Positions 1-64,000 of a stretch of DNA of 64,000 nucleotides are shown in pieces. The stretch comes from a bacterium (GTDB lineage: Bacteria > Auribacterota > Erginobacteria > Erginobacterales > DAOSXE01): positions 2,954-66,953 of the forward strand of contig DAOSXE010000012.1 of assembly GCA_035380285.1 (NCBI GenBank), written 5' to 3'. Under the pieces are notes generated by a model. That model saw nothing but the letters and a program-made list of their open reading frames with translations. It made no database searches and had not been told where the DNA came from. The translations under genes and the position numbers were made by a program. The stretch's first letter is position 1, and each line of letters opens with the position of its first letter.

Positions 1-249
1 AGCGCTGCTTCGGTCCAGAGAAGACTGTGTAATTGCGCCCCACTCCCACCATAAATCGCCTGAAGCGGGCTATAAATCATGAATAACCAGCTAAAACTAA
101 TTCAAATTTCAATTTTAGGATAATTAAGTTTTACAGTTATTTTTCTGTCTTTTGGCTAGTTGTTGTCGATATATGGCCGTGCATATGCCCGTTATACTGG
201 GATAAAAACCCAAATATAACCGAAAATCCACGATTTTTACCCCCGCTCG
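1..249. other. AT-rich non-coding flank at window edge
   Basis: No ORF >=60 aa. Hand count of 101-240 gives 45 G+C in 140 nt (about 32 percent), versus 39/60 in the adjacent coding stretch 301-360. Lies 3' of the minus-strand dipeptidase gene. Confidence 0.6.
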
Positions 250-1995
250 TCACTGTTTTTGCTGAGGACGGGCATAGGTTATGGGACCGTTCTCATAGCC
301 GACCCGATCGCGCCACCAGCGGGGATAGCCGACCTCCTGGGCCATTGTGTCCTTCTCGTTGACGAAACCGTCCGAATAACGGCCGATCAAGGCCCCGGCC
401 AGGCGTTTCCAGGCCGCCAGCACCTGGGCCGCATTTGCCGAACAAAAATCGGTGAGGTAGGCACAGGCCTGTTCCGGGTTTTTCCGGTAGAGATCGAGCG
501 CCGCCGGTTCCGCCGCCGCCAAGGCTGAGAGTTCGCCGGACTCCAGTTCTTCCTGAGCCTGTTCGATATCCTTGATCATGTAGGAATATTTGATCGTGGA
601 CCAGTTGGACACGAAATTGAAGATCCACCAGGCGCTTTCGGGTTGAAATTCCCAGGGCGTATAGTTCCAGAAAGGTTCGGGGACGGCAGTCACGCCGGCG
701 AAGAAGGGGACATAGCAGGTTTCGGCGCCCCGGTCGGCGCCGTACCAGCAAATGCCGCCGATCGGATCGGGATACTTCCGGCGTCCCTGGCAGACGGTCA
801 CGTAGCCCTGGTAATAAACGGAGATGCTCCGTTCCCAGGCTCCCTGGCGACGGGCGGAAGGGTCGGCGGTGTCCCCGGAGCGATCATAGGGACCGAAATA
901 CCGGTAGGGATTGCCGAACGGCCCCGCCGCCATGCCGACGGTCATATCGAACTCGGTCCCCTCGTAATGGTCCCGGTAGAGGTCCATGACCTCCCGCACC
1001 GACAGCAGGCGGTCGGGTTTGACGGTGAAGGGGTAGGCCCGGGTGAAGCCGTTCTCGACCCAGGGGCCCAGCTTGAGGGAAGGCGCGATCCGGTCCTGTA
1101 TCCTCCATACCCGGCGCAGGGAATAATAAGGATGGTTATACTCGCCCAGGCTAGCGGCTTTCAGCCAATCGAGCGGACCGTCTTCGGGGCGCCACCAGCC
1201 CTGGCGGCGGGCCACGTCGAAGAGATTCCGGGAATACAGGGTCCCGGAGTCATCGGGATCGATCTCCCGGATCCGGAACTCGTTGGCCGCCGCGAAAACT
1301 TCCCCGTCGGGGATTTTTCGGGCCACCCACAACCCGCCGGTCCCCTCGGGGGAGGGGCACATCTCCATGACCCAGGCCTCTTCGGGATCGGCGACCGGGA
1401 GCGTCTCGCCGGTCCCCCAGAAGCCGTACTCGTCGATCAGCTCTCCCATCAGATCGACCGCTTCCCGGGCGGTCCGGCAGCGTTCCAGGGCTACCCGCGA
1501 AAGTTCGGCGGAATAGAAGATGCGTTTCCCCGCTTCCGGGAGGGTGCCGTCGGTCTTCGACCCGCTGGTGCATTCCCCGAACATGAGCTGGTGCTCGTTC
1601 ATGATCCCGTAGATGCCGTCGAAATAAGCGTAGGTATGGGAAACCTGGGGGATGAAGCCCAGGGGAACGCTGCGGGGGAAGCCCGCGGTGGCGTAGGCCG
1701 CCGCCCGGTCGGGGTCGACCAGACGGGGATATTCATAGGTGTTGTAGCGGGTCAGGTCCCCGGTCGGGCTGGCCGAGGCGTAGACGGGGCGCAGGGCGCC
1801 GGCGGGCCAGTCCCGGGCCGGAACGTATACCAAGCGCTGATCGGCCATCTCGTTGTCGTCGCTGTGGGTGACGATCATGGAACCGTCGGCGCTGGCGCCC
1901 GGCGTCACCACCATGGTGGTGCAGGGCCGAACCGGTTCCGGGAAAAGAATCAGGAAAGCCGTCGCCGCGGCCGCTCCCCAAAAACGGTTTCTCAC
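250..1995 (-). CDS. Peptidase C69-family dipeptidase, secreted (Ntn-type Cys nucleophile)
   Basis: ORF 250..2232 trimmed to GTG 1995, which sits 5 nt after GGAGG (2001-2005). A hydrophobic leader (WGAAAATAFLILF) is followed by PCTTMVVTPGASADGSMIVTHSDD, the typical C69 N-terminus. Confidence 0.85.
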   Translation of the reverse strand: MRNRFWGAAAATAFLILFPEPVRPCTTMVVTPGASADGSMIVTHSDDNEMADQRLVYVPARDWPAGALRPVYASASPTGDLTRYNTYEYPRLVDPDRAAAYATAGFPRSVPLGFIPQVSHTYAYFDGIYGIMNEHQLMFGECTSGSKTDGTLPEAGKRIFYSAELSRVALERCRTAREAVDLMGELIDEYGFWGTGETLPVADPEEAWVMEMCPSPEGTGGLWVARKIPDGEVFAAANEFRIREIDPDDSGTLYSRNLFDVARRQGWWRPEDGPLDWLKAASLGEYNHPYYSLRRVWRIQDRIAPSLKLGPWVENGFTRAYPFTVKPDRLLSVREVMDLYRDHYEGTEFDMTVGMAAGPFGNPYRYFGPYDRSGDTADPSARRQGAWERSISVYYQGYVTVCQGRRKYPDPIGGICWYGADRGAETCYVPFFAGVTAVPEPFWNYTPWEFQPESAWWIFNFVSNWSTIKYSYMIKDIEQAQEELESGELSALAAAEPAALDLYRKNPEQACAYLTDFCSANAAQVLAAWKRLAGALIGRYSDGFVNEKDTMAQEVGYPRWWRDRVGYENGPITYARPQQKQ

Positions 1996-2033
1996 GACAT
2001 CCTCCGTGTGTGCCCGGTCATGTTCGCGGACCG

Positions 2034-2063
2034 CGGTTCGAACCCGGGCCCGGGTTCGAACCG
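2034..2063. repeat. 30-bp perfect palindrome CGGTTCGAACCCGGGCCCGGGTTCGAACCG
   Basis: Read directly; the reverse complement is identical. Built from two palindromic GGTTCGAACC decamers flanking palindromic CGGGCCCG. Lies in the 115-nt spacer between the cupin stop (2111) and the dipeptidase start (1995). Confidence 0.9.
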
Positions 2064-2110
2064 TCCCCAAGGCGGGAGGGAGACGTACAACGCCCCTCTC
2101 CGCCCGCGAC

Positions 2111-2479
2111 TCATCGGGGGAAGAGCTCCCCGGACGGGGGGGCTCCCCATCTCTCCCCTCCCGAATCGGAAAATATGGCCAGCCAAACGGTCTCGCGCCC
2201 CGGCTCGGTCCACTCCACGCGGTGGCGGACATGGGCCGGAATCGCCAGCCAATCCCCCGGACCCAGTTCCCGGATCGAATCTTCCCCTTCGATCCTCACT
2301 CCGGCTCGGCCGGTCAGCACCGCCACCCATTCGTGTTCGGCCTGATCGTACCAGAAGCCGGGAGCGGAAGCATGTCCCCGGGAGACGATCCGTTCGATCC
2401 GGCAGCCGGCGGCGCGGTACAACTCCTCGGCCAGCTCTTCGGAAGCGGAGCCCGAAGCCTTCCGAAAAAGATTTTTCAC
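2111..2479 (-). CDS. Cupin-domain protein
   Basis: C-terminal part of ORF 2111..2719. GTG 2479 overlaps the upstream TGA (GTGA). Cupin-like motifs are present: GHASAPGFWYDQAEHEWVAVLTGRAGV...GDWLAIPAHVRHRV. Confidence 0.75.
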   Translation of the reverse strand: MKNLFRKASGSASEELAEELYRAAGCRIERIVSRGHASAPGFWYDQAEHEWVAVLTGRAGVRIEGEDSIRELGPGDWLAIPAHVRHRVEWTEPGRETVWLAIFSDSGGERWGAPPSGELFPR

Positions 2480-3210
2480 CGCCCACCCCCGGCGCGGATG
2501 CGGGCGCGGCGGACCTGGAAGGCGATCACCGCCGCCGACACCGAAACATTGAGGGAATCGAGCGGGCGCGCCATGGGCACCGACACCCGGAAATCGCAGG
2601 TTTCGAGAACCAGACGACGAATGCCGTCCCCTTCGCTCCCGAAGACCAGGACCACTCCCCCTGCGAAATCGAGATCGAAACAACTGCTTCCGTCCATGAC
2701 CGCGGCGTACGCCCAACAACCGCGTCCGCGCAGAGAAGCGATGAACCGGGGCAGGTTGGTCTCGATCGCGATCGGGACCCGGAAGGCGCAGCCGGCCGAA
2801 GTCTTGAGCACCGCCGGGGTCACCCGGCAGCCGCCGTGCGCGGCTAAAACCACCAGGTCGGCGCCGGCCCCGGCGGCGGTGCGGACGATCGCGCCCAGGT
2901 TATGGGGATCCTGAACCCGATCCAGGACGATGACGAACGGGGGTGCGCCCAGCGCGTCCAGGACCGGTTCGGCCCGGGAATACCCGAACCCCTTGATCCT
3001 GGCGGCGGCGCCCTGGTGCTCGCGGGAATGGGAGACGGCCTCCAGTTTTTCGCGGGGAAGACGGGCCACGGGCACGCCGGCCGCCAGCAGATCGTTCTCC
3101 AGACCGGCGAGTTCGACCGCGTTGTCGGCGGTGGTCTGAAGAAACGCTTCCTTGAGCCCGGCCCCCGCCTGCAGGGCTTCCCGGATCACGTTGCGACCGT
3201 ATATGATCAA
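2476..3210 (-). CDS. rlmB: TrmH/SpoU-family 23S rRNA 2'-O-methyltransferase (RlmB-like)
   Basis: ORF 2476..3426 trimmed to TTG 3210, which follows GGAG (3216-3219). N-terminus is IIYGRNVIREAL. SpoU motifs are present: VLDRVQDPHNLGAIVRTA, LVFGSEGDGI, SLNVSVSAAV. Confidence 0.85.
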   Translation of the reverse strand: MIIYGRNVIREALQAGAGLKEAFLQTTADNAVELAGLENDLLAAGVPVARLPREKLEAVSHSREHQGAAARIKGFGYSRAEPVLDALGAPPFVIVLDRVQDPHNLGAIVRTAAGAGADLVVLAAHGGCRVTPAVLKTSAGCAFRVPIAIETNLPRFIASLRGRGCWAYAAVMDGSSCFDLDFAGGVVLVFGSEGDGIRRLVLETCDFRVSVPMARPLDSLNVSVSAAVIAFQVRRARIRAGGGR

Positions 3211-3212
3211 TC

Positions 3213-4880
3213 CTACTCCAACCGATAGACGACGTAGGCCGGGTTGCGGTACGCCAACGGAAAGGGAAGATTGTCGTCCGCGAACCCGACCAGGTAAACG
3301 CTTCCGGACCCCTGCGCCCGCAAACGGCGGGCGACGGCCTTGAACTCGATCTCCCCCAACCGGCGGAAATCGGCTTCCAGAGACCCTTCTCCGGAAAACC
3401 CCAGCGACCGCATCCGGCGCAGCCACTCCGCTCCGAACGCCGGGTCCCAGTTGGCCAGGGTCCCGTCTTTCCAGTCCCCGTAAACGGCCCGCTCGGACTC
3501 GACCCGGAAGCCCTCATGGGACCAGGTGGGAGGAACGATGAAAACCGCATCCTGCGGAGTCGCTTCCCGGGCCCACCGCTGCACCGCCAACCATTGCGGC
3601 CGCTGGGCGTTCCCGATCTTGAAATCGCCTCCCTCCTCCGCCCAGGCCCGGACCCCGGCCAGAACCGCCAGGGCGCAGAGGGCCGCCGACCAACGCCCCG
3701 GAGAAATAGCCGCGCCCCGGCTCCGCGAATACCGGGCGAACCCGGCCAGGGCCGCCAGGAGCACCACCGCTTCCCGCCAATGGAACGCCCCGTAGAGCAG
3801 GGCCATCCCCGCGAAAACCGGGAGCAGAACCCCCCGCCAGCCGCCGGCGGCGTCCACGGCCCGCACGAAAAATTCGGCGAAGAAAATCAGGGCTATGCAG
3901 TAAAGAGGCTTGAAGGCCCGGAAGAGCTGCAGATGAACGGCGAGACGGACGGGGACGATTTCGGTGAAAAAAACCCCGAGCAGCACCAGGACCGCCACCG
4001 CAACAAGCATGGTGCGAAAAAAACGCCGGAGCCCGTCGGAGAGAGCCGAAGGCCACGATACCGCGAGCGTCCCCAGCACCAGCAGCGCCTCGAAATACAC
4101 CGAGGGGTCCCAGGAGAAGGGAAAGATGTGGTGGGAGGATCGGATGCGCAGCACCTCCAGCCACGCCGGCAACGGAACCGGGGAAGCGGCGTAATTACGG
4201 AAATAGCGGATCAACAAGGGCGCGGCGGCGACGGCGAAAACGGCGGCGGCGGCGAGGAGGGCGGCGGGACGGCGGCGCTTCAGCACCGCGGGCGCGGCCG
4301 CCGCCATGGGGATGAGAAACGCCGCCGCCGAAAGGGGATGGATGAGGAACGCCCCTCCGGCGGCGCACGCCGCCGCCAGCGGCCGGCCCCGCAGAAGCGC
4401 GGCCAGGGAAAAAAGAAGCAGGGGAAGCGCGGCCGTTCGGGTGTAGAGAATCTCGTCCAGGCTGAACGTCCCCCCGGGAAGACGCTTGCTGAAAAGGAAG
4501 AGAAGCATGGCCAGCGCCGCCCCCCGGGGCTCCGCGAAGACGGCGAACGAAACCGCCCCGATCCCGAGAAGGGTCGCGACCGCCGCGAGACAGTAGACGC
4601 AGAAAAACAGCGTTCCGACGTCCACGCCGGTCAGGTCGACCGCGCCCGCCAGCGCCGCCCAGAACAAGGTATGGTAATGGGGTATGACCGAAAGCAGGTA
4701 GTCTCCCCGGTACAGCGTCGGATCGAGGGCGTGTTTGAACATGGGGAGAATCAGCGTCTGATCCCAGACCCCGAACCGATACTGATGGAGGGCCAGAACC
4801 GAAACCGCGCCGAAACCGAGGGCCAGCAGCAGGCCCGGGAAAAAACGCGAGCGGACCGGGTTGGCGACGGATGCGGTCAT
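3213..4880 (-). CDS. Polytopic membrane protein with C-terminal soluble domain (possible GT-C-fold glycosyltransferase)
   Basis: ORF 3213..4898 has more than 10 hydrophobic segments followed by a roughly 150-aa hydrophilic tail. ATG 4880 (MTASVANP...) is preferred because TGCTACAAT ends 8 nt upstream. The functional guess rests on architecture only. Confidence 0.6.
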   Translation of the reverse strand: MTASVANPVRSRFFPGLLLALGFGAVSVLALHQYRFGVWDQTLILPMFKHALDPTLYRGDYLLSVIPHYHTLFWAALAGAVDLTGVDVGTLFFCVYCLAAVATLLGIGAVSFAVFAEPRGAALAMLLFLFSKRLPGGTFSLDEILYTRTAALPLLLFSLAALLRGRPLAAACAAGGAFLIHPLSAAAFLIPMAAAAPAVLKRRRPAALLAAAAVFAVAAAPLLIRYFRNYAASPVPLPAWLEVLRIRSSHHIFPFSWDPSVYFEALLVLGTLAVSWPSALSDGLRRFFRTMLVAVAVLVLLGVFFTEIVPVRLAVHLQLFRAFKPLYCIALIFFAEFFVRAVDAAGGWRGVLLPVFAGMALLYGAFHWREAVVLLAALAGFARYSRSRGAAISPGRWSAALCALAVLAGVRAWAEEGGDFKIGNAQRPQWLAVQRWAREATPQDAVFIVPPTWSHEGFRVESERAVYGDWKDGTLANWDPAFGAEWLRRMRSLGFSGEGSLEADFRRLGEIEFKAVARRLRAQGSGSVYLVGFADDNLPFPLAYRNPAYVVYRLE

Positions 4881-4888
4881 TTGCCGCG

Positions 4889-4918
4889 ATTGTAGCACAC
4901 AACCTCGGAGCGGTTAAA
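4889..4918 (-). promoter_or_regulatory. Sigma70-like promoter (TTTAAC-18-TGcTACAAT) ending 8 nt before ATG 4880
   Basis: Minus-strand read: TTTAACCGCTCCGAGGTTGTGTGCTACAATCGCGGCAAATG. Extended -10 (TGn) is present and no Shine-Dalgarno sequence is seen. Confidence 0.45.
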
Positions 4919-4924
4919 TATGGC

Positions 4925-4954
4925 TTGGGCCGGATAAAGCCCCGGGGCTAAGAT
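4925..4954 (+). promoter_or_regulatory. Sigma70-like promoter (TTGGGC-18-TAAGAT) ending 7 nt before ATG 4962
   Basis: Plus-strand read: TTGGGCcggataaagccccggggcTAAGATgacacccATG. Divergent from the 4880 promoter. Confidence 0.4.
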
Positions 4955-4961
4955 GACACCC

Positions 4962-5987
4962 ATGAAGACGGCGACCGCAGCGGCGATAGCGTCCTTGACG
5001 TTGCTCTCCGCCGGTTGCGGACGGGAAAGCGCCCCGCTGCTTAAGGAAACCCGGTTCCTGATGGGAACGGTGGTTTCGGTGGAGGCGGAGGCGCACGACG
5101 AAGCGGAAACCCGGCGCGCCCTGGAGGCCGCCTGGGCGGAGATGTCGGGTCTGGAGCAGGTCTTCAGCCGGTGGCGCCCGGAAAGCGAACTCAACCGGAT
5201 ACGGGAAGCACCACCGGGTACGCCGACGCCGCTGAGCCCGGTCATGCTCGAAGTCCTGCTTAAAGCCCGGGAGCTGGGACGGCTGACCGGAGGCGCTTTC
5301 GATCCCACCGTCGGTCCGCTTCTCTCCCTCTGGGGGTTCTTCCCCGAGGGAGGAGGAACCGTTCCCGGGAAAGACGCGATCGCGGACGCCCGGAACCTCA
5401 CCGGATGGGACAAGCTGCGCGTCGATCCGGAGGCCGGAACGGCGACGTTGCTCGCGAGCGGCGTGGAACTCGATCTGGCGGGGGTGGCCAAGGGGTTCAT
5501 CGCCGACCGGGGCGCGGCGGCGCTGGTCCGGGCGGGAGCGGTCCGCGGCCTGGTCAACGCCGGAGGCGATATCGCCTGCTTCGGAGGCAGCCCCGACGGA
5601 GGCCCCTGGAGAATCGGCCTGGAAGACCCCCGGCATCCGGGAGCGATCCTGACCGTCCTGCGGTGCGCGGAGGGGGGAATCGCCACGTCGGGGGATTACC
5701 GCAACTATTTCATTCGCAGCCGGAAACGCTACAGTCACATCATCGACCCCCGGACCGGCGCGCCCGCCGACGCCGGCGTAGTGGAAGCCAGCGTGACCGC
5801 TCCCGACTGCGCCACCGCCGACGGGCTGGCGACGGGCCTGTTCGTCCTGGGACCGGGACCGGGGATCTCCCTGCTCGATCGACTGCCCGGAGTCGAGGGG
5901 ATCATCGTTACCGAGGGGGAAGAAGGCCTGCTGATCTGGCGGTCTTCAGGCCTGGAAGAAACGAAACCCGCGGCGGGGGATCAGTAA
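4962..5987 (+). CDS. apbE: FAD:protein FMN transferase ApbE (lipoprotein)
   Basis: ORF 4953..5987. The start at ATG 4962 gives MKTATAAAIASLTLLSAGC, a lipobox. ApbE motifs are present: GGAFDPTVGPL, DLAGVAKGF, GGIATSGDY, SHIIDPRTG. Confidence 0.9.
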   Translation: MKTATAAAIASLTLLSAGCGRESAPLLKETRFLMGTVVSVEAEAHDEAETRRALEAAWAEMSGLEQVFSRWRPESELNRIREAPPGTPTPLSPVMLEVLLKARELGRLTGGAFDPTVGPLLSLWGFFPEGGGTVPGKDAIADARNLTGWDKLRVDPEAGTATLLASGVELDLAGVAKGFIADRGAAALVRAGAVRGLVNAGGDIACFGGSPDGGPWRIGLEDPRHPGAILTVLRCAEGGIATSGDYRNYFIRSRKRYSHIIDPRTGAPADAGVVEASVTAPDCATADGLATGLFVLGPGPGISLLDRLPGVEGIIVTEGEEGLLIWRSSGLEETKPAAGDQ

Positions 5988-6331
5988 TACACGCGGTCCA
6001 TCACCGAAAGGCGGCCGTTGCGGAACAGCAGCCGGTAGTACCCCGTCCCGAAAACCAGATGGTAACGGTATACCCAGGTTTCGTACCTGACCGTGGGATC
6101 GGAGTAACCGGGGACGAAGAAATTGGGGTCTCCCCAGGCGGCCAGAACGTCGTTCCGGCTCATGCCGACCACGACCTCGCCCCTCCGGATCATCTCCTGT
6201 TTTTCGGCGGACATGCCGGGGTTCAACTCCAGGTAAGCCTCGCGGCGGGCGGAGGTGGCGCAACCGCACGCGGACAGCGCCGCCACAGCGAGAATAAGCG
6301 CCGCGCTTCTCTGGAAGGGAACGGTACTCAT
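5981..6331 (-). CDS. Small lipoprotein, BamE/SmpA-like
   Basis: Internal ATG 6331 of ORF 5981..6769 overlaps the upstream stop (ATGA). Lipobox is ALSACGC. GMSRNDVLAAWGDP resembles the BamE/SmpA_OmlA motif. Confidence 0.6.
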   Translation of the reverse strand: MSTVPFQRSAALILAVAALSACGCATSARREAYLELNPGMSAEKQEMIRRGEVVVGMSRNDVLAAWGDPNFFVPGYSDPTVRYETWVYRYHLVFGTGYYRLLFRNGRLSVMDRVYY

Positions 6332-7479
6332 GGCGTGCCCATTATCCCGGAATCCCCGGGGCTTTTCGAGATTTTTTTCGGACCGAAAAGCTCCGAATAG
6401 CGCCGCCGCCCCATCCCCACCTCCATCATTTTCCGGGCCCGGGCGGGGTTGCTGATGGTACGGCGGTAGATCAGGCGGGGAGCGGTGTCCAGGATCCGGG
6501 CCAGTCGACGCGCCCAGACCAGATCGCCGCCCAGCGCTTCCCTCAGCAGCGCGGAATACTCTTTCAGCGCCCTGCCCCGGCGCAGATGGGCGGCGATCGT
6601 TTCCGCCGCCAGACGCCCGGAAAGAACGGCGGGATAGATGCCCTCGCCGGTAAGAACGTCGGTCAGGGCGGCGGCGTCGCCCGCCACCAGGCAGTGCCCC
6701 CGGACAAGAGGGGTCCGGGGGTAACCCGAGGAGAGGCTTGCTCCGCGAAAACGGGAGGAGACCACCCAATTCTCCAAACCCTCGCGGATCAGGTATTCCC
6801 GCAGCCGGTCGGGCAGGCGGGGGGCGCGGGCGCTACGGGCGGCGGCGCCGACGTTGAGAAAACCCGGGCCGGGAAAGATCCAGGAATACCCCCCGGCCAC
6901 GGCGCCGAAGTCGAAATGAAGCCGATATCGGTACCGCTCCCATACCGGGGCCGGAGGAACCACTCTGGCCTCCAACCCGAAGCCGCGGCCGCGGGAACCG
7001 GGGACCGAAAAAGCCCGGGAAAACCTCGACGAAGACCCGGCGGCGACCACCGCCGCCCGGGCCTGAATCGGCCCGGACGCGGTCGTCGCCCTCACCCCCG
7101 CCCCGGTTTCCTCCAGCCCGACGACCTCGGTTCCTTCGATCAGGCGGGCCCCCGCCGACGCGGCCGACCGCGCCAAGAAAGCGTCGAACTCGGCGCGGTC
7201 GACGACCCAGCCCAGCAGTTCTTCTCCCGCCACCTCGGCGGCGTCGGCGCCCTTCCAGGAAAAAACCGCCCCCGCCACCTCTTCCCGGGAAACTCCGGAA
7301 AAATCCAGGCGCACCTCGGCGGCGACCTTGACCGGGACCCCGCCCGCGCAGCATTTATACCGGGGAATCCGTCGTTTCTCGACCAGGACCGCATCCAACC
7401 CCAGCCGGGCGGCGGCCAGGGCGGCGGCGGCCCCGGCGGGGCCGGCCCCGACGATCAGAATTTCACAGCTGGAGACCAT
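6328..7479 (-). CDS. Geranylgeranyl-reductase-family FAD-dependent oxidoreductase
   Basis: ORF 6328..7479. N-terminal dinucleotide fold ILIVGAGPAGAAAA and the C-terminal motif VAGDAAALTDVLTGEGIY are both present. Confidence 0.8.
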   Translation of the reverse strand: MVSSCEILIVGAGPAGAAAALAAARLGLDAVLVEKRRIPRYKCCAGGVPVKVAAEVRLDFSGVSREEVAGAVFSWKGADAAEVAGEELLGWVVDRAEFDAFLARSAASAGARLIEGTEVVGLEETGAGVRATTASGPIQARAAVVAAGSSSRFSRAFSVPGSRGRGFGLEARVVPPAPVWERYRYRLHFDFGAVAGGYSWIFPGPGFLNVGAAARSARAPRLPDRLREYLIREGLENWVVSSRFRGASLSSGYPRTPLVRGHCLVAGDAAALTDVLTGEGIYPAVLSGRLAAETIAAHLRRGRALKEYSALLREALGGDLVWARRLARILDTAPRLIYRRTISNPARARKMMEVGMGRRRYSELFGPKKISKSPGDSGIMGTP

Positions 7480-7491
7480 GAGCGGGAACGA

Positions 7492-7914
7492 TCAGGACAA
7501 CAGCGCGACGAGGATGATTCCGGCCCCGCAGGCGACCCCCAGAAGACAGATCGTCCGAACGAAAAGATTGTTTCTCCCCGCCACCAGGGCCTTGACCGCC
7601 TGAGGAAACCAACGGGGGAAAAACGCCAGGATAAGAGCCGCGCTTAAAAACACCCCCAGGACCATGGCCAAGAGGAGGAAGGCGGGAACCCGGTCGATCA
7701 GGACCGCGACCGTCGAGTACAGAAACCATATCCCGAAAGCTCCGACGAGGACGGCGGCGAAGCGGATAGCCCAACCGGGAACGTCCGCCAGCCAGGCCGC
7801 CCCTTTCCGGAAACGGGCGGGGTGGGTCACGCCGGGAAACCTCGTCGCCACTATCAGAGCCCCCAAGATCACCATCGTTATCTTGATCGCCGCGGCATTC
7901 ATGAAACTCTCCAT
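7492..7914 (-). CDS. Small integral membrane protein, function unknown
   Basis: ORF 7492..7914 with four hydrophobic segments. An alternative ATG lies at 7902. It sits 12 nt upstream of the next gene. Confidence 0.6.
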   Translation of the reverse strand: MESFMNAAAIKITMVILGALIVATRFPGVTHPARFRKGAAWLADVPGWAIRFAAVLVGAFGIWFLYSTVAVLIDRVPAFLLLAMVLGVFLSAALILAFFPRWFPQAVKALVAGRNNLFVRTICLLGVACGAGIILVALLS

Positions 7915-8132
7915 GAAAAAGTTTGAACGTTCTCCTTCTTACCGGAGTCTATATTGACGAACACAAAGTTTCAAGGTTCCGCTAGGGCGGAATCGAGAAA
8001 CCGGCAGGTTAAACGGTAAACAGGAGAAGCAGCAACTGTTCCGGCACGCTTGAAAGGCCCGAGATTATAAAAAGTCTCACCTCCCTGTTACATGGGCCTT
8101 CAAGAAGCAACCTCCAGAACCTGCCGGACCAG

Positions 8133-8169
8133 GCGAGGGGGCGGGCCACCGCCCCCTCGCTTTTCTTTT
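8133..8169 (+). terminator. Canonical intrinsic terminator on the plus strand (12-bp GC stem, GCCA loop, TTTTCTTTT)
   Basis: GCGAGGGGGCGG-GCCA-CCGCCCCCTCGC at 8133-8160, followed by TTTTCTTTT at 8161-8169. The U-tract exists only in the plus-strand reading, and no plus-strand CDS lies upstream. Confidence 0.6.
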
Positions 8170-8503
8170 ATTCCAGGTTCCAGGTCCGGGCCAGCCACTG
8201 CAGATCGGCGGCTTCTCCGAGATCGGCCGCGTCCGCTTCGGCGTAATCGACCAGAAAATCGAAAATGAGACGGCGGCTCTCCCCGCTCCCGACTCCGGCC
8301 AGAAATTCCTGAAAACCTTCGATCGCGGGAAACTTCTCGTCCACCTCGTTGAAAAGCCGATGGTATTCCTCGTCCCCTAGTTCCCGAGCCACGCGGTCGA
8401 TGTAGGCGGTTTCGCCGGGGGTGGTGCGGAGATCGCTGAGGGTCAGCCACTTGATCGCCCCCACCAGGGCCAGTTTTTCGTCATGAGTCAGTCGGGAAAA
8501 CAT
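8168..8503 (-). CDS. Small acidic cytoplasmic protein (helical, TerB-like suspected)
   Basis: ORF 8168..8503, 111 aa, rich in D/E, with no signal peptide. It begins 11 nt downstream of the C1 protease gene. The fold assignment is a guess from the sequence pattern. Confidence 0.6.
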   Translation of the reverse strand: MFSRLTHDEKLALVGAIKWLTLSDLRTTPGETAYIDRVARELGDEEYHRLFNEVDEKFPAIEGFQEFLAGVGSGESRRLIFDFLVDYAEADAADLGEAADLQWLARTWNLE

Positions 8504-8514
8504 TTCCGCCCTCC

Positions 8515-9309
8515 TTAACGGTCGGCACTTTTCCGTTCGCGAATCAACGCCAGCAGCTGCGGATCGGCGATAAGGTCCGTCGCGCTCCAGGCGTCCAGGC
8601 AGTAGTTCATCATGTAATCATATCCGAGGCAACCGTATCCTCGCTCTCCCCAGGATTCGCCCCAGGAGTTTTTGAACTTGAAATACCTTCCCTCCCGGCT
8701 GTATCCGACAACGCAGACGGCATGGCCGCCGAGCGGCCCCGAACCGTCGGCAGGGTCGGGAATGAGGCCGCCGGGAGCGTCGAACCACTCGGGAAAAACC
8801 TCCACCCCGGCCAGAAACGGGCCGTTGACGGCCAGGCTGCGCTCCATTTCGGCGGGACCGGAAAGCCGGACATAGGTGCCGATCCGGTAAGAAGCGGCCT
8901 GGGCATCGGCTTCCCCGCAGGGCGCGTCGCTCTGGTAGGGGCGGTAGGGCCAGCAATCCTCCCGGCATACCCCTTTTTCGGACAGGATTTTCATGGCCGT
9001 CCGGGGGTAGGTGCCTTCCTGATGCGGAATCCCGTCTTCCCGCTTGCAGGCGGCGTAGAGATAACGGGGGGAAAGCTCGATCAGGGTCCCGTGCTCCTTT
9101 TTCTCCTGGTATTCCTTCACCCCGACCACGGCGGCGAAACCGACGCAGGTTCCTTCTTCCCCCTGATCGCGAACCGGACTCATCCGGGAGGCGTAGTCGA
9201 TCTCTTCCGGCGCGGCCAGGCGGGGTAGGACGAGGGAGACGGGAATGTCCCTCCGGTCGTCGGGATCCTTGAGGCAACCCAGCCCGTAAACTCGCTTCCT
9301 CCGATTCAT
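8515..9309 (-). CDS. Papain-family (C1A) cysteine protease, no signal peptide
   Basis: Catalytic motifs are present: VRDQGEEGTCVGFA (Gln/Cys), GGHAVCVVGY (His) and KNSWGESWGERGY (Asn-Ser-Trp). The ATG overlaps the upstream stop (ATGA at 9306-9309). Confidence 0.9.
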   Translation of the reverse strand: MNRRKRVYGLGCLKDPDDRRDIPVSLVLPRLAAPEEIDYASRMSPVRDQGEEGTCVGFAAVVGVKEYQEKKEHGTLIELSPRYLYAACKREDGIPHQEGTYPRTAMKILSEKGVCREDCWPYRPYQSDAPCGEADAQAASYRIGTYVRLSGPAEMERSLAVNGPFLAGVEVFPEWFDAPGGLIPDPADGSGPLGGHAVCVVGYSREGRYFKFKNSWGESWGERGYGCLGYDYMMNYCLDAWSATDLIADPQLLALIRERKSADR

Positions 9310-11384
9310 TGCACCCCTCCTTGCGCAGCGCCCCCGCCGGGAGCGGTTCCGTTATCGGCCCGATAAACCCGGACCTCGAAATTGGCGTCGGGTGATTCGC
9401 GGTCGGGGCGGGCGGGCAGATGATCCCAACAGCGTTCCCAGATAACCGAATGCAGGGGTATCGTTTGTCTCAAGGTGAAGTTCAAACCGGTCCCGGAAGG
9501 GGGAGCCCCGTCGGTAAGGTAGTAGATCCCGCCGGGGAGGGAGTGTCCCCGGGTAAGAATCCGGAACCCGGCCGCCACCCCGTCCCGGTCGTCCCGGTAG
9601 AGCGGAAGCACCCGACGCCCCAGGGCCAGATCGAGGTAGGTGGGGACCTTGTCCACAAAACCGCCTCCGGCCAGGACCGGCGCGTCGGCCTTGATCTCTC
9701 CCGCCAACCACCGGGCGAACCCCAGAGCGCCGGCGTACTCCCGATGGAACCAGATGGGCCGGGACGCCAGGGCGGTGAGGACCGCGGTCAGCACGAAAAC
9801 GAGGGAGGCCGGCCCGCGCAGCCTCCGGCTGGAAAACCCCCGAGTCAGGGCGGCGGCGGCGAAAGCCACCCCCCCGGGGATGACGACCACGATATAGCGT
9901 CGAACCGCCCACATATAGCAGAAATGGATGAGTTGCTGCCAGAGGAAGAGCCCTCCGAAAACCAGCAGCACCAACAGGAGAAACCAGCGGGACGGCGACC
10001 GGTCCGCCGCCACCTGTCCCGCCATGCCCGCCAGGGCCAGGACGAGGCCGGGAACGGTGAGGAACCAGCCCAGCTCCAGGAAGTTGGTCCGTTCCGGATT
10101 TTCGACCCCGAGCCCCGGCCGGACGCAATAACCGAATATCGCGGCCGCCACCAGAACCAGCGCGACCGCGAGGCGGCATCGCTTCCCGGAGACCAGGGAG
10201 GCCAGGGCGCGGCGGGTACCCCGGCCCGAAAACCGGGCCGCCGCCAGACTCAGGACCAGGATCCCGGCGGCGACAAGCAGGATGCGCGATCCCGCCAGCT
10301 GAGCCGCCGCCAAGCGGGCATACCCGAATCCGAAGAAAACATGGGGAAGGAGGGAGAAACCCAGGCCGGCCAGCGCGGGGACCAGAAACCAAAGGTCCCG
10401 CGGGCGGAAAACCAGAAACCAGCGGCCGTAGTAAAAAAGAGCCAGGGGCAGCAGGAGCAGGGCGGAACTGATGTGGGAGACGAAAAAACATCCGAAAAAA
10501 ACTCCGGCCAGCAGTCCGGTTCTCCGCCCCGATCGTTTATTGAACGCCGCGAAACAGTAGAGCCCGGCAAAGAAAAGGAACTGGCTGAGTATTTCGCTGG
10601 TAGGGAAGCGCGCCTGCCAGATTTCGGCGACGTTGAGGGAGAGAAGCAACGTCCCCGCCAGGGCCGTCCGCCATTCCCAGAGCCGGCGCAGGGCCAGAAA
10701 GAAGGCGCATAAGGCCATCAGGCCCGCCAGGGGATTGAGCCAGAACATCCCGGCCAGCCCCGCCCAACGGTAGAAAACGGCCAGCCAGAGGGGGAAGAGG
10801 TGGTAGAACTGGGGGATAAGGCGACCGGGGCGGGAGGGATCGAGACGAAAGCCCGGATACTTCTCCAAGTACCCGGAGCTGTGCCGGGCGGCGAAGGCGT
10901 CGAGTTCGCCCGGAGTCAGAGCGGCGATAACCGGATCGTCGATCGCCAGTTTCCCCGTCCGTTCCAGATGGATCCCGGTGTTGACGTAAACTCCGGGGTC
11001 CCATCCCCCGAACAGGTAGGGGACCGGGCGGGCGAAGAACAGCGCCGCCAAGACCAGGACGCCGGGCAGGATCCAGCGGGGGGGGCGGCCGGGGGGCGGC
11101 GGGGGAACGCTCCGCAGGCGGGGTCGGGCCAGGAGCATGACCGACAGCGAGTAGAGGGCGTCCGCCAAAGCCAGCCCGGAGACCGAGAAAATCCCCAGAT
11201 AAGCCATGATCAGCCCCAGCACCGAAGAAACGCAGAAACTGACCGCCACCACCAGGAAACAGCATTCCCCCCTGGTGGAGTACGGCAGACGGAGGCGTTT
11301 GCCGGGCAGCCCCAGGGTCAACGCCCCGGGAAAAACCAGCAGAAGAACAACCTCCAGGATGATGACCAAGAGCTCAACCAACAT
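9306..11384 (-). CDS. Large polytopic membrane protein, GT-C-like (PMT/ArnT-type) glycosyltransferase candidate
   Basis: ORF 9306..11384, 692 aa, with more than 12 hydrophobic segments plus a roughly 130-aa C-terminal soluble domain. Function is inferred from architecture only. Confidence 0.55.
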   Translation of the reverse strand: MLVELLVIILEVVLLLVFPGALTLGLPGKRLRLPYSTRGECCFLVVAVSFCVSSVLGLIMAYLGIFSVSGLALADALYSLSVMLLARPRLRSVPPPPPGRPPRWILPGVLVLAALFFARPVPYLFGGWDPGVYVNTGIHLERTGKLAIDDPVIAALTPGELDAFAARHSSGYLEKYPGFRLDPSRPGRLIPQFYHLFPLWLAVFYRWAGLAGMFWLNPLAGLMALCAFFLALRRLWEWRTALAGTLLLSLNVAEIWQARFPTSEILSQFLFFAGLYCFAAFNKRSGRRTGLLAGVFFGCFFVSHISSALLLLPLALFYYGRWFLVFRPRDLWFLVPALAGLGFSLLPHVFFGFGYARLAAAQLAGSRILLVAAGILVLSLAAARFSGRGTRRALASLVSGKRCRLAVALVLVAAAIFGYCVRPGLGVENPERTNFLELGWFLTVPGLVLALAGMAGQVAADRSPSRWFLLLVLLVFGGLFLWQQLIHFCYMWAVRRYIVVVIPGGVAFAAAALTRGFSSRRLRGPASLVFVLTAVLTALASRPIWFHREYAGALGFARWLAGEIKADAPVLAGGGFVDKVPTYLDLALGRRVLPLYRDDRDGVAAGFRILTRGHSLPGGIYYLTDGAPPSGTGLNFTLRQTIPLHSVIWERCWDHLPARPDRESPDANFEVRVYRADNGTAPGGGAAQGGVQ

Positions 11385-11405
11385 GCGCTGCTTTCCCCGG
11401 GCGCG

Positions 11406-11414
11406 ATTGTACCA
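11406..11414 (-). promoter_or_regulatory. Extended -10 element TGGTACAAT
   Basis: Minus-strand read: CACGTGGTACAATCGCGCCCGGGGAAAGCAGCGCATG. It shares GTGnTACAATCGCG with the element at 4889-4900. Confidence 0.4.
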
Positions 11415-11447
11415 CGTGCCCCCCCGTCAGGTAACCGCGAAGCCGGG

Positions 11448-14186
11448 TCAGGGGATAACGGCGCAGGCCGCGTCCAGGTCGAAACCGGAAGCCCCGGTCC
11501 CGGACAGCGCGTCCATCTCCGCGGTGTGCCGGACCAGGTCTCCGTTCTCGTCTTCCAACCAGAGGTCCCCGGTGGATTGGATGCGGATGTATTGAATCCA
11601 GTCCAGCCCCAGTTCGGAGATGTCGAACTGGTCGCCCCCGGAAACGGAGGGGTCGGTCGGATCGGGATAGCCGCCGTTGCTGTATACCGGATTGACGCCG
11701 GCGAAGCCCCGGTTGTAATTGTAGGGGTTGCTGAGATCCGAAGTCGGAAAATAATTGAAGGGGAACCGCTTCCAGTCGATCCCGTTGCGGCTGACCGAAA
11801 CCACCGCCGGCTCCATCCAGCGCCGGGCTTCGCCCCCGTCGTAAAGATAGAACACGTTTTCGAAGACGCTGAAGTCCTCTCCGGTCCCATCCGCGATGAG
11901 GTTGTCGAATTTGAGGGTTATGCTCCCCCCGTAGGGTGGCCCCTCGGGGTCGCCGGCCCGGAGCGCGTGCAGGGGCGCCACGTCCCGGCTCCCCTGCCAG
12001 GAACCGCCCCCCCGGGGAACCCCCAGACATTTTTCCGGATCCCCGGCGGACGCCGGGTCGAGGGGGGCATAGTCGACGACGTGGTCGGCGCAGGGGTCGT
12101 TCTCGCCGTTCAGGCTCACCGGTAACGGCACGGCGGAAACCACGGTCTCTTCGCCCAGCGGGCCGGGGAGGCCGGCGAGGTCGTAGACCACGACCGCGTA
12201 ATGGTAGGCGGACCCGTCTTCCAGGCCCGTATCCAGGTACGATTCCCCCCCCCCCACGTAGACTTCCTCCCCGTCGAGGGGACCGCGGGGGACGTGCAGG
12301 GAATTGCGTATGACCGAAATTTCCCGGAACGGTTCGTGCGGGTTGTCCCAGGCCAAGCCCACCGTCCGCGAAGATACCGCGCAGGAGAGCGCGGCGATTT
12401 CCAGTTCCCCCTGCGCCGGGCTCGGCGTCGTCTTCGGCGTGGGAACGCCTCCGGCGGGGGTCGAAGTCCGCCGGGGGGACGGCGTCGTGCCCGGGGTGGG
12501 GGAGACCGGCTCCGGAGTCTGCCGCGGAGTGGGCGTGGGGGTGGGCCCGGTCAGAACCTTCATCTGAAAATCGCCGGCGATTTCGCCGCCGCCCGAGTCT
12601 GCGACCAGGACGCGGAAAGAGAAGAAGGAAGCCTCGGCATAAGCGTCGGAAACGGTTCCGAAGATGATGCCGGCGTTGGGGTCGAGAACCAGGTATTCGG
12701 GCAGCGAACCCGAGACCAGCGAAAACGTATAGGGGGGGCTCCCTCCCGTGACTCCGACCTCGAACTGGTATTCCCGGCCGATGCGGACCTCGGCCTCGTC
12801 CGAGCCGCCCGGATACAGTCCGGTCAACTGAACCTGTTCGTAACCCACCGTCAAACGGAAATCGGCCTGGGCGGTCAAGCTCCGCCGGTCCGCGGCCAGG
12901 ATACGGAGATCGAAAATACCCGCTTCTTCGGGGATCCCCCCGATCTCCCCGGAAGCGGAGGCCAGGTAGAGTCCCGGAGGGAGATTCCCGACGGAGACGG
13001 TCCAGGTATAGGGAGGCGTTCCCCCTTCGGCCGTCAGGCTCTGGGCGTATAAAGACCCTCGAACCGCCGGAGCCAATTCCCGGGTGGTGATTTTAAACCC
13101 GCCGTACAGGCCCCCCGGCCCCTCGGGCCCGGCGATCGCAAGAAGAAAATCGCGCTCGGCCTGACGACCCTGAGAATCCTGGGCCCGGACGGTGAACCGA
13201 TATTCCCCCTCTTCCGAGGAAGTCCCGGCGACGATCCCGCGGGAGCCGTCCAGGGCGCAGCGGGGAGGCAGTTCGCCGGCCAGCAGTCTCCAGGAGTAGG
13301 GGGGGACGCCGCCCTCAGCGCGCAGGGCGCAGGAATAGGGCTCCCCGATCGTTCCGGGAGGAAGCGCCTCGGTGACGATCCGGAAAACGCCCTCGGCGAC
13401 CCGGAGGGTGAAGTTGGAGGTATCGGAGTCGCCTCCCCGGTCCGCGACTTCGAAACTGACCTCGAAATCGCCCAACTCCCGGGGAAGCCCCAGCAGCACT
13501 CCTCGGCGCGGCTGCAGCCGGATATCTCCGGGAAGGCTTCCGGAGACCAGCGCCCACGAATACGGAGGAGTTCCGCCCTCCGCCGAGAGCGGCGACTGAT
13601 ACCAAACCCCCAGGACCGCCGGAGGGAGGTCTTCGGTGACGATAACCGGCCCGGGCGCGGAACCGGGAGAATCGACCCGGACGATCATGCGCATGGCCCG
13701 GCGCGCCCTCCGCCCGCCGCCCTCGCGGACCGCCACGGTAAACCGCCATTCCCCGCCGTCCTCGGGTACCCCGGCGATGGTCCCGTCCTCGGCCAGTTCC
13801 AACCCGGGGGGAAGTTCGCCCGCGGCCAGAAACCACCGGGCTTTTCCCCGGGCCCCACGGACCTGAAGCCGGAATTCGTAGGCCGTCCCCACCACGCCCA
13901 TGGGGATATCGAGAGAAACGATCTCCAGGGGGGGGAGCGTGGGAGCGGGGCGGGGGGTCGCCCGACCGTCGGCACGGTTTCGCGGCCTCCCCCGGAGAGG
14001 CGCCCCCCGGCGCTGTTCCAGGTAGGGGTTTTTCGCCCGGGAAGCTTCCCGTTCGGCGGCTTCCCTCCGCCGCGCGGAGGCCCGGGAAGGGAACAGCAGG
14101 TCCTCCCCGGGACCGAACACGAAAGCGGCCGCCGCCGCCAGCACCAGGATCGAAACCGGAAGCAGCCTTTTCCAATCCGCTCTCAC
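11448..14186 (-). CDS. Cell-surface protein with about six Ig-like (He_PIG-type) repeats, Pro/Thr linker, FN3-like domain and an unknown C-terminal domain
   Basis: ORF 11448..14186. The GTG start gives the signal anchor RADWKRLLPVSILVLAAAAAFVFG. Repeated units match the pattern GGTPPYSW..VSGSLPPGL.L....G.I.G.P...G.F.F.V.V.D. The linker reads TGPTPTPTPRQTPEPVSPTPGTTPSP. Confidence 0.8.
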   Translation of the reverse strand: MRADWKRLLPVSILVLAAAAAFVFGPGEDLLFPSRASARRREAAEREASRAKNPYLEQRRGAPLRGRPRNRADGRATPRPAPTLPPLEIVSLDIPMGVVGTAYEFRLQVRGARGKARWFLAAGELPPGLELAEDGTIAGVPEDGGEWRFTVAVREGGGRRARRAMRMIVRVDSPGSAPGPVIVTEDLPPAVLGVWYQSPLSAEGGTPPYSWALVSGSLPGDIRLQPRRGVLLGLPRELGDFEVSFEVADRGGDSDTSNFTLRVAEGVFRIVTEALPPGTIGEPYSCALRAEGGVPPYSWRLLAGELPPRCALDGSRGIVAGTSSEEGEYRFTVRAQDSQGRQAERDFLLAIAGPEGPGGLYGGFKITTRELAPAVRGSLYAQSLTAEGGTPPYTWTVSVGNLPPGLYLASASGEIGGIPEEAGIFDLRILAADRRSLTAQADFRLTVGYEQVQLTGLYPGGSDEAEVRIGREYQFEVGVTGGSPPYTFSLVSGSLPEYLVLDPNAGIIFGTVSDAYAEASFFSFRVLVADSGGGEIAGDFQMKVLTGPTPTPTPRQTPEPVSPTPGTTPSPRRTSTPAGGVPTPKTTPSPAQGELEIAALSCAVSSRTVGLAWDNPHEPFREISVIRNSLHVPRGPLDGEEVYVGGGESYLDTGLEDGSAYHYAVVVYDLAGLPGPLGEETVVSAVPLPVSLNGENDPCADHVVDYAPLDPASAGDPEKCLGVPRGGGSWQGSRDVAPLHALRAGDPEGPPYGGSITLKFDNLIADGTGEDFSVFENVFYLYDGGEARRWMEPAVVSVSRNGIDWKRFPFNYFPTSDLSNPYNYNRGFAGVNPVYSNGGYPDPTDPSVSGGDQFDISELGLDWIQYIRIQSTGDLWLEDENGDLVRHTAEMDALSGTGASGFDLDAACAVIP

Positions 14187-14192
14187 CGGCCG

Positions 14193-14201
14193 ATCTTACC
14201 A
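14193..14201 (-). promoter_or_regulatory. Extended -10 element TGGTAAGAT, 6 nt upstream of GTG 14186
   Basis: Minus-strand read: GGGGAAATTGGTAAGATCGGCCGGTGAGA. No Shine-Dalgarno sequence lies between it and the start codon. Confidence 0.4.
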
Positions 14202-14237
14202 ATTTCCCCGGCTAATAAACAGGGCGGGGATCGCCTC

Positions 14238-16793
14238 TTAGCGCGCCAGGGGGACATCGCCCTCCCCTCCGAAATAAAACCTGGTTTTTCCCCGAACCGC
14301 CCACAAGCCGGAGGTTCCTCGAAAAACGGCGGGGTCGGCGGTGCCGTCGCCGTCCCAATCGACCACCACCGGAAGGTCCGATTCCCTACCGAAATGCAGC
14401 CGGGTGACGCCGCGGACGGCCCAGAGCCCGCCGCGGGGGCGGAATATCGCTATGTCCGCCTTCCCGTCGCCGTCGAAATCCCCTCTCAGAGGAACGTCCT
14501 CCTCCGACCCGAAAAACACCCGGTCGGCGCCGATCCGCCACAACCCCGACGCGGCGCGGAAAACGGCGGCGCATACCTCGGGACCCGTCCAGGGGGCGGG
14601 GAGGGGGGTATCTTCTTCCCGGCCGAAATAAAACCGGCTTATCCCCCGCACGTTCCAGAATCCGGCGGAGGCCCGAAAAATCGCGGCCGCGGCGGACGCG
14701 TCGCCGGCCCAGGCCGCGGGGACGGGGGTGTCGCCGGCACGGCCGAAATAAAAACGGGTGTCGCCCCGGACCGCCCAGAGTCCGGCGCCGGGACGGAAAA
14801 CCGCGGGCAGGTCCCCGAAACCGTGGGCGCCGAAGAAGGGAAGATCGCCGGCGGCACCGAAAAACACCCGGGTCGTTCCCCGCAGCCACCACGCCGAAAC
14901 GCCGGGACGGTAGATCCCGACCGCGGCGGGGACGGGATCGGCGAGGTCGATTTCCGAGATCGAGGAGTTGTAGTTGGCGTAACTCGTGCACAGCACCCCC
15001 AAAGTTCCCCCCGGCGCGATCGCCAGGGTCCCGGGAGCGTCGTCGCTGCAAGCCACGACACGCGGGTCCGAACCCGCTTCTTCGAGCAGGCAGACGTTTC
15101 CTTGATAGGAAGAATAAAACAAGCCCCGGTCGCTCCAGGCCATCCCCGAACAGGGCTGGGAACTCTCCTCCAGCCAGGCGATCCCGTCGCTGGCGACCAG
15201 CGGCACTCCCGAACTCAGGGCCTGGTCGATCCGGGAACGCCCGAAGCGGACGACCTGGGGACTGGCGGGGGCGGCGAAGCCGTAGTAGAGGTTCCCCTCG
15301 CCGTCCACCGCCACCGGCCCGGAATAGCCGCCGACGTCGGCCAGGGGCACGGGGCCGGCCTCGCTGCCGACAGTCCAACAGTAAAGCCGATTGCCGGGCT
15401 GGAAGGTAGCCGCGCTGGGGTTGGCGGAGAGAAACATCCTCCCGGCGCCATCGACGGCGCAGTCGTAGTTGCCCGTCAGGTCGAACCCTTGCCGGGGAAA
15501 GGAGCCGATCCCGCGGCCGCCCCCGGGAATCGTGAAGAGCGGGCGCCCCGGTTCGCTGCCGTCGCAGGGGACGCTCAACACCCGGTTGGTGGCGCTTTCC
15601 CCGAAGTAGACGGTTTCCCCGAAGACCCGCACGAAACTGCCGTAGTACCAGGGGTCGCCGAAGTCGTACAGGGTCTGCGAAGAAAATCCGGGGTTCTTGA
15701 CCAGGTAGCGGGCGCCGACGAAGGCGTACAGGTTGCCGGCAGCGTCGTAATCGAAGGCCTGCAGCCCCGGGACCCATTCCGTCGGTATCCCCAGACCCCC
15801 GGCGAGCAGGCCGCATTCCCCCGTGGAAGCCGTGAGCAGGGGGGCGCAATCCATGAGGAAAACGGTGCTGCCGTAGTCGGTCCAGTCGCTGGCGACCACG
15901 GCGATCTCGCCGGGCGCGGCCACGGCCACCGGCCCCAGGGAACCGGGCGCCGCGCCGCCGAATGCCTGCAGCCGCCCCGGCGAACTCTCTCTCCAAAGCT
16001 CGCCGCCGCTGGTGGCGACCAGAATCCCGGCCGCGGCGTCCGCCCCCGAAAGCCCGCTGGGGGCGTAGATCCCCGACGCCGCCAAACCGGCGTCCAGAAC
16101 GGTCAGGACCGGACCTCCCGCGACCGCGGCCGCGACCTGGGAGGCGCTCCAAACCGCGACACTTTCCGGGCGGGGAGGATAACTGCGGTAGAGACCGTAG
16201 TAGAGGTTGCCTTCGGGGTCGAAATCCAGGGGCCCGGAATAGCCGCCGGGACGAGCCACCGGAAAGGGCTCGCCCGATCCCGGCCAGCAGTAGATCCGGT
16301 TTCCCGCCCCGTCGGGGTTGGCGCTGACGAACATGCGCCCGGCGGGATCGAAGGCGCAGTCGTAGTTGTAGGCCAGGGCGAAATCGGAGCCGCGCCGGCG
16401 GGGAGGCGGGAGCCGGAAGAGGACCCGGGACTCCCCGGAACCGTCCCGCGGAACCGAGCGGACGCTGCCGTAGCTGCTTTCTCCGAAGTAAACGGTCCGG
16501 CCGCGGATGGCGACGAAACTCCCATAGACGTCGCTCTGGTAGGAGAACAGAACTTCCGGCACCCCTCCCTCGTACTCCAGGGAATACAGGGCGCTGTCGT
16601 GGATGTAGACGACTCCATCGGAGTCGGCGTCGAACCCCTCGATACCCGCTTTCCACCGGGAGGGATCGCCCGGAAGAGAGATCAAGGCCCGGGCGACGTG
16701 CCCGGGCGGAGGGGTAAAGTCCGGATACGCGAGCGCGCCGGCGGCGCCCCACAGAACCGCGGCCGCGGCCCCGACTGACAACCCTGTCTTCAT
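14238..16793 (-). CDS. Secreted 851-aa protein with two beta-propeller-like modules and six C-terminal FG-GAP-like repeats
   Basis: ORF 14238..16793. GGGAGG lies 5 nt before the ATG. The signal peptide is MKTGLSVGAAAAVLWGAAGALA. The internal duplication shows in VYFGESSYG...NYDCAFDPAGRMFVSANP...GNLYYG versus VYFGESATN...NYDCAVDGAGRMFLSANP...GNLYYG. Confidence 0.85.
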   Translation of the reverse strand: MKTGLSVGAAAAVLWGAAGALAYPDFTPPPGHVARALISLPGDPSRWKAGIEGFDADSDGVVYIHDSALYSLEYEGGVPEVLFSYQSDVYGSFVAIRGRTVYFGESSYGSVRSVPRDGSGESRVLFRLPPPRRRGSDFALAYNYDCAFDPAGRMFVSANPDGAGNRIYCWPGSGEPFPVARPGGYSGPLDFDPEGNLYYGLYRSYPPRPESVAVWSASQVAAAVAGGPVLTVLDAGLAASGIYAPSGLSGADAAAGILVATSGGELWRESSPGRLQAFGGAAPGSLGPVAVAAPGEIAVVASDWTDYGSTVFLMDCAPLLTASTGECGLLAGGLGIPTEWVPGLQAFDYDAAGNLYAFVGARYLVKNPGFSSQTLYDFGDPWYYGSFVRVFGETVYFGESATNRVLSVPCDGSEPGRPLFTIPGGGRGIGSFPRQGFDLTGNYDCAVDGAGRMFLSANPSAATFQPGNRLYCWTVGSEAGPVPLADVGGYSGPVAVDGEGNLYYGFAAPASPQVVRFGRSRIDQALSSGVPLVASDGIAWLEESSQPCSGMAWSDRGLFYSSYQGNVCLLEEAGSDPRVVACSDDAPGTLAIAPGGTLGVLCTSYANYNSSISEIDLADPVPAAVGIYRPGVSAWWLRGTTRVFFGAAGDLPFFGAHGFGDLPAVFRPGAGLWAVRGDTRFYFGRAGDTPVPAAWAGDASAAAAIFRASAGFWNVRGISRFYFGREEDTPLPAPWTGPEVCAAVFRAASGLWRIGADRVFFGSEEDVPLRGDFDGDGKADIAIFRPRGGLWAVRGVTRLHFGRESDLPVVVDWDGDGTADPAVFRGTSGLWAVRGKTRFYFGGEGDVPLAR
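14241..14924 (-). repeat. Six tandem ~38-aa repeats (FRPxxGLWAVRGxTRxYFGxxGDxPVxxDxDGDG)
   Basis: Read from the translation of the last 228 aa of the 851-aa protein. The same module occurs at 61511..62245. Confidence 0.85.
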
Positions 16794-16830
16794 TCCCGCC
16801 TCCCGATGGTTGTTCGCGGCGCGGGAGGGG

Positions 16831-16862
16831 AAAAACCCACCCCCGCTTCAAGCAAGGGTGGG
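16831..16862 (-). terminator. Intrinsic terminator forming the riboswitch expression platform
   Basis: Minus-strand read: CCCACCCTTGC-TTGAA-GCGGGGGTGGG, an 11-bp stem including 2 G-U pairs, followed by TTTTT. It lies between the aptamer and the RBS of the 851-aa gene. Confidence 0.75.
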
Positions 16863-16903
16863 CCGACGGCTCCCAGGCTCTTTTACGCGAAGGTCCTTGA
16901 GCA

Positions 16904-16991
16904 CGCGCGGCAGGGCGTTCTGACTTCTCCCGTGGGAGTTACAGCGGCGCGACCGTCCCGGAGTCTCACCGGGTTTCCCCTGCTCCGCGCG
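16904..16991 (-). promoter_or_regulatory. Cobalamin (B12) riboswitch aptamer
   Basis: Minus-strand read: CGCGCGG-AGCAGGGGAAACCCGGTGAGACTCCGGGACGGTCGCGCCGCTGTAACTCCCACGGGAGAAGTCAGAACGCCCTG-CCGCGCG. It has a P1 helix, the conserved GGTGAnAnTCC...GCCGCTGTAA core and a B12-box-like AAGTCAGAAcGCCCTGCC. Confidence 0.8.
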
Positions 16992-17009
16992 TAATTCTAC
17001 TATGGCGGA

Positions 17010-17039
17010 ACTCTAATCTCCGGAGCCGGCGCCGGTCAA
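17010..17039 (-). promoter_or_regulatory. Candidate promoter for the riboswitch transcript (TTGACC-18-TAGAGT)
   Basis: Minus-strand read: TTGACCGGCGCCGGCTCCGGAGATTAGAGT. The predicted start is about 10 nt before P1. It is back-to-back with the divergent promoter at 17048. Confidence 0.4.
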
Positions 17040-17047
17040 TAATTTTC

Positions 17048-17076
17048 TTGCCCTTCCGCACCCGGACCGTGACTAT
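17048..17076 (+). promoter_or_regulatory. Candidate promoter (TTGCCC-17-GACTAT) ending 6 nt before ATG 17083
   Basis: Plus-strand read: TTGCCCttccgcacccggaccgtGACTATagcggcATG. No Shine-Dalgarno sequence is seen. Confidence 0.35.
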
Positions 17077-17082
17077 AGCGGC

Positions 17083-17466
17083 ATGGACGCCAAGATCAAG
17101 CTCTCCCTGATCAATAACCGGGGCGAAGGGTTCATGGGCATCGGCCTGGTCTGGCTCTTGAAGAACATCGACGAGTGCCGCTCGATCTCGGGAGCCGCCC
17201 GGAGTATGAAGCTCTCCTACGTCAAGGCGCTGCGGATCGTCAACCGCCTGGAAAAGAACCTGGGGCGCAAGGTCGTCAACCGGACCCGTGGAGGCGACAG
17301 CCGGGGCGGGACCGAGCTTACCCCCTTCGGCCGCCGGTTCCTGGAAGCCTACGAGCGTTACCAGGCCGAGGTCGATCGAGCCGCCCGGGCCGGATTCCAA
17401 CGGTTTCTCGGGAGCGGCTGGGACCGGGAAGACCGGGCCGCACCGGGGCTCAGATCAGAAGATTGA
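17083..17466 (+). CDS. Stand-alone winged-HTH regulator, ModE N-terminal-domain-like
   Basis: ORF 17083..17466. RSISGAARSMKLSYVKALRIVNRLEKNLGRKVVNRTRGGDSRGGTELTPFGRRF parallels the ModE/LysR-type HTH. No Mop domain is present. Confidence 0.75.
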   Translation: MDAKIKLSLINNRGEGFMGIGLVWLLKNIDECRSISGAARSMKLSYVKALRIVNRLEKNLGRKVVNRTRGGDSRGGTELTPFGRRFLEAYERYQAEVDRAARAGFQRFLGSGWDREDRAAPGLRSED

Positions 17467-19255
17467 GGAGCGTCCCCACCCCCAGGGACGCCCCCACCAT
17501 CACCGCCAGGGACTTGAGAAAATCCCTCGTCCCCAGTTCCTTGAGCAGAACGGTGAAGGTGGCCACGCAGGGGAAGAACATGGCCAGAACGGTGCAGGCG
17601 ACCACCAGCTGCCCGGGTGCGAGGTCGAGCGGCTCCAGCATCCCCACGGCCATGTCCTTGCGCAGAAACCCGATGGCCAGGGCGGCCACCGATTCCCGGG
17701 GAAGCCCGAGCAGGCCCTCCACCACCGGCGCCGCCCAGCGGGAAAGACGATCGAAAACGCCGAAGAAGTAGAGGACGTTCACGGCCGCCACCCCGATCAG
17801 AATCACGGGGAGCGCCTCGCGGAGAAAACACCAGACCCGCACCCCGACTTTGCGCAGGAACGGCCCGGGCGGAGGGAGGCGGTAATGGGGGATTTCGATG
17901 ATCAACTCGGGGGAATAACCTTTGACCAGGCGGCTGAGGACGAAACCGAGGCCCAGCCAGGTGGCGAAGAGCGCCAGATAAACGGCGGCCACGTAGCGCA
18001 GGCCCCACCGCCCCAGGAGGCCCACGACCATGGCCTGCAGCGCGGCGCAGGGGACCGCGATCGAGATCAGGGTCGAAGCCAGAAACCGCTCCCTCCGGCT
18101 CTCCAGTATCCGGGTGGCGAGAATGGCGGGGACGTTGCACCCCAGTCCCAGGAGGGTGGGGATAATAGCGTACCCATGCAGCCCGACCCGGTGCATGACC
18201 CCGTCCAGGAGAACCGCGAGACGGGGGAGGTAGCCGAAGTCTTCGAGGAAACTCAGGACCAGGTAAAAAACGGCGACATAGGGCAGAACGATGCCCAGGG
18301 GAATGAAGATGCCGGTGGTGAGCATCCCGAAGGAATCCATCAGGTCGACGCGCCCGGAGATCAGGTGTCCGACCAGAAGGTCGTGAACGAACCCCGCGCC
18401 GCCCAGCCACTCGGAGAGCCGCGAGACCACCGGGACCCACAGGGTTCGAAAAAGGTATTCGGTCCCGAAACCGATTTTTAAAAACGGCTCCCCCCATACC
18501 CCCACTTCACCGGCCACCAGGAACTCCCCCAGCAGCCGCACCAGGGAAAACGCCCCCAGAATGACCAGAACCGCGATCGGTATCCCGGTCCAGGGGCGGA
18601 CGCTGAGATCGGAGAGCGTCTGCAGAAACGTATGGTGGTGGTGGACCAGGGTCTGCACCCTGGAAACGATGCGCCCGATCGCGAGCCAGCGGTCTTCCTC
18701 GCTCAGGGGACCCAAGCCCGGGGAGCGGGCCTGGGGCAGGCGGGCCACCATCTCCCGGATCCCTTCCCCGGTGATGCCGACGGTGGGAACGACCGGGACC
18801 CCGAGCATCTCCTCCAGGAGGGGCGCGTCGATCTTCACTCCCCGGTGGGCGGTTTCGTCCCACATGTTGAGCGCGACGATCGCCGGGACCCCGGACTCGA
18901 GCACCTGCAGGACGAAATAGAGGTTCCGCTCCAGGTTGGTGGAGTCGACCACGCAGACGGCGTAGTCCGAATCCCGGAGGATCTCCAAGGCGACCCGGTC
19001 CGAACGCGAAGCGGCGTCGAGGCTGTAGACTCCGGGCGCGTCGATGATCTCGATGCGCTGCCCGGGCCGGAAGCGGCCGTCGCCGCCGTCCTCCAGGTCC
19101 GAAGGCCAGGTGAGGTTGCCCCGGGAATATCCGACCGTCGTCCCCGGGTAATTGGAAGAGATGACGTGAACCCCGGTCAGGCGGTAAAAAACCACGCTTT
19201 TACCGACGTTGGGGTTCCCCACCAGGGCGACGGAGGGATGGGACGGGGCGTTCAC
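17450..19255 (-). CDS. feoB: Ferrous iron transporter FeoB
   Basis: ORF 17450..19255 with a GTG start overlapping the feoA stop (GTGA). It has the G-domain motif VALVGNPNVGKS followed by a polytopic permease. Confidence 0.92.
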   Translation of the reverse strand: MNAPSHPSVALVGNPNVGKSVVFYRLTGVHVISSNYPGTTVGYSRGNLTWPSDLEDGGDGRFRPGQRIEIIDAPGVYSLDAASRSDRVALEILRDSDYAVCVVDSTNLERNLYFVLQVLESGVPAIVALNMWDETAHRGVKIDAPLLEEMLGVPVVPTVGITGEGIREMVARLPQARSPGLGPLSEEDRWLAIGRIVSRVQTLVHHHHTFLQTLSDLSVRPWTGIPIAVLVILGAFSLVRLLGEFLVAGEVGVWGEPFLKIGFGTEYLFRTLWVPVVSRLSEWLGGAGFVHDLLVGHLISGRVDLMDSFGMLTTGIFIPLGIVLPYVAVFYLVLSFLEDFGYLPRLAVLLDGVMHRVGLHGYAIIPTLLGLGCNVPAILATRILESRRERFLASTLISIAVPCAALQAMVVGLLGRWGLRYVAAVYLALFATWLGLGFVLSRLVKGYSPELIIEIPHYRLPPPGPFLRKVGVRVWCFLREALPVILIGVAAVNVLYFFGVFDRLSRWAAPVVEGLLGLPRESVAALAIGFLRKDMAVGMLEPLDLAPGQLVVACTVLAMFFPCVATFTVLLKELGTRDFLKSLAVMVGASLGVGTLLNLLI

Positions 19256-19479
19256 GGCCTCTCCACCAGAACGCGGGCGCCCATGCGGTGACCGAGAGCG
19301 ATCCGGGTGCCGCCCACCTGAACCACGATCGGACCCTTGAAGGGCATCCCGCTGATCTTGGTCACCGTCTTGCCTACTCTCAACCCCATAGCCGCCACCC
19401 GCGCGGCGCCACCCGCGCCTTCCTCGAATCCGACCACCAGGGCGGTTTCGCCGTCCCTCAGCTCGGTCAGCCTGATCAC
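19252..19479 (-). CDS. feoA: FeoA-family protein
   Basis: GTG 19479 within ORF 19252..19584 overlaps the fur stop (GTGA) and follows GGAGGGGAGG. The 75-aa product begins VIRLTELRDGETALVVGFE and is SH3-like FeoA. Confidence 0.85.
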   Translation of the reverse strand: MIRLTELRDGETALVVGFEEGAGGAARVAAMGLRVGKTVTKISGMPFKGPIVVQVGGTRIALGHRMGARVLVERP

Positions 19480-19937
19480 GCCCTCCCCTCCTTCTTTTTC
19501 CGGCAGCGCGCGCAGAGGCCGCGGATGGTGAGACGGCCGGCGGAAGGGAGAAAAGCCCGTTCCCGGCAGACGGCGTCGATACATCGGGTCAAAGGCTCCG
19601 AGGCGACTTCCTCGAGCCGCCCGCAGCCCGAACAGAGGAGGTGGTAATGCGGTTCCGCTCCCGAAACCCGCTCGTAAATCTGCGAACCCTGAATGGAGGC
19701 CGCCCGCCGGATCAGCCCCGCCTCTTCCAGCAGGGGAATCAGCCGATAGACGGTGGCCAACCCCACCGCGAGGCCGCGGCGGGGGATCCGTTCATGGAGT
19801 TCGTGAACCGCGAAATGATCGCGGGATTCCATGACCGCTTCCAGCACCGCCCGGCGCTCCCGGGTATAGCGCAAGCCCCGCCGGCGGAGAAATTCCCGGA
19901 AGAGGGCGTCGGCTTCGTTGTCGATTGCCGGTTTCAT
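19476..19937 (-). CDS. fur: Fur-family metalloregulator
   Basis: ORF 19476..20024 trimmed to ATG 19937 (MKPAIDNEADALFREFLRRRGLRYTRERRAVLEAV). HYHLLCSGCGRLEEV is present, along with a C-terminal CxxC. Confidence 0.85.
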   Translation of the reverse strand: MKPAIDNEADALFREFLRRRGLRYTRERRAVLEAVMESRDHFAVHELHERIPRRGLAVGLATVYRLIPLLEEAGLIRRAASIQGSQIYERVSGAEPHYHLLCSGCGRLEEVASEPLTRCIDAVCRERAFLPSAGRLTIRGLCARCRKKKEGRA

Positions 19938-19940
19938 ATT

Positions 19941-19959
19941 GATAATGAATCTCAGTTTC
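19941..19959. promoter_or_regulatory. Fur-box-like operator GATAATGAATCTCAGTTTC
   Basis: 13 of 19 positions match the classical GATAATGATAATCATTATC. It sits 3 nt upstream of the fur ATG, in the divergent spacer shared with the 20057 gene. Confidence 0.4.
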
Positions 19960-20017
19960 CATATCTTGGGGCTTTCGGTACGCCCTGTCAAGCGATTGTT
20001 TGCCGGAGAAAGTCTGC

Positions 20018-20047
20018 TGGCCAAGGCCGGCGCGGCGAAGCTACAAT
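20018..20047 (+). promoter_or_regulatory. Candidate promoter (TGGCCA-18-TACAAT) ending 9 nt before ATG 20057
   Basis: Plus-strand read: TGGCCAaggccggcgcggcgaagcTACAATtccggggtcATG. No Shine-Dalgarno sequence is seen. Confidence 0.4.
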
Positions 20048-20056
20048 TCCGGGGTC

Positions 20057-21193
20057 ATGAAACCTCATCCCAGCAGCCCGCGCTTGCTCGTGGTGGGGGT
20101 CGCCCTGATGCTTCTGGCCCGCGCCGGCATCGGCCGGGGAGAGACCGCTCTCCCGACCCCCGCCTTCACCCCCTCGCCCTCCCCTTCCCCCAGCCCGCTC
20201 CCCTCCCCCAGCCCCTCGCCCACCCCCGTTCCCGGACCGACCCCGGTGGAGAACACCTTTGTGGACCAGGCCTACCGCGGTCTCTATTCGATCATGAATT
20301 CCCAGGTAAGCCGTTTCGACCAATACTTCGGAACCCCCGATACCCAGATCATGGACCAGCCGCATAACCCCTGGGTACGGGTCCGCGGCGGGTTCCGGGT
20401 CAAGGATTACGCGGGGTTCAAATTCAAAAGCGATTTTGCCGCGTCCATTCCCCTGCCCATCCTCGAAAACCGGTTCCACGCCTTCCTCAGCAACGACAAC
20501 GACATCGAGGGAGAATACAACTCCGACTACTTCGAATCGAACGACAAGGAGGAAGACGACCGGATTTCGGCGGGGCTGCGTTATTTCATCATCTCCACCG
20601 AGGAAGTGAACTTCAATTTCAGCGGCGGGATCAAGTTCCGCTGGCCCCCGATCCCCTACGTCAAACCCCAGCTGCGCTTCTCCTTCCCCCTCGATCCCAT
20701 TTATTGCCGGACCACCCAGTACGTCTACTGGTACGCCGACGACGGCCTCGGGGAAAAGACGGACCTGGAGCTTAATTTCCTCCCCGACCCGGCCACGTTG
20801 ATCCAGAGCGACTCCACCGTCACCTACTCCAACACCTCCTCGGGCGTCGATCTCTCCCAGCACTTCGCCATCCAGAAGCTGGATTTTTCCAACCTCCACG
20901 GGGAAAATTTCGCGGTCAGTCTCGAAGCCGATATCGACGGCCACACCTGGCCCTCGTTCAAGATCGAGACGGTGGAGCTTTCTCTGCGGTTTTATCACAA
21001 GATCTGGCGGGACTGGCTGCGGCTGGGGGTCTCTCCCGGGCTGGTGTGGGAGCGGATCACCCCCGACGCCGACGAGCACTACGACGGCGTCGATTACTGG
21101 CGTTACGCCGTCCCCCAGATCTACGTTTACCTGGAGATTCTCTTCGACTCGACGGACGAGCTTTCCAAGGCCCGTTTCTGCAACCAGGACTGA
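20057..21193 (+). CDS. Secreted beta-rich protein with N-terminal Pro/Ser/Thr linker (putative outer-membrane beta-barrel)
   Basis: ORF 20000..21193 trimmed to ATG 20057 (MKPHPSSPRLLVVGVALMLLARA). The linker reads TPSPSPSPSPLPSPSPSPTPVPGPTP. The rest is rich in alternating aromatic and polar strands (FRVKDYAGFKFKSDF, LRYFIISTEEVNFNFSGGIKFRW). The function call is tentative. Confidence 0.6.
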   Translation: MKPHPSSPRLLVVGVALMLLARAGIGRGETALPTPAFTPSPSPSPSPLPSPSPSPTPVPGPTPVENTFVDQAYRGLYSIMNSQVSRFDQYFGTPDTQIMDQPHNPWVRVRGGFRVKDYAGFKFKSDFAASIPLPILENRFHAFLSNDNDIEGEYNSDYFESNDKEEDDRISAGLRYFIISTEEVNFNFSGGIKFRWPPIPYVKPQLRFSFPLDPIYCRTTQYVYWYADDGLGEKTDLELNFLPDPATLIQSDSTVTYSNTSSGVDLSQHFAIQKLDFSNLHGENFAVSLEADIDGHTWPSFKIETVELSLRFYHKIWRDWLRLGVSPGLVWERITPDADEHYDGVDYWRYAVPQIYVYLEILFDSTDELSKARFCNQD

Positions 21194-21204
21194 CCCGGCT
21201 CCCT

Positions 21205-22818
21205 TCAGCCGCGGAGACGGCTGATGACGGCGGCGGTGGACGAATCGTGGCCGAGTTCGGGCCGGGACGGGCCGGTCAATTCCGCCAACACCTTCTTGGC
21301 CAGAACCTTCCCCAGTTCCACCCCCCATTGGTCGAAGGAAAAGATGTTCCACACCACTCCCTGAACGAAAACCTTGTGTTCGTACAAGGCCACGAGCTGG
21401 CCCAGGACCGAGGGATCGAGGCGGGGAGCGAGGATGGTGTTGGTGGGTCTGTTTCCGGTGAAGGTCTTGAAGGGGACCAGCGCCTCCGGCGTTCCTTCCG
21501 CCCGGACCTCCTCCGGCGTCTTCCCGAAAGCCAGCGCTTCGGGTTGGGCGACGAAATTGGCCATAAGCTTGGCGTGATGACCCTCGAGGGGGTTGAGGGA
21601 ATGCGCGAAGCCGATGAAATCGCAGGGAACGAGCTTGGTCCCCTGGTGGATGAGCTGGTAGAAAGCGTGCTGGCCGTTGGTCCCGGACTCGCCCCAGACG
21701 ATCGGGCCGGTCTGATAGTCGACGGGGCGGCCTTCCCGGTCGACCGACTTGCCGTTCGATTCCATGTCGAGCTGCTGCAGATAGGCCGGAAACCGGCTCA
21801 GGTACTGGTCGTAGGGAAGCACCGCGTAGGTCTGCGCGCCGAGAAAGTTGTTATACCAGATCCCGAGCAGGGCCAGGACCGCCGGGAGGTTCCGATCAAG
21901 GGGGGCCTCGCGGAAATGAAGGTCCATCCGATGGAAACCGTCCAGCATCTCCCGGAAACGCTCGGGGCCCACGGCCAGCATCAGGGAAAGCCCCACCGCC
22001 GAACACATCGAGTACCTCCCCCCCACCCAGTCCCAGAACTCGAACATATTCTCCGGATCGATCCCGAACTCGCCCACCCCCTCCGCGTTGGTGGAGACGG
22101 CCACGAAGTGCCGGGAAACCGCTTCCGAAGCGCCCAGGGCTTCCACCAGCCAGCGGCGGGCGGAGACGGCGTTGGCGACGGTCTCCTGGGTGGTGAAGGT
22201 CTTGGAACAGACGATGAAGAGCGTCTCCGCGGGATCGAGATCCCCGACGGTTTCGGCCAGGTGGGTGCCGTCGACGTTGGAAACGAAAAAACACCGCAGT
22301 CGGGGGTGGGCGTAGGCTCCCAGCGCCTTGACGGCCATAGCCGGCCCCAGGTCGGAACCGCCGATGCCGATGTTGACGACGGCGCGGATCTCTTTGCCGG
22401 TATATCCCCGCCACTCCCCGTCGCGGACCCGGCGGGCGAAAGCCTCCATTTTCTTCAGAACCCCCTGCACGGCGGGGACGACGTTCTCGCCTTCCGTTTC
22501 GACGACTGCGCCGGCGGGTGCCCGCAGAGCGGTATGAAGCACGGCCCGGTTTTCGGTCCGGTTGATCTTTTTCCCCCCGAACATGCGTTCGATTTCTCCG
22601 GAAAGTCCGGCCGCTTCGGCCAGGGCCGCGAGCAGGCTCATGGTCTTTTCGTCGACCAGGTTTTTGCTGTAGTCGAGATAAAGGTCGCCCGCGACCAGGG
22701 AAAAACGCCGGTTGCGGTCGGGGTCGGCGGCGAAGGCGGCCCGGAGATCGAAACCGCGCATGCGCTCGCTCTGTTCGATCAAGGCCCGCCAGGGGGCGGA
22801 ATCGGTCAACGCACTCAT
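21205..22818 (-). CDS. pgi: Glucose-6-phosphate isomerase
   Basis: ORF 21205..22905 trimmed to ATG 22818, which follows AAGGGAGAG. PGI motifs are present: [35 protein letters not shown]. Confidence 0.93.
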
Positions 22819-22986
22819 GGCTCTCCCTTTGCTGTCCGCGCCCGGCGCGGCGGTTGGCAAGTTGCAGACCCGGCCGATTATACGCGCCCGGGGTGAACCG
22901 TTCATCTACTTTGCCGCAGCCGCGGAAGACGGGTTTTCGCTTCTCTCGCCGAGGGCACCCCGGGTACAATATCCGGCGACGCCACC

Positions 22987-25900
22987 ATGAACACCACCGG
23001 GGAAAATGCCTTCGCCTTCACAGTTTCGGACCTGATCGAAACCCTGGCCCGGGGCGACGAAGAAGCCCGGGCGGAAGCGGCCAGAAGCCTGGGACGGCTG
23101 CGCGACCCGGCGGCGACCCAGCCGCTCATCAACTGCCTCCACGACAATTCGCCCCTGGTCGCGGCGGCGGCGGCCAACGCCCTGGGAATGGTCCGGGACG
23201 CCCGGAGCGCCGAGCCGCTGCGGGAACTGCTCCGCTCCCCGGAGCGTGAGGTTCGCTCGGCGGGAGTGCTGGCCTTGGGCGCCCTCAGGATTTCCTCGAC
23301 CGTCCCCTCCATCGCCGGGCTGCTCCACGATCCCGATTCCTGGGTCCGCGCCAGCGCCGCCCTGGCCCTGGGGAGGGTGGGGACCGAACAGGCCAACCCC
23401 CATCTGGTCGAAGCCCTGGCGGACGAAGCCGCGGACGTCCGGGCGGCGGGAGCCGACGCCCTGGGCGTCATCGGCTCCACCTTCGGAGTCGAAGCTCTTC
23501 TGGAGCGTCTGGAAGATTCCGACGCCGGGGTCCGCGCCAGCGCCGCCGGCGCGTTGGGGCAGGCGGGAAGCCTGAAAGCCGTCAAACCCCTGATCGGGCT
23601 CCTCCAGGACGTCAAAACCGCGGTCAAGCGGGCCGCGGCCGAAGCCCTGGGCCTGTTGGGGGACACCCAGGCCGTCGCGCCCCTTATCCACCTCCTCACC
23701 CTGATCGAAAAAAGAACGGGCGACCATAAGCCCCCGCCGGCGGAGCCGGAGGTCGCGGTGGCGGAACCCGGAGAAGAAACCGGGGCGGCGCCGGTCGAAC
23801 CGACCACCTTCGGCGCCTTGGCCGTAGCGCACGGGCTCATAACTCCCGAGCAGCTTCATCAGGCCCTGCGGCTCCAGTCCGAGATCGAAAGCAACGAGGG
23901 GCGCCACGTTCTTCTCGGCGAGTTGATGATCGAGCGCGGCCTGATCACCCCGGAGCAGCGCGACGCCATCCTCGCCCGGCAACGGCGGCTCCTCCTGGAG
24001 GAAGAGGCGGCCGGAGGGGTCGATAACGTCCCCGCAGCCGAGGAGGAGGGGGGCGAGGAACCGGCCCGTAAAGTCAAAGAAAAAGATCGGCTCCCCCCGA
24101 TCAAGATCACCTCCGGGACCATCCGGGCCACGGCCGCGCTGTCCCTGGGCCGGATCGGGGACGACCGGGCGGTGGCGCCTCTGATGGAAACCCTTAAGGA
24201 CGAAGAGTGCGGGGTTCGGGCCCAGGCGGCCGCGGCCCTGGGGATGATCGGAGACGACCGGGCGGTGGAAGCTCTCCTGGCCTGCACCGGAGACGCCGAA
24301 AGCTGGGTCAGGGACGAAGCCGAAACCGCCTTGGGGGTTCTGGTCAGCACCGTCACCGTCGAACTGCTCAGGCAGGGAACCGCCCACGACAACCCTCTGA
24401 TCCGAAGCGCCGCCAACCGGCTCTTGGCCCTGACCCCCGACCCGGAATCGTTCCGTCTCCTGGTCGAATCCCTGGGGGATCCCGACCCCGGGGTGCGGGC
24501 GGCGGCCGCCGCCGCCCTGGGCCGGCTGGGGGATCCTCGGGCCCGCAAATTCCTCATGACTTTGCTCGAGGACGGCTCCCCTCTTCCCCGGGGAGCGGCA
24601 GCGGAAAGCTTGGGGTGGTTGGGAGAGGCGGAAGACGCGGTCGCCATCCGCCCTCTCCTGAACCAGATCAGCGCTTCCGTGCGGATCTCGGCCGCCACCG
24701 CCCTGGGGGAACTGCGGGATCGGGAGAGCATCCGGCAACTGGAACAGCTTCTCGGCTCCCCCGAAGTCCGGGTGCGCCGGGCCGGGATCGAAGCCCTGGG
24801 GCGGATCGGGGGCGGCGAGGCCGCGGACGCCGTCCGCAGAGCCGTCGAAGACCCCGATCCCGCGCTGCGGGCCCTGGCCGCCGGGATCATCGGGCGGGGA
24901 GGAAACCGGGAACTGACGGAGGTTCTGGCGGCTCTGATCGCGGACCCGGTGCGCCAAGTCAGAATCTCGGCGGCCAGGGCGCTGGGGCGCCTGGGCGGGG
25001 AAGGAGCCGGCAAGGCCGTCGCCGCGCTCCTGGACAACGAAGACCCTTTCCTGCGGGCGGCGGCGGCGGAAGCGTTCGGGCGGGTGGGCAGGAACGAAAG
25101 TCCCTTCAAGCTCATCCGTCTGCTCGAGGACGAAGAGGCCGTGGTTCGCCGGGCGGCGATCCGCGCCCTGGGTTTGATGGGCGACGCCGAGGCCTGCGCG
25201 CCGCTGAGGGCCTGCCTGATCAGCGACGACCCCGAATCCAGGGCGGCGGCGGCCGCCGCCCTGGGAAGGCTTCAGGACCGGGAAGCCGTCGGAGAACTTC
25301 TGGAAATTCTCGACGACCCCGTTCCCGAAGTGCGCAAAGCCGCGGGACAGGCTCTGGAGCAGGTGGTTACGGCGGCGGAATTGGAACGTCTCCTGAAGAT
25401 CCTCAACGCCCCGGCGGCGGATATCCGGGGCACGGCGGCGCGGCTGCTGGCCCGGATCCACGACCGCCGGGCGCTGGACGCCCTCGTGGGCAAACTCAAG
25501 GACGAAGACCCCGAAGTCAGAAAAGGGGCGGCCGTCACCCTAGGCGTCCTGGGGGACGACCGGGCCGTGAGTCCGCTGATCGCCGCCCTGGAAGACGAGG
25601 ACTGGTGGGTGCGGAGGGCGGCGGCCGACGCCCTGGGGAAGATGAAGGATCCGCGCGCGCTCGAACCGCTCTGCCGGACGATCAGGGACGAACGTCGCGA
25701 GGTCAGGAGCCGGGCGGCGTGGGCCTTGGGAAGAATCGGAGGCGAAGCCGCCCGGGGGAGTTTGCTGGAGGCGCTGGATGACCCGGTGAGCTGGGTGCGC
25801 CGACGCGCGGCCGCGGCCCTGGGAGAGGTGGGGGGAGAGGATGCGGTGGGCGCCCTGATCCGGGCCCTCAACGATCCCGCCGGGGAAGTGAGACGAACCG

Positions 25901-27642
25901 CGATCACCGCCCTGGGGAAGACGGGAGCGGAGAACGTCGTCGATCTGCTCGACCGGGCGCTCGCGGAAGGATCGCCTCCGATGAGACGTTCGGTGATCCA
26001 GGCGCTGGGGGAACTCAAATCTCCCCGGGCGGGGAGCAGCCTGGCCGGGGCGCTGCTGGATCAGGATTCGTGGATCCGCCGGGAAGCCGCCCGGGCCCTG
26101 CGCCGCTGCCCGGGAATCGACGTTCTTGAAACCGTTTTGGAAAAGATCACCACCGCCCCCGAATGGGACGGGAACCTCGTCTCCATCCTTTTAAGCGAAA
26201 CCGTGACGTCCGGGAACCTGGAGCGGCTTCTCGATCTGGCCCGGGAGAAGAACCCGGACCTGCGCCGGATCGCGGTCGAGCTTTTAGGGAAACTGGGGGA
26301 ACCGCGGTCCCTGCCGATCCTGATCGACTCCCTCCGGGACCGGAACTGGGCGGTCCGGCTCTCCGCCGGACGGGCCCTGGCCCGGACGGCCGCTCCCGAA
26401 GCCGCCGAGGCCATGCTCGAGGCCCTGGGCAGTTCGGACGCCATGCTCAGGGTCGCCGCCCTGGAGTACTTCGGAAAGATCGATTTTCCCCGCGCCCAAC
26501 CCCAGGTGGCGAAAGCGCTCCGCGACGCCGACGCCGAAGTCCGCCTGACCGCCCTTCTCATCCTGGCCGAGCAGCCCGACAAGTTGGGGCTGGACGCCCT
26601 GATCGCGGCGGCCGCCGACGGAAGCACCAGGGTCCGGAGGACGGCGGTTCGGCTCCTGGGGAAACTCTCGACCCCGGCGGCGCTCGACGTCCTCGTCGAA
26701 GCCCTCGGGGATGCGGCCCGCGAGATCAGGCGCGAAGCGGCCGCGGCCCTGGGCCGCTCCGGTTCCCGCAAAGCCCTTCCCTCCCTGATGGCGATGCTCC
26801 GGGACGAGAACGCTTTCAACCGCACCATCGCGGTCGCCAGCCTCGGAAACCTCGGCTATCCGGAATCCCTGGCCTCCCTGATCGATTCCGCCGCGGACAA
26901 ATCCCCCGAGGTCCGCGCCGCCGCCGCCGCGGCCCTGGGGAGACTGCAGAGCCCGGAGGCGGAAGACGTTCTCGTCGAACTTCTCGGCGACCGGCGCCCC
27001 GAGGTGCGGGCCAATGCCGCGGAAGCCCTGGGCATGATCGGCAACCCGGAAAGCGCCTTCAGTCTCCTGGGAGCGCTGGGCGACGGGGAAGAAGAAGTCC
27101 GGGCGGCGGCGGCCGAAGCTTTGGGGGAGCTGGCCGCGGGCGACGCGCTCGAAGCGCTGAATAAGGCCCTGCGCGACCCTTCCCCGCTGGTCCGGGCCCG
27201 GGCCGCGGGCGCGTTGGGCAAAATCGGGGGGGGGGACGTCGCCCTGGCCCTGGCCGAGGCCGGCGGCGATCCTGACGGTTGGGTCCGCCGCAGCGCGGTC
27301 CTGGCCCTGGGGCGGTTGATCGACCCGCGCACGCTCGGCGCCGTCATCCAAGCCCTGGAAGACACCGAACCCCGGGTTCGGCGGGCGGCCCTGGAGGCCC
27401 TGCGGGCCTTTCCCGACCAGGATCAGGAAGAACATATCCGCCGGGCCCTGGACGACCCCGACCGGGGGGTGCGCCTGCGGGCCGAAACCGCCGCGGGCGA
27501 GCTGGGCCTGGCGGAGACGGTCGACCGCCTGCGGGAATTGGCCGCCGGAGAGCCCGGTATCGAGGCCGCCACCGCCCGAGCCGCCCTGCTCCTCCTCGGA
27601 GAAGACGGTCCTCCGGCCGCGACGGGGACGGCTCCCGGCTGA
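22987..27642 (+). CDS. Giant HEAT (PBS-lyase/EZ-type) repeat protein, 1551 aa
   Basis: ORF 22987..27642. A roughly 31-aa unit, D.RAv.pLi.aL.D.d..VR..AA.ALG.iG, is repeated along the whole protein. I counted about 43 (A/S)LG..G signatures by hand. The single non-HEAT insert is at about aa 240-375. Confidence 0.9.
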   Translation: MNTTGENAFAFTVSDLIETLARGDEEARAEAARSLGRLRDPAATQPLINCLHDNSPLVAAAAANALGMVRDARSAEPLRELLRSPEREVRSAGVLALGALRISSTVPSIAGLLHDPDSWVRASAALALGRVGTEQANPHLVEALADEAADVRAAGADALGVIGSTFGVEALLERLEDSDAGVRASAAGALGQAGSLKAVKPLIGLLQDVKTAVKRAAAEALGLLGDTQAVAPLIHLLTLIEKRTGDHKPPPAEPEVAVAEPGEETGAAPVEPTTFGALAVAHGLITPEQLHQALRLQSEIESNEGRHVLLGELMIERGLITPEQRDAILARQRRLLLEEEAAGGVDNVPAAEEEGGEEPARKVKEKDRLPPIKITSGTIRATAALSLGRIGDDRAVAPLMETLKDEECGVRAQAAAALGMIGDDRAVEALLACTGDAESWVRDEAETALGVLVSTVTVELLRQGTAHDNPLIRSAANRLLALTPDPESFRLLVESLGDPDPGVRAAAAAALGRLGDPRARKFLMTLLEDGSPLPRGAAAESLGWLGEAEDAVAIRPLLNQISASVRISAATALGELRDRESIRQLEQLLGSPEVRVRRAGIEALGRIGGGEAADAVRRAVEDPDPALRALAAGIIGRGGNRELTEVLAALIADPVRQVRISAARALGRLGGEGAGKAVAALLDNEDPFLRAAAAEAFGRVGRNESPFKLIRLLEDEEAVVRRAAIRALGLMGDAEACAPLRACLISDDPESRAAAAAALGRLQDREAVGELLEILDDPVPEVRKAAGQALEQVVTAAELERLLKILNAPAADIRGTAARLLARIHDRRALDALVGKLKDEDPEVRKGAAVTLGVLGDDRAVSPLIAALEDEDWWVRRAAADALGKMKDPRALEPLCRTIRDERREVRSRAAWALGRIGGEAARGSLLEALDDPVSWVRRRAAAALGEVGGEDAVGALIRALNDPAGEVRRTAITALGKTGAENVVDLLDRALAEGSPPMRRSVIQALGELKSPRAGSSLAGALLDQDSWIRREAARALRRCPGIDVLETVLEKITTAPEWDGNLVSILLSETVTSGNLERLLDLAREKNPDLRRIAVELLGKLGEPRSLPILIDSLRDRNWAVRLSAGRALARTAAPEAAEAMLEALGSSDAMLRVAALEYFGKIDFPRAQPQVAKALRDADAEVRLTALLILAEQPDKLGLDALIAAAADGSTRVRRTAVRLLGKLSTPAALDVLVEALGDAAREIRREAAAALGRSGSRKALPSLMAMLRDENAFNRTIAVASLGNLGYPESLASLIDSAADKSPEVRAAAAAALGRLQSPEAEDVLVELLGDRRPEVRANAAEALGMIGNPESAFSLLGALGDGEEEVRAAAAEALGELAAGDALEALNKALRDPSPLVRARAAGALGKIGGGDVALALAEAGGDPDGWVRRSAVLALGRLIDPRTLGAVIQALEDTEPRVRRAALEALRAFPDQDQEEHIRRALDDPDRGVRLRAETAAGELGLAETVDRLRELAAGEPGIEAATARAALLLLGEDGPPAATGTAPG

Positions 27643-28265
27643 TGGGCGCCTGGCTCCGGGGCGTTTTCGTCTTCGCCGCCGCCGCCGCTTACGCGGCGGC
27701 GGCGGGCTGGAGCGGCGAATTTTCCTGGATCGAGGGCATCCCGGCGACGGCGGCCTTGATCGTCCTGATCGTCGGCGCCGGGGCGATCGAAGGCATCCTC
27801 CACCGGCCCCGGAGATTTCCCTGGGATCTTATCCCCTTCGCGGCCGCGGGGCCCGTGGCCTTTCTCCTGGCCGGCGGCGGCGCGGGGGGGTGGCGGGAAG
27901 GCGTGACTTTCTGCGGATTTTTCTACGGAGCGGCTCTGGGGGGCGGTTTCGCCGCCGGGATTCTCGCCGCCCCCCTGGCCGCGGTTCGGGCGTTTAATCC
28001 AGGCGCGGCGGAAGAACGGCTGCGGCGGGGACTGGAGTCGGTCGGAGCTCTGCGGCTGGTGACGTACGGAGTCCTCCTCTTCCTGGGGACGGCGGCGGCG
28101 GGCGGGCGGGCGCTGCTCGGCATGAAACGTACGGCCGCGAACCTCCCGGGAGGAACACCGGCGGCGGCCGCGGCTCTCTTCCTGCTTTTTTTCGGAACCT
28201 GCGCCGTCCTGACCTGCCGCCACACCGTTTTTTCCCGCCGCGCCGGGAAACCGGGAAAAACCTGA
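27642..28265 (+). CDS. Polytopic membrane protein, function unknown
   Basis: ATG 27642 inside ORF 27279..28265 shares one base with the HEAT-gene TGA (TGATG). The product is 207 aa with about 6 hydrophobic segments rich in Ala/Gly. Confidence 0.65.
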   Translation: MGAWLRGVFVFAAAAAYAAAAGWSGEFSWIEGIPATAALIVLIVGAGAIEGILHRPRRFPWDLIPFAAAGPVAFLLAGGGAGGWREGVTFCGFFYGAALGGGFAAGILAAPLAAVRAFNPGAAEERLRRGLESVGALRLVTYGVLLFLGTAAAGGRALLGMKRTAANLPGGTPAAAAALFLLFFGTCAVLTCRHTVFSRRAGKPGKT

Positions 28266-28275
28266 ACCGGGCAGC

Positions 28276-28815
28276 TCAGGCGCAGACCCGGACCGGGCCG
28301 CAGGGGGCGGCGGGGCGCGGCGGGCGCAGGGGCGGCAGCTCGCGGTCGCGGTCGGCCTGGAGCTCGGCGTAGAGAAGGCGGTGCCATTCCCGAGCGGTCT
28401 GCGCCGGCATCCCCATCCCCTCCAGCCGGAAGGGCCAGCCCGGGTCGTTCGCCAGCGGGCAGGTCTCGTCGATCCCCAGGATGCCTTCCCGGGTGTAGGC
28501 ATAGGGGTGAAGGCGACAGATCAGCGGCCGAAGGTCGGCGGGAAGACGGCAGCCCTTTTCTTGCAGAAAACAGCACCGCAGCTCGGAGCTGCGTTTGAGA
28601 ACCAGGCGGCGGCCGTCGGGCCGCAGCGTCAGGGAGAGCCATTCGGGATCGTACCCCGGATCCAGATATTGAAGATCGGGTAGTTCCACGGTATGGAACC
28701 CTTCTTCTCCCAGAAAGGCGGATATCCGGGAGAGGTCCCCGGTGGTTAAAACGATCTGGGTGCCCTGGCAGCACGAGGTGCCGGCCAGGGCGCACTTTCG
28801 GCATTCGTCGCTCAT
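28276..28815 (-). CDS. YkgJ-family Cys-cluster (putative Fe-S/Zn) protein
   Basis: ORF 28276..28815. The N-terminal CRKCALAGTSCCQG and later RCCFL and CRLHP cysteine motifs are typical of the UPF0153/CxxCxxCC family. Confidence 0.6.
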   Translation of the reverse strand: MSDECRKCALAGTSCCQGTQIVLTTGDLSRISAFLGEEGFHTVELPDLQYLDPGYDPEWLSLTLRPDGRRLVLKRSSELRCCFLQEKGCRLPADLRPLICRLHPYAYTREGILGIDETCPLANDPGWPFRLEGMGMPAQTAREWHRLLYAELQADRDRELPPLRPPRPAAPCGPVRVCA

Positions 28816-28963
28816 GGTTGTACGCCCTCGGACTGAGGTTTAACGTTGCCGCCGGTTCCGCCCGCCCGGACCGTCTCCGGAACGGGCGCCGGTCGGCGCG
28901 GATGCGGATTGACTTACCGGTGGGGGAAGGCCGATCGCGGTCGGCCAGGGAGACGAACGCCGC

Positions 28964-29524
28964 TCAGATCTCGAGGAGTTCCCGCTCCTTGGCGGCAAGC
29001 AGGTCCTCGATCTCCCTGACGTACTCGTCGGTCTTGGTTTGGACCTCCTCCAGAAAGCGGAACTTCTCGTCCTCGGGGACCTTCCCTCCCTTCCCCAGTT
29101 CCTCGATCTGATGGTTGGCCTCGCGGCGAACGTTGCGGATGGAAACCTTGCCTTCCTCGGCGATCTTCTTGATCACCTTGACCAGGTCGCGGCGGCGCTC
29201 CTCGCTGATCTCGGGAACCGGAATCCGGATGATCTTGCCGTCGTTGGAGGGATTGAGCCCCACGTTGGCCTGCATGATCGCCTTCTCGATATCGGAGAGA
29301 GAGTTCGGATCCCAGGGTTGAACGACCAGGAGACGGGCTTCGGGGGTGGAAATTCCGGCCAGGTCGCGCAACCGGCTCCGGGTCCCGTAATAATCGACGA
29401 CGATGTTCTCGATCAAGGCCGGAGACGCCTTCCCGGTCCGGATCGAGGCGAATTCGCCCTTGACCACGTCGACCGATTTCAGCATCTTCAGTTCCATCTC
29501 CTCAAGGGCTTCCTCGGGGAGCAT
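28964..29524 (-). CDS. frr: Ribosome recycling factor
   Basis: ORF 28964..29524. Full-length RRF-like sequence (FASIRTGKASPALIENIVVDYYG...RNVRREAN). Confidence 0.95.
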   Translation of the reverse strand: MLPEEALEEMELKMLKSVDVVKGEFASIRTGKASPALIENIVVDYYGTRSRLRDLAGISTPEARLLVVQPWDPNSLSDIEKAIMQANVGLNPSNDGKIIRIPVPEISEERRRDLVKVIKKIAEEGKVSIRNVRREANHQIEELGKGGKVPEDEKFRFLEEVQTKTDEYVREIEDLLAAKERELLEI

Positions 29525-29578
29525 TCTGAACCTCCTTGCCTGTCTGACTGCCGTCGAACCCGACGGGCTTCGGGCCCG

Positions 29579-30295
29579 TCAAGCATGCAGCAGGGTGCCT
29601 ATCTTCTCTCCCATGGCGGCGCGCCGCAGCGCGTGTTCCGCCCAAAAATCGAAAACCAGAACGGGGATGCCGTTTTCGCTGGCCAGGCCGAAGGCGGAAA
29701 AATCCATGATCTTCAGCCCCAACTCCAGGGCCTTGACGTAGGTCAGCTCCTCGAACTTGACCGCGTTCGGGTCCTTCTTGGGATCGGCGGTATAGATCCC
29801 GTCGACCTTGGTGGCCTTGAGGACGGCATCGGCGCAGATGTCGCAGGCCCGCAGCAGCGCGGCGGTGTCGGTGGAGACGAAAGGATTTCCGGTTCCGCCG
29901 GAAAAGATCCCGACTTCACCGTCTTCCAGCGCCTGACGGGCGGCACGGGGGGAATAGAGTTCCGCCACCGCCCCGACCGGGACGCAGGAGAAAAGCCGGG
30001 CCCTGAGACCGGCTTGCTCCAGGGCGCCGCGCAGGGCCATGCCGTTGATGACCGTCGCCAGCATCCCCATCTGGTCGGCGGCGGTGCGCTCGATCCCCAT
30101 GGTCCCGGCGTTGACGCCGCGGACGATATTGCCTCCTCCCCCCACGATCCCGATCTCCACTCCGGCCTCGGCCACTTCCCGAACGTTTTCGGCCAGGAAA
30201 GCCAGTGCGCCCGCGTCGAATATCTCCCCGGGACGGCCCAGGGTTTCCCCGCTGAGCTTGAGGACGACCCGCCGATACCTGGGAACCGCGCCCAT
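29579..30295 (-). CDS. pyrH: UMP kinase
   Basis: ORF 29579..30454 trimmed to ATG 30295 (MGAVPRYRRVVLKLSGE), 5 nt after the tsf stop. The motif GGGNIVRG is present. Confidence 0.93.
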   Translation of the reverse strand: MGAVPRYRRVVLKLSGETLGRPGEIFDAGALAFLAENVREVAEAGVEIGIVGGGGNIVRGVNAGTMGIERTAADQMGMLATVINGMALRGALEQAGLRARLFSCVPVGAVAELYSPRAARQALEDGEVGIFSGGTGNPFVSTDTAALLRACDICADAVLKATKVDGIYTADPKKDPNAVKFEELTYVKALELGLKIMDFSAFGLASENGIPVLVFDFWAEHALRRAAMGEKIGTLLHA

Positions 30296-30300
30296 CGCGA

Positions 30301-31107
30301 TCACTCCCCGATCTCGCCGAGACGCCAGCGGACGAAGGAGAGGACCTCGACGTTCGGGCCGGCTTCCTTGCGGATATACTCGCCCACGCTCATCTCCGGG
30401 TCCCGCATATAGGGAAAATCCACCAGGCAGAGTTCGGCCAGGCGCTTGCGCCACTTGCCCGCCACGATCTTATCCCTTACTTCCGGGGGCTTGTCGGCGA
30501 ACTGCGCGCCCGCGATCTCCAATTCCTTTTCCTTCACCTCCGCGGGAACGTCCCTCTCGGTGATATAGTCGGGGTTGTACGCGACCACCTGCATCGCCGT
30601 CTCCGCGGCCGCTTCGGGTACGGGGGCGGAGAGCTCGACCAGGGCGGCCACCTTGGAATTGTGATGAAGGTACCCCCCGATGAACCCCTCTTTTTCCCAG
30701 AGCAGGGCCCGGGATAGTTCCATCTTTTCTCCGGTTTTGCCGGAATAGTCCTTGATCCGCTCCAGGACTTCCGAGCCGGCGGCGGCGGCTTCGCCGCGGC
30801 CCATGACTTCTCCCAGAACCCAATCGGCCAACTCGGAAAATTCCGGCGTGCGGGCGACGAAATCGGTTTCGCAGTTGAATTCGATCAGCGCGGCCCGTTT
30901 CCCGTCCGGAGAAACGCCGATACGCAGCAAACCTTCCCGCGCCTGCCGGCCTTCCCTCTTGGCGATCTTGGCCTGGCCTTCCTTGCGCAGGATCTCTACC
31001 GCCTTGGCCTCGTCGCCGTCGGCCTGCTGGAGGGCCTGCTTGCAGGCCATGATCCCCGCTCCGGTCTTCTCCCTCAGTTCCTTAACCATTCCGGAATCGA
31101 TGATCAT
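30301..31107 (-). CDS. tsf: Translation elongation factor Ts
   Basis: ORF 30301..31641 trimmed to ATG 31107, which follows GAGGAGGAGGAAGC and overlaps the rpsB stop (ATGA). The N-terminus reads MVKELREKTGAGIMACKQAL. Confidence 0.93.
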   Translation of the reverse strand: MIIDSGMVKELREKTGAGIMACKQALQQADGDEAKAVEILRKEGQAKIAKREGRQAREGLLRIGVSPDGKRAALIEFNCETDFVARTPEFSELADWVLGEVMGRGEAAAAGSEVLERIKDYSGKTGEKMELSRALLWEKEGFIGGYLHHNSKVAALVELSAPVPEAAAETAMQVVAYNPDYITERDVPAEVKEKELEIAGAQFADKPPEVRDKIVAGKWRKRLAELCLVDFPYMRDPEMSVGEYIRKEAGPNVEVLSFVRWRLGEIGE

Positions 31108-31925
31108 GCTTCCTCCTCCTCGTCGTCGCCGGCGGCGGCCGGAGCATCGGCCGCCTCGGCTTCCGGGGCCGCGGGCGCCGGCTCCGGAGCGGCGGGAGCC
31201 GGGGCAACCGTCGCTTTCTCGTTGGCGGTATCCCGGACCACGCGGCCCTCGGCCAGGCCCTCCTCGATCGCTTCCACCAACTGGGCGACGACCAGCCGGG
31301 TGGAGCGGATACCGTCGTCGTTGCCCGGGATCGGATAGTTGACCAGGTTGGGATCGCAGTTGCTGTCGACGACCGCGACGATGGGGATGCCCAGTTTGCG
31401 GCCTTCGCGAACCGCGTTGTACTCCCGCTGGATATCGATCACCACCAGGACTCCCGGAACCCTGACCATTTTCCTGATCCCGTCCAGGTTGCGGTGGAGT
31501 TTCGATTCCTCGCGGGCGAGGGCGGCGATCTCTTTTTTCGAACGCCCCTCCAGGCCCTCGTTCTTGACCTTCTCCAACTTTTCCAGCCGCTGGATGCTGG
31601 AGCGGATGGTCTGGAAATTGGTGAGCGTGCCTCCCAGCCACCGGTCGTTGACGTAGTGCATGCCGGTCTTTTCCGCCGCTTCCTTGATCGTGTCCTGGAC
31701 CTGGCGTTTGGTTCCGACGAAGAGGACCTCCTTGCCTTCGGCCACCTGCTCCCGGATGAATTTCCGGGCCAGGCGCAGCTGGCGGCTGGTCTGCCTCAAA
31801 TCGATGATGTGTACCTTGCTGCGGGCCTCGAAGATGAAGCCCTCCATCCGGGGGTTCCAGCGTTTGGTCTGATGACCGAAATGCACGCCGGCTTCAAGCA
31901 ATTCTTTAATGGTTGCAGAACTCAC
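31104..31925 (-). CDS. rpsB: 30S ribosomal protein S2
   Basis: ORF 31104..31925 with a GTG start after AAGGAGGA. LLEAGVHFGHQTKRWNP is present, followed by an acidic, Ala/Pro-rich C-terminal tail. Confidence 0.95.
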   Translation of the reverse strand: MSSATIKELLEAGVHFGHQTKRWNPRMEGFIFEARSKVHIIDLRQTSRQLRLARKFIREQVAEGKEVLFVGTKRQVQDTIKEAAEKTGMHYVNDRWLGGTLTNFQTIRSSIQRLEKLEKVKNEGLEGRSKKEIAALAREESKLHRNLDGIRKMVRVPGVLVVIDIQREYNAVREGRKLGIPIVAVVDSNCDPNLVNYPIPGNDDGIRSTRLVVAQLVEAIEEGLAEGRVVRDTANEKATVAPAPAAPEPAPAAPEAEAADAPAAAGDDEEEEA

Positions 31926-31992
31926 TACTCCTCCTTGTGCTTTCCCGCACCGAACTGACGGCGCTTTCCGCTACTTCGGAACAGGGTAAGGT

Positions 31993-32020
31993 ACTATAGC
32001 AAAGCCGGAACGCGGAGCAA
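31993..32020 (-). promoter_or_regulatory. Promoter for rpsB-tsf-pyrH-frr (TTGCTC-16-TGcTATAGT)
   Basis: Minus-strand read: TTGCTCCGCGTTCCGGCTTTGCTATAGT, with an extended -10. It lies about 68 nt upstream of the rpsB GTG. Confidence 0.5.
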
Positions 32021-32021
32021 G

Positions 32022-32738
32022 TCATTTTTCGGACGCGGACGCGCCCCGTTCCGCCCGGCGATCGACGGCCCTCAGGCTCCGGCGCAGGACCTCGGCCCAC
32101 CGGCTCCGTTCTTCGCCGGCGGCGGCTCGGGGGACTTCGATGGCGGGACCGAAAACGACCCGGATCCGGCCCAGGGGCAGGGGGATTCTCATGTGGTCCC
32201 AGCTTCCGGCTATGACCAGCTGCAGGGTCGAGGCGAAGGAAACCGGGAGGATGGGGAGCCCGGTCACGGCCGCGATCGCGATCACTCCCTCGTGAACCTG
32301 GTAGCGGGGTCCCTTGGGCCCGTCGGGGGTGACGGCGGCATCCCCGCCGGCGGCGAGGTCGCGGACGATCTCCACGAAGGCGGCCCGCCCGCCGCGGGTG
32401 CTCGATCCCCGCACCGAATGCAGGCCGAAAGCCCCGATCAGGCGCGAAAGCAGTTCCCCGTCGCGGGAGCGGCTGACGATCACCGAAATCCGCCGGCCCG
32501 GCTGTAGAAAGCGGCGATAGATATATGGCATCATCATGAACCGGTTGTGCCAGAAGGCGAAGATCGCCCGGCCGGGCGACTCCAGAACCTTTTCCAGCTC
32601 TTCCCGGTTGTGAAACTCCCAATCCGAGCTGCGGCCGACCATCCGGATCAGCCCCGAGGCGAGGGCGGCGGTAAGCGTGGTCGCGGCCCCGGTTTTCAAC
32701 AACCCGGCGCTCATTTCAGCGCGAAAACTGGAGCTCAT
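32022..32738 (-). CDS. DUF374 lysophospholipid-acyltransferase-family protein
   Basis: ORF 32022..32738. An alternative ATG at 32714 lies 1 nt after the msbA stop. Motifs are present: FAFWHNRFMMMPY, SRSRDGELLSRLIGAFG, TPDGPKGPRY. Confidence 0.8.
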   Translation of the reverse strand: MSSSFRAEMSAGLLKTGAATTLTAALASGLIRMVGRSSDWEFHNREELEKVLESPGRAIFAFWHNRFMMMPYIYRRFLQPGRRISVIVSRSRDGELLSRLIGAFGLHSVRGSSTRGGRAAFVEIVRDLAAGGDAAVTPDGPKGPRYQVHEGVIAIAAVTGLPILPVSFASTLQLVIAGSWDHMRIPLPLGRIRVVFGPAIEVPRAAAGEERSRWAEVLRRSLRAVDRRAERGASASEK

Positions 32739-34524
32739 AGAGCCGGCTGTAGGGTCCTCCCGAAGCCAGGAGCTGGTCGTGGCGGCCGACTTGCACGATC
32801 CGGCGGTCTTCCAGGACCACGATCCGGTCGGCGCCGCGGACCGTGGAAAGGCGGTGGGCGATGACGAAGACGGTGCGATCCACCATCAGCCGGTTCAGCG
32901 CCTCCTGAACCAGTTTTTCGGACTCGGCATCGAGCGCCGAAGTGGCTTCGTCCAGGATAAGAATGGGGGGATCCTTGAGGATGGCCCGGGCGATGGATAT
33001 CCGCTGGCGCTCCCCGCCGGAGAGAGCGTACCCCCTTTCCCCGACTTCGGTGTCGTACTGGTGGGGCAGCTTCATGATGAAATCGTGGGCGTTGGCGGTG
33101 CGCGCGGCGGCGGCGATCTGCTCGCGGTCGGTGGCTTTTTTCCCGTAGGCGATGTTCCCGGCCACGGTTTCGTTGAAGAGGATGACTTCCTGGGTAACTA
33201 TTCCCATCTGCGCGCGCAGCGACCGGATGGTCGCGTCCCTGAGGTCGACCCCGTCCAGCATGATCCTTCCGGCCGTGGGGTCGTAAAACCGGGGAATGAG
33301 GTTGACCAGCGTGCTCTTACCCGACCCCGAGGACCCGACGATGGCGATGACCTCGCCTTTGCGCACCCGGAGATCGATCCCTTCCAACACCGGTTCTTTC
33401 CCGGTGTAGGAAAACCCCACGTTTTCGAAGACCACCGATTCCTGGATCGGCGGGACCTCGATCGCGTCCGGTTTCTCGGAGACCGAGCTTTCGATCCGGA
33501 GAATGTTTTCGATCCGGTCCATGGCCGCGGCGGAGCGCTGGATCATGTTGTTCGCCCGGCCCAACTGCTTGATGGGGCGCGGGATCGAGCCCAGGCAGGC
33601 CAGGTAGATCACGAACTGGGCGGCGTCGATCTCGCGGTCGAGAATGGCGTTCCCCATCACCGCCAGAACCACGGCCATGGCCACGATCACCACCACTTCG
33701 GTCACGGGAGAAACCATGGCGTCGAGCCGCGCCATGCCCATCATCAGGCGGTAGAACCGTTTGTTCGAGCGTTCGAAGCGTTTGACTTCGTAGTCCTCCA
33801 TGGAAAACGCCTTGACCACCCGGATTCCGGAGATGGTCTCCTGGAGGAGGGAACTGATGTCGGCGATTTTCTCCTGGGAGTGGGAAGAGAGTTTCCTGAT
33901 GACGTTGCCGATGATGAGAATCGGGGGCATGAGGAAGAGGAAGATGCCGAAGACGAGCAGGGCCAGCTGCCAGTTGATGATGATGGGAAGGCCGGCGTAG
34001 AGAACGAGATCGCAGGCGTTCTGCATCAGCCGGATGAACCCTTCGGAGATCCCCCGGTGGAGAAGATCGGCGTCGTAGGTGATCCGGGCCATCAGCTCGC
34101 CGGTCCGTTGTTCGGTGAAGTAGTCCAGGGAAAGCGACTGCAGATGCGAATAGATGCGGGAACGGGTGTTCCGGACCACGCTGTTGCCGACGAACTGCAG
34201 GGTGATGTCGGCCAGAAACGTCAACCCCCCCCGGATGACGGAGATGCCGACCACGAAATAGATCAGATAATACAGCAGCTTCTGGTTGGGAAGGTTGTTC
34301 ACCCAGGCGGCGAAGGAGTCGATGGCGGTTTGGAGAAAAGCCGGAAGCTCGATCGATACCTGGGGGATAAAGGGGTCTCCTTCGACGATCTTCGACCAGA
34401 AGGGGAGAATGGCCGTGAAACTCACGCCCATGGTGGAGGAGATGAGGGAGGAGAGCACTGCGGCCACGATCAGGAAGAAGATGTACCTTCGGGCCAGCTT
34501 CAGGAGTTTCAGATACGATTTCAT
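32716..34524 (-). CDS. msbA: ABC exporter, fused permease and ATPase (lipid A flippase MsbA-like)
   Basis: ORF 32716..34740 trimmed to ATG 34524 (MKSYLKLLKLARRY), overlapping the lpxB stop (ATGA). It has Walker A GSSGSGKST, the signature LSGGERQR and Walker B ILILDEATS. The lipid A gene context supports the call. Confidence 0.85.
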   Translation of the reverse strand: MKSYLKLLKLARRYIFFLIVAAVLSSLISSTMGVSFTAILPFWSKIVEGDPFIPQVSIELPAFLQTAIDSFAAWVNNLPNQKLLYYLIYFVVGISVIRGGLTFLADITLQFVGNSVVRNTRSRIYSHLQSLSLDYFTEQRTGELMARITYDADLLHRGISEGFIRLMQNACDLVLYAGLPIIINWQLALLVFGIFLFLMPPILIIGNVIRKLSSHSQEKIADISSLLQETISGIRVVKAFSMEDYEVKRFERSNKRFYRLMMGMARLDAMVSPVTEVVVIVAMAVVLAVMGNAILDREIDAAQFVIYLACLGSIPRPIKQLGRANNMIQRSAAAMDRIENILRIESSVSEKPDAIEVPPIQESVVFENVGFSYTGKEPVLEGIDLRVRKGEVIAIVGSSGSGKSTLVNLIPRFYDPTAGRIMLDGVDLRDATIRSLRAQMGIVTQEVILFNETVAGNIAYGKKATDREQIAAAARTANAHDFIMKLPHQYDTEVGERGYALSGGERQRISIARAILKDPPILILDEATSALDAESEKLVQEALNRLMVDRTVFVIAHRLSTVRGADRIVVLEDRRIVQVGRHDQLLASGGPYSRLYELQFSR

Positions 34525-35720
34525 CTTCCCTTCTCTGCGGAAGGCGCCGAGAGCGCCGGCATCTCCATAATCACCCGGGCCGCGCGGGCGGCGGCGCCCG
34601 GTTCGCCCAACTTCGTCCGTACCCCCCGGAGAGCGTCCGTCATCGCCTGGCGGCGGGGACCGGGGGCCAGCAGTTCTTCGGCCCGGGCTGCTATCTCCTC
34701 CGGACGGGCGGCGCGTTGGATGTACTCGGGAACCACGCAACGGCCGGAGACGATATTGACCAGGCTGATGTAGGGAATCTTAACCAGGACCATACCCGCG
34801 AGCCAGCTTAAAAAGCTGACCCGGTAGACGACCTCCATGGGCACGCCGAGGACGGCTCCCTCGAGCGTGGCCGTTCCCGATGCCACCAGGAGAAGATCCG
34901 AAGCCGCCATGACCTCGCGGGACCTTCCGTCCACCAGGCGCAGGCGCCCGGGAAAGGTCCCGGCCAGCGATTCGGCCATCTCCCTCAGATCCGGAGACGA
35001 GATCGGGGTGACGAATTGGATCTGCGGGCGGCGGGCGGCGAGAAGGGAAGCGGCCTCGATCAGCACGGGGTAGATTCTCCCGATCTCGCCCGGCCGGGAA
35101 CCGGGGAGCAAGCCGACCACGGGCCCGGGAGAAAGCTCCAGGCGGCGGCGCGCGGCCTCCCGGTCCGGGAAGGAAGCGAGGACATCGGCCAAGGGATGGC
35201 CGACGAATTCGGCTTCGATCCCGTAGCGCCGGAAAAATTCGCGCTCGAAGGGGAAGATGACCAGGAGCCGGTCGACGAAGCGTTTCAACTGCTTGACGCG
35301 TCCCCTCCCCCAGGCCCAGACCTGCGGGCAGATGTAGTAGGCGGTCGCGATCCCCCGGCGGCGGGCGCGTCGGGCGAAACGGAGGTTGAAACCGGGGAAA
35401 TCCACGAGGACGACGACGTCGGGACGGCGCTCTTCCATCACTCCCGCCAGGTAGTTGAAAAGGCGCCGGAACCGGCCCAGCTCCCTCACCGCCTCCCAGA
35501 TACCGACCACGGAGTGCCCGGTGATCCGCTCGACCAGTTCCACCCCGGCCGCTTCCATCTCGTCCCCCCCCATGCCGAACATCTCCAGCCCCGGCCGCAG
35601 CTTCGCCAACTCCCGGCAGAGGGCGGCGGCGTGCTGGTCGCCGGATTTTTCTCCGGCCAGGACCATGATTTTGCCGAAGGCTGGGGGGGGGGCCGTCGCG
35701 TTCACTGCCGGCTCCTCCAT
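34521..35720 (-). CDS. lpxB: Lipid-A-disaccharide synthase
   Basis: ORF 34521..35720. Motifs are present: IMVLAGEKSGDQHAA, VDFPGFNLRFA, YYICPQVWAWG, ASGTATLE. Confidence 0.9.
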   Translation of the reverse strand: MEEPAVNATAPPPAFGKIMVLAGEKSGDQHAAALCRELAKLRPGLEMFGMGGDEMEAAGVELVERITGHSVVGIWEAVRELGRFRRLFNYLAGVMEERRPDVVVLVDFPGFNLRFARRARRRGIATAYYICPQVWAWGRGRVKQLKRFVDRLLVIFPFEREFFRRYGIEAEFVGHPLADVLASFPDREAARRRLELSPGPVVGLLPGSRPGEIGRIYPVLIEAASLLAARRPQIQFVTPISSPDLREMAESLAGTFPGRLRLVDGRSREVMAASDLLLVASGTATLEGAVLGVPMEVVYRVSFLSWLAGMVLVKIPYISLVNIVSGRCVVPEYIQRAARPEEIAARAEELLAPGPRRQAMTDALRGVRTKLGEPGAAARAARVIMEMPALSAPSAEKGR

Positions 35721-35721
35721 T

Positions 35722-36681
35722 TCATTCTTCCCGGGACCGGGTCTTGAGACGGGCCAGTTTCTTCCGGGCGCGGGCGGCGTCGGTCAGAATATCGTTGGCC
35801 AGTTTCAGGGCACCCAGGCCGTGCTCGGCCGGAACCTGGGGAAGCCCCCCCAGCCGAACCGACTCCACGAACGACTGCAGTTCCAGTTTGAGCGGCTCCT
35901 GCCGCCGGGTGGCGAGAACTTCGCGGCAGATCCGGCCCGCCTCGAGCCGGTAGACCTCGGCCCGCTGTTCGTTGTAGTCGAGGGAGATATAACCGTCGTC
36001 CTGGAAGATGCGGATTTTGCGCATCCGATGGGGGGTGATGCGGCTGGCGGTCACGTTGGCGATGCAGCCGCTGCGGAAACGGATGCGGGCGTTGGCGATG
36101 TCCTCGGAAGGACTGAGGACCGGCATCCCCACCGCTTCCAGGCTCTCCACCGGGCTGGCCACCAGATGCAGGATGATCTCCAGGTCGTGGATCATCAGAT
36201 CCAGCACCACGCTGACCTCGGTGCCCCGGGGCTGATACGGGGCCAGCCGGTGACACTCGATGAAGCGGGGGGGCCGCAGGATTTTTTCCACCGCCAGCAC
36301 CGCGGGGTTGAAGCGTTCGACGTGGCCGACTTGAATCACGACTTTCCGTTCTTCGGCCACCCGGTGGAGTTCCCTGGCCTCGGCCACCGTCACCGTAATC
36401 GGTTTCTCGATGAGGAGATGGAACCCGCGCCGGAGCAGTTCGGAAGCGACCTGGAAGTGGCGGTCGGTGGGGACCACCACGCTCACGGCCTCCACGGAGG
36501 AGGGGATTTCCTCGATGCCGCCCAGGGCCCTGGTCCCGTACTCGTCGGCCACCGCCCGGGCCCGGGAAAGATCGGAATCGACCACGCCCACCAGCTCGAC
36601 CCCGGCCAGTTCCGAGTAGATGCGGGCATGCCGCGAGCCCAGATGGCCCACGCCTACTACCGCTGTCCGGACCGCGTCCAT
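35722..36681 (-). CDS. Gfo/Idh/MocA-family NAD-dependent oxidoreductase embedded in the lipid A cluster
   Basis: ORF 35722..36681. It has the Rossmann N-terminus AVVGVGHLGSRHARIY and the EKP motif LLIEKPITV. Confidence 0.8.
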   Translation of the reverse strand: MDAVRTAVVGVGHLGSRHARIYSELAGVELVGVVDSDLSRARAVADEYGTRALGGIEEIPSSVEAVSVVVPTDRHFQVASELLRRGFHLLIEKPITVTVAEARELHRVAEERKVVIQVGHVERFNPAVLAVEKILRPPRFIECHRLAPYQPRGTEVSVVLDLMIHDLEIILHLVASPVESLEAVGMPVLSPSEDIANARIRFRSGCIANVTASRITPHRMRKIRIFQDDGYISLDYNEQRAEVYRLEAGRICREVLATRRQEPLKLELQSFVESVRLGGLPQVPAEHGLGALKLANDILTDAARARKKLARLKTRSREE

Positions 36682-36685
36682 CGAA

Positions 36686-37156
36686 TCACTCCATGATCTT
36701 GAACATCATCTCGGCCTCGCAGGCCAGCTCTTCTCCGACCAGGGCCCGGGTCCGGACCTGAAGGAGAATGCGGCGCTGGCGGATGACGTCCGATTCCAGG
36801 CGAAGCTGGTCGCCGGGGATCACCATCCGGCGGAAGCGGGCCTTGTCCACGGCCAGGAAGAGGCCGACCTTGCCCCGATCCTCGGGTTTCTTGAGAAGGA
36901 TCAGACCGGAAAGCTGGGCCAGGGCTTCGAGGATCAGAACTCCGGGCATGACCGGACGCCCCGGGAAATGCCCCTGGAAGAACGGCTCGTTCAGGGTCAC
37001 GTTCTTCAAGCCCACGATTCTGGCGTCTTCTTCGTATTCGATGACCCGATCCACCAGGAGAAAGGGATACCGGTGGGGAAGGTACTCCATAAGCTGGACG
37101 ATATCGGCGCCGTCGGCCAGAAAGGCCGAACCGCCGGACAGGCGCTCCTCACTCAT
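36686..37156 (-). CDS. fabZ: 3-hydroxyacyl-ACP dehydratase FabZ
   Basis: ORF 36686..37156. LPHRYPFLLVDRV and FFQGHFPGRPVMPGVLILEA are present. Confidence 0.93.
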   Translation of the reverse strand: MSEERLSGGSAFLADGADIVQLMEYLPHRYPFLLVDRVIEYEEDARIVGLKNVTLNEPFFQGHFPGRPVMPGVLILEALAQLSGLILLKKPEDRGKVGLFLAVDKARFRRMVIPGDQLRLESDVIRQRRILLQVRTRALVGEELACEAEMMFKIME

Positions 37157-37988
37157 TGTCTGCCTCCAATATTTTCGAGGCCAGGGCCAGGTTATGAGCG
37201 TGCCCCGGCCTCAAGGCCACCACCGTCCCGCGCAAGGGACGGCCCAATAACGCCAGATCCCCGACCAGATCGAGGATCTTGTGCCGGACGAATTCATCGG
37301 GGAACCTCAGCCCTTCCTTGGAGATCACGACCTCGCCGTCCAAGACCACCGTGTTCTCCAGGCCGCTCCCCAGGGCTAGGCCCCGCTCGAAGAGAGCCTC
37401 GGCCTCCTCCAGCATTCCGAAGGTGCGGGCCGGAGCCACTTCGTCCCGGAATACCTCCGGGTCCAGGGACAGGGAGAGGTACTGGGGGGGAAGGCGGGGG
37501 AACGAGACCGCCGCCGCCACCCGCAGGCCCTCCCCGGGAAAAGCCGCCAGCAGACTTTCCCCCCGTTCCCAAAAAACCGCCGACTCGACCGCGAGCGGCT
37601 CCCGGGTACCCGGGCAGCCGGCTACGCCGGCTGCCCCGATCAGATCGAGGTAGGGCCGGGCGCTGCCGTCGCCGATCGGCAGCTCCGGCCCGTCGAGGAG
37701 AACGAGGACGTCGTCGATCTCCGCTCCGGCCAGAGCGGCCAGGAGGTGTTCGACCGTGAGGATCCGGGCGCCCCCGGGGAGCCCCAGGGTCGTTCCCCGA
37801 TCGGAGGAAACCACCGCGGAGAGCAGCGCGGGGACGGCGGGCGATCCGGGCAGATCTTCGCGGACGAAGACCGTCCCCGTCCCCGGGGGGGCGGGTTCGA
37901 GACGCATCCGGCAGGGTCGTCCGGTATGGACTCCGATCCCCCTCATCCCGACGGGAGAACCAAGCGTCTGTCGGCGCCCTGGCGGCAT
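37149..37988 (-). CDS. lpxC: UDP-3-O-acyl-GlcNAc deacetylase
   Basis: ORF 37149..38441 trimmed to ATG 37988, 2 nt after the skp stop. TVEHLLAAL and FVRHKILDLVGDLALLG are present. Confidence 0.9.
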   Translation of the reverse strand: MPPGRRQTLGSPVGMRGIGVHTGRPCRMRLEPAPPGTGTVFVREDLPGSPAVPALLSAVVSSDRGTTLGLPGGARILTVEHLLAALAGAEIDDVLVLLDGPELPIGDGSARPYLDLIGAAGVAGCPGTREPLAVESAVFWERGESLLAAFPGEGLRVAAAVSFPRLPPQYLSLSLDPEVFRDEVAPARTFGMLEEAEALFERGLALGSGLENTVVLDGEVVISKEGLRFPDEFVRHKILDLVGDLALLGRPLRGTVVALRPGHAHNLALASKILEADNE

Positions 37989-37990
37989 CG

Positions 37991-38533
37991 CTACTGCGCG
38001 GGCGGCGGCGCCGGCCGGTTGATCACCTCCAGCACCTGATCGGTGATTTCCAGCGCGGGGTCCTTGTAAAACAGGACCTCCCCCCTGAGGATGTAGCTGT
38101 AGCCCTGCTCCCGGGCGAAGACCGCTATCTTCGCCTGGATCTCCTCGGAAAGCTCCTGGGTCACCTCCATGATCCGCCCCTGCAGCTGTACTTCGGCCTC
38201 GCGGACGAGCTGCCGGAGCGTGAGCTGCTCCCGGAAGATGGCTTCCTTCTTTTTGGCCAGGGCCGTCTCGTTGAGGAGAAGCGCTTTCTGTTCGAGATCG
38301 CGCTCCATGGCCTCGATGCCGGCCCGCACCTCTTCTATTTTCGCCTCGGTCCGTTCCTTCTCGCGGACCAGGGGGCTCGATTCGCCCAGCATCTCCTCGG
38401 TCCGGTAGTATTCCTTGAAAACCCTCTCGGTATCCACCCACCCCACCCGGCCGGTACCCTCCGCGGCGGCGGCCGCGGCGGCGAAGCCCAGTACCCCCCC
38501 CAGTGCGATCGCGAGCGTGCGCATCCGGGTCAT
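37991..38533 (-). CDS. skp: OmpH/Skp periplasmic chaperone
   Basis: ORF 37991..38533. A signal peptide is followed by a long coiled-coil segment, and the gene lies immediately downstream of bamA. Confidence 0.8.
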   Translation of the reverse strand: MTRMRTLAIALGGVLGFAAAAAAAEGTGRVGWVDTERVFKEYYRTEEMLGESSPLVREKERTEAKIEEVRAGIEAMERDLEQKALLLNETALAKKKEAIFREQLTLRQLVREAEVQLQGRIMEVTQELSEEIQAKIAVFAREQGYSYILRGEVLFYKDPALEITDQVLEVINRPAPPPAQ

Positions 38534-38569
38534 AGCGTCTTCCTCCTCATTGATTGCCGCCGTCGGCGG

Positions 38570-40954
38570 CTACCATTCGTAACCGATGTTGAAATGGAAC
38601 CGGCCGCCGGTGTCGTTCCAGCCGTCGGGACCGGTTCGGAGCGGCCAACCGTAATCGAGTTTGATGGGGCCGATGGGGAGATAGAGCCGCAGTCCGATCC
38701 CGGCTCCGGAGTTCAGGGTTTTGAACCAGTCCCCGCTGAGAATGTCGAAATCCTCGGTCGCGGGCCACCCGACGCCTTCCTCGGTCCATTGCGAATCCAC
38801 CCAGACGTTTCCGATGTCGCAGAAGAGGGCTCCCCTCACCATTTCGATGATGGGGAAGGTCAGCTCGAACGTTCCCATCAGCATCGAATCGCCGCCGATC
38901 GGCTCGTAGTCGCCGTCGTCGGGATCCTGGTAGAACGGCCCCACCTCCCGGTAACGGAACCCCCGGATGGAATTGCCGCCGCCCAGGTAGAACCGTTCGT
39001 AGATGGGCACGACGTCGGTATCTCCGTAGGCAGAGGCGGTCCCGGCTCTCATCTTGAACGCCAGCACCCATGTGGGCCACCAGAGTTCGAGGTAATAACT
39101 GAAATCGTAGGTGGTCTTGACGTAATCCTTGCTCCCCCCCAGGACTCCTCCGGCGAGTTCGCAGGCGAGAACGTTTTTGGTGCCGCGGGTGGGGATGAGG
39201 AAGCTGTCGCGGGTATCGGTGGAAAGCGAGGGGACGATGGAGCTGATCCAGTTCTTCCCCTCCTCCAGGTACAGTTCGGGGAAAGCCCCGTCGGCGATGT
39301 CGGAGATGTCCACCTGCTCGAGTCGGTAGATCACCCCCCCCTGGACGATCCAGAAGAGGCGGCGGCGGAAACGCAGGTCGAAGCCCTTGCGGGATTCGTC
39401 GTATTCGCTCCAGGCCCGGTCGCGCCGATAGACGTCGAAACCGGCCGAGAGCGGGATTCCGAAGAGCCAGGGTTCGGTGAAACTCAGCTCGTAGAGGCTC
39501 CGTTCCGTGCCCAGTTCGCCGCGCAGGCGCAGTTTCTGTCCTCCCCCCATGAAGCCGTTGGCGGGGTTGAGGATATCGACGTTGCTCTGGGAGATTTCGG
39601 CATAACCGATAAAGTCGTCGATGGAGCTGTAACCGAAACCGAACATGAACTGCCCGGTCTTCTTCTCGGTCACCTTGACCACCAGGTCCTTCTGCCCCGG
39701 ATCACGGGCGGGGACCTGGTCGATGACCACCGTTTCGAAATAGCCCAGGTTAAGCAGCCTCTCCCGGCTGCGGCGCACCCGAACCCCGTCATAGACGTCT
39801 CCGGGCCGCACCCCCATTTCCCGGCGGATGACCACGTCCTTGGTGATCTCGTTGCCCTCGATATCGATCCGGTCGATGAAGGAAATATCCCCTTCCGAGA
39901 TCTGGTAGGTCAGGTCCATCCGTTCGGTGGCGGGGTTATAGGACTGGACGGGACGGATGTCGGCGTCCATGTAACCGCGGGACTGGTAGAAATCGAGCAG
40001 GGATCGGTAATCGTTGCGCAGGGACATGGGGGAGAAGACGGTGCCGTCGATCATGGTCAGGCGCCCCTGCAGCTCCTCGGCGGAGAACCGTTCGTTGCCG
40101 CGGACGGTCACCTGCCCGGTGTGGTACTGCTCCCCCTCCTCGAGATGGATGACCAGCTTCAGGCGGCGGCCGTCGGGGGTGTAATCGTAGTCGACGTCGA
40201 GGATCCTGGCGTCCAGGTACCCGTGCTCGCGGTAGTAGAGGATGATCCGTTCCTGGTCCAGGTCGAACTCCGAAGCCGTCAGAATCCCGGAGTGGAAGGG
40301 GAAGGACTTGGCGGTGGTCTGCATGACGTCTTCGAGGTCGCCGGGCTTGATCGCCCGGGCCCCGTCGAAGACGATTTCGCTGATCCGGACTTCGTCCCCC
40401 TCGGAGATGTTGAAGAAGACGGTGACCTCGCCGGTGTCCGGTATCGGTTTGACCTGGGTCTCCACCGCCGCGTTGAGGTACCCTTCCTTGCGGTAGAGCT
40501 CGACGATCTTCTCCTCGTCTTTCTTGAGGACGGCCTGGTCGAGGATCTTTCCGGGGGCGGTCGCGGTCTCCTCGGCCAGGTCGTCGGCGTCGAACTCGCG
40601 GTTCCCCTCGTAATAGACCTTGTTCACCAGCGGTCGTTCCTCGACCACGATCGTGACTTCGACAGCGCCCGGCGTCTCTTCCTCGACATCGAAGCGCACC
40701 GAGGAAAACGGGCCCCATTCGCTCAGGCGCTTCAGATCGGCGTTGACCGTCTCCTGGGAATAGGGTTCTCCGGCGCGGGTCTTGACCCGGGCCAGGATCG
40801 AAGAAGCGGCCAGGCGCCGGTTCCCGGCGACCGCGACCGCGGTCACCGTTTTTTCCCGCGCGGACCGGGCCGGCGGCGGGAAGGCGCCGAACAGGCCCGC
40901 GACGAAGATGAGCAACACCGCCCCCGCCAACGGGTTATTCGCCGACGGCCGCAT
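38570..40954 (-). CDS. bamA: Outer membrane protein assembly factor BamA
   Basis: ORF 38570..40990 (TTG). ATG 40954 is preferred because it gives MRPSANNPLAGAVLLIFVAGLF. Repeated POTRA-like units are followed by a C-terminal beta-barrel ending in ...RFHFNIGYEW. The start is uncertain by 36 nt. Confidence 0.9.
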   Translation of the reverse strand: MRPSANNPLAGAVLLIFVAGLFGAFPPPARSAREKTVTAVAVAGNRRLAASSILARVKTRAGEPYSQETVNADLKRLSEWGPFSSVRFDVEEETPGAVEVTIVVEERPLVNKVYYEGNREFDADDLAEETATAPGKILDQAVLKKDEEKIVELYRKEGYLNAAVETQVKPIPDTGEVTVFFNISEGDEVRISEIVFDGARAIKPGDLEDVMQTTAKSFPFHSGILTASEFDLDQERIILYYREHGYLDARILDVDYDYTPDGRRLKLVIHLEEGEQYHTGQVTVRGNERFSAEELQGRLTMIDGTVFSPMSLRNDYRSLLDFYQSRGYMDADIRPVQSYNPATERMDLTYQISEGDISFIDRIDIEGNEITKDVVIRREMGVRPGDVYDGVRVRRSRERLLNLGYFETVVIDQVPARDPGQKDLVVKVTEKKTGQFMFGFGYSSIDDFIGYAEISQSNVDILNPANGFMGGGQKLRLRGELGTERSLYELSFTEPWLFGIPLSAGFDVYRRDRAWSEYDESRKGFDLRFRRRLFWIVQGGVIYRLEQVDISDIADGAFPELYLEEGKNWISSIVPSLSTDTRDSFLIPTRGTKNVLACELAGGVLGGSKDYVKTTYDFSYYLELWWPTWVLAFKMRAGTASAYGDTDVVPIYERFYLGGGNSIRGFRYREVGPFYQDPDDGDYEPIGGDSMLMGTFELTFPIIEMVRGALFCDIGNVWVDSQWTEEGVGWPATEDFDILSGDWFKTLNSGAGIGLRLYLPIGPIKLDYGWPLRTGPDGWNDTGGRFHFNIGYEW

Positions 40955-42302
40955 ATTCCTCAAAACGGGTATAATCCTCGAGAAAGACAAGTTTCCTCTC
41001 CCCGGTGGGTCCGTTGCGTTGCTTGGCCAGGTTCAGGTAGGCCAAATTCTTATCTTCGGGACGGTTGTCCATAAGATCGGGGTAGACAGCGGGCCGCATC
41101 AGCAGAAAAACCACGTCCGCGTCCTGCTCGATCGCTCCCGACTCCCTCAGGTCGGAGAGCATGGGTTTATGGTCCCGTCTGCCCTCCGCCTCCCGGTTGA
41201 GCTGCGAGAGCACCAGAACGGGGATATCCAGTTCCCGGGCCAGCGCCTTGAGCGAGCGGGAGATGTCGGAAACCTCCTGCTGGCGGCTGTCGGGCCTGGT
41301 TCCGGCCGCCTGCATCAGCTGGAGGTAGTCGATGACGATCAGCCCGACGTCGAACTTGGCCTTCATGATCCTGGCCTTGGCCCTGATCTCCAGGTTGTTC
41401 ATCCCCGGGTTGTCGTCGATGTAGATCGGGGCATCCGAGAGGGCGCTGCAGGCGTGAACCAGTTTTTCCAGTCCCTGCTGGGAGAGGAAGCCCTGCCGCA
41501 GGTTCTGGGCGTTGACCCGGGCGTGGGCGCACAGAAGCCTCATGACCAGCTGCTGGCGCGACATTTCCAGGCTGAAGATCCCCACCGGAACCTTGTCGCG
41601 CACGGCCGCATGCTCGGCGATATTGAGCGCGAGGGCGGTCTTCCCCATCGAAGGACGGGCGGCCAGCACCACCAGGTCGGAGGGCTGGAGCCCGCAGGTC
41701 ATGGAGTCGATGGTCTTGAACCCGGTGCCGACGCCCGTGAGCATCCCCGCCGAGCGCTGGAGGCTTTCGACCTGCTCCATCGCCCGTTTCACCAGAACCC
41801 GCATCGGGACCATGGTGTCGCGGAGACGCCGCTGGGTCAGCTCGAAAATCCTCTTTTCGGCGTTGTCGAGCACCTCCTCGGAAGCGACTCCCCGGCAGTG
41901 ACAGGAGGTGACGATGTCGGTGGCGATGTTTCCCAGGCTCCGCAACAGGGCTTTTTCCTGGATGATTTCCAGATAGGCATCGAGGTGGGCGGTGGTGGGG
42001 AGATAGTTGAAGAGGGTGGAGAGAAACGCCCCCCCGCCGACCCGATCCAGGGACCCGGCCGACTTGAGGTGCTCGGTCAGGGTAAGCAGGTCCACGGGTT
42101 TGCCCCGATCGGCCAACGCCACCACCGCTTCGAAGATGGCGCGGTGGGGGTCGAGGTAGAAACAGCCGGCGTCGACCTTCTCCACCACCCGGGGGATAAC
42201 GTCCTTGTCCAGCAGCATCGCCGCCAGGACGCCCATCTCCGTCTCCCGGCTGTGCGGCACTTCCCTGCCCTGGGGGAAGGATGCCTGTCCCTGGTCTTCC
42301 AT
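40935..42302 (-). CDS. dnaB: Replicative DNA helicase
   Basis: ORF 40935..42302. Walker A is ARPSMGKTALALN. IVIDYLQLM and SQLNREAE are also present. Confidence 0.95.
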   Translation of the reverse strand: MEDQGQASFPQGREVPHSRETEMGVLAAMLLDKDVIPRVVEKVDAGCFYLDPHRAIFEAVVALADRGKPVDLLTLTEHLKSAGSLDRVGGGAFLSTLFNYLPTTAHLDAYLEIIQEKALLRSLGNIATDIVTSCHCRGVASEEVLDNAEKRIFELTQRRLRDTMVPMRVLVKRAMEQVESLQRSAGMLTGVGTGFKTIDSMTCGLQPSDLVVLAARPSMGKTALALNIAEHAAVRDKVPVGIFSLEMSRQQLVMRLLCAHARVNAQNLRQGFLSQQGLEKLVHACSALSDAPIYIDDNPGMNNLEIRAKARIMKAKFDVGLIVIDYLQLMQAAGTRPDSRQQEVSDISRSLKALARELDIPVLVLSQLNREAEGRRDHKPMLSDLRESGAIEQDADVVFLLMRPAVYPDLMDNRPEDKNLAYLNLAKQRNGPTGERKLVFLEDYTRFEEYAAVGE

Positions 42303-42312
42303 GACCGACCGG

Positions 42313-42756
42313 TTACTCCTTGACCACCCAGATCTTGACGTCGGCGTTCACGTCGGGAGCGACCCGGACCGGAACCGTGTAGATGCCCAGTTTCTTGATC
42401 GGATCCTCCAGCAGCACCTGCTTGCGGTCGACTTCGTAACCCTCGGCGGCGAGCGCCTCCGCGATATCCCCCGCGGTGACGGAACCGAAAAGCCGGTCTT
42501 CTTCGCCCGCGGCCACGGTCAGGGTGATCGAAACCTCGCTGAGCTTGGCGGCCGACTCCCGGGCCGCGTCCAGGCGCCGGGCCGCCTCCTTCAAGCGCCG
42601 GGCCCGCAGCTGTTCCTGCAGCTTGACCGCGTGGTCGGTTACGGCCTGGGCGAGCCGGCGCGGGAAGAGGTAGTTCCGGGCATACCCCGGAGCGACCTCC
42701 GCCACCGTCCCGGCCTCGCCCAGCCGGGGGTGGTCCTGAGTAAGAATAACCTTCAT
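42313..42756 (-). CDS. rplI: 50S ribosomal protein L9
   Basis: ORF 42313..42756. The N-terminus reads MKVILTQDHPRLGEAGTVAEVAPGYARNYLFP. Confidence 0.95.
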   Translation of the reverse strand: MKVILTQDHPRLGEAGTVAEVAPGYARNYLFPRRLAQAVTDHAVKLQEQLRARRLKEAARRLDAARESAAKLSEVSITLTVAAGEEDRLFGSVTAGDIAEALAAEGYEVDRKQVLLEDPIKKLGIYTVPVRVAPDVNADVKIWVVKE

Positions 42757-42775
42757 GCGTCAACCTCCCGAAACC

Positions 42776-43015
42776 TTACTCCCCCACGTAGGGAAGCAGG
42801 GCGATGTAGCGGGCGCGTTTCACCGCCAAGGCCAGCTGACGCTGGTGCTTGGCGCACGTCCCGGTGATTCTCCGGGTCAATATTTTGCCCTGTTCGGTGA
42901 TGAAATTCCGCAGCATTTCCACGTCCTTGTAGTCGATCGAAGCCTGGGTGGTGCAGAAATGACACTTTTTGCGGGCATACGTTTTCTTTTTCCTGGATTT
43001 TCTCAATGCAGGCAT
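42776..43015 (-). CDS. rpsR: 30S ribosomal protein S18
   Basis: ORF 42776..43015. [26 protein letters not shown] is present. Confidence 0.95.
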
Positions 43016-43032
43016 GGATTCCTCCGTTACGG

Positions 43033-43500
43033 TCAGAAGGGGATATCGTCTCCTCCATCCGGGGCCATTCCCGGAGGAGGCGTGTAACCGGTCCCGTCGT
43101 CCGGATAGACCTCGTCGTGCATGGTCGGCGGCGCGGGATAGTCGTCACCCGATTTCGGACCCGGGCCCGACCCGGCGGAGAGAAACTGCACCCGCAAGGC
43201 CGTGACCTTGTGCCGGCTGCGCTTCTGCCCGTCCTGGCTCTCCCAGGTGTGATATTTCAGGCGCCCTTCGACCAGAACCGGACTGCCTTTCTTGAGGTAC
43301 TGGCCGCAGTTTTCCGCCTGGCGACCCCAGGTTTCGATCTCGATGAAGCAGACATCTTCCCGGGGTTCGCCGTCGCGGGAACGGTAGGTGTGGTTGACGG
43401 CGAGTCCGAAGGAACATACCGCCGTCCCCTGGGGGGTGTAGCGGACTTCGGGATCGCGGGTCAGGTTCCCGGCCAGGATCACGTTGTTGACATTTACCAT
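43033..43500 (-). CDS. ssb: Single-stranded DNA-binding protein
   Basis: ORF 43033..43500. It has the OB-fold N-terminus [18 protein letters not shown] and an acidic C-terminal tip, DDIPF. Confidence 0.93.
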
Positions 43501-43543
43501 CGTTTACCTCCTTGCGCCGCCCCGCGGCGCCGACAAACAACCC

Positions 43544-43984
43544 CTATTCCGCATCGGACTCCGGGGGTCTTCCGTCATCGTCATCGTCCCCCTCGTCGTC
43601 CCCGGAGCCGGACTCGTCCTCGTCGTCTCGGCGCGACAAAGGCCGGAGGGGACGGGAGGGGCGAGTTTCCGCGCCCTCGTCGATCCGGACTTCGACCGGA
43701 GCCTTGGCTCTTAAAATCAAAGCCCGGACCACGGCCGAATTGAGCTTCATGCTCGCGCGCAGCGGTTCGAGACCGGCGGGATCGGCGGAAAAGTACACCA
43801 GCAGGTAGACGCCGTCGGCGGTTTCACCGATAGGATAGGCTAAACGCCGGCGGCCCATCGGGTGTACCGACGATATCTTCCCCCCGATCTTCTCGATCTC
43901 GTTCCCGACCACTTCCTCCGGCTGGGGCCGGTCCTCGCCGACCTCGCCGGGGGCCAGGATACATACCATTTCATAGTGGTTCAA
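43544..43984 (-). CDS. rpsF: 30S ribosomal protein S6 (with acidic C-terminal extension)
   Basis: ORF 43544..43984 with a TTG start overlapping the pth stop (TTGA). NHYEMVCIL and GRRRLAYPI are present. Confidence 0.92.
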   Translation of the reverse strand: MNHYEMVCILAPGEVGEDRPQPEEVVGNEIEKIGGKISSVHPMGRRRLAYPIGETADGVYLLVYFSADPAGLEPLRASMKLNSAVVRALILRAKAPVEVRIDEGAETRPSRPLRPLSRRDDEDESGSGDDEGDDDDDGRPPESDAE

Positions 43985-44589
43985 CTGGCTCCTCCTTTTT
44001 CTTCGCCCGGGCCGTTTTCCGGCCCCGGGTTGTACTCGCTCATGGCTTTTTCCAATCCGTATTCGAGGACGACGCCCACGGCCTCGACGGCGCGCTCGAT
44101 CGCCCGGCGGTAGACCGCGATCTCTTCATCCCCCGCCTCGCCCAGGACGTGCCCGGTCAGGTCGTTCCGGGCCCCGCCCCCGATCCCGATTCTCAACCGG
44201 GGGAATTCCCTGGTCCCCAGCGTCCCGATAACCGATTCCAGACCGTGATGGCCTCCCGCGCCGCCGCCGGCGCGGATCCGCAGCCGGCCCGCCGGCAGGT
44301 TCACGTCGTCGACGGCCACCAGCAGTTCCGTCGGGGGCACCTTGAAATAATCGATCACGGTCCGCAGGGGGGGGCCGCTGTTGTTCATGAACCCCGCGGG
44401 CTTGATCAGAATCAAACGGTGGCCTCTCCAGGTCCCCTCGCCGGTCCAGGCGGCGAAGCGGAAACGCTTCTTCCAGGAGATCCCCCCCTCCCGGGCCAGG
44501 GCGTCCACCAGCCAGAAGCCGGCGTTGTGCCGCGTTCTCCGGTAGCGTTCGCCCGGGTTGCCGAGACCGGCGATTGCTTTCAAGATCAC
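43981..44589 (-). CDS. pth: Peptidyl-tRNA hydrolase
   Basis: ORF 43981..44589 with a GTG start overlapping the rplY stop. GLGNPGERYRRTRHNAGF and GHHGLES are present. Confidence 0.93.
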   Translation of the reverse strand: MILKAIAGLGNPGERYRRTRHNAGFWLVDALAREGGISWKKRFRFAAWTGEGTWRGHRLILIKPAGFMNNSGPPLRTVIDYFKVPPTELLVAVDDVNLPAGRLRIRAGGGAGGHHGLESVIGTLGTREFPRLRIGIGGGARNDLTGHVLGEAGDEEIAVYRRAIERAVEAVGVVLEYGLEKAMSEYNPGPENGPGEEKGGAS

Positions 44590-45227
44590 GACTTCGCTTC
44601 TTCCTCCTCCGCCGGCGGCGGGGTTTCTCCTTCCGCGGCTTCGGCGCCTTCCTCGGCCTCCTCGGCTACCGCCGCCCGGCTGGTGGTGATGGTGAAGACT
44701 CCCTGTTCGGGGTCGGTGACGAGGACGACCCGGTCCGGCAGAACGAGGTCTCCCGCGGTCAGGACATCCCCGATCTCGAGGGCGCTGACGTCGACTCTGA
44801 TCTCGTCGGGAAGATCGGAAGGAACGCAGCGGACCTCGATCTCCCGAAGCAGGTGTTCGAGGATGCCCCCGTCACGGGTGACCCCGATCGCTTCCCCGAC
44901 CTCGACCACCGGGATCTCGGCGGTCAGTTGCTGCCCCTTGGCGACTCTCTGCAGGTCGATGTGGAGAATCTGGTGAGAGATATAGTGGAGCTGGACCTCC
45001 TTGACCATGGCCAGGGTTTCGGCTTCGCCTTCCAGGGACAGTTCCAGAAGCTGGTTTTCGTGAACGCCGGCGCGGACCGCGTCCTCGTCCCTGACGGCGA
45101 CGGACCGGACGCCTTCCCTGCCTCCGTAAACCACGGCGGGAATCAGTCCCTGGCGGCGGAGACGGCGGGGGTTGCTCCCCCCGGTAAGGTCGCGAGCGAC
45201 CGCTGTGAGCTTGGCATGTTCGGCCAT
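44586..45227 (-). CDS. rplY: 50S ribosomal protein L25/general stress protein Ctc
   Basis: ORF 44586..45227. RRLRRQGLIPAVVYG is present, along with a C-terminal acidic tail. Confidence 0.9.
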   Translation of the reverse strand: MAEHAKLTAVARDLTGGSNPRRLRRQGLIPAVVYGGREGVRSVAVRDEDAVRAGVHENQLLELSLEGEAETLAMVKEVQLHYISHQILHIDLQRVAKGQQLTAEIPVVEVGEAIGVTRDGGILEHLLREIEVRCVPSDLPDEIRVDVSALEIGDVLTAGDLVLPDRVVLVTDPEQGVFTITTSRAAVAEEAEEGAEAAEGETPPPAEEEEAKS

Positions 45228-45248
45228 TTTCTTCTCCTTGCTACCCGG

Positions 45249-46220
45249 TTATTCCTGATGATCGAACAGAATGCTGATCGGGGTATTGTCGTGAATCCTT
45301 CGGATCGCCCCCCCCAGCATCTCGGCGACCGAAACCACGTGAAACCGGTCGGACCCGAGCGCGTCCTCCTTGAGGGGGATGGTGTCGGTGACCCAGATAT
45401 CGTCCATGGGCGAATCGAGCAGGGCGGCGACGGCATCGCCCGCCAGCACCGGATGGGTGACCGCGACCGAGATCCGACGGGCTCCCTTCTCCTTGAGCGT
45501 CCGGATGGCGGTGGCCAGCGAGGTGCCGGTCGAAACCAGGTCGTCGATCACCAGGATATCGCTTCCGGAGACTTCTCCGATCACGTTCCTGACCTCGGTA
45601 TGGCGGTCGCCGAGGCGCCGTTTGTCCACCACCGCCAGGGGCCGGTCCAGGTGCTTGGCGAAATGCTTGGCGATCTTGATGCCTCCGACGTCGGGCGAGA
45701 CCACCACCAGGTTGTTGAGGGCGCCCCCGGCGAAGGCGTGGCGGAAATGGCGGATGAAGACGGGAGCGGCGTAGAGGTGGTCGACGGGGATATCGAAGAA
45801 ACCCTGGATCTGGGGAGCGTGCAGATCGATGGTCAGAAGTCGATCGGCCCCGGCCGCCACGATCAGGTTGGCGACCAGCTTGGCGCTGATCGGAACCCGG
45901 GGCCGATCCTTGCGGTCCTGGCGGCCGTACCCGTAAAAGGGCAGCACCGCCGTGATCCTGGTGGCGGAAGCCCGTTTGAGGGCATCGATCATCACCAGCA
46001 GCTCCATCAGGTTCTCGTTGGTGGGCGGCGAGGTCCCCTGGATCAGGAACACGTCTCCCCCGCGGACCGGCTCGGAGATCTGGACCCGGACCTCGCCCTC
46101 CGGGAACCGGCCGACCTCGGCGGGAGAAAGCTCGACTCCGATCGATTCGGCGATCCGGGCCGCCAGGCCCGGGTTGGCGTTCCCGGTGAAGATCATGAGC
46201 TTGTGGTTTCTCATCGTCAT
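45249..46220 (-). CDS. prs: Ribose-phosphate pyrophosphokinase
   Basis: ORF 45249..47402 trimmed to ATG 46220 (MTMRNHKLMIFTGNANP), overlapping the glmU-like stop (ATGA). VLPFYGYGRQDRK and VIDDLVSTGTS are present. Confidence 0.93.
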   Translation of the reverse strand: MTMRNHKLMIFTGNANPGLAARIAESIGVELSPAEVGRFPEGEVRVQISEPVRGGDVFLIQGTSPPTNENLMELLVMIDALKRASATRITAVLPFYGYGRQDRKDRPRVPISAKLVANLIVAAGADRLLTIDLHAPQIQGFFDIPVDHLYAAPVFIRHFRHAFAGGALNNLVVVSPDVGGIKIAKHFAKHLDRPLAVVDKRRLGDRHTEVRNVIGEVSGSDILVIDDLVSTGTSLATAIRTLKEKGARRISVAVTHPVLAGDAVAALLDSPMDDIWVTDTIPLKEDALGSDRFHVVSVAEMLGGAIRRIHDNTPISILFDHQE

Positions 46221-47191
46221 TCCCCCCTGTTGGCCGGCGCACCCGAGCGCACGGCGCCGTCGGCGATCTTTTCCCCCGCGCAAACCCGGACGAACGGCCC
46301 CAGCCGGCAGCCGCGGCCGATGACCGCGCCGGTTTCGACGGCGGCGAACGGCCCCAAAACGGTGTCGGGGCCGACCTCGATTCCCGCCTCCAGGTAGACC
46401 GTCTCCGGGCAGAGAACGGTCACCCCGTTCTCCCACAACCGGGCGCAGGCCCGGGCTTGAAACACCTTTTCCGCCTCCGCCAGCTGGCGGCGGGAATTGA
46501 CGCCCAGAATCTCGGAAGCGGGCACCGACATGGTCCCGACCGGCGCGCCCGAATTCACCAGCAGGTGAACGGCATCGGTCAGGTAGTATTCCCCCTGGCG
46601 GTTGCGGTTCCCGATCTTTTCCAGGACGTCCCAAACCGCCGGGGAGGAGAAACAGTATATCCCGCTGTTGATCTCCCGGATATCCTTCTGGGCGGCGTCG
46701 GCCTCGACGTCTTCGACGATCTTCCGGACCAGACCGTCTTCCCCCCGGACGATCCGGCCGTATCCCCGGGGAACGTCGACGACGGAACCGAGCACGGTGG
46801 CGGCCCAGCCCCGCTCCCGGTGGAGAGCCAGGAGCCCGGCCACGGTTTCGGGACGGATCAGCGGGACATCCCCGCAGAGGACCACGACCTCCCCCTCCAG
46901 CCCCCGAAGGCGGGGGGCCGCCCGGCGCAGCGCGTCCCCCGTTCCCAGCTTCTCGTCCTGGATCACCGCTTCGGCGCGGCCCCGCAGTATCTCTTCGAGG
47001 GCGGGAGTCCGGGGGGGGATCACCGCCAACAGAGCCGAAGGGCCGGCCGCCGCCGCCGCGTCCAGAACATGAGCCAGGAGGGGACGCCCTCCCAGAAGGT
47101 GGGCGATCTTGGGCAGGGAACTCTTCATCCGTTTCCCCTCCCCCGCGGCCAGAATGACGCAGGCGCAGCTGCTGGCGTTTTTCTTCGACAT
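46217..47191 (-). CDS. GlmU-like sugar-1-phosphate uridylyltransferase with a truncated left-handed beta-helix
   Basis: ORF 46217..47191, 324 aa. VILAAGEGKRMKSSLPKIAH, LGTGDA, LCGDVPLI and EYYLTD are present. Only about 70 aa of hexapeptide-repeat region remain before the stop. Confidence 0.8.
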   Translation of the reverse strand: MSKKNASSCACVILAAGEGKRMKSSLPKIAHLLGGRPLLAHVLDAAAAAGPSALLAVIPPRTPALEEILRGRAEAVIQDEKLGTGDALRRAAPRLRGLEGEVVVLCGDVPLIRPETVAGLLALHRERGWAATVLGSVVDVPRGYGRIVRGEDGLVRKIVEDVEADAAQKDIREINSGIYCFSSPAVWDVLEKIGNRNRQGEYYLTDAVHLLVNSGAPVGTMSVPASEILGVNSRRQLAEAEKVFQARACARLWENGVTVLCPETVYLEAGIEVGPDTVLGPFAAVETGAVIGRGCRLGPFVRVCAGEKIADGAVRSGAPANRGE

Positions 47192-47325
47192 CTCTCTTCC
47201 TTAATAACCGGCGGGCGACCGGCCGCGCACCGGACCTGCGGAGTCCGGGTCCAAGGAGAGCGCTCGCGGAAAAGCCACCGGCCGGGGACGCGCCGGAACG
47301 CTCCCCGAAAAATCGGTGCCGGTGA

Positions 47326-47397
47326 CTGCCCGGCGAGGGCTCGAACCTCGAAACTCGGCTCCAAAGGCCGATGTGTTGCCAATTACACCACCGGGCA
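47326..47397 (-). tRNA. tRNA-Gln (anticodon UUG), CCA not encoded
   Basis: Hand-folded cloverleaf on the minus strand: acceptor TGCCCGG/CCGGGCA, D arm GTGT/ACAC, anticodon arm TCGGC-CTTTGGA-GCCGA and T arm CGAGG-TTCGAGC-CCTCG. The discriminator is G and the length is 72 nt. Confidence 0.9.
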
Positions 47398-47472
47398 TAC
47401 AATCGGAGCCTTACCAGGTTCGGCTCGCTGCGCGCGGCGCGGAAGCCTCTTCTGGGCAGACATTGCGGGCGT

Positions 47473-47500
47473 ATCTTACCATCCGCCCCCCCTCCGTCAA
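47473..47500 (-). promoter_or_regulatory. Promoter TTGACG-16-TAAGAT upstream of tRNA-Gln and the housekeeping run
   Basis: Minus-strand read: TTGACGGAGGGGGGGCGGATGGTAAGAT. It lies just downstream of the ispE stop and about 70 nt upstream of the tRNA 5' end. Confidence 0.5.
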
Positions 47501-47511
47501 GGGGAATATCC

Positions 47512-48399
47512 TCAGCCGGAAACCGGGGGGGGAACGCGGTTGGAGGCGACCGCGACGAAGACGGACGGCCCCAGCGCCCGGCGCGCTTCGCGCCCGACCG
47601 CTTCGGCCTCTTCCCGGGACCGGGCCAAGCCGACGACGGTCGCCCCCGACCCCGCCAGGACGGCGCCCAGTTCCAGCCGCCCGCGGAGGAAATCGATCAC
47701 TTCGACCACGTCGGGGCGGTGGCGGCGGGCTACCTCCTCGAAGACGTTGTAGATCGAACGGGCCAGCGCCTCCAGGTCCCCCCCCTCCAGGGCCGCCAGC
47801 AGCGGCTCCACTCCGGGGGGACGGCGGGGGGGAAGACGGTCGATCTCCCCGTAAGCCCAGGCGGTGGGAAGGGGCGCGCCGGGGTTGACCAGCACCGCCT
47901 GCAGGGGGGGCGCCGGCGGCAGCGGGGCGACCGCCTCCCCCCGCCCGCGGCAGAGAGAGGTGGCGGGATGGAGAAAAAACGCCGGGTCTGAACCGAGTTC
48001 GGCGCAGATCTCTTCGAGCAGCCCCGGCGGCGGCGGCAGGCCCCAGAGGCGGCAGGCACCGGCGAGGGCGGCGGCGGCGTCGGAACTGCCCCCCCCCAAC
48101 CCGGCGGCGGCGGGGATGCGTTTGCCGATGGAAACCCTGATGCCGGCGGCGACGCCGAGCCGGCGGCGCAGCAGTTCCAGCCCCCGGTAGGCCAGGTTCC
48201 CGGGACCGTCGGGAACGTCGTCACGGTCGGCGGTGACCGTTATCCCCGCTCCGGCCGGTTCGAGGACGAGGACGTCGGCGAGATCGAGCGGCTCCATCAC
48301 CGTGATCACCTCGTGGTAGCCGTCGGGACGGCGGGAAAGCACGTCCAGGTAGAGGTTGAACTTGCAGGGAGCCAGAAGGCGGAGAACGGAGGGGGTCAT
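47512..48399 (-). CDS. ispE: 4-diphosphocytidyl-2-C-methyl-D-erythritol kinase
   Basis: ORF 47512..48399. APCKFNLYLDV, RPDGYHEV and GLGGGSSDAAA are present. Confidence 0.9.
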   Translation of the reverse strand: MTPSVLRLLAPCKFNLYLDVLSRRPDGYHEVITVMEPLDLADVLVLEPAGAGITVTADRDDVPDGPGNLAYRGLELLRRRLGVAAGIRVSIGKRIPAAAGLGGGSSDAAAALAGACRLWGLPPPPGLLEEICAELGSDPAFFLHPATSLCRGRGEAVAPLPPAPPLQAVLVNPGAPLPTAWAYGEIDRLPPRRPPGVEPLLAALEGGDLEALARSIYNVFEEVARRHRPDVVEVIDFLRGRLELGAVLAGSGATVVGLARSREEAEAVGREARRALGPSVFVAVASNRVPPPVSG

Positions 48400-49808
48400 G
48401 GGGAAGGAGCGGACCCGGGAGCCGCGGGAAGGCCTTCCTCGATCTTGAGCTCCAGGCGTTCGGGGTGCTCCGGTTCCGCTTCCAGGGCGCGGCGCCAGTA
48501 ATCGCGGGCCGCGGCGTCTTCTCCCAGGCGGAAACTGGCGTCCCCCAGATGTTCCAGGATCTCGGGCTCGTCCGGAGAAGCTTCGGCGGCCTTCTCCAGG
48601 TTCTCGAGGGCGGCGCGGTAGTCCCCCCGTCGGTAAAAGACCCAGCCCAGGCTGTCGAGAAACGCCCCGTTGCCGGGGTCCAGCTCCAAGGCCCGGCGGA
48701 TCAGTTCTTCCGCTTCGTCCAGGCGAACGCCTTTTTCGGCGTACATGTACCCCAGGTAATTGTACCCGATGGGGTTGTTGGGGTCGGCCGAGATCCCTTT
48801 TTCCAGGTTGTCGACGGCGTCCTGAAATCTCCCCCTCCTCTCCAGTGCCGCGCCCAGCGCCAGGTAGAGTTCGGCCGAATCCAGCCCCAGATTCCGGGCC
48901 TGCTCGAAAGCGGAAACCGCTTCCCCGTAATCCCCCCGCAAGTGCTCGACCATGCCCAGAGCGAACCAGGCCTGGGCGGAAAGAGGCTCCAGGGTGGTGA
49001 GCATTCTCAGTTTGCCGGCGGCCAGGTTATACTCCCCGCGCTCCAGGTAGATGCGCCACAGACGCTCGTAGACGGCGGTATTGCCGGGGGCGTCCCGGGA
49101 AACTTTCTCGTACCACTCCGCGGCTTCCTCGCCGAGGCCCTGCCGATCGAGGGCGAACGCCAGGGGGAGCCATGCGTCCCCGAACCCGGGATCGACGGCC
49201 AGGGCTTCCCGGAAAAGATCGGCGGCGGCGGCCGGGTCGTCGCCGTCGAGGGAGAGCAACCCCAGCTTGAAAGGAAACTCGGGCAGGTCGGGAAGGGCGC
49301 GCCGGCCGGTTTCGTAAACCCGTGCCGCTTCCTCCTTCTTCTCCTCGGCCTGATAGAGACCGCCCAGGAGCAGGTAGGGGGACTTTTCCGGGGGCGCGAA
49401 AGAGATCACCCGCTCCAGTTCGACTTCGGCATCGCCGATCCGTCCCGCTTTCTGATAGGCCGCCCCCAGCAGCATCCCCACCCGGGGGAGGGAAGGCGCC
49501 AGGTCGCGGGCACGCTCGATCAGGGGAACGGCCTTTTCCGCCTCGTCCCGGCCCAGGAGAATCGCCCCCAATTTCACCCGGGGCTCGTAGGCGTCCGGAT
49601 CGAGTTCGATCACCCGCCGCAGAAGCGCGACGGCCTCGTCCGGATGATGATGGAGCATACTCGCCACCGCCACCGCGTAGAGGGCGTGGGCTTGAGCGAA
49701 GTCCCGGTCGGGCCCGGAGGCGGATGAGCGCGGAACCGGGCCGAAAGCGGACGCCAGGAGCAGAAACAACAGGAGGGGAAACAACCGGCGATCGGGCCGG
49801 AGGCTCAT
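48396..49808 (-). CDS. Secreted TPR-repeat protein
   Basis: ORF 48396..49808. The signal peptide LFPLLLFLLLASAFG is followed by more than 10 TPR-like 34-aa units. Confidence 0.85.
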   Translation of the reverse strand: MSLRPDRRLFPLLLFLLLASAFGPVPRSSASGPDRDFAQAHALYAVAVASMLHHHPDEAVALLRRVIELDPDAYEPRVKLGAILLGRDEAEKAVPLIERARDLAPSLPRVGMLLGAAYQKAGRIGDAEVELERVISFAPPEKSPYLLLGGLYQAEEKKEEAARVYETGRRALPDLPEFPFKLGLLSLDGDDPAAAADLFREALAVDPGFGDAWLPLAFALDRQGLGEEAAEWYEKVSRDAPGNTAVYERLWRIYLERGEYNLAAGKLRMLTTLEPLSAQAWFALGMVEHLRGDYGEAVSAFEQARNLGLDSAELYLALGAALERRGRFQDAVDNLEKGISADPNNPIGYNYLGYMYAEKGVRLDEAEELIRRALELDPGNGAFLDSLGWVFYRRGDYRAALENLEKAAEASPDEPEILEHLGDASFRLGEDAAARDYWRRALEAEPEHPERLELKIEEGLPAAPGSAPSP

Positions 49809-49900
49809 CTCTTCTTCTTCTTATGCCTATCTCTTCTGAGTTGCTTCTTGCGCTTGTGCTTGGCGATCTTGGTCTTGCGCTTTTTCCGTCCGCAAGGCAT
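49805..49900 (-). CDS. 31-aa Lys/Arg-rich protein, AURKAIP1/COX24 (bS22-like) small-protein family candidate
   Basis: Not in the supplied ORF track because it is under 60 aa. Minus-strand read: GGAGG, 8 nt, then ATG at 49900. The translation is MPCGRKKRKTKIAKHKRKKQLRRDRHKKKKR*. The TGA overlaps the TPR-gene ATG (ATGA). Confidence 0.6.
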   Translation of the reverse strand: MPCGRKKRKTKIAKHKRKKQLRRDRHKKKKR

Positions 49901-49954
49901 TGAAGCTGCCTCCGTTTGCTTTCTGGTTCTGTCCCCGGAAAACCGGGCCGGCTC

Positions 49955-50842
49955 TCACAGGATCAACTTATTCAACGGGTATTCGATTATCCCCTGGGCC
50001 CCCGCCGCTTTCAAGCCCGGGAGGAGCTGACGAACTTCGTTTTCGGGAATGATGACTTCGACCGCCACCCAGGCGGGGTCCTTCTGTTCGGAGATGGTCG
50101 GGGAATGCAGGGAAGGAAGGCAGTCCAGCACGTTCTCCAGCGACGGGCGGGGAACGTTCATCTTCAGCCCCACCTTGTCCTGAGCGTTGATCGCCCCTTC
50201 CAGCAGCAGGACCATGTTCTCGATCTTGGCCCGGATCCCGGCGTCTTCCCACGCCCGCTCGTTCACGATCAGACGGGTCGTGCTTTCGAGAACGGTTTCG
50301 ATCACCCGCAATTTATTGGCCCGCAGCGACGACCCCGTCTCGGTCAGTTCCACGATGGCGTCGACCAGCTGCGGCGGTTTGACCTCGGTGGCTCCCCAGG
50401 AATACTCGACTTCGCAGGTCACCCCGCGGGAGGCGAAGAAATCCTCGGTCAGGCGGACGACCTCGGTGGCGACGCGCTTGCCCTCGAGATCCTCCACCTT
50501 CCGGAAGGGAGAATCCTCGGGAACGGCCAGGACCCAGCGGACCGGACGGAACCCGGCCTTGGCGTAGACGAGGTTGGAGACCTCGCGGACCTGAACCCGG
50601 TTTTCCCGTATCCAGTCCAGCCCGGTCATCCCGGCGTCCAGGGCGCCGATCTGAACGTAGCGCGGGATCTCCTGGGCGCGGATCAGCACCGGCTCGATAT
50701 CGGGATCGTCGATGGCGGGGTAATAAGAACGCCCCCGGACCGAAAGCCGCCAACCGGCCTTGCGGAAAAGTTCGAAGGTGGATTCCTGCAGGCTGCCTTT
50801 GGGCAACCCCAGCTTGATCGGTCTTGTCAGGTCGGCAGTCAT
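49955..50842 (-). CDS. hisG: ATP phosphoribosyltransferase (long form)
   Basis: ORF 49955..50896 trimmed to ATG 50842, which follows [18 protein letters not shown] and a C-terminal regulatory domain are present. Confidence 0.9.
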
Positions 50843-50956
50843 CGTTCTCCGTCCGTTTTCAGGCGCCCCGAGAACCCCGGGGCAGCAGAACGGCAATTAT
50901 TAGTGAAGACCCGTCTCAATACAAGTATTTTCGGCGCCGAAGCCGGACCCGCGCCC

Positions 50957-50985
50957 TTGACCGGGTAGGACCTCCCCGTTAAAAT
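50957..50985 (+). promoter_or_regulatory. Sigma70-type promoter TTGACC-17-TAAAAT
   Basis: Plus-strand read: TTGACCgggtaggacctccccgtTAAAAT. It lies about 55 nt upstream of AAGGAGGGAACG-ATG at 51040. Confidence 0.55.
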
Positions 50986-51039
50986 AAACGAGAGCTTGTA
51001 TGAGATTGCGCCGAACCCGCGCCAAACAAGGAGGGAACG

Positions 51040-52134
51040 ATGAGCGAGCAAACCCCCGACCGGGTGGGCATTCAACGCCTGTTGGAACTGACCTGGAAAC
51101 CGGCCAAGATCCTGCGCCTGACCGGGGTTCTCCTGGTCGCGTACCTGATCCGGCTCGTCTTCGGATGGATCGCCCCGGCCTCGGCGGGGGCCGCCTGGTT
51201 CGCCCAGATCATCATGTTCGTCGGAGACATCGTTATTTATTTCCTGGTCCTGTGGGGGATGACCGCGGTGGCGGCGCGGACCCTGGAGGAGATCAACGGG
51301 ACTCCGCCGCGCGGCGCCGCCGGCGGCCAGATCTTTCTCTCCCCCATCAAAATATTCGCCGTCATCGCCGCCCTGGTGGCGGTTCACGCCGTCATCGATC
51401 TTCTCGGCAGCATCCCCTGGGTCGGGGAACTGGCCTGGATGTTTTCCCCGGCCCTCACCTTCCCCCTGGCCGTAGCCATTATCGCGGCCATCCTGGTTCT
51501 GGCCTTCGGGATCATGCTTCTGCCTACGATCATCGCGGTCGGCCAGGAAGGGCCGGTGAGCGAGCTGGTCGACTTCCTCCGCCGCCACACCATCCGGTTT
51601 CTCGGCCATTTTCTGATCGCGGCGGCGGTCTCGGCGATAACGGTGGGGCTGCTCTTCTGGGCGCTGGGGTACAGCGCCGCGATTTCCGGGGTCGTGATGG
51701 GGAACAAGTTCTACTATATTCAAACCAACGTTCCCGACTGGACCCGGGGCTTGAACATCGCCTGCCCCTTCCTCATGCCCCGTATCTGGCCGCCCAGCCC
51801 CGATCCCGTAACCGGGCGATGGACCCTGGTCCTGGCCGGGTTCGTCTACGGGGTCATCGTCTGGCTGATCAAACTGGGCATCTTCGGCTCGGTGCTGGTC
51901 ACCTTCAGCGTGGCCGGGACCCTCTCGTATCTGGGACTGAAACCGCCGCGGGAGGAGCGCGAACCCGAGCAACCGGCCGGGGTCGACGCCGAACCGCTTC
52001 CGCCACCGCCCGCTCCCAAACGCAGATCCTCCCGGAAGAAATCCCCGGCGAAAGAGCAGGCGCCTCCGCCGGAACCGCCCGCCGAGGAAGTTTCCGGGGA
52101 CGCCGGCGAAGAGGAAACGCCGGAGCGGACCTGA
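51040..52134 (+). CDS. Polytopic membrane protein with Pro/Glu/Lys-rich C-terminal tail, function unknown
   Basis: ORF 51040..52134 with a strong RBS (AAGGAGG) and about 7 hydrophobic segments. Confidence 0.75.
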   Translation: MSEQTPDRVGIQRLLELTWKPAKILRLTGVLLVAYLIRLVFGWIAPASAGAAWFAQIIMFVGDIVIYFLVLWGMTAVAARTLEEINGTPPRGAAGGQIFLSPIKIFAVIAALVAVHAVIDLLGSIPWVGELAWMFSPALTFPLAVAIIAAILVLAFGIMLLPTIIAVGQEGPVSELVDFLRRHTIRFLGHFLIAAAVSAITVGLLFWALGYSAAISGVVMGNKFYYIQTNVPDWTRGLNIACPFLMPRIWPPSPDPVTGRWTLVLAGFVYGVIVWLIKLGIFGSVLVTFSVAGTLSYLGLKPPREEREPEQPAGVDAEPLPPPPAPKRRSSRKKSPAKEQAPPPEPPAEEVSGDAGEEETPERT

Positions 52135-52153
52135 CGGGTCGAACGGCCTTACC

Positions 52154-52624
52154 TCAGTCCGCTCCGCGCCGGCGGCGTCGCCGGCGCAAATCCAGCAGGA
52201 GCGCGGCGACGAGAACCGCCGCCAGCGTCAGGGGGAGCAAGGCGACGAACCGGTCCGGGGAGACGAACCCCAGGGAAAAGGTGCGGGTGGTGAAGGGGTA
52301 GAGCCACATATACCCCCCGACCAGGTGCTTCTGGAGCATATCCATGGCCGCGTGCAACAGGCACCCCCCGTAGAGCAGCCAGAAAATCCGGACGCGCTGG
52401 TTCCGGCGGAAGCAGAGGGCCAGCAGCCAGCAGAGAAAGAACAGAACCGCCGGGGCGTGGAACGGCTGGGTGGCGGGAAACGCCCGGGGCCAGACGATGT
52501 GGATGGGACGGGTCACCAGGTCGGGGAGGATGGCCCCGAGATAAAAGACGGGAGCGAAGCGTTTCAGGCCGGCGGCGCGGCCCGCCAGCCAGGCGCCCGC
52601 GAAATGGGTAACGAGATCAGGCAT
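52154..52624 (-). CDS. Membrane-bound metal-dependent hydrolase, YdjM/DUF457-like
   Basis: ORF 52154..52624. It has the N-terminal MPDLVTHFAGAW and several conserved-looking His residues in a 4-5 TM protein. The family call is tentative. Confidence 0.55.
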   Translation of the reverse strand: MPDLVTHFAGAWLAGRAAGLKRFAPVFYLGAILPDLVTRPIHIVWPRAFPATQPFHAPAVLFFLCWLLALCFRRNQRVRIFWLLYGGCLLHAAMDMLQKHLVGGYMWLYPFTTRTFSLGFVSPDRFVALLPLTLAAVLVAALLLDLRRRRRRRGAD

Positions 52625-53087
52625 CGTCCTCTCCGGCGACGTAAAAAGCCCCCTTCCGCCAGCGCAGGACCCGCGCCAGCAGGACGGCCGCCAGCAGAAC
52701 CGGCAGCGCGGAAACGGCTATCTTCATTCTCCGCAGAGGGGCGGTCTGAACTGCGGTCAGCTCCAGCTCCCCTCCCCCGGGCCGGTTCCGGAAAACGGTA
52801 AGGGCGTAAAAATAATCCCCTTCCCTGAGTCCGAGACCGGAAGTCCCCCCGGGAACGGAGACGGAGAAGTCGCCGTCGATGGAATGGACCCGGAAGCGGT
52901 CCGCCGCGATGGGCCCCAGGGTGGCGCCGGAAGCGACGGGGACCACGGTTCCGTCGAAGGCGGCGGGGTCGGAGAGGCACTCCGCCAGCGTCGGTTCGTA
53001 AAACACGGCCTGGGAATGGGCGCAGAAGGCGACGAGCAGAAGCGCCAGCGCCGCCATTTTGAGGACACGGCCGCGGTCGGAAAACAC
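52617..53087 (-). CDS. Hypothetical protein with N-terminal signal and C-terminal TM anchor
   Basis: ORF 52617..53087 with a GTG start and an alternative ATG at 53057. It overlaps the next gene by 8 nt. I recognise no family. Confidence 0.55.
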   Translation of the reverse strand: MFSDRGRVLKMAALALLLVAFCAHSQAVFYEPTLAECLSDPAAFDGTVVPVASGATLGPIAADRFRVHSIDGDFSVSVPGGTSGLGLREGDYFYALTVFRNRPGGGELELTAVQTAPLRRMKIAVSALPVLLAAVLLARVLRWRKGAFYVAGEDDA

Positions 53088-53096
53088 GAGCGGCCC

Positions 53097-54419
53097 CTAC
53101 CCGACGAAATCCCCGGGCCAGAGGCGCCCGGAGAGCATGGTTGTTTCCACCTCTCCCCGAAGCTCCATGCCCGCGTACGGGGAAAAATCGCAGCGCATGT
53201 GCAGCTCGGCCGGCTGGAGACGGGAGACGCCGTCCGGCCGGTAGACGACCAGATCGGCGGGGGCCCCGGGAGCGATTCCCTCCCTCCCGGGCAGGGCGAA
53301 GATCCCGGCGGCGTTGGTGGAAAGGAGCCGGGCGATCAGCTCCCAGCCGAAACCCCGTTCCCGGGCGGCGGTAACGAAGAGGGGAACACGGTTCTCCACG
53401 CCCGGCAGGCCCATGGGAAGACGGGTGAAATCACCTTCCCCGGCGTCCTTCTGCGCGGCCCAGAACGGGCAATGATCGGTGGCCACGGTCTGAACCTCCC
53501 CCCCGGCCAAGGCCCCCCAGAGAGCCTCGCGGTCCCGGTCGGTCCGAAAGGGCGGCGTGCAGGTATAACGGTGGCCTCCGGGCCGGGCATAAACCTCCTC
53601 GGTGAGCAGGAGGTACTGCGGGCAGGTTTCGGCCTCCACCGCCACTCCCCGCCGGCGGTAGCTCCGGATCACGTCCAACCCGCGCTCCGAAGTCAGGTGA
53701 ACGATATAGACCCTGGTGCCGAAACGGGAGACGCGGGAGAGCAACAGGTCGATGGCCTCGGCTTCCAGTGCCGCGGGCTGGCAACGGGGCAGGGAGGCGA
53801 CGCCCAACTCCCCGCGCCGGCGCAGGCGGGCGACGTTGGCCCGGATCCCGGCCCCCATCTCGGCGTGAACCATGAGCAGGGCTCCCCGCGGAGCCAGCAG
53901 GCGGCATACCCGCTCGACGAAACCGGCATCGACCCGGGGGTCGTTCATGTGGAGCTTGAAGGATCGGGCTCCCGCCGCCATCACCTCGTCGATCTGGGCC
54001 TCGAGGTCGGGCACCTCGTCGCCGAAGGCCTGGTGGAGAAAGCAGCGGCAGCGGCAGCCCGCGGTCATCGCCTCCCGGCGTTCCTTCCAGGAATCGAGCA
54101 AACGCTGCCCGGGCAGAGGATAGGCGAAATCCCCCAGGGTCGTCGTCCCCCCCCAGAGGGCGGCTTCCGAACCGGACCGGAACCCGTCCGACGAGGTTTG
54201 CCCGCTGGCGGTCAACTGCTGGAGGTGGACGTGGGGATCGATGCCGCCGGGCATGACCACCATCCCCGAGACCGAAAGGGTCCGCTCCCCCCGCAGGGAT
54301 CCGGGGGGCCCGATCTCCGCGATCGCCCCCCCGGCGACGCCGATGTCGGCGGCGCGGGGGCCCTGCGCCAGCACCGCCGTCCCCCCGGCCAAAACCAGAT
54401 CGTGTCCGGATGGGACCAT
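53097..54419 (-). CDS. Cyclic amidohydrolase (dihydropyrimidinase/D-hydantoinase-like)
   Basis: ORF 53097..54419. Metal-ligand motifs are present: GGIDPHVHL, SFKLHM, VHAE, IVHLTS and ATDHCPF. Confidence 0.8.
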   Translation of the reverse strand: MVPSGHDLVLAGGTAVLAQGPRAADIGVAGGAIAEIGPPGSLRGERTLSVSGMVVMPGGIDPHVHLQQLTASGQTSSDGFRSGSEAALWGGTTTLGDFAYPLPGQRLLDSWKERREAMTAGCRCRCFLHQAFGDEVPDLEAQIDEVMAAGARSFKLHMNDPRVDAGFVERVCRLLAPRGALLMVHAEMGAGIRANVARLRRRGELGVASLPRCQPAALEAEAIDLLLSRVSRFGTRVYIVHLTSERGLDVIRSYRRRGVAVEAETCPQYLLLTEEVYARPGGHRYTCTPPFRTDRDREALWGALAGGEVQTVATDHCPFWAAQKDAGEGDFTRLPMGLPGVENRVPLFVTAARERGFGWELIARLLSTNAAGIFALPGREGIAPGAPADLVVYRPDGVSRLQPAELHMRCDFSPYAGMELRGEVETTMLSGRLWPGDFVG

Positions 54420-54551
54420 AGTTTCTTCTCTCCTGTTCGACGGACGTCCTCGGCCGCGGGCGCCCGAAACGGGCCGCCGGGACCGCGAACCCGGCAGAGT
54501 TTAGCAGGAGCTTCCGCCGGGGGCCAGCGGCATTCTCCCTCCCCGAGACGA

Positions 54552-54579
54552 TTGCAATCCCAGGCCCCGTCCTTATAAT
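54552..54579 (+). promoter_or_regulatory. Near-consensus promoter TTGCAA-16-TATAAT ending 8 nt before GTG 54588
   Basis: Plus-strand read: TTGCAAtcccaggccccgtcctTATAATaacgggtcGTG. No Shine-Dalgarno sequence is seen. Confidence 0.55.
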
Positions 54580-54587
54580 AACGGGTC

Positions 54588-55769
54588 GTGAAGATCCTGC
54601 TCGTAACCTCCGACTTCCCCTACCGGGACATCCGTCACGGCGGAGGACAGCTGACAGCGCAATGGATCGAACACCTCGGGCGGCGGCACGACCTCTCCCT
54701 CCTCTCCTTCATCCGCGGGGAGGAGATCCCCTTTCTGGAGGAGACCTCGCGCCGGTTCCGGGAGACCCGGACCGTCCCCGCCCGGAGGGGATGGAGCAGC
54801 CGGCTGCGGCGGCTGCCCATGCTTCTGCGCCACCCTTACCCGGTAGTGGCCACGCACTCCCGGCGGATGGCGCAGGCCGTCAGGGAGATGACGGCGGGGA
54901 ACCGTTTCGACCTGGTCCAGTTCGAGTACTTTCACATGGGCCAGTACCTCCCCTTCGTTCCCCGCGGGACCGCCCGCGTCCTCGTCTACCACGACGTCGT
55001 CACCCCGGTCCTGCGCCAGAGAATCCGCCGGGCCCGCGGGCTCCATAAATTCCTGCTCTACCGGGAGTGGGAACTGAGCCGGTACTGGGAAAAGTGGTTC
55101 GCGATCTGGGCCGGCAACGCCTTCGCCCTCTCTCCCAAAGACCGCCGGGTCATCGACTCCTGGGACGTCGGGGTGCGCAGCTTCGTCCTCCCCCCCCTTC
55201 TCCCCCCCTCCTTCTTCCGCCTGAAACGGCGCGCGCGCAGGGACGGGGAAATCGTCTTCATCGGGGCGATGCACCGGCCCGTGAACCAGGACGCCGCCCG
55301 GTTTCTCCACCGCCTGGTCCTTCCCCTTCTGCGGGAACGGCACCCCGGAGCCAGGATCAGGATCGTGGGCGAAAACCCTCCTTCCTGGCTGCGGCGGCTC
55401 CAGAGCGACTCCTTCATCGTCACCGGCGGGGTCGAGTCCATCGAGCCGTTCCTGGCCGAAGCCGACGCGCTCGCCGTCCCTCTGCGCACGGCGGGAGGTA
55501 TCATCGTCAAGATCCTGCAGGGGATGGCCGCCGCCGTCCCGGTGGTGGCCACCCGGGCGGCCAACGCCGGGATCGGGGGGCGCGACGGCCGGCACTTGCT
55601 GCTGGCCGACCGGCCGGAAGAGTTCGCCGCCGCCCTGGGCTCGCTTCTGGACGATCCCGCCCGGGCCGACGGATTGGGAGCCGGGGGAGCCGAGTTTATC
55701 CGCAGACATTTCGCCCCCGAAGACGTACAATCGGCCATTGACCGGCTCTATGAGGGCTTGACGGAGTGA
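54588..55769 (+). CDS. Glycosyltransferase family 4 (GT-B)
   Basis: ORF 54588..55769. The N-terminus is (V/M)KILLVTSDFPY. The C-terminal half carries an EX7E-like region (ADALAVPLRTAGGIIVKILQGMAAAVPVVAT). Confidence 0.85.
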   Translation: MKILLVTSDFPYRDIRHGGGQLTAQWIEHLGRRHDLSLLSFIRGEEIPFLEETSRRFRETRTVPARRGWSSRLRRLPMLLRHPYPVVATHSRRMAQAVREMTAGNRFDLVQFEYFHMGQYLPFVPRGTARVLVYHDVVTPVLRQRIRRARGLHKFLLYREWELSRYWEKWFAIWAGNAFALSPKDRRVIDSWDVGVRSFVLPPLLPPSFFRLKRRARRDGEIVFIGAMHRPVNQDAARFLHRLVLPLLRERHPGARIRIVGENPPSWLRRLQSDSFIVTGGVESIEPFLAEADALAVPLRTAGGIIVKILQGMAAAVPVVATRAANAGIGGRDGRHLLLADRPEEFAAALGSLLDDPARADGLGAGGAEFIRRHFAPEDVQSAIDRLYEGLTE

Positions 55770-56519
55770 TTGATCCCCATGGCCGAACGTAAGCAGGATC
55801 GAAACCGGGTCCTGGTCGTCATCCCCGCCTACAACGAGGAGAAAACCCTGGGCCATCTGACCCGGGAGATAGCGCGGGTCTACCCGCGTCTCGACATTCT
55901 CGTGGTCGACGACGGCTCCAACGTCCCCCCCCCCCTTCCCGACGGGATCGCGGTCGTCCGCCATCCCTTCAACCTGGGAGACGGCGCCGCCCGACAGACC
56001 GGGTTCCTCTACGCTCTCCGCCGCGGCTACGAATTCGTCATCCATCTGGACGCCGACCGCCAGCATACCCCCCGCGAGATTCCGGTCTTCCTCGACGCCC
56101 TGGAGGGGACCGGGGCCGACCTGGTGGTGGGCTCGCGGTTCATCGGTTCCTGCACCTACCGGGTGCCGGCCGCACGGCGCCTGGGGATGATGATATTCGG
56201 CCTGACCTGCTCCGTCTTCACCGGCAAACGCATCACCGACCCCACCAACGGGTTCCGGGGAATGAACCGCAAAACCCTGCGTCTCTACACCCGGGGTTTC
56301 TATCCCCAGCATTTTCCCGACGCCGACGTCATCATCTCCTCCCATTACGGGGGCTTGCGGATCGTCGAGGTCCCGGTCACGGTGGGGCCGACGCGCTCGG
56401 TCAACCTTCACCGCGGCTGGAAAATCCTTTACTATATCTACAAGATGTTCCTCTCCACCTTCGTGGCCATACTGGGGAGGCGGGAAAAACCTGCAAAGGA
56501 GCCGGGCGGTGCCCCTTAA
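55770..56519 (+). CDS. GT2 polyprenyl-phosphate glycosyltransferase (DPM1/GtrB/ArnC-like)
   Basis: ORF 55770..56519 with a TTG start and an alternative ATG at 55778. VVIPAYNEE, VVDDGS, LDADRQH and a C-terminal TM segment (ILYYIYKMFLSTFVAIL) are present. Confidence 0.8.
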   Translation: MIPMAERKQDRNRVLVVIPAYNEEKTLGHLTREIARVYPRLDILVVDDGSNVPPPLPDGIAVVRHPFNLGDGAARQTGFLYALRRGYEFVIHLDADRQHTPREIPVFLDALEGTGADLVVGSRFIGSCTYRVPAARRLGMMIFGLTCSVFTGKRITDPTNGFRGMNRKTLRLYTRGFYPQHFPDADVIISSHYGGLRIVEVPVTVGPTRSVNLHRGWKILYYIYKMFLSTFVAILGRREKPAKEPGGAP

Positions 56520-56874
56520 ACAGCAACTGATAGCGATCGCGGTGGCGGCGGGGCTGCTGGCCTTCATCATCGAAGCCGTGCGGAGGCGCAAACTTCGGGA
56601 AGAGTACGCCTGGCTCTGGCTCCTGGTGGGAGCGGTCATCGGCCTGCTTTCCCTCTGGCAGGATCTCCTGGGGACGATCACCCGTTTCCTGGGCATCCAG
56701 CTTCCGGTCAACACCGTTTTCTTTTTCGGGATCGCCTTCATCGTTTTCATCAACCTCCACTTCACCATCAAGATTTCGCGCCTCACCGACCAGGTCAAAC
56801 GCCTGACCCAGGAACTGGCGCTTCTGGACGAACGCGTGGGACGGGAAACCCGCGATGGAGACGGGGAAACCTGA
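56509..56874 (+). CDS. DUF2304-like small membrane protein
   Basis: ORF 56509..56874 with a GTG start overlapping the upstream gene by 11 nt. It has three or four TM segments and then a short coiled tail. This family typically partners GT2 enzymes. Confidence 0.6.
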   Translation: MPLKQQLIAIAVAAGLLAFIIEAVRRRKLREEYAWLWLLVGAVIGLLSLWQDLLGTITRFLGIQLPVNTVFFFGIAFIVFINLHFTIKISRLTDQVKRLTQELALLDERVGRETRDGDGET

Positions 56875-57814
56875 TCCGCCCGTCACCGTGGTCATTCCCC
56901 ACCTGGCCGGCGACCGCTGGCTGGGCGAGTGTCTGGAGGCCCTCCGCCGCCAGTCCTTCTCCGATTTCCGGACCGTCCTGGTCGACAACGCCTCCGGCGA
57001 CGGTTCCTCGGCCCGGGCGCGGGAGCGTTACCCGGGGGTCGACGTCGTCCGCAACGCCGAAAACCTGGGATTCGCCGGGGCCTGCGAGGAAGGCCGGCTG
57101 AGAACGCGCTCTCCCCTGCTCGTCTTTCTCAACGACGACGTCGTCCTCGGCCGGGAATGGATGGAACGGATGGTTGCGGCGATGGAGGCGCACCCGGAGA
57201 CCGCGGCCGCGGCCGGCAAGCTGGTGCAGGCGCACAATCCGCAGCGGATCAGCAGCGCCGGCAACCTGGTGCTCCCCAGCGGGTTCGGCCGCGACCGGGG
57301 AGTGGGCGAACCGGACGGGGGGCGGTTCGACCTCCCGGCGGAGGTCTTCTGGGCCAGCGGGGCCGCCTGCATGATCCGCCGACGGGTGCTGGACGAATGC
57401 GGGGGATGGGATCGGAGTTTCTTCGCTTATTTCGAGGACATAGACCTGGGGCTGCGCGCGCGGCTGCGGGGGCATGTCTGCAGCTACGTCCCGGAGGCGG
57501 CGGGCCGGCATCGGGGGGGGGCGACGGCGGCGGGGTTTCCCCGCCTGGCCTCGGAACTGCTCTTCCGCAACGCCGCCGCCGTCGCCGTCAAGAACTTCCC
57601 CGGACGGGTCCTGGGGCGCCGTCTCCCCTCCGTCCTCGGCGCCCATGCCCGGGCGCTCCTCTATCTCACGCTCAAGGGCCACGCCGCGGCCGCCGTCCGG
57701 GGCGAGATTTCCCTCCTCCGCCGGCTCCCCCGCTTGCTGGAGCAGCGCCGGAAGATCCAGAAATCCCGGATTATCTCCGCGGAGCGCTTCGAAAAGATCT
57801 TCGATCTGGGTTGA
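56855..57814 (+). CDS. Glycosyltransferase family 2
   Basis: ORF 56855..57814. VTVVIPHLAG, LVDNASGDGS, NLGFAGA and FFAYFEDIDLGLR are present. The start is uncertain, with an alternative GTG at 56888. Confidence 0.85.
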   Translation: METGKPDPPVTVVIPHLAGDRWLGECLEALRRQSFSDFRTVLVDNASGDGSSARARERYPGVDVVRNAENLGFAGACEEGRLRTRSPLLVFLNDDVVLGREWMERMVAAMEAHPETAAAAGKLVQAHNPQRISSAGNLVLPSGFGRDRGVGEPDGGRFDLPAEVFWASGAACMIRRRVLDECGGWDRSFFAYFEDIDLGLRARLRGHVCSYVPEAAGRHRGGATAAGFPRLASELLFRNAAAVAVKNFPGRVLGRRLPSVLGAHARALLYLTLKGHAAAAVRGEISLLRRLPRLLEQRRKIQKSRIISAERFEKIFDLG

Positions 57815-57844
57815 GGCGCGGCGGCGGGAACAGGGTAAAGCCGG

Positions 57845-57873
57845 TTGCCAAAGCGCGGTTTTTCCTCCATATT
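57845..57873 (+). promoter_or_regulatory. Candidate promoter TTGCCA-17-CATATT ending 8 nt before ATG 57882
   Basis: Plus-strand read: TTGCCAaagcgcggtttttcctcCATATTgcatgggcATG. Confidence 0.4.
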
Positions 57874-57881
57874 GCATGGGC

Positions 57882-58790
57882 ATGAATCCGAAAATCGCCA
57901 TCGTCGTCCTCAACTGGAACGGGCTGGAAGACACCCTCGACTGCCTTACCTCCCTGGACCGTTTCGGCTACGACGGGCTCAACCGGATCGTGGTGGACAA
58001 CGGCTCCGACGACGGTTCCGCCGAGCTGGTCGCCCGGCGTTACCCCGGGATCACCCTGATCCGGCTTCCCGAGAACCGGGGTTTCACCGGAGGGATCAAC
58101 ACCGGGATCAAGCGCGCCCTGGCCGACGGCGCCGATTTCATCTGCCTGCTCAACAACGACACCGTCGTCACCGCCGGGTTCCTGGAAAAGCTGCTGGAAG
58201 CCGCCGCCAAAAATCCCCGGGCCGGGGTGCTCGCCCCCCGGGTCAATTACGCCCGGGATCCCGAACTGGTCTGGAGCCAGGGCATCGCCGTCAACCGCCT
58301 GACCGGCCGTATCCTCACCCCCCATTGCGGCCGTCCCGTCGCCAAGGCTCCGGGCCGGGTGGAGGACGTCTCCGCTGTCTCCGGCGCGGTCATGCTCGTT
58401 CCCCGCGAGACTTTCGAAACGGTGGGACTGTTCGACGAACGCTATTTTCTCTGCTTCGAAGACGTCGACTTCTGTCTCCGGGTCCGCCGGACGGGCAAGC
58501 AGGTTCTGGTCGTCCCCCAGTCCCTGGTCTACCATAAGGTCAGCGTCTCCATGGGGGGCGAAGGGTCCAGCGCCATCATCTACTATTCCACCCGCAACCA
58601 GCTGCGGGCGCTCAACACCCGGCTCCCCATGCCCTGGTTCTGGCGGCCGCAACGTAATCTTTTCATCATGGGCTACACCCTCTTCTTCACCCTGATCACA
58701 TCCCGGACCCCGCTCGGGGAAGGGCTGCGAACCTGGGGACGGGGGCTCTCCGACTACTTCCGCGGCGTCGGGGGGATGAAGAGCCGATGA
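57882..58790 (+). CDS. Glycosyltransferase family 2
   Basis: ORF 57474..58790 trimmed to ATG 57882 (MNPKIAIVVLNWNG), with an alternative ATG at 57876. VVDNGSDDGS, NRGFTGG and FLCFEDVDFCLR are present. Confidence 0.85.
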   Translation: MNPKIAIVVLNWNGLEDTLDCLTSLDRFGYDGLNRIVVDNGSDDGSAELVARRYPGITLIRLPENRGFTGGINTGIKRALADGADFICLLNNDTVVTAGFLEKLLEAAAKNPRAGVLAPRVNYARDPELVWSQGIAVNRLTGRILTPHCGRPVAKAPGRVEDVSAVSGAVMLVPRETFETVGLFDERYFLCFEDVDFCLRVRRTGKQVLVVPQSLVYHKVSVSMGGEGSSAIIYYSTRNQLRALNTRLPMPWFWRPQRNLFIMGYTLFFTLITSRTPLGEGLRTWGRGLSDYFRGVGGMKSR

Positions 58791-60409
58791 CGGCAGGCGG
58801 CGGCGTCAGCTCGCGGGCCGTGGCGGGCCTGGCCCTGGGGGCGTTTCTTTTCTATCTCATCCCCTTCATCGCCAGCACCGAACTGGTTTCGCCGGACGAC
58901 ATGATCTACGATTTTTATTCCACCAACCTGGCCGAAACCGGAGGCTTCGGGTACGTCCCCCCCGGAGACGCCTTCTTCGGCCGAACCGGGTTCACCCCCC
59001 GCTACTTCATTTACGCCGGCGGCGGGGAGAAGACCTTCCCCCGGAAGTTCCCGGGGTTCATCCTGGCCTGGGCCGGCTGGAAAGCGCTCCTCCCCTCCTT
59101 CCCGGGGAAGCTGATCAACCCCGCCGCCGCCGCCGCCGCCGTCGTTCTCGTGTACCTGATCGCGCGACGCTTTCATCCCCGCGGCCCCGCGGCCGCGGGG
59201 GCCGCCGTCCTGCTGGCGGTCAATCCGATCCTCATTCACCGCGCCTACATGTACAACCCCACCGTCTTCAACCTCCTTTTCTTCCTGCTCTCCCTCTGGT
59301 TCCTCCTGGAAGCCGTCTGCCGCGGAGGCACGGTCTGGTTCGCGCTCCTGGGGCTGGCCTCCGGTTGTTTCCTATGGATCCGGCCCACCAACGTCGTCTA
59401 TCTGGCCGGCCTGGCGGGGCTGATTTTCTGGGAGCGGCGGCGGGTACGCGGACCGGCACGGTTTCTCCTCTCCCTGGCGGTCCTGGCGGCCGGGGTCGGG
59501 GCGCTGCTCTGGTACAACTCGCGGGTCTTCGGAAGCTGGCTCTCCCTGGGGTACACCGCGGCCACGCGGGTGAGCGGCGAAGTCATGGGGGTCAAGGCCC
59601 CCCTCAGCGTCGCCCGCATCCTCGACTACCTCAATTTTCACCCCTCCATCTGGATCAACCATGTGCGCATGCTCCCGCTGACGCTCACCCTGGCCTTCCC
59701 CCCCCTGGTCCTGGCACTGATCGGCATCTTCGGGGGCGACGACGAACCGGACCGACCCCGTTTCCGGCCCTTCTACCTGCTGCTGTTCGCCCTGGCGGTC
59801 GGCTTCTTCTCCAATTTCGGGACGTACGGGCACGAAGAAGGGGAACTGACCCTCCACTCCTCTTTCCTCCGCTATCTCCTCCCCGCCCTGGCGCTGCTCT
59901 GCATTCCGGCGGCGGCGGCGATCGGACGTTTCCCCCGCCCCCGCCGGGCGCTGGCCGCGGCCGTCGGCCTCTCCCTGGCCGTAGCGGTGCTCGCCCCCGG
60001 GGGAGTCGTGGAGACGACGCTGCAGAGCGCCTACTACGGTTCGGTCCGCGTATTTATCATGAACCGGGTCCCGGCTTCGGGCGTGCTCTTCAGCCACTAC
60101 TGGGACAAGACCGCCTTCCCGGAACGGACGGTCTACACCCACGGGACCCAGCTCCCCGAACCCGGAGTCGGCGACGCGGTGGCGGACGTCCTGGCTCGGG
60201 GCCGTGAAGCCTGGACCACTTCGCACCCCTGCGACGCTCTCATCCGGGAGGAAGCCGCCCGGAGGGGATGGCCGCTCGAACCCCACCCCGGCCCGGAAGC
60301 GCTTTCCCCGGTGCTGCGGAAGGCGTCCGCGTTCATCCCCCCCTCGCTCTATCCCCTGACCCTCTACCGGATCCGGCCCGGCGGGGCGGCGGGGAAAACG
60401 GCGCCATGA
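58787..60409 (+). CDS. GT-C-fold membrane glycosyltransferase (ArnT/PMT-like)
   Basis: ORF 58787..60409 with the ATG overlapping the upstream stop (ATGA). It has about 11 TM segments, an acidic first-loop motif (SPDDMIYD) and a C-terminal soluble domain. Confidence 0.65.
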   Translation: MTAGGGVSSRAVAGLALGAFLFYLIPFIASTELVSPDDMIYDFYSTNLAETGGFGYVPPGDAFFGRTGFTPRYFIYAGGGEKTFPRKFPGFILAWAGWKALLPSFPGKLINPAAAAAAVVLVYLIARRFHPRGPAAAGAAVLLAVNPILIHRAYMYNPTVFNLLFFLLSLWFLLEAVCRGGTVWFALLGLASGCFLWIRPTNVVYLAGLAGLIFWERRRVRGPARFLLSLAVLAAGVGALLWYNSRVFGSWLSLGYTAATRVSGEVMGVKAPLSVARILDYLNFHPSIWINHVRMLPLTLTLAFPPLVLALIGIFGGDDEPDRPRFRPFYLLLFALAVGFFSNFGTYGHEEGELTLHSSFLRYLLPALALLCIPAAAAIGRFPRPRRALAAAVGLSLAVAVLAPGGVVETTLQSAYYGSVRVFIMNRVPASGVLFSHYWDKTAFPERTVYTHGTQLPEPGVGDAVADVLARGREAWTTSHPCDALIREEAARRGWPLEPHPGPEALSPVLRKASAFIPPSLYPLTLYRIRPGGAAGKTAP

Positions 60410-61518
60410 TCGTCTACATTACCCGGAAGTTTCCCCCCTCCATCGGGGGCATGCAGCGTTTCAACCAGAAACTGACCGAGAACCTGGCCGGAAAGATCCC
60501 TTTCCGGCTGATCGCCTGGGGACGGTCGCAGCGGTTGATGCCCTGCTTCCTCGTATACGCCGCCCTGAAAACGCTCCGGCTGGGGATGCGGGGGGAGGTA
60601 ACCGCCGTCTACCTCTCCGACGGCCTGATGGCGCCCCTGGGCGTGGTCCTGAAAAAACTGCTCGGGGTGCCGGTGGCGGTCAACATTCACGGCCGGGATA
60701 TCGCCTTCGCCTTCCCCGGATATCTGACCGTGGTCCCCTGGGCCCTGCGCCGCCTCGACCGCGTCATCTGCGTCAGCCGGTCGCTGCGGGAAATCTGCCG
60801 CGGCTACGGGGTGCCGGAGAAGATCCTCGAGGTCATTCCCAACGGCGTCGACGTCGCCGACTTCGCCTGGACCCGGGAAGAGCGCCCGGACCGCGTCCTG
60901 GGCCGGGACTTTTCCGGGAAAACCGTTTTGGTCACGGTCGGGCGCCTGGTTCCCAAGAAAGGAGTCGACCGGTTCGTCCGGGATATCCTCCCCGCCATCG
61001 TCCGCGCCGAACCCGCCGTCGTCTATCTGGTGGCCGGAGACGGCCCCCTGCGCGAAGAGATCGTCCGAACCGCCCGCGCCGCCGGGGTCGAAGAGAACCT
61101 GGTCATGCTCGGGGACCTGCCCATGAAGGGAGACCTGCTCAAGGCCGCGTACTGCGCCGCCGATATCTTCGTCATGCCCAACGTCCGGGTCTCCGGCGAC
61201 ATCGAGGGCTTCGGCATCGTGGCCATCGAGGGGGGGGCCGCCGGGCTGCCGGTGGTGGCTTCGAAGCTGCAGGGGATCCGCGAGGCCGTCGTCGAGGGCG
61301 AGAACGGCGACCTCCTGCCCTGGGACGATCCCGGAGCCTTCGTGGACGCCCTTCTCTCCCTGATCCGGGACCCGGCCCGGCGCCGCCGAGCGGGGGACCG
61401 GGCCCGCGCCTTCGTCGCCGAACGCTACGGCTGGGATTCCATCGCCGGACGCTATGCGTCCGTCTTCCGCCGCCTCGTCGACGCCGGCGCGTCGACGCGG
61501 CGCCCGGTCAGCGGGTAG
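60406..61518 (+). CDS. Glycosyltransferase family 4 (GT-B)
   Basis: ORF 60268..61518 trimmed to ATG 60406 (MIVYITRKFPPSIGGMQ), overlapping the upstream stop (ATGA). FVMPNVRVSGDIEGFGIVAIEGGAAGLPVVAS is present. Confidence 0.85.
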   Translation: MIVYITRKFPPSIGGMQRFNQKLTENLAGKIPFRLIAWGRSQRLMPCFLVYAALKTLRLGMRGEVTAVYLSDGLMAPLGVVLKKLLGVPVAVNIHGRDIAFAFPGYLTVVPWALRRLDRVICVSRSLREICRGYGVPEKILEVIPNGVDVADFAWTREERPDRVLGRDFSGKTVLVTVGRLVPKKGVDRFVRDILPAIVRAEPAVVYLVAGDGPLREEIVRTARAAGVEENLVMLGDLPMKGDLLKAAYCAADIFVMPNVRVSGDIEGFGIVAIEGGAAGLPVVASKLQGIREAVVEGENGDLLPWDDPGAFVDALLSLIRDPARRRRAGDRARAFVAERYGWDSIAGRYASVFRRLVDAGASTRRPVSG

Positions 61519-64000
61519 CCGGAAGATCGTTGAACGCCCCGTGGTAGACCTTGGAGATCCCCCGAACCCACCAGAGCCCGGAATCGGCCCGGTAGATCGC
61601 CGGGTCGTCGAAGCCGTCGCCGTCGTAATCGGCCGGTATCGGAAGATCGGCCAGGGTCCCGAAGTAGAACCGGGTCGTGCCCCGGGCCAGCCAGAGACCG
61701 GCGAAGGGACGAAAGACCGCGGGCGCGGCGGCGGCTTCCCCGTAGCGGGCCGGCACCGGGTAGTCGGAAGAACTCCCGAAATAAACCCGGGTCAGCGAGC
61801 GCACGATCCAGAGCCCGCTGGACGGCCGGAAGACGGCCACGTCCACCCCGCCGTCGCCGCCGTAATCGGCCCGCACCGGTAGATCCCCCGATTTCCCGAA
61901 ATAGAGCTTGGTGACGGCGCGGACGATCCAGGAACCGCTGGACGGCCGGAAAACGCAGGCGTCCGTCACGCCGTCCGCGTCGTAATCTCCGGGGACCACC
62001 CGGTCGTCCGCGCGACCGAAAAAGTAGGACGTCACCCCCCGGATCAGCCATTTGCCCCGGGATGCGCGGTAGAGGGCGATATCGGCGGTCCCGTCGCCGT
62101 CGTAGTCGCCGCTGACGGGGAGGTCTCCGGACGCTCCGAAATACGCCCTGGTCGCCCCCCTGACCGCCCAGAGCCCGACCGGGGGACGGAAGACCGCGAT
62201 GTCGGAGCGGCCGTCGCCGAGGTAGTCACCGCCGGCCACCGGGTTGATCCATACCCCGAGCACGGGAGTGGGCTCCACGGTGGGCGTGGGAGAAACCGCG
62301 GGAGTGAGGACGGGGGACGGCATCCGGCTGGGAGTGGGAACGGGCGTAATCACCGTGGGGGTGGGTCCGGGCAGGGGGCCGGTGGGGATGCCCCAGATCT
62401 CGATGTCGTCGATGTTCCACCCCGAGTAGTCGTTGAACTGGTCGGTCGGCCCCATCCCCCAGCGCAGGCGCAGGGTTCCCGCGCCGTCGGCGCCGGGACC
62501 CAGCTGGTACGAAAACGGCGTCCAGGAGGAATCGGCGGTGTCGACGTCGAACATCTTGGGGTTTTCCCAGATCCCGACCCAGCGGCTGCCGTCGGTGGAG
62601 AATTCGATCAGGGCGTGGTCGTACTGCGACCGCTCCACGTTCAGCCAGCGTTGGAACCGGAGGTTGACGGATTCCAGAAACGAGCAGTCGAGGGCGGGAG
62701 CGGTCAACCACGAGGTCCCGGACATCGAACCCGGATAGTCGCCCTCCAGGTTGTATCCGTAGACGTTGGCCCCGGTGGCCCCGGAGACCGGGTCGGGGTT
62801 GAACCAGCCCGAAGCGTTGCCCTGCCCCTGGGGCACGCCGAACTCCCATCCGGTATCGGCGTTCCAACTGGGGTTGTAATCGAGGGAAAAGAAATAGACC
62901 CGGACCGGCTGGGCGGCGGTGGGCGTGGCGACGGGACTGGGGGTGGGGGGGGCGCTGGGCGGCGGGGTGGCGGTGGGAACGGAGGTGGGAGTGGCGGAAG
63001 GAGTGGGGGTGGCGGTGGGGGGCGGCGTGCGGGTGGCCTGGGGGACGCCCCAGATTTCGATGTCGTCGATGTTCCACCCCGAAAACGTGCGGATGTTGTC
63101 GGAAGGCCCCATGCCCCAGCGGAAACGGACCTGGGGTTGGTACCCGGCCGCCTGAACCTGGTAGGTCATCACCGTCCAGGCAGAGTCGGTGGTGTTGATG
63201 GGGGGGGGGAGGTTCTGGTAGATGCGCACCCACTCTTCCCCGTCGGTGGTGTATTCGATCCGGGCGTAGTCGTGGGTGGCGGCTTCGACGTTGAGCCAGC
63301 GCCAGAAGACCAGCTTGATCTGGGTCGCCGCCGAACAGTCGATGGGGCCGGTGGTCAGAAAATATTCGGGCATGTCGTTGGGGTAGTTGCCTTCCAGGTT
63401 GTACCCGTAGACGTTGGCCCCGGTATGTCCGGAATTCGGATCGGGGTAACCCTGATTGATGGGATCGGTGCCCCCTCCCCAGCCGGCGGGAACGCCGAAA
63501 GCCCAGTCGGATTCGACGGTCCAGCCCGGATCCGTGTCCAGGGGGAAGGAATAGAGCTCTTCCGCGGGCCGGGGCGTGGGGGTCGGGGGCGGGGTGGCGG
63601 TGGGAACGGGAGAGATGGTGGGGGAAGGCGTGGGGGAAACCGTGGGCGAAGGGGACGGCGAAGCCGTCGGCACCGCCGTCGGCGACGGCGTGGGGGACTC
63701 GGGGGCGAAAAGACGGTTTTCGCAGAACTCGGAAGTGCTGGAGAGAGAGGTGAACTGAACGGCGGTAAGCCAATCGCCCTCGCTGATTCCGGCCGCGGTC
63801 TCGACCGTCCAGACCGTGGAGACCGCCAGCGGCGCCGAACCCAGGTAGAGCATCCCTTCCCCGGGACCGCTCCCGGAGACATCGGCCCGGTACACCTCGA
63901 CCCCGCACCCCAGGCTCCGGGTGCCGGCCACCCGGGCCGAAGAAGGAGAGGTCCAGGTCACCTCGACGATGGCGGGAGGGCCGACGCCCTGGTTGGCACC
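61508..64000 (-). CDS. Secreted multidomain protein (5'-partial) with two jelly-roll/MAM-like domains, Pro/Thr/Ser linkers and six FG-GAP-like repeats
   Basis: ORF 61508..63961. The frame stays open to the window end, since 63962-64000 has no stop codon. The domains and repeats were read from the translation. Confidence 0.85.
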   Translation of the reverse strand, partial: GANQGVGPPAIVEVTWTSPSSARVAGTRSLGCGVEVYRADVSGSGPGEGMLYLGSAPLAVSTVWTVETAAGISEGDWLTAVQFTSLSSTSEFCENRLFAPESPTPSPTAVPTASPSPSPTVSPTPSPTISPVPTATPPPTPTPRPAEELYSFPLDTDPGWTVESDWAFGVPAGWGGGTDPINQGYPDPNSGHTGANVYGYNLEGNYPNDMPEYFLTTGPIDCSAATQIKLVFWRWLNVEAATHDYARIEYTTDGEEWVRIYQNLPPPINTTDSAWTVMTYQVQAAGYQPQVRFRWGMGPSDNIRTFSGWNIDDIEIWGVPQATRTPPPTATPTPSATPTSVPTATPPPSAPPTPSPVATPTAAQPVRVYFFSLDYNPSWNADTGWEFGVPQGQGNASGWFNPDPVSGATGANVYGYNLEGDYPGSMSGTSWLTAPALDCSFLESVNLRFQRWLNVERSQYDHALIEFSTDGSRWVGIWENPKMFDVDTADSSWTPFSYQLGPGADGAGTLRLRWGMGPTDQFNDYSGWNIDDIEIWGIPTGPLPGPTPTVITPVPTPSRMPSPVLTPAVSPTPTVEPTPVLGVWINPVAGGDYLGDGRSDIAVFRPPVGLWAVRGATRAYFGASGDLPVSGDYDGDGTADIALYRASRGKWLIRGVTSYFFGRADDRVVPGDYDADGVTDACVFRPSSGSWIVRAVTKLYFGKSGDLPVRADYGGDGGVDVAVFRPSSGLWIVRSLTRVYFGSSSDYPVPARYGEAAAAPAVFRPFAGLWLARGTTRFYFGTLADLPIPADYDGDGFDDPAIYRADSGLWWVRGISKVYHGAFNDLPATR
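61511..62245 (-). repeat. Six tandem ~38-aa FG-GAP-like repeats, the same module as 14241..14924
   Basis: Translation reads GDYLGDGRSDIAVFRPPVGLWAVRGATRAYFGASGDLPVSGDYDGDGTADIALYR... through ...YHGAFNDLPATR. Confidence 0.85.
62384..63562 (-). repeat. Tandem duplication of a ~175-aa domain (63044..63562 and 62384..62905) separated by a Pro/Thr linker
   Basis: The two copies share GANVYGYNLEG.YP...L.F.RWLNVE...D.A.IE..TDG..W...........W....YQ.....RFRWGMGP.D....SGWNIDDIEIWG. A 36-nt stretch at 62390-62425 matches 63047-63082 with one mismatch. Confidence 0.85.

Follow-up and report, generated by a model that had tools for sequence, protein, structure and literature searches.

A gene cluster behind a cobalamin riboswitch in an Auribacterota bacterium: a predicted module for cobamide capture outside the cytoplasm

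Introduction

BtuG and BtuK are surface β-propeller cobamide-binding lipoproteins of the YncE family (structures 8BMX, 8OKV and 9S6C). The BtuH family of Bacteroides thetaiotaomicron includes BtuH1 (BT1488), BtuH2 (BT1956) and the H-domain of BtuG1/BtuGH (BT1490), with structures 7BIZ and 8BLW, and homologues have been reported in 37 gut-associated Bacteroidota (PMC13616437). A separate class of jelly-roll B12 binders, BtuJ/DUF4465 (9FCT, 9I2L), is extracellular; BtuJ contains bound calcium and occurs in riboswitch-regulated loci in several phyla, including PVC (PMC13398666). Glycosyltransferases of the PMT_2/GT39 O-mannosyltransferase type, which have the GT-C architecture, act on Ser/Thr-rich linkers.

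Here, we describe five genes (G1–G5) in a window of 64,000 nucleotides from an Auribacterota bacterium. An earlier note on this DNA had stated that the combination matches no known system. This is too strong, as the architecture mirrors that of the BtuG, BtuH and BtuGH accessory proteins of Bacteroides (PMC8941943, PMC10404256, PMC13616437). A conserved B12 riboswitch, together with a G2 domain distantly related to a B12-binding domain, makes capture of B12 outside the cell the most likely function. We assign a probability of about 0.6 to the prediction that the cluster forms a module, repressed by cobalamin, for capturing cobamides outside the cytoplasm of a two-membraned bacterium from the Auribacterota or the PVC group.

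Results and discussion

Locus and leader

The five open reading frames noted earlier, their shared minus-strand orientation and their spacing were all reproduced (Table 1), with gaps between the called genes of 51, 63, −4 (an ATGA overlap) and 11 nt, and in all five the GC content by codon position points to coding sequence. The cobalamin riboswitch, followed by an intrinsic terminator, precedes the genes, and the hairpin past G5 is the likely end of the transcription unit. The aptamer also matches the AdoCbl-II model RF01689 (16905–16990; 37.9 bits, threshold 36.5). The anatomy of the terminator suggests that it would serve as an OFF-switch expression platform, and an aptamer followed by a hairpin and T-run is present in 14 of the 14 related loci examined. 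The hairpin that pairs with the G1 Shine–Dalgarno sequence may also play a part; an equivalent pairing occurs in L001. Among the window genes scanned, none was found to encode BtuB, BtuFCD or another B12 transporter.

Table 1. Features of the cluster and its surroundings
Feature	Position	Strand	Details
Promoter-like site	17010–17039	−	TTGACC, 18 nt, TAGAGT, directly upstream of riboswitch; consensus scan, position only
Cobalamin (AdoCbl-type) riboswitch aptamer	16869–17004	−	RF01482 AdoCbl, 47.8 bits, E 1.8e-7
Intrinsic terminator	16831–16862	−	11-bp GC-rich hairpin + T5; sequence and fold
Shine–Dalgarno-pairing hairpin	16799–16828	−	CCTCCCG paired with G1 Shine–Dalgarno CGGGAGG; fold
G1	14238–16793	−	851 aa
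Extended −10 element TGGTAAGAT	14193–14201	−	7 nt ahead of G2 GTG; motif match; candidate internal promoter
G2	11448–14186	−	912 aa, GTG start
G2 C-terminal jelly-roll domain	11451–12122	−	Residues 689–912; model pLDDT 81, pTM 0.84
Extended −10 element TGGTACAAT	11406–11414	−	Upstream of G3; motif match; candidate internal promoter
G3	9306–11384	−	692 aa
G4	8515–9309	−	264 aa; 4-nt overlap with G3
G5	8168–8503	−	111 aa
GC-rich hairpin past G5	8131–8162		14 bp
Membrane protein	7492–7914	−	140 aa, four helices; downstream of G4 in relatives

The earlier note had suggested internal promoters at two extended −10 elements, both of which are present. The motif TGNTANNNT is rarer than expected in the window (eight copies per 64 kb, compared with 34.6 ± 5.9 in shuffled sequence), and all seven of its minus-strand copies lie just 5′ of minus-strand genes. 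This depletion and placement argue against chance occurrence and give the suggestion good statistical support. Internal promoters may thus uncouple G2–G5 from the riboswitch in this genome.

Conservation

Relatives of G1 were found in 22 distinct loci, all from Auribacterota or PVC-group genome bins. In 20 of these, the G1 relative is immediately preceded by a cobalamin-clan riboswitch that scores at the Rfam threshold; of the other two, one has a match below that threshold (38.1 bits, E = 0.002) and the second is truncated. The neighbourhood check proposed earlier thus bears out the co-occurrence of G1 with the riboswitch, whose position is kept in 19 distinct loci besides this window.

G1 and G2 form the constant core, with G2 coming next after G1 wherever a locus extends far enough, and G4 and a 140-residue membrane protein are usually found downstream. 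G4 is the most highly conserved protein of the cluster (63–71% identity). G3 is present in five of 21 related loci (L001/L003, L004/L013/L023, L005/L011, L014). The quintet did not hold as a conserved unit: in a jackhmmer search over L001–L016, relatives of G5 were found only in L001, the closest relative, so that G5 is lineage-specific and outside the conserved core. Conserved instead is the 140-residue protein, which lies beyond the stretch first delineated and is matched by tblastn in L004, L011, L012, L013, L014, L016, L019, L023 and L029.

The C-terminal domain of G2

G2 comprises an N-terminal signal or anchor, five He_PIG stretches (Pfam E = 2.8e-44), a Pro/Thr linker and a C-terminal domain. 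The repeats and linker agree with the layout proposed earlier, although about six repeats had been counted there, and the FN3-like domain was recovered by no tool. The C-terminal domain had been called unrecognised and indeed has no Pfam match; it belongs to a family of about 3,700 clusters without a Pfam model. Foldseek and profile searches nevertheless lead to the BtuH-type domain of BtuG1. The best Foldseek hit is BtuG1 (8blw_B; E = 3.3e-5, TM-score 0.44, r.m.s.d. of 12 Å over 310 columns). A domain-only profile run against 177,635 PDB sequences gave 8blw_B as its sole match, at an HMM E of 0.15 that marks the homology as remote. It aligns to residues 420–499 and 623–637, which fall within the BtuH-like B12-binding domain as laid out for this protein (PMC10404256, PMC8941943), and comparison of that fragment with an independent alignment using hhalign gave 90.5% (E = 1.4e-6). 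The BtuH2 structure 7BIZ is absent from the structural and profile matches listed for the domain. Judging from these profiles and the predicted model, the domain is probably remotely homologous to the cobamide-binding domain of BtuH, with cobamide binding as its predicted activity.

Relatives of the domain in other lineages are also linked to cobalamin riboswitches. Standalone versions in L032, L033 and L034 lie behind strong riboswitches (76–95 bits). In L032 and L034 the domain gene comes after a propeller of about 395 residues; the L034 propeller weakly matches solved BtuG structures and that of L032 is 40% identical to it. In L033 the next gene encodes the adenosyltransferase CobA/BtuR. 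In L030 a riboswitch is followed by a single protein in which a G1-like propeller (95.6%) is joined to a G2-type domain (99.3%), and in L037 one operon encodes the domain together with TonB and a TonB-dependent receptor. No riboswitch was found within 5 kb of the domain gene in L035, the most distant family member tested.

As with the BtuH family, cobalamin-riboswitch loci encode a calcium-type jelly-roll or globular C-terminal domain borne on Ig-like repeats, and the three arrangements seen here, the domain alone, with Ig repeats or with a propeller, match BtuH1, BtuH2 and BtuGH (PMC13616437). The repeats of G2 are, however, He_PIG rather than PKD, a lipoprotein signal and a neighbouring BtuB are both lacking, and the hosts are Auribacterota or PVC-group bacteria rather than gut Bacteroidota. 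Without such a signal, it is hard to see how G2 would get to the outside of a cell with two membranes. BtuJ resembles the G2 domain as an extracellular β-jelly-roll from riboswitch-regulated loci. The two differ in other respects: the Pfam DUF4465 model is matched by none of 34 family members, the conserved GTPAYF loop of BtuJ is missing from the family consensus and no BtuJ structure appears in the top 50 Foldseek matches.

The propeller protein G1

G1 had been described as a propeller/FG-GAP protein, which the searches corroborate. It has a signal peptide and a single FG-GAP match, and its AlphaFold model (pLDDT 70.9) contains two six-bladed β-propellers (residues ∼30–315 and 330–616) followed by six C-terminal FG-GAP-like repeats of 38 residues each. 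The best Foldseek hits are the tandem propellers of LRP6 and LRP2 (E ≃ 1e-15). The family is small (about 20 distinct members); every member comes from a PVC-group or Auribacterota bin, and the riboswitch is present in each one whose upstream sequence is long enough. Relatives that are shorter contain a single propeller. Like BtuG and BtuK, G1 is a secreted propeller encoded by the first gene behind a cobalamin riboswitch and paired, in one case by fusion, with a BtuH-type domain. It differs in its two LRP/YWTD-like propellers and FG-GAP-like repeats and in lacking a lipobox and a BtuB partner. Its family is distinct and very small, and its sequence does not match BtuG significantly (YncE E = 0.07).

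G3 and G4

G3 is polytopic and matches PMT_2 weakly (E = 0.005), under the Pfam threshold; no match was found among PDB sequences. The model is nevertheless matched by 25 of 36 family members (best E = 4.6e-7) and Asp129, in a WDPGVY loop, is invariant. The orthologue set thus supports the earlier reading of G3 as a GT-C-type (PMT_2/GT39-like) glycosyltransferase, which the polytopic topology, the early-loop aspartate and the adjoining gene for a protein with a Pro/Thr-rich linker would fit. That linker is, however, kept whether or not G3 adjoins, with no covariation. G4 is a papain-family protease (Peptidase_C1, E = 8e-25) in which Gln49, Cys55, His196 and Asn214 can be read as intact. As noted earlier, no hydrophobic signal sequence could be read in it, and an extracellular role therefore suits it poorly. 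Glycosylation or processing of surface proteins by G3 or G4 is a conjecture.

Proposed function and alternatives

The corrinoid scavenging proposed in the earlier note gains from the riboswitches ahead of G1 relatives, the probable BtuH homology and the linkage of domain and riboswitch in other lineages. At high intracellular adenosylcobalamin the aptamer would bind its ligand and the adjacent terminator would halt transcription; when B12 is scarce, transcription would read through. The BtuH-type jelly-roll of G2, carried on its Ig-like and Pro/Thr stalk, would then bind cobamides, and G1 may partner it as BtuG and BtuK propellers do in Bacteroides, as their obligate co-occurrence and the one natural fusion suggest. 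More conjecturally, G3 would probably glycosylate the linker or envelope, G4 may process a component or free protein-bound cobamide and the 140-residue membrane protein could be a partner. G2 and G3–G5 may also have promoters of their own in this genome.

The B12-regulated product could instead be an adhesin whose CBM32- or discoidin-like domain, without binding cobamides, would anchor the cell to particles, or to partners that make B12, under B12 scarcity. After BtuG1, most structural neighbours of the G2 domain found by Foldseek are carbohydrate-binding CBM32 or discoidin (F5/8-type C) domains, the partner domains in the family (He_PIG, PKD, Big_2, dockerin, T9SS tails) are typical of adhesins, and a partial NCBIfam match is to the Leptospira lipoprotein LIC_13355, the binding activities of which have been evaluated (PMC11891782). 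We nevertheless consider this quite unlikely, as it leaves unexplained both why standalone domains of about 270 residues, behind cobalamin riboswitches, are found beside BtuG-like propellers, a TonB-dependent receptor or CobA/BtuR, and why the sole PDB sequence match lies within a proven B12-binding domain. Scavenging of a metal or another tetrapyrrole (cobalt, iron, haem), with the riboswitch merely reporting cobalt or B12 status, seems very improbable. Genes for FeoB and Fur border the cluster on its upstream side, both in this window and in L008, L009, L011, L016 and L028, and HmuY genes lie beside the most distant homologue of the domain, in L035. FeoB and Fur, however, lie upstream of the riboswitch and outside its control, G1–G5 contain no metal-transport domain and the links to BtuH and BtuG indicate cobamides in particular.

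A narrower regulon, in which only G1 or G1–G2 respond to B12 and G3, G4 and G5 are unrelated envelope-biogenesis or housekeeping genes with their own promoters, held together by lineage synteny, is also unlikely. The candidate promoters before G2 and G3 are consistent with it, as are the absence of G3 from beside the cluster in L010, L012 and L016 and of G4 in L010, the lack of conservation of G5, the signal-less G4 and the independence of the Pro/Thr linker from G3. It fits less well with G3, G4 and the 140-residue protein recurring in the same order after G1–G2 even where G1 is only 36–42% identical, or with the 4-nt overlap of G3 and G4 here. For G1 and G2, it is compatible with cobamide capture.

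G5 and the 140-residue protein

Domain searches gave no family match for G5; its net charge, counted from the sequence, is about −12, in keeping with its earlier description as acidic. The gene for the 140-residue membrane protein has promoter-like sites of its own in this genome, at 8091–8064 and 7974–7946.

Gene organization and control of expression

The five co-directional minus-strand genes described in the earlier note (G1–G5) were recovered at the same positions, with intergenic gaps of 51, 63, -4 and 11 nt from G1 to G5, and the coding status of each is backed by codon-position GC. They encode a propeller/FG-GAP protein (G1), a protein with He_PIG repeats, a Pro/Thr linker and a C-terminal domain (G2), a GT-C protein (G3), a papain-like protein (G4) and an acidic protein (G5). 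Genes for BamA, Skp and LpxB are also present in the window, indicating that the organism has an outer membrane.

Positions of features in the window and in other loci containing relatives of G1 or of the C-terminal domain of G2 (L numbers)
Locus	Feature	Position	Strand	Length or location
Window	Cobalamin riboswitch	16869-17004		5' of G1
Window	Terminator hairpin	16831-16862		3' of aptamer
Window	Shine-Dalgarno hairpin	16799-16828	minus	3' of terminator
Window	G1	14238-16793	minus	851 aa
Window	G2	11448-14186	minus	912 aa
Window	G3	9306-11384	minus	692 aa
Window	G4	8515-9309	minus	264 aa
Window	G5	8168-8503	minus	111 aa
Window	14-bp hairpin	8131-8162		3' of G5
Window	Four-helix membrane protein	7492-7914		140 aa
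Window	LysR-family HTH protein	17083-17466	plus	127 aa
Window	FeoB	17450-19255	minus	
Window	Fur	19476-20024	minus	
Window	HEAT-repeat protein	22987-27642	plus	1,551 aa
Window	Second GT-C protein	58787-60409	plus	
Window	FG-GAP-like/Reelin protein	61508-63961	minus	817 aa
L001	Shine-Dalgarno pairing	about 3970-4000		
L004	Rubrerythrin-like gene	17791-18303		between G3 and G4
L005	Extra gene	about 12005-12889	minus	between G2 and G3
L011	Extra gene	about 15383-16267	minus	between G2 and G3
L012	Extra gene	14470-15738	minus	between G2 and G4
L011	Conserved protein	19714-21045		443 aa
L012	Conserved protein	17509-18840		443 aa
L030	Riboswitch and fusion	4169-6233		595 aa (fusion)
L030	Prepilin-motif protein	6233-7087		
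L030	ECF sigma factor	7482-8120		
L033	Cobalamin riboswitch	5527-5721	minus	101.6 bits
L033	Cobalamin riboswitch	5817-5981	plus	94.5 bits
L034	SAM-I/IV riboswitch match	8907-9014	minus	
L034	MTHFR and methionine synthase	9122-12807		
L037	TonB-associated gene set	1-4177		

The riboswitch is real: within Rfam clan CL00101 its aptamer scored 37.9 bits with RF01689, above the gathering threshold of 36.5, and the RF01482 alignment over the tabulated interval reached 47.8 bits against a threshold of 50 (E = 1.8e-7). It is followed by a GC-rich hairpin of 11 bp that carries a T5 tail; an automated terminator scan missed this element, which was identified instead by reading and folding the sequence. 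A GC-rich hairpin and T-run lie 3' of the aptamer in all 14 related loci examined, from which we infer a conserved transcription-terminating OFF switch. In a second hairpin, CCTCCCG pairs with the Shine–Dalgarno sequence of G1, GGGAGG; an equivalent pairing occurs in the closest relative of the window, L001, and the hairpin may add translational control of G1.

The extended -10 elements that the earlier note had placed within the run are credible, as the motif is rare in the window and its minus-strand copies all lie 5' of genes. TGNTANNNT occurs eight times, compared with 34.6 ± 5.9 in shuffled sequences (about fourfold depletion), and all seven minus-strand copies (54506, 47481, 32001, 14201, 11414, 4897 and 2353) are found just 5' of minus-strand genes, tRNA-Gln among them; two fall inside the combined 114 nt of the G1–G2 and G2–G3 gaps. 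Because of these two elements, the riboswitch may gate G1 most tightly in this genome. G1 and G2 overlap in relatives like L004, so that there the two genes must be co-transcribed. The copies at 14201 and 4897 sit only 7–9 nt before a start codon, a spacing suggestive of leaderless transcripts in this organism.

Conservation in related genomes

Related loci were gathered by gene look-ups and by scans of genome and metagenome collections. The G1 family is very small: once near-identical copies had been dropped, the non-redundant set comprised 21 loci and the window (22 in total), with named sources given as 'PVC group bacterium' and, within the Auribacterota, Candidatus Euphemobacter frigidus (PMC9324843). 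Directly 5' of the G1 relative, 20 of the 22 have a cobalamin-clan riboswitch that reaches the Rfam threshold; the match in the Euphemobacter-type locus is below threshold (38.1 bits, E = 0.002), and in L014 only 363 nt of sequence are available before the G1 relative. G1 is followed by G2 in every locus with a long enough contig, and then usually by G3, G4 and a four-helix membrane protein (140 aa) that in the window lies outside the five-gene span. Most G1 relatives contain one propeller rather than two. The riboswitch-headed run noted earlier is thus conserved in its riboswitch and its G1–G2 pairing but not in its last member, since a jackhmmer search over L001–L016 found G5 only in L001.

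Several loci carry additional genes. An extra opposite-strand gene interrupts the run in the Euphemobacter-type loci L005 and L011 and in L012, from which G3 is absent, and groups with the G1 family in ORF clustering. A rubrerythrin-like gene is inserted in L004, and L011 and L012 share a conserved protein of no assigned family between G4 and the 140-aa protein.

The C-terminal domain of G2

Pfam recognizes five He_PIG stretches in G2. Its C-terminal domain (residues 689–912), which no Pfam model covers, was modelled with confidence as a β-sandwich (pLDDT 81, pTM 0.84). The sole Foldseek match below an E value of 1e-3 was chain B of PDB entry 8BLW, BtuG1 from B. thetaiotaomicron (E = 3.3e-5, probability 1.0), with a TM-score of 0.44 and an r.m.s.d. 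of 12 Å over 310 columns, the aligned region not being reported; CBM32 and discoidin jelly rolls came next in the list. BtuG1 consists of an N-terminal propeller and a ∼250-residue extension at the C-terminus, which shares homology with BtuH2 and binds B12 (PMC10404256, PMC8941943). A search of 177,635 distinct PDB sequences with a profile of the domain only gave one match, again chain B of 8BLW and weak (E = 0.15), and did not retrieve BtuH2 (PDB code 7BIZ). The alignment covers residues 420–499 and 623–637 of BtuG1, within the B12-binding extension, and falls over the most conserved motifs of the family; when the 80-residue fragment was compared with an independent 40-member alignment using hhalign, the probability was 90.5% (E = 1.4e-6). 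Singly, the fold and sequence results are weak, but the agreement of model and profile on one domain across the whole PDB appears not to be.

Other assignments of G2 were considered. Membership of the DUF4465/BtuJ family was rejected, as the window domain gave no Pfam match at E ≤ 10 and none of 34 family members matched at E ≤ 1. A partial NCBIfam match, LIC_13355, led only to a study, with no link to B12, of the binding activities of a putative Leptospira lipoprotein, and was discarded. The N-terminus of G2, MRADWKRLLPVSILVLAAAAAFVFGPGE, contains no Cys that could serve as the lipobox residue of a surface lipoprotein, and neither BtuB nor any other B12 transporter was found among the window genes scanned.

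When 1.84 billion representative proteins were searched with a profile, the domain was found in 3,720 clusters at E ≤ 1e-3 (2,203 at E ≤ 1e-10), either standalone (about 210–300 aa) or as the C-terminal part of long proteins, where its partners include He_PIG, PKD, Big_2, dockerin and T9SS tails and, in one case, a YncE-type propeller. Genomic context was looked up for six family members. A riboswitch lies 5' of all three standalone members with an assessable upstream region (L032, L033 and L034). In L032 and L034, a strong cobalamin riboswitch is followed by a ∼395-aa propeller and then by the domain protein; the L034 propeller is a weak match to solved BtuG structures and is 40% identical to that of L032. 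It was rejected as a homolog of G1 (hhalign 0.2%), resembling BtuG instead. In L033 the order is riboswitch, domain protein and adenosyltransferase CobA/BtuR. The L030 riboswitch (58.8 bits) heads a gene in which a G1-like propeller (hhalign 95.6%) is naturally fused to the domain (99.3%). Since standalone, long-protein C-terminal and propeller-fused (L030) forms all occur, the three architectures known from BtuH1, BtuH2 and BtuGH (PMC13616437) are each represented in the family.

Only in L037, a Deltaproteobacteria bin, does a family member adjoin a TonB-dependent receptor. The set there (the receptor, a 398-aa protein, a Big_2 protein carrying the domain, a 175-aa DUF6580 protein and TonB) looks like an outer-membrane uptake operon; no riboswitch was found at this locus, where the operon start lies off the contig. 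Nor was one found within 5 kb of the most distant member, L035, or in the 4.5 kb between the L031 member, a 214-aa C-terminal piece 3' of a Calx-beta/He_PIG gene, and the upstream end of its contig.

Some neighbouring features of these loci may be recorded. The L033 riboswitch is one of a divergent pair of strong cobalamin riboswitches, the other of which heads uncharacterized 159-aa and 505-aa genes. The riboswitch-headed BtuG-like/domain pair of L034 has, 3 kb away, a SAM-I/IV riboswitch match on the opposite strand together with genes for MTHFR and a B12-dependent methionine synthase. In L030, a protein whose N-terminus has a prepilin-type methylation motif begins at the stop codon of the fusion and is followed after 395 nt by an ECF sigma factor.

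The G1 propeller protein

Pfam detects one FG-GAP repeat in G1. In the model (pLDDT 70.9), a signal peptide is followed by two six-bladed propellers and, at lower confidence, by six 38-aa repeats arrayed at the C-terminus. The blade number differs from that of the seven-bladed YncE-type propellers of the BtuG/YncE family, and the G1-family profile reached E = 0.07 at best against YncE, with no match by phmmer. The top structural matches, LRP6 and LRP2 among them, were generic tandem propellers. A link to B12 reception through LRP2 (megalin) was rejected, because only generic tandem propellers were returned and the match reflects fold class. Sequence searches of the PDB with G1, G2 and G3 gave nothing usable.

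G3, G4 and G5

The window G3, a polytopic membrane protein, matches PMT_2 weakly (E = 0.005, below threshold), but PMT_2 is found in 25 of 36 family members (best 4.6e-7), others matching PMT, STT3 or GT22, and on these profile matches the family is GT-C. Asp129, in a WDPGVY motif, is invariant across the family and is a candidate for the conserved acidic residue of the first extracytoplasmic loop; the family profile matched nothing in the PDB. The Pro/Thr linker occurs in G2 irrespective of an adjacent G3, and linker–G3 covariation was therefore rejected as support for glycosylation of G2 by G3.

G4 matches Peptidase_C1 with 88.6 bits (threshold 20.7) and is 63–71% identical among relatives. 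By our reading of the sequence, its predicted catalytic set (Gln49, Cys55, His196 and Asn214) is intact and its N-terminus has neither a hydrophobic stretch nor a signal peptide. G5 matched no family; reading its sequence raised the suspicion of either a staphostatin-like protease inhibitor or a helical repeat of TerB-like type.

Possible function

To our knowledge, B12 capture by dedicated surface proteins has been worked out so far only in gut Bacteroidota (BtuG, BtuH, BtuJ and BtuK). The most satisfactory reading of the present cluster is as an Auribacterota or PVC-group variant of these riboswitch-controlled cobamide-capture systems, in which a putative remote BtuH-type domain is combined with a propeller family that is new and with partners of GT-C and papain-like type. 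The cluster does not represent a new category of system, but would widen the known reach of the BtuH-type domain. Low B12 would lead to transcriptional read-through; G2, held on a glycosylatable stalk, would bind cobamides, and G1 would cooperate in the manner of the BtuG and BtuK propellers. More conjecturally, G3 might glycosylate the Pro/Thr linker and G4 might process a partner or free protein-bound cobamide. The corrinoid-scavenging apparatus suggested earlier gains from the riboswitch linkage and the remote similarity to a B12-binding domain, whereas its glycosylation step found no support in covariation.

If the cobamide-capture reading is right, the BtuH-type domain would be far commoner than reported (∼3,700 clusters in standalone, Ig-stalk and propeller-fused forms) and would extend to environmental phyla of uncultured anaerobes, whose communities are shaped by competition for cobamides. 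The small domain and the new propeller family are candidates directly testable for cobamide binding, and the domain signature could help to annotate secreted proteins now labelled 'hypothetical', which number in the thousands. The link of a GT-C enzyme and a papain-like protease with a vitamin-uptake cluster offers a further lead. A bolder proposal, which we consider rather unlikely, is that the G1 family and the G2-type domain constitute an unrecognized cobamide-capture system that is widespread among phyla and operates without a co-encoded BtuB, the TonB-dependent transporter, and that the Auribacterota version has a dedicated GT-C enzyme and a papain-like protease freeing cobamides from the corrinoid proteins of dead cells. 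Were this so, G1 would be a new class of B12-binding protein and the ∼3,700-cluster domain family the environmental counterpart of BtuH.

Other features of the window

The LysR-family HTH gene is transcribed away from the riboswitch, with FeoB and Fur just beyond it; the FeoB/Fur neighbourhood is seen again in L008, L009, L011, L016 and L028. HEAT repeats make up nearly all of the 1,551-aa protein (22 HEAT_2 stretches), an unusual feature among bacteria. A second GT-C glycosyltransferase, with a clearer PMT_2 match (E = 3e-10), is encoded near an 817-aa protein that matches an FG-GAP-like repeat and Reelin subrepeat B, and the two may represent another envelope-protein/glycosyltransferase pairing.

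Follow-up and report, generated by a model that had tools for sequence, protein, structure and literature searches.

A cobalamin-clan riboswitch precedes a putative corrinoid-capture operon encoding a BtuH-like domain in Auribacterota

We find that a 64,000-nucleotide stretch of an Auribacterota contig (the whole of which is referred to herein as the window) carries a cobalamin-clan riboswitch aptamer and a terminator platform directly upstream of a gene cluster, g1 to g5 (Table 1), and we consider it likely that this riboswitch is functional and turns off an operon for corrinoid capture, with ligand-dependent termination, corrinoid binding and the surface location of the gene products being inferred. 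Most microbes need corrinoids without making them, and the machinery that captures these compounds from outside therefore shapes community structure. To our knowledge, the accessory surface binders BtuG, BtuH, BtuJ and BtuK are known almost only from gut Bacteroidota. Here, a candidate phylum of anaerobic 'dark matter' bacteria has two unannotated, presumptive surface proteins under a B12 riboswitch, and we interpret this system as a previously undescribed form of BtuG/BtuH-type corrinoid capture in which binding is inferred.

Table 1. Features of the leader and of the gene cluster in the window, in the direction of transcription.
Feature	Position	Strand	Description	Basis or remark
Promoter candidate	17010..17039	-	Sigma-70-like, TTGACC-18 nt-TAGAGT	Consensus scan; would start the leader near 17003
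Cobalamin riboswitch aptamer	16903..16992	-	GC-rich P1, four-way junction, short P6 hairpin, B12 box AAGUCAG	RF01689, RF01482 and covariation in 9 orthologous leaders
P13-type regulatory hairpin	16869..16902	-	Conserved CUUCGCGnnAAAG loop region	Within the RF01482 match; kept in all leaders with compensatory changes
Intrinsic-terminator-like hairpin	16831..16863	-	Hairpin 16863-16835 followed by UUUUU (TTTTT 16835-16831)	13 pairs including G-U; -23.1 kcal/mol
Second hairpin	16795..16830	-	CCUCCCG (16828-16822) pairs with the Shine-Dalgarno region CGGGAGG (16805-16799)	Direct reading and minimum-free-energy folds; function inferred
g1	14238..16793	-	851-aa secreted protein with signal peptide; two homologous six-bladed beta-propeller modules and six FG-GAP-like repeats	
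g2	11448..14186	-	912-aa protein; N-terminal membrane anchor, five He_PIG Ig-like domains, Pro/Thr-rich linker, C-terminal BtuH-like domain	
g2 C-terminal domain (A2)	11451..12098	-	About residues 697-912	Remote homologue of the BtuH corrinoid-binding domain
g3	9306..11384	-	692-aa polytopic membrane protein	At least 12 hydrophobic segments and a C-terminal soluble domain
g4	8515..9309	-	264-aa papain-family (C1) cysteine peptidase	Pfam Peptidase_C1, 88.6 bits; Cys/His/Asn triad context intact
g5	8168..8503	-	111-aa acidic soluble protein, no family found	Last gene before a strong hairpin; 62% identity in L002
Hairpin after g5	8131..8162		14-bp GC-rich hairpin directly after the g5 stop codon	T run on the + strand only
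g6	7492..7914	-	140-aa protein, four hydrophobic segments	tblastn synteny with the cluster in six other loci

A cobalamin-clan aptamer lies upstream of g1 and its orthologues

A preliminary description of this DNA, made from its letters alone, had proposed a cobalamin riboswitch at 16992-16903 on the minus strand, and the sequence given for it is found exactly there. In an Rfam scan at gathering thresholds, the AdoCbl-II model RF01689 matched 16990-16905 of the minus strand with 37.9 bits against a cut-off of 36.5 (E 2.1e-5), so that the proposal withstood the covariance-model comparison suggested with it, and the core and helices are further supported by covariation. A second member of clan CL00101 also met its own cut-off within the window and was suppressed as an overlap, and in a local scan the AdoCbl model RF01482 spanned 17004-16869, including the downstream P13-type hairpin, with 47.8 bits against a cut-off of 50. 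RF01482 comprises AdoCbl riboswitches with a P13 kissing-loop platform, and RF01689 AdoCbl-II and variant aptamers without a P6 extension. With both families the window element has in common the four-way-junction core, the B12 box, the short P6, a P13 loop able to pair with L5, and an off-switch logic based on an intrinsic terminator, the switching itself being inferred; it differs from them in scoring at the border of both. The label 'class-II-like' that had been attached to the aptamer is only partly supported: the RF01689 model passes, if barely, but RF01482 yields more bits while remaining just below its cut-off, and the orthologous leaders described below spread over RF00174, RF01482 and RF01689 because their peripheral elements differ.

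A consensus scan of the region returned two promoter sites where 0.1 would be expected, and the leader reads in the order promoter-like site, aptamer, P13, terminator, Shine-Dalgarno sequence and ATG, an order that is the same in all orthologous loci. The riboswitch was also considered as a 3' element of the upstream feoB gene, an idea that was rejected in view of the divergent ModE-like gene and the promoter-like site lying between the two in the window.

The same leader was found upstream of every g1 orthologue with enough upstream sequence, amounting to 16 loci, about 12 of them distinct, in Ca. Auribacterota/PVC metagenome-assembled genomes (MAGs). Cobalamin-clan matches at the gathering score precede the orthologues in L002-L007, L009-L012, L014, L015, L017 and L018, and the leaders of L008 and L013 score 38.1 bits. 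The closest relatives of the window leader, L002 and L011, have the same compact form of the aptamer and match RF00174 with 46.7 and 43.8 bits, respectively. L016 is the only orthologous locus without a riboswitch match, and as its upstream sequence comprises just 327 nt filled with palindromic repeats we treated it as uninformative and not as a counterexample. Across nine orthologous leaders, compensatory changes were observed in 27 of the 47 consensus base pairs, covering the aptamer, P13 and the terminator, and the aptamer alignment contains 37 invariant positions. The peripheral elements vary: in L005 and L015, for instance, P6 is extended to a great length, and L008 and L013 contain an insertion of 43 nt. 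Gene order is likewise conserved across these loci as g1-g2-g3-g4(-g5)-g6. Because the architecture of aptamer, hairpin and terminator recurs upstream of orthologues with covariation, the leader is far more than would be expected by chance. As judged from the covariance models and the comparative alignment, the window element is a genuine cobalamin-clan riboswitch aptamer with a terminator platform, for which corrinoid binding and ligand-dependent switching are inferred, and it differs from classical cobalamin riboswitches in that the genes it would control fall outside the btu/cob/metE/nrd set.

The C-terminal domain of g2 is a remote homologue of BtuH

The strongest single functional clue to the operon is the BtuH-like domain of g2, referred to here as A2. 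The remainder of the protein is made up largely of He_PIG domains (149.9 bits in Pfam, five stretches), and its one hydrophobic segment, at residues 8-26, would serve as the anchor; the N-terminus has no cysteine and does not meet the lipobox criterion of the BtuH family. When an A2 profile was compared with all PDB sequences, only BtuG1 (in its fused BtuH domain, E 0.005) and BtuH2 (E 0.83) were returned. A Foldseek search with an AF2 model of A2 (pLDDT 79.9) gave a sole match at E<=1e-3, namely 8blw_B (E 8.5e-5, prob 1.00, TM-score 0.44), which is BtuG1 with its BtuH domain; the BtuH2 structure 7BIZ was absent from the best 50 matches of this model. Alignment of A2 by hhalign to BtuH2, BtuG1-H and BtuH1 resulted in a probability of 90.3% (E 1.5e-6) over 58 columns, all within the N-terminal half. 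For the BtuH-family sequences, frameshifted ORFs of Bacteroides contig L019 were stitched, and BtuH2 and BtuG1 were read from PDB alignments; a database-wide protein search with a 65-aa BtuG1 fragment returned only three short fragments.

We then asked which of the nucleotide-loop/metal-site and corrin-stacking residues of BtuH2 (Gln333, Phe334, Asn399, Phe401, Glu406, Asp522, Ser582 and Glu584) have equivalents in g2. Residues N777, F779 and E792 correspond to Asn399, Phe401 and Glu406, whose roles in BtuH2 have been described (PMC8941943, PMC13616437), and are kept in 36, 28 and 35, respectively, of the 36 A2 family members. The Gln333/Phe334 contact motif 'PAPGQF' is absent from the g2 domain, and equivalents of Asp522, Ser582 and Glu584 could not be placed. 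Residue mapping was limited to the N-terminal half because the MAFFT alignment of the C-terminal half was unreliable and conflicted with the collinear local matches of HMMER. A2 is identified as a remote BtuH homologue, a relationship that these alignments support well only for the N-terminal half, and its binding of corrinoids is inferred.

The resemblance to BtuH extends to the overall layout of the protein, as g2 shares with BtuH2 an Ig-like stalk and a C-terminal domain of about 220 aa (PMC8941943), and to its genetic setting, as g2 lies behind a cobalamin riboswitch and members of the A2 family elsewhere occur with TonB receptors and are sometimes fused to a YncE-type propeller. The two differ in that sequence identity is very low and PAPGQF is missing, in that the stalk is built from He_PIG and not from PKD domains, in the use of a membrane anchor in place of a lipoprotein signal, in the lack of btuB from the g2 operon, and in phylum, BtuH having been described in a 2026 review as predominantly a protein of Bacteroidota (PMC13616437). 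BtuJ (DUF4465), a family of beta-jellyroll B12-binding proteins seen first in Bacteroides riboswitch loci and found to be widespread in environmental bacteria (PMC13398666), offers a parallel as an accessory surface B12 binder with a similar history of discovery. As a candidate for the g2 domain it was rejected: the operon proteins belong to another fold family, and none of them has a DUF4465 match in Pfam even at E<=10.

The presence of A2 also qualifies the earlier statement that the window holds no recognisable B12 transporter or enzyme. Indeed, when the 51 high-GC3 ORFs in the window were all scanned with Pfam, no canonical B12 transporter or enzyme emerged, but g2 carries the remote BtuH-domain homologue. 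These scans detected no TonB-dependent receptor in the operon or the window either, and there is no BtuFCD in the Auribacterota operon.

g1 encodes two predicted six-bladed propellers and is not a member of the BtuG family

The preliminary description portrayed the first gene as encoding an 851-aa signal-peptide protein with two propeller-like modules and six FG-GAP-like repeats, and this layout was borne out. A hydrophobic segment at the N-terminus is consistent with a signal peptide without a lipobox cysteine, and is followed by two homologous modules of about 300 aa each (approximately residues 25-315 and 330-620) and six repeats of about 40 aa (approximately 626-851). Structure prediction, which had been suggested for this protein, resolved each module in the AF2 model as a propeller of six four-stranded blades. 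The FG-GAP match in Pfam is marginal, with 22.3 bits against a gathering score of 22.1 and a single stretch; the six repeats are visible in the alignment, and the corresponding region was modelled with low confidence (pLDDT 50-65).

In direct comparisons with PDB sequences, Pfam and NCBIfam, g1 showed nothing beyond the marginal FG-GAP match and no annotated B12 family, in keeping with the earlier view that the first controlled gene is not a known B12 gene. The g1 family is small, with 94 of 1.84 billion representative proteins at E<=1e-3. Foldseek with the whole g1 model identified only generic propellers, led by the six-bladed YWTD propellers of LRP6 and LRP2, with low TM-scores that reflect the several domains of the model. 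When a g1 profile was compared with PDB sequences, YncE alone was returned, at E 0.07; this is not significant, and we did not count it as evidence.

In Bacteroides, BtuB is capped by BtuG, a surface lipoprotein whose beta-propeller belongs to the YncE family and has seven blades (PDB 8BMX, 8BM0; PMC10404256). Like BtuG, g1 is a predicted extracytoplasmic beta-propeller, is encoded by the first gene of a B12-riboswitch operon and adjoins a BtuH-like protein; a relative of its module sits beside a B12-type TonB receptor in L064, and pairing or fusion of a propeller with a BtuH domain occurs in both systems. Nevertheless, g1 is not a BtuG family member, having six blades and not seven, no Pfam YNCE or DUF5074 match and no lipobox. 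It differs further in the fold of its modules, which is closest to that of YWTD propellers, in the tandem arrangement of two propellers with FG-GAP-like repeats, and in lacking a TonB receptor partner in the operon.

The g1 module and the BtuH-like domain are paired in other lineages

We next considered relatives of the two proteins outside Auribacterota. In the A2 family, a cobalamin aptamer was found upstream on the same strand in 26 of 80 metagenome loci, the count being 14 of 26 where the upstream sequence exceeded 4 kb; of 20 A2 loci checked with RF00174, 18 were confirmed, at 43-108 bits. TonB-dependent receptors are partner genes in six of eight annotated A2 loci, and in one case A2 forms, as BtuH does in BtuG1, a single protein with a YNCE/DUF5074 propeller. 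The scan for the g2 domain also led to L064, where an ORF at 4660-5874 that matches the g1 propeller module (E 3e-21) has an A2-domain gene on one side and a gene for a B12-type TonB receptor on the other, and lies behind an RF00174 match of 107.9 bits. A cobalamin aptamer precedes each of the three distant g1-module relatives that we looked up: L100 (101.6 bits), L101 (113 bits) and L102, whose aptamer was detected with a model built in this analysis and whose contig breaks off before the next gene. The gene adjoining the g1-module relative contains an A2 domain in both L100 and L101 (E 1e-60 and 2e-51, respectively), and is followed in L100 by genes for a BtuF-like binding protein and an ABC ATPase.

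The idea of a B12-repressed corrinoid-capture factor, put forward in the preliminary description, is thus backed comparatively, both by the linkage of riboswitch and operon in about 12 distinct loci and by the pairing of a g1 module with a BtuH-like gene in L064, L100 and L101, with binding remaining an inference. In the absence of binding data, these sequence comparisons indicate that g1 and g2 form a previously unannotated B12-scavenging pair that is related to BtuG and BtuH functionally and, in part, by ancestry. When corrinoids are scarce, g1 to g5 would be transcribed and the first two products displayed outside the cytoplasmic membrane of a diderm bacterium of the PVC group, the window containing genes for BamA and Skp, which indicate an outer membrane. 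At the tip of a stalk formed by the five Ig-like domains and the Pro/Thr-rich linker, g2 would hold its corrinoid-binding domain, and g1, as the conserved partner of the BtuH-like domain, would probably bind corrinoids or hand them over in a BtuG-like role. The captured corrinoid may then pass to transporters encoded elsewhere in the genome; according to a published report, genes for cobalamin ABC transporters and for corrinoid proteins are present in Auribacterota MAGs (PMC9324843).

A real riboswitch could also govern a B12-responsive surface structure that does not bind corrinoids, such as an adhesin or a module for remodelling the envelope under B12 starvation, in which Ig-like stalks and FG-GAP-like repeats would be combined with a glycosyltransferase and a protease for processing; the cell could use it, for example, to hold on to detritus or to partners that produce B12. 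In favour of this are the He_PIG and FG-GAP-like repeats, which are characteristic of adhesins, the related NCBIfam family LIC_13355, which others have investigated as a lipoprotein that binds to the host, the weak similarity of g3 to protein O-mannosyltransferases together with the Pro/Thr-rich linker of g2, and the lack of a transporter in the operon. We nonetheless regard this explanation as improbable, given that A2 has the BtuH corrinoid-binding domain as its only match in both the profile and the fold comparison and keeps three ligand or metal-site residues of BtuH, and given that in other lineages A2 and the g1 module share operons with TonB receptors of the B12 type or with ABC transporters resembling BtuF, a setting that speaks for uptake and not for adhesion. 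Corrinoid capture remains the preferred reading. The divergent BtuH-like domain of g2 represents a family that occurs commonly in environmental metagenomes and is often controlled by cobalamin riboswitches, and g1 defines a small new propeller family that travels with this domain. Both new families are open to direct tests of B12 binding, and the riboswitch as an anchor provides a way to find capture systems outside the gut.

g3 to g6 are specific to the Auribacterota loci

Along with g1 and g2, the Auribacterota loci contain g3 to g6, which are absent from the other riboswitch loci and for which every role proposed here is inferred. The membrane protein g3 weakly resembles GT-C/PMT_2 glycosyltransferases (Pfam PMT_2 17.5 bits, short of the cut-off of 26.1), and is syntenic in L002, L004, L005, L008, L013, L015 and L016. 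The start of g4 overlaps the stop of g3, and g4, which has neither a signal peptide nor a hydrophobic segment, is the most conserved gene of the cluster, at 63-71% identity across loci. The transcript under riboswitch control probably ends at the hairpin that follows g5, termination on the minus strand being inferred, and g6, with promoter-like sites at 8091-8064 and 7974-7946 ahead of it, probably has a promoter of its own.

Neither the cytoplasmic-looking papain-like peptidase g4 nor the GT-C-like membrane protein g3 is accounted for by the capture model, and the link between B12 limitation and a conserved papain-like hydrolase is unexplained. Another explanation is an operon that is mainly enzymatic, in which g4, together with g3, g5 and g6, frees corrinoids from carrier proteins or remodels them by amide cleavage in the manner of CbiZ, and g1 and g2 are accessory. 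The strong conservation of g4 and of its catalytic Cys/His/Asn context, the translational overlap of g3 and g4, and the restriction of g3 to g6 to this lineage, which suggests a lineage-specific added function, would fit such an arrangement. We give it little credence, however, as no similarity to known corrinoid-remodelling enzymes was found, as g4 without a signal peptide could not reach extracellular carrier proteins, and as the part shared across lineages, and with it the core function tied to the riboswitch, is g1 with the g2 domain and not g4.

Within the corrinoid-capture interpretation, a broader proposal can be made, which is speculative and on present evidence unlikely: that the g1-type six-bladed propeller is a new class of corrinoid-binding protein unrelated to BtuG, that with the BtuH-like domain it forms a widespread two-gene capture module, defined by its riboswitch, in many uncultivated bacterial lineages and possibly an archaeon (L100), and that in Auribacterota this module is wired to a route free of TonB receptors, in which the GT-C-like membrane protein and the papain-like hydrolase serve uptake, release from carrier proteins or corrinoid remodelling.

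The expression platform is conserved among orthologous leaders

The elements described earlier downstream of the aptamer, a hairpin with TTTTT followed by GGGAGG (16804-16799) and an ATG at 16793 of the minus strand, are all present, the hairpin having been counted here as 13 pairs with G-U pairs included. A simple terminator scanner did not flag the terminator of the window because its U run is only five long. An equivalent hairpin and U run are nonetheless found in nine of nine leaders (-16.6 to -23.2 kcal/mol), with compensatory changes and an invariant T run. Between aptamer and terminator, the CGCG of the P13 loop is complementary to the invariant L5 loop UCGCGCC, so that a kissing-loop contact between P13 and L5, inferred from this complementarity, is possible.

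In the mechanism that we propose for the corrinoid-capture operon, ligand binding would stabilise the aptamer through P1 and its contact with the downstream P13 hairpin, and this would let the terminator form, such that transcription stops at the U run. How the alternative state is formed is less clear. The aptamer-plus-terminator fold is already the minimum-free-energy structure in the window, and folding of transcript prefixes did not identify a conserved antiterminator: a candidate, in which the 3' half of P13 pairs with the 5' arm of the terminator, was obtained in only three of nine leaders, and others, such as mimics of the P1 3' strand, were inconsistent across leaders.

That the window aptamer is a decaying or non-switching copy, acting as a constitutive attenuator or responding to a different ligand, is very improbable. 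In its favour, RF01689 exceeds its cut-off by only 1.4 bits and RF01482 misses its own by 2.2 bits, the aptamer combines a very stable P1 with a minimal P6, and the terminator conformation is the minimum-free-energy fold without ligand, with no antiterminator identified. Against it, the window aptamer retains, as follows from the way the alignment was made, all core positions that are invariant in the nine leaders, among them the B12 box and the L5 loop; P1, P13 and the terminator covary rather than decay; and the equally compact aptamers of L002 and L011 pass RF00174.

With the leader taken as a functional off-switch, a second layer of control may act on transcripts that read through the terminator, in which the hairpin preceding g1 would sequester the Shine-Dalgarno sequence. 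A similar arrangement of anti-Shine-Dalgarno and Shine-Dalgarno sequences is found in L002 and L011.

The riboswitch leader and its operon

The preliminary description had called a cobalamin riboswitch, and the minus strand at 16992-16903 reads exactly as quoted there. An Rfam scan of the 64-kb window confirmed the call, with RF01689 (AdoCbl-II) scoring 37.9 bits against a gathering score of 36.5. This match is the sole riboswitch at curated Rfam thresholds in the window, and a second cobalamin-clan member that exceeded its own threshold at the same site was suppressed as an overlap. A local scan placed RF01482 (AdoCbl) at 47.8 bits, against a cut-off of 50, over 17004-16869, which covers the aptamer and the next hairpin. 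That the RNA is a cobalamin riboswitch we regard as very nearly certain; in itself it is ordinary and would not surprise a specialist. The only other match at an Rfam gathering score in the window is a tRNA gene (60.2 bits).

Features of the riboswitch operon (genes g1-g5), the next gene downstream (g6) and their surroundings
Feature	Position	Strand	Description
Sigma-70-like sequence	17039-17010	-	TTGACC-18-TAGAGT
RF01689 match	16990-16905	-	aptamer
Terminator-like hairpin	16863-16835	-	13 pairs, -23.1 kcal/mol, from folding
U run	16835-16831	-	UUUUU after hairpin
Anti-Shine-Dalgarno	16828-16822	-	CCUCCCG, can pair with the Shine-Dalgarno region
Shine-Dalgarno region	16805-16799	-	CGGGAGG
g1 start codon	16793	-	ATG
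g1	14238-16793	-	secreted protein of 851 aa; two propeller modules and FG-GAP-like repeats
g2	11448-14186	-	912 aa; anchored in the membrane, with an Ig-like stalk and a C-terminal domain
g2 domain	11451-12098	-
g3	9306-11384	-	polytopic membrane protein of 692 aa
g4	8515-9309	-	264 aa, Peptidase_C1 family, overlapping the g3 stop at its start
g5	8168-8503	-	acidic protein of 111 aa without family assignment
g6	7492-7914	-	promoter-like sites upstream, four hydrophobic segments
g6 and geranylgeranyl reductase region	6328-7914	-
ModE-like gene	17083-17466	+	127 aa, winged helix
feoB, feoA, fur	17450-19255 and upstream	-
HEAT-repeat gene	22987-27642	+	1551 aa
tRNA gene	47326-47397	-
Second PMT_2 gene	58787-60409	+	GT-C enzyme
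FG-GAP_3/Reelin-subrepeat gene	61508-63961	-	817 aa

Genes g1-g5 are closely spaced, all on the minus strand, and a 14-bp GC hairpin lies 3' of the g5 stop. The g2 product carries a single hydrophobic anchor at the N terminus, followed by five He_PIG Ig-like domains, a linker rich in Pro and Thr and, at the C-terminal end, a domain of ~220 aa. In the g3 product there are 12 or more hydrophobic segments, and its PMT_2 match is below threshold; signal peptides are absent from g4 and g5. Pfam scans of the 51 plausible ORFs in the window identified no canonical B12 genes. The window also encodes Skp and a BamA with five POTRA domains, and the cell therefore has an outer membrane. Metagenome-assembled genomes of Auribacterota are portrayed in the literature as those of anaerobic fermenters, with genes for cobalamin ABC transporters and corrinoid proteins (PMC9324843). 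Divergent from the riboswitch is a gene for a ModE-like protein, beyond which lie feoB, feoA and fur.

Conservation of the leader across orthologous loci

Close relatives of g1 are few, only about ten among 5.8 billion protein clusters, and the orthologous loci that we examined comprised their contigs together with eight further genome loci. One derives from Ca. Euphemobacter frigidus (phylum Ca. Auribacterota, PVC group), and others are labelled 'PVC group bacterium'. Using tblastn, we found that the order g1-g2-g3-g4(-g5)-g6 is kept across loci, that g4 is the best conserved gene of the cluster (63-71% identity) and that feoB is frequently just upstream. As in the window, a same-strand feoB lies directly upstream of the riboswitch in L006, L011 and L018.

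Same-strand cobalamin-clan matches at the gathering score were found directly upstream of the cluster in L002/3/4, L005, L006, L007, L009, L010, L011, L012, L014, L015, L017 and L018, and RF01482 reached 38.1 bits in L008 and L013 (Ca. Euphemobacter frigidus). L016 alone lacks a riboswitch match, and its upstream DNA is just 327 nt long and full of palindromes. Alignment of nine distinct leaders revealed a common order of aptamer, P13-type hairpin (GCUCAC...ACUUCGCGnnAAAGG...GUGAGC), terminator hairpin and U run, with compensatory changes at 27 of the 47 consensus pairs and an invariant U run. The peripheral elements vary: the leaders of the window, L002 and L011 have a short P6, those of L005 and L015 a P6 with a long extension, and those of L008 and L013 a 43-nt insertion. 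As a consequence, the best-matching Rfam family differs by locus.

Several leaders carry further elements. Between the terminator and the g1 start, L006, L008/L013, L009, L012 and L014 have a second GGAGG followed by an ORF of 4-17 codons, and after the terminator they share a conserved UUCCGGC...GCCGGAAU pairing; these may represent a leader peptide or a second regulatory hairpin. The window leader is shorter and lacks these elements. Clusters of REP-like perfect palindromes (CCCCGATTTTATCGGGG-type units, for example) occupy the long leaders or upstream regions of some loci, including L016 (1-330) and the leaders of L007 and L014.

The C-terminal domain of g2 remotely resembles BtuH

A search with the g2 C-terminal domain returned 68 relatives, mostly short stand-alone proteins, some of which carry dockerin, T9SS or CarboxypepD_reg domains, and 36 of the 68 were used to build a profile (A2). 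Among all PDB sequences only two chains match A2, 8blw_B (residues 434-498, E 0.005) and 7biz_A, a BtuH2 chain (E 0.83). Chain B of 8BLW is BtuG1, in which a BtuH domain is fused as the C-terminal ~250 residues (PMC8941943, PMC10404256); BtuG and BtuH are accessory B12-capture proteins of Bacteroides. An AF2 model of the g2 domain (pLDDT 79.9) gave the same chain as its top Foldseek match (E 8.5e-5, probability 1.0, TM-score 0.44), the only one at E<=1e-3. Three BtuH-type sequences were rebuilt from a frameshifted Bacteroides contig (L019) and PDB alignments; hhalign of A2 against all three gave a probability of 90.3% (E 1.5e-6), with only the 58 columns at the N-terminal end aligned, and against single sequences 74% and 88%.

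The C-terminal half of the domain could not be reliably aligned with BtuH, and residue mapping was limited to the N-terminal region. In BtuH2, the phosphate of the nucleotide loop is held by a metal site to which Asn399 and Glu406 belong, and the corrin ring is stabilised by Phe401 (PMC13616437). These residues align with N777, E792 and F779 of g2, respectively, and are conserved in the domain family (N in 36/36, E in 35/36 and F in 28/36 sequences), whereas the Gln333/Phe334 'PAPGQF' motif of BtuH2 is not conserved there. Judged from these profile and model matches and the partial residue conservation, g2 is predicted to be a remote BtuH-like protein that has the same overall design and is not a close family member.

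A further match of the g2 domain, at E 3.7e-10 but short of the cut-off, is to NCBIfam NF033170 ('LIC_13355 family lipoprotein'). Work on the Leptospira LIC_13355 protein has dealt with it solely as a host-binding adhesin and does not mention B12 (PMC11891782); the protein may be a corrinoid binder.

The domain family in other cobalamin regulons

A metagenome scan with A2 yielded 80 loci. A covariance model built from nine Auribacterota aptamers gave 34 matches in 485 kb, 33 of them on the strand of the domain gene, and as a control recovered both riboswitches of the Bacteroides locus L019. A same-strand upstream aptamer at E<=0.01 was present in 26 of the 80 loci, and in 14/26 when limited to loci with >4 kb of upstream sequence; Rfam RF00174, at 43-108 bits, supports 18 of the 20 loci tested. 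TonB-dependent receptors lie between riboswitch and domain gene, or adjoin the latter, in L023, L037, L041, L042, L064 and L085; in L064 the receptor comes closest to the B12 receptor model, and in L041 the A2 domain is fused to a YNCE/DUF5074 propeller, the architecture of BtuG1. Given these upstream riboswitches and neighbouring uptake genes, the domain family frequently belongs to the cobalamin-riboswitch regulon of lineages that are not related to that of the window.

The g1 propeller family

The g1 product has a signal peptide and two homologous modules of ~300 aa, followed by six FG-GAP-like repeats of ~40 aa; shorter orthologues have one module plus repeats. In the predicted structure each module forms six four-stranded blades (pLDDT about 80-90), and in structure the modules come closest to the YWTD propellers of LRP6, LRP2 and LRP4, which also have six blades. 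An exhaustive search of 1.84 billion representative proteins returned only 94 relatives at E<=1e-3, mostly single propellers of 300-450 aa.

Such propellers recur beside the BtuH-like domain. In L064, from an organism with 52% GC, an ORF (4660-5874) downstream of a 107.9-bit RF00174 match lies between the domain gene and the TonB receptor gene, and matches the g1-module HMM at E 3e-21 (BLASTP, 30% identity over 179 aa, E 5e-12); weaker HMM matches occur in L063, L021 and L022. We looked up the loci of three distant relatives. In L100, RF00174 (5567-5783, 101.6 bits) is directly upstream of the propeller gene, which is followed by a 1430-aa PKD-repeat protein ending in an A2 domain (E 1e-60), then a BtuF-like binding protein and an ABC ATPase. 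In L101, RF00174 (113 bits) precedes a stand-alone A2-domain gene (E 2e-51) and then the propeller gene, while in L102 an aptamer 330 nt upstream was detected by our own covariance model only (25.8 bits, E 5e-6). The arrangements in L064, L100 and L101 thus show that the pairing of a g1-type propeller with a BtuH-like domain behind a cobalamin riboswitch is conserved across lineages, the partner of the pair being a TonB receptor or a BtuF-type ABC transporter.

The L100 contig is probably archaeal, as judged from its genes: its Pus10, at 228.6 bits, exceeds the archaeal NCBIfam equivalog cut-off of 200, and its binding protein is closest to a PGF-CTERM-anchored type. As far as we are aware, it would be unusual for an archaeon to have a cobalamin riboswitch.

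Proposed switching mechanism

What we observe is the aptamer, together with the conserved hairpins and terminator and the linkage to the genes; the switching steps are inferred. With corrinoid bound, P1 would form, and the invariant L5 loop (UCGCGCC) would probably make a kissing contact with the loop of P13 (CGCG); together these would keep the leader in a form that permits the terminator to fold, and in residual read-through transcripts the Shine-Dalgarno region would be paired. Without ligand, an alternative pairing must break the terminator. When transcript prefixes of the nine leaders were folded, three of them (the window, L009 and L014) paired the 3' half of P13 with the terminator's 5' arm, a pairing that the other six did not show. 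In the window leader the minimum-energy fold already contains the terminator, and the switch is therefore probably kinetic; the antiterminator remains unresolved in these folding models. Once expressed, g2 would hold out a head that binds corrinoid at the end of a long stalk, with g1 as its partner.

Comparison with known systems

We consider it likely, with some room for doubt, that the operon functions in acquiring corrinoids. Among known systems, its nearest counterpart is the accessory BtuG/BtuH machinery found in the B12 loci of Bacteroides. In this comparison g2 is like BtuH in design, with remotely shared ancestry, whereas g1 is like BtuG in presumed role and context only and lacks its seven blades, YncE family membership, lipoprotein signal and BtuB partner. 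According to a September 2026 review, BtuH homologues are found mainly in Bacteroidota and in three Firmicutes species (PMC13616437). We found no paper tying cobalamin riboswitches to g1- or g2-type proteins or to Auribacterota surface proteins. The genes under the riboswitch define two unannotated families, apparently of B12-capture components outside Bacteroidota. The interest lies in a riboswitch-defined, directly testable capture module in uncultivated phyla, and in the evidence that BtuH-like domains are environmentally widespread.

The Auribacterota version has extra, unexplained genes, encoding a papain-like hydrolase and a GT-C-like membrane protein. Weak matches of g6 to TMEM260-like proteins and PMT_2, the geranylgeranyl reductase family gene after it, a second PMT_2 enzyme (40.9 bits), GT2/GT4 genes at 54.5-60.4 kb and the Pro/Thr linker of g2 hint at protein glycosylation via a reduced polyprenol carrier. 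Elsewhere in the window, the 1551-aa protein consists almost wholly of HEAT repeats (22 HEAT_2 stretches, 800 bits), and the 817-aa protein, which matches FG-GAP_3 and Reelin-subrepeat, has no relation to the riboswitch operon.
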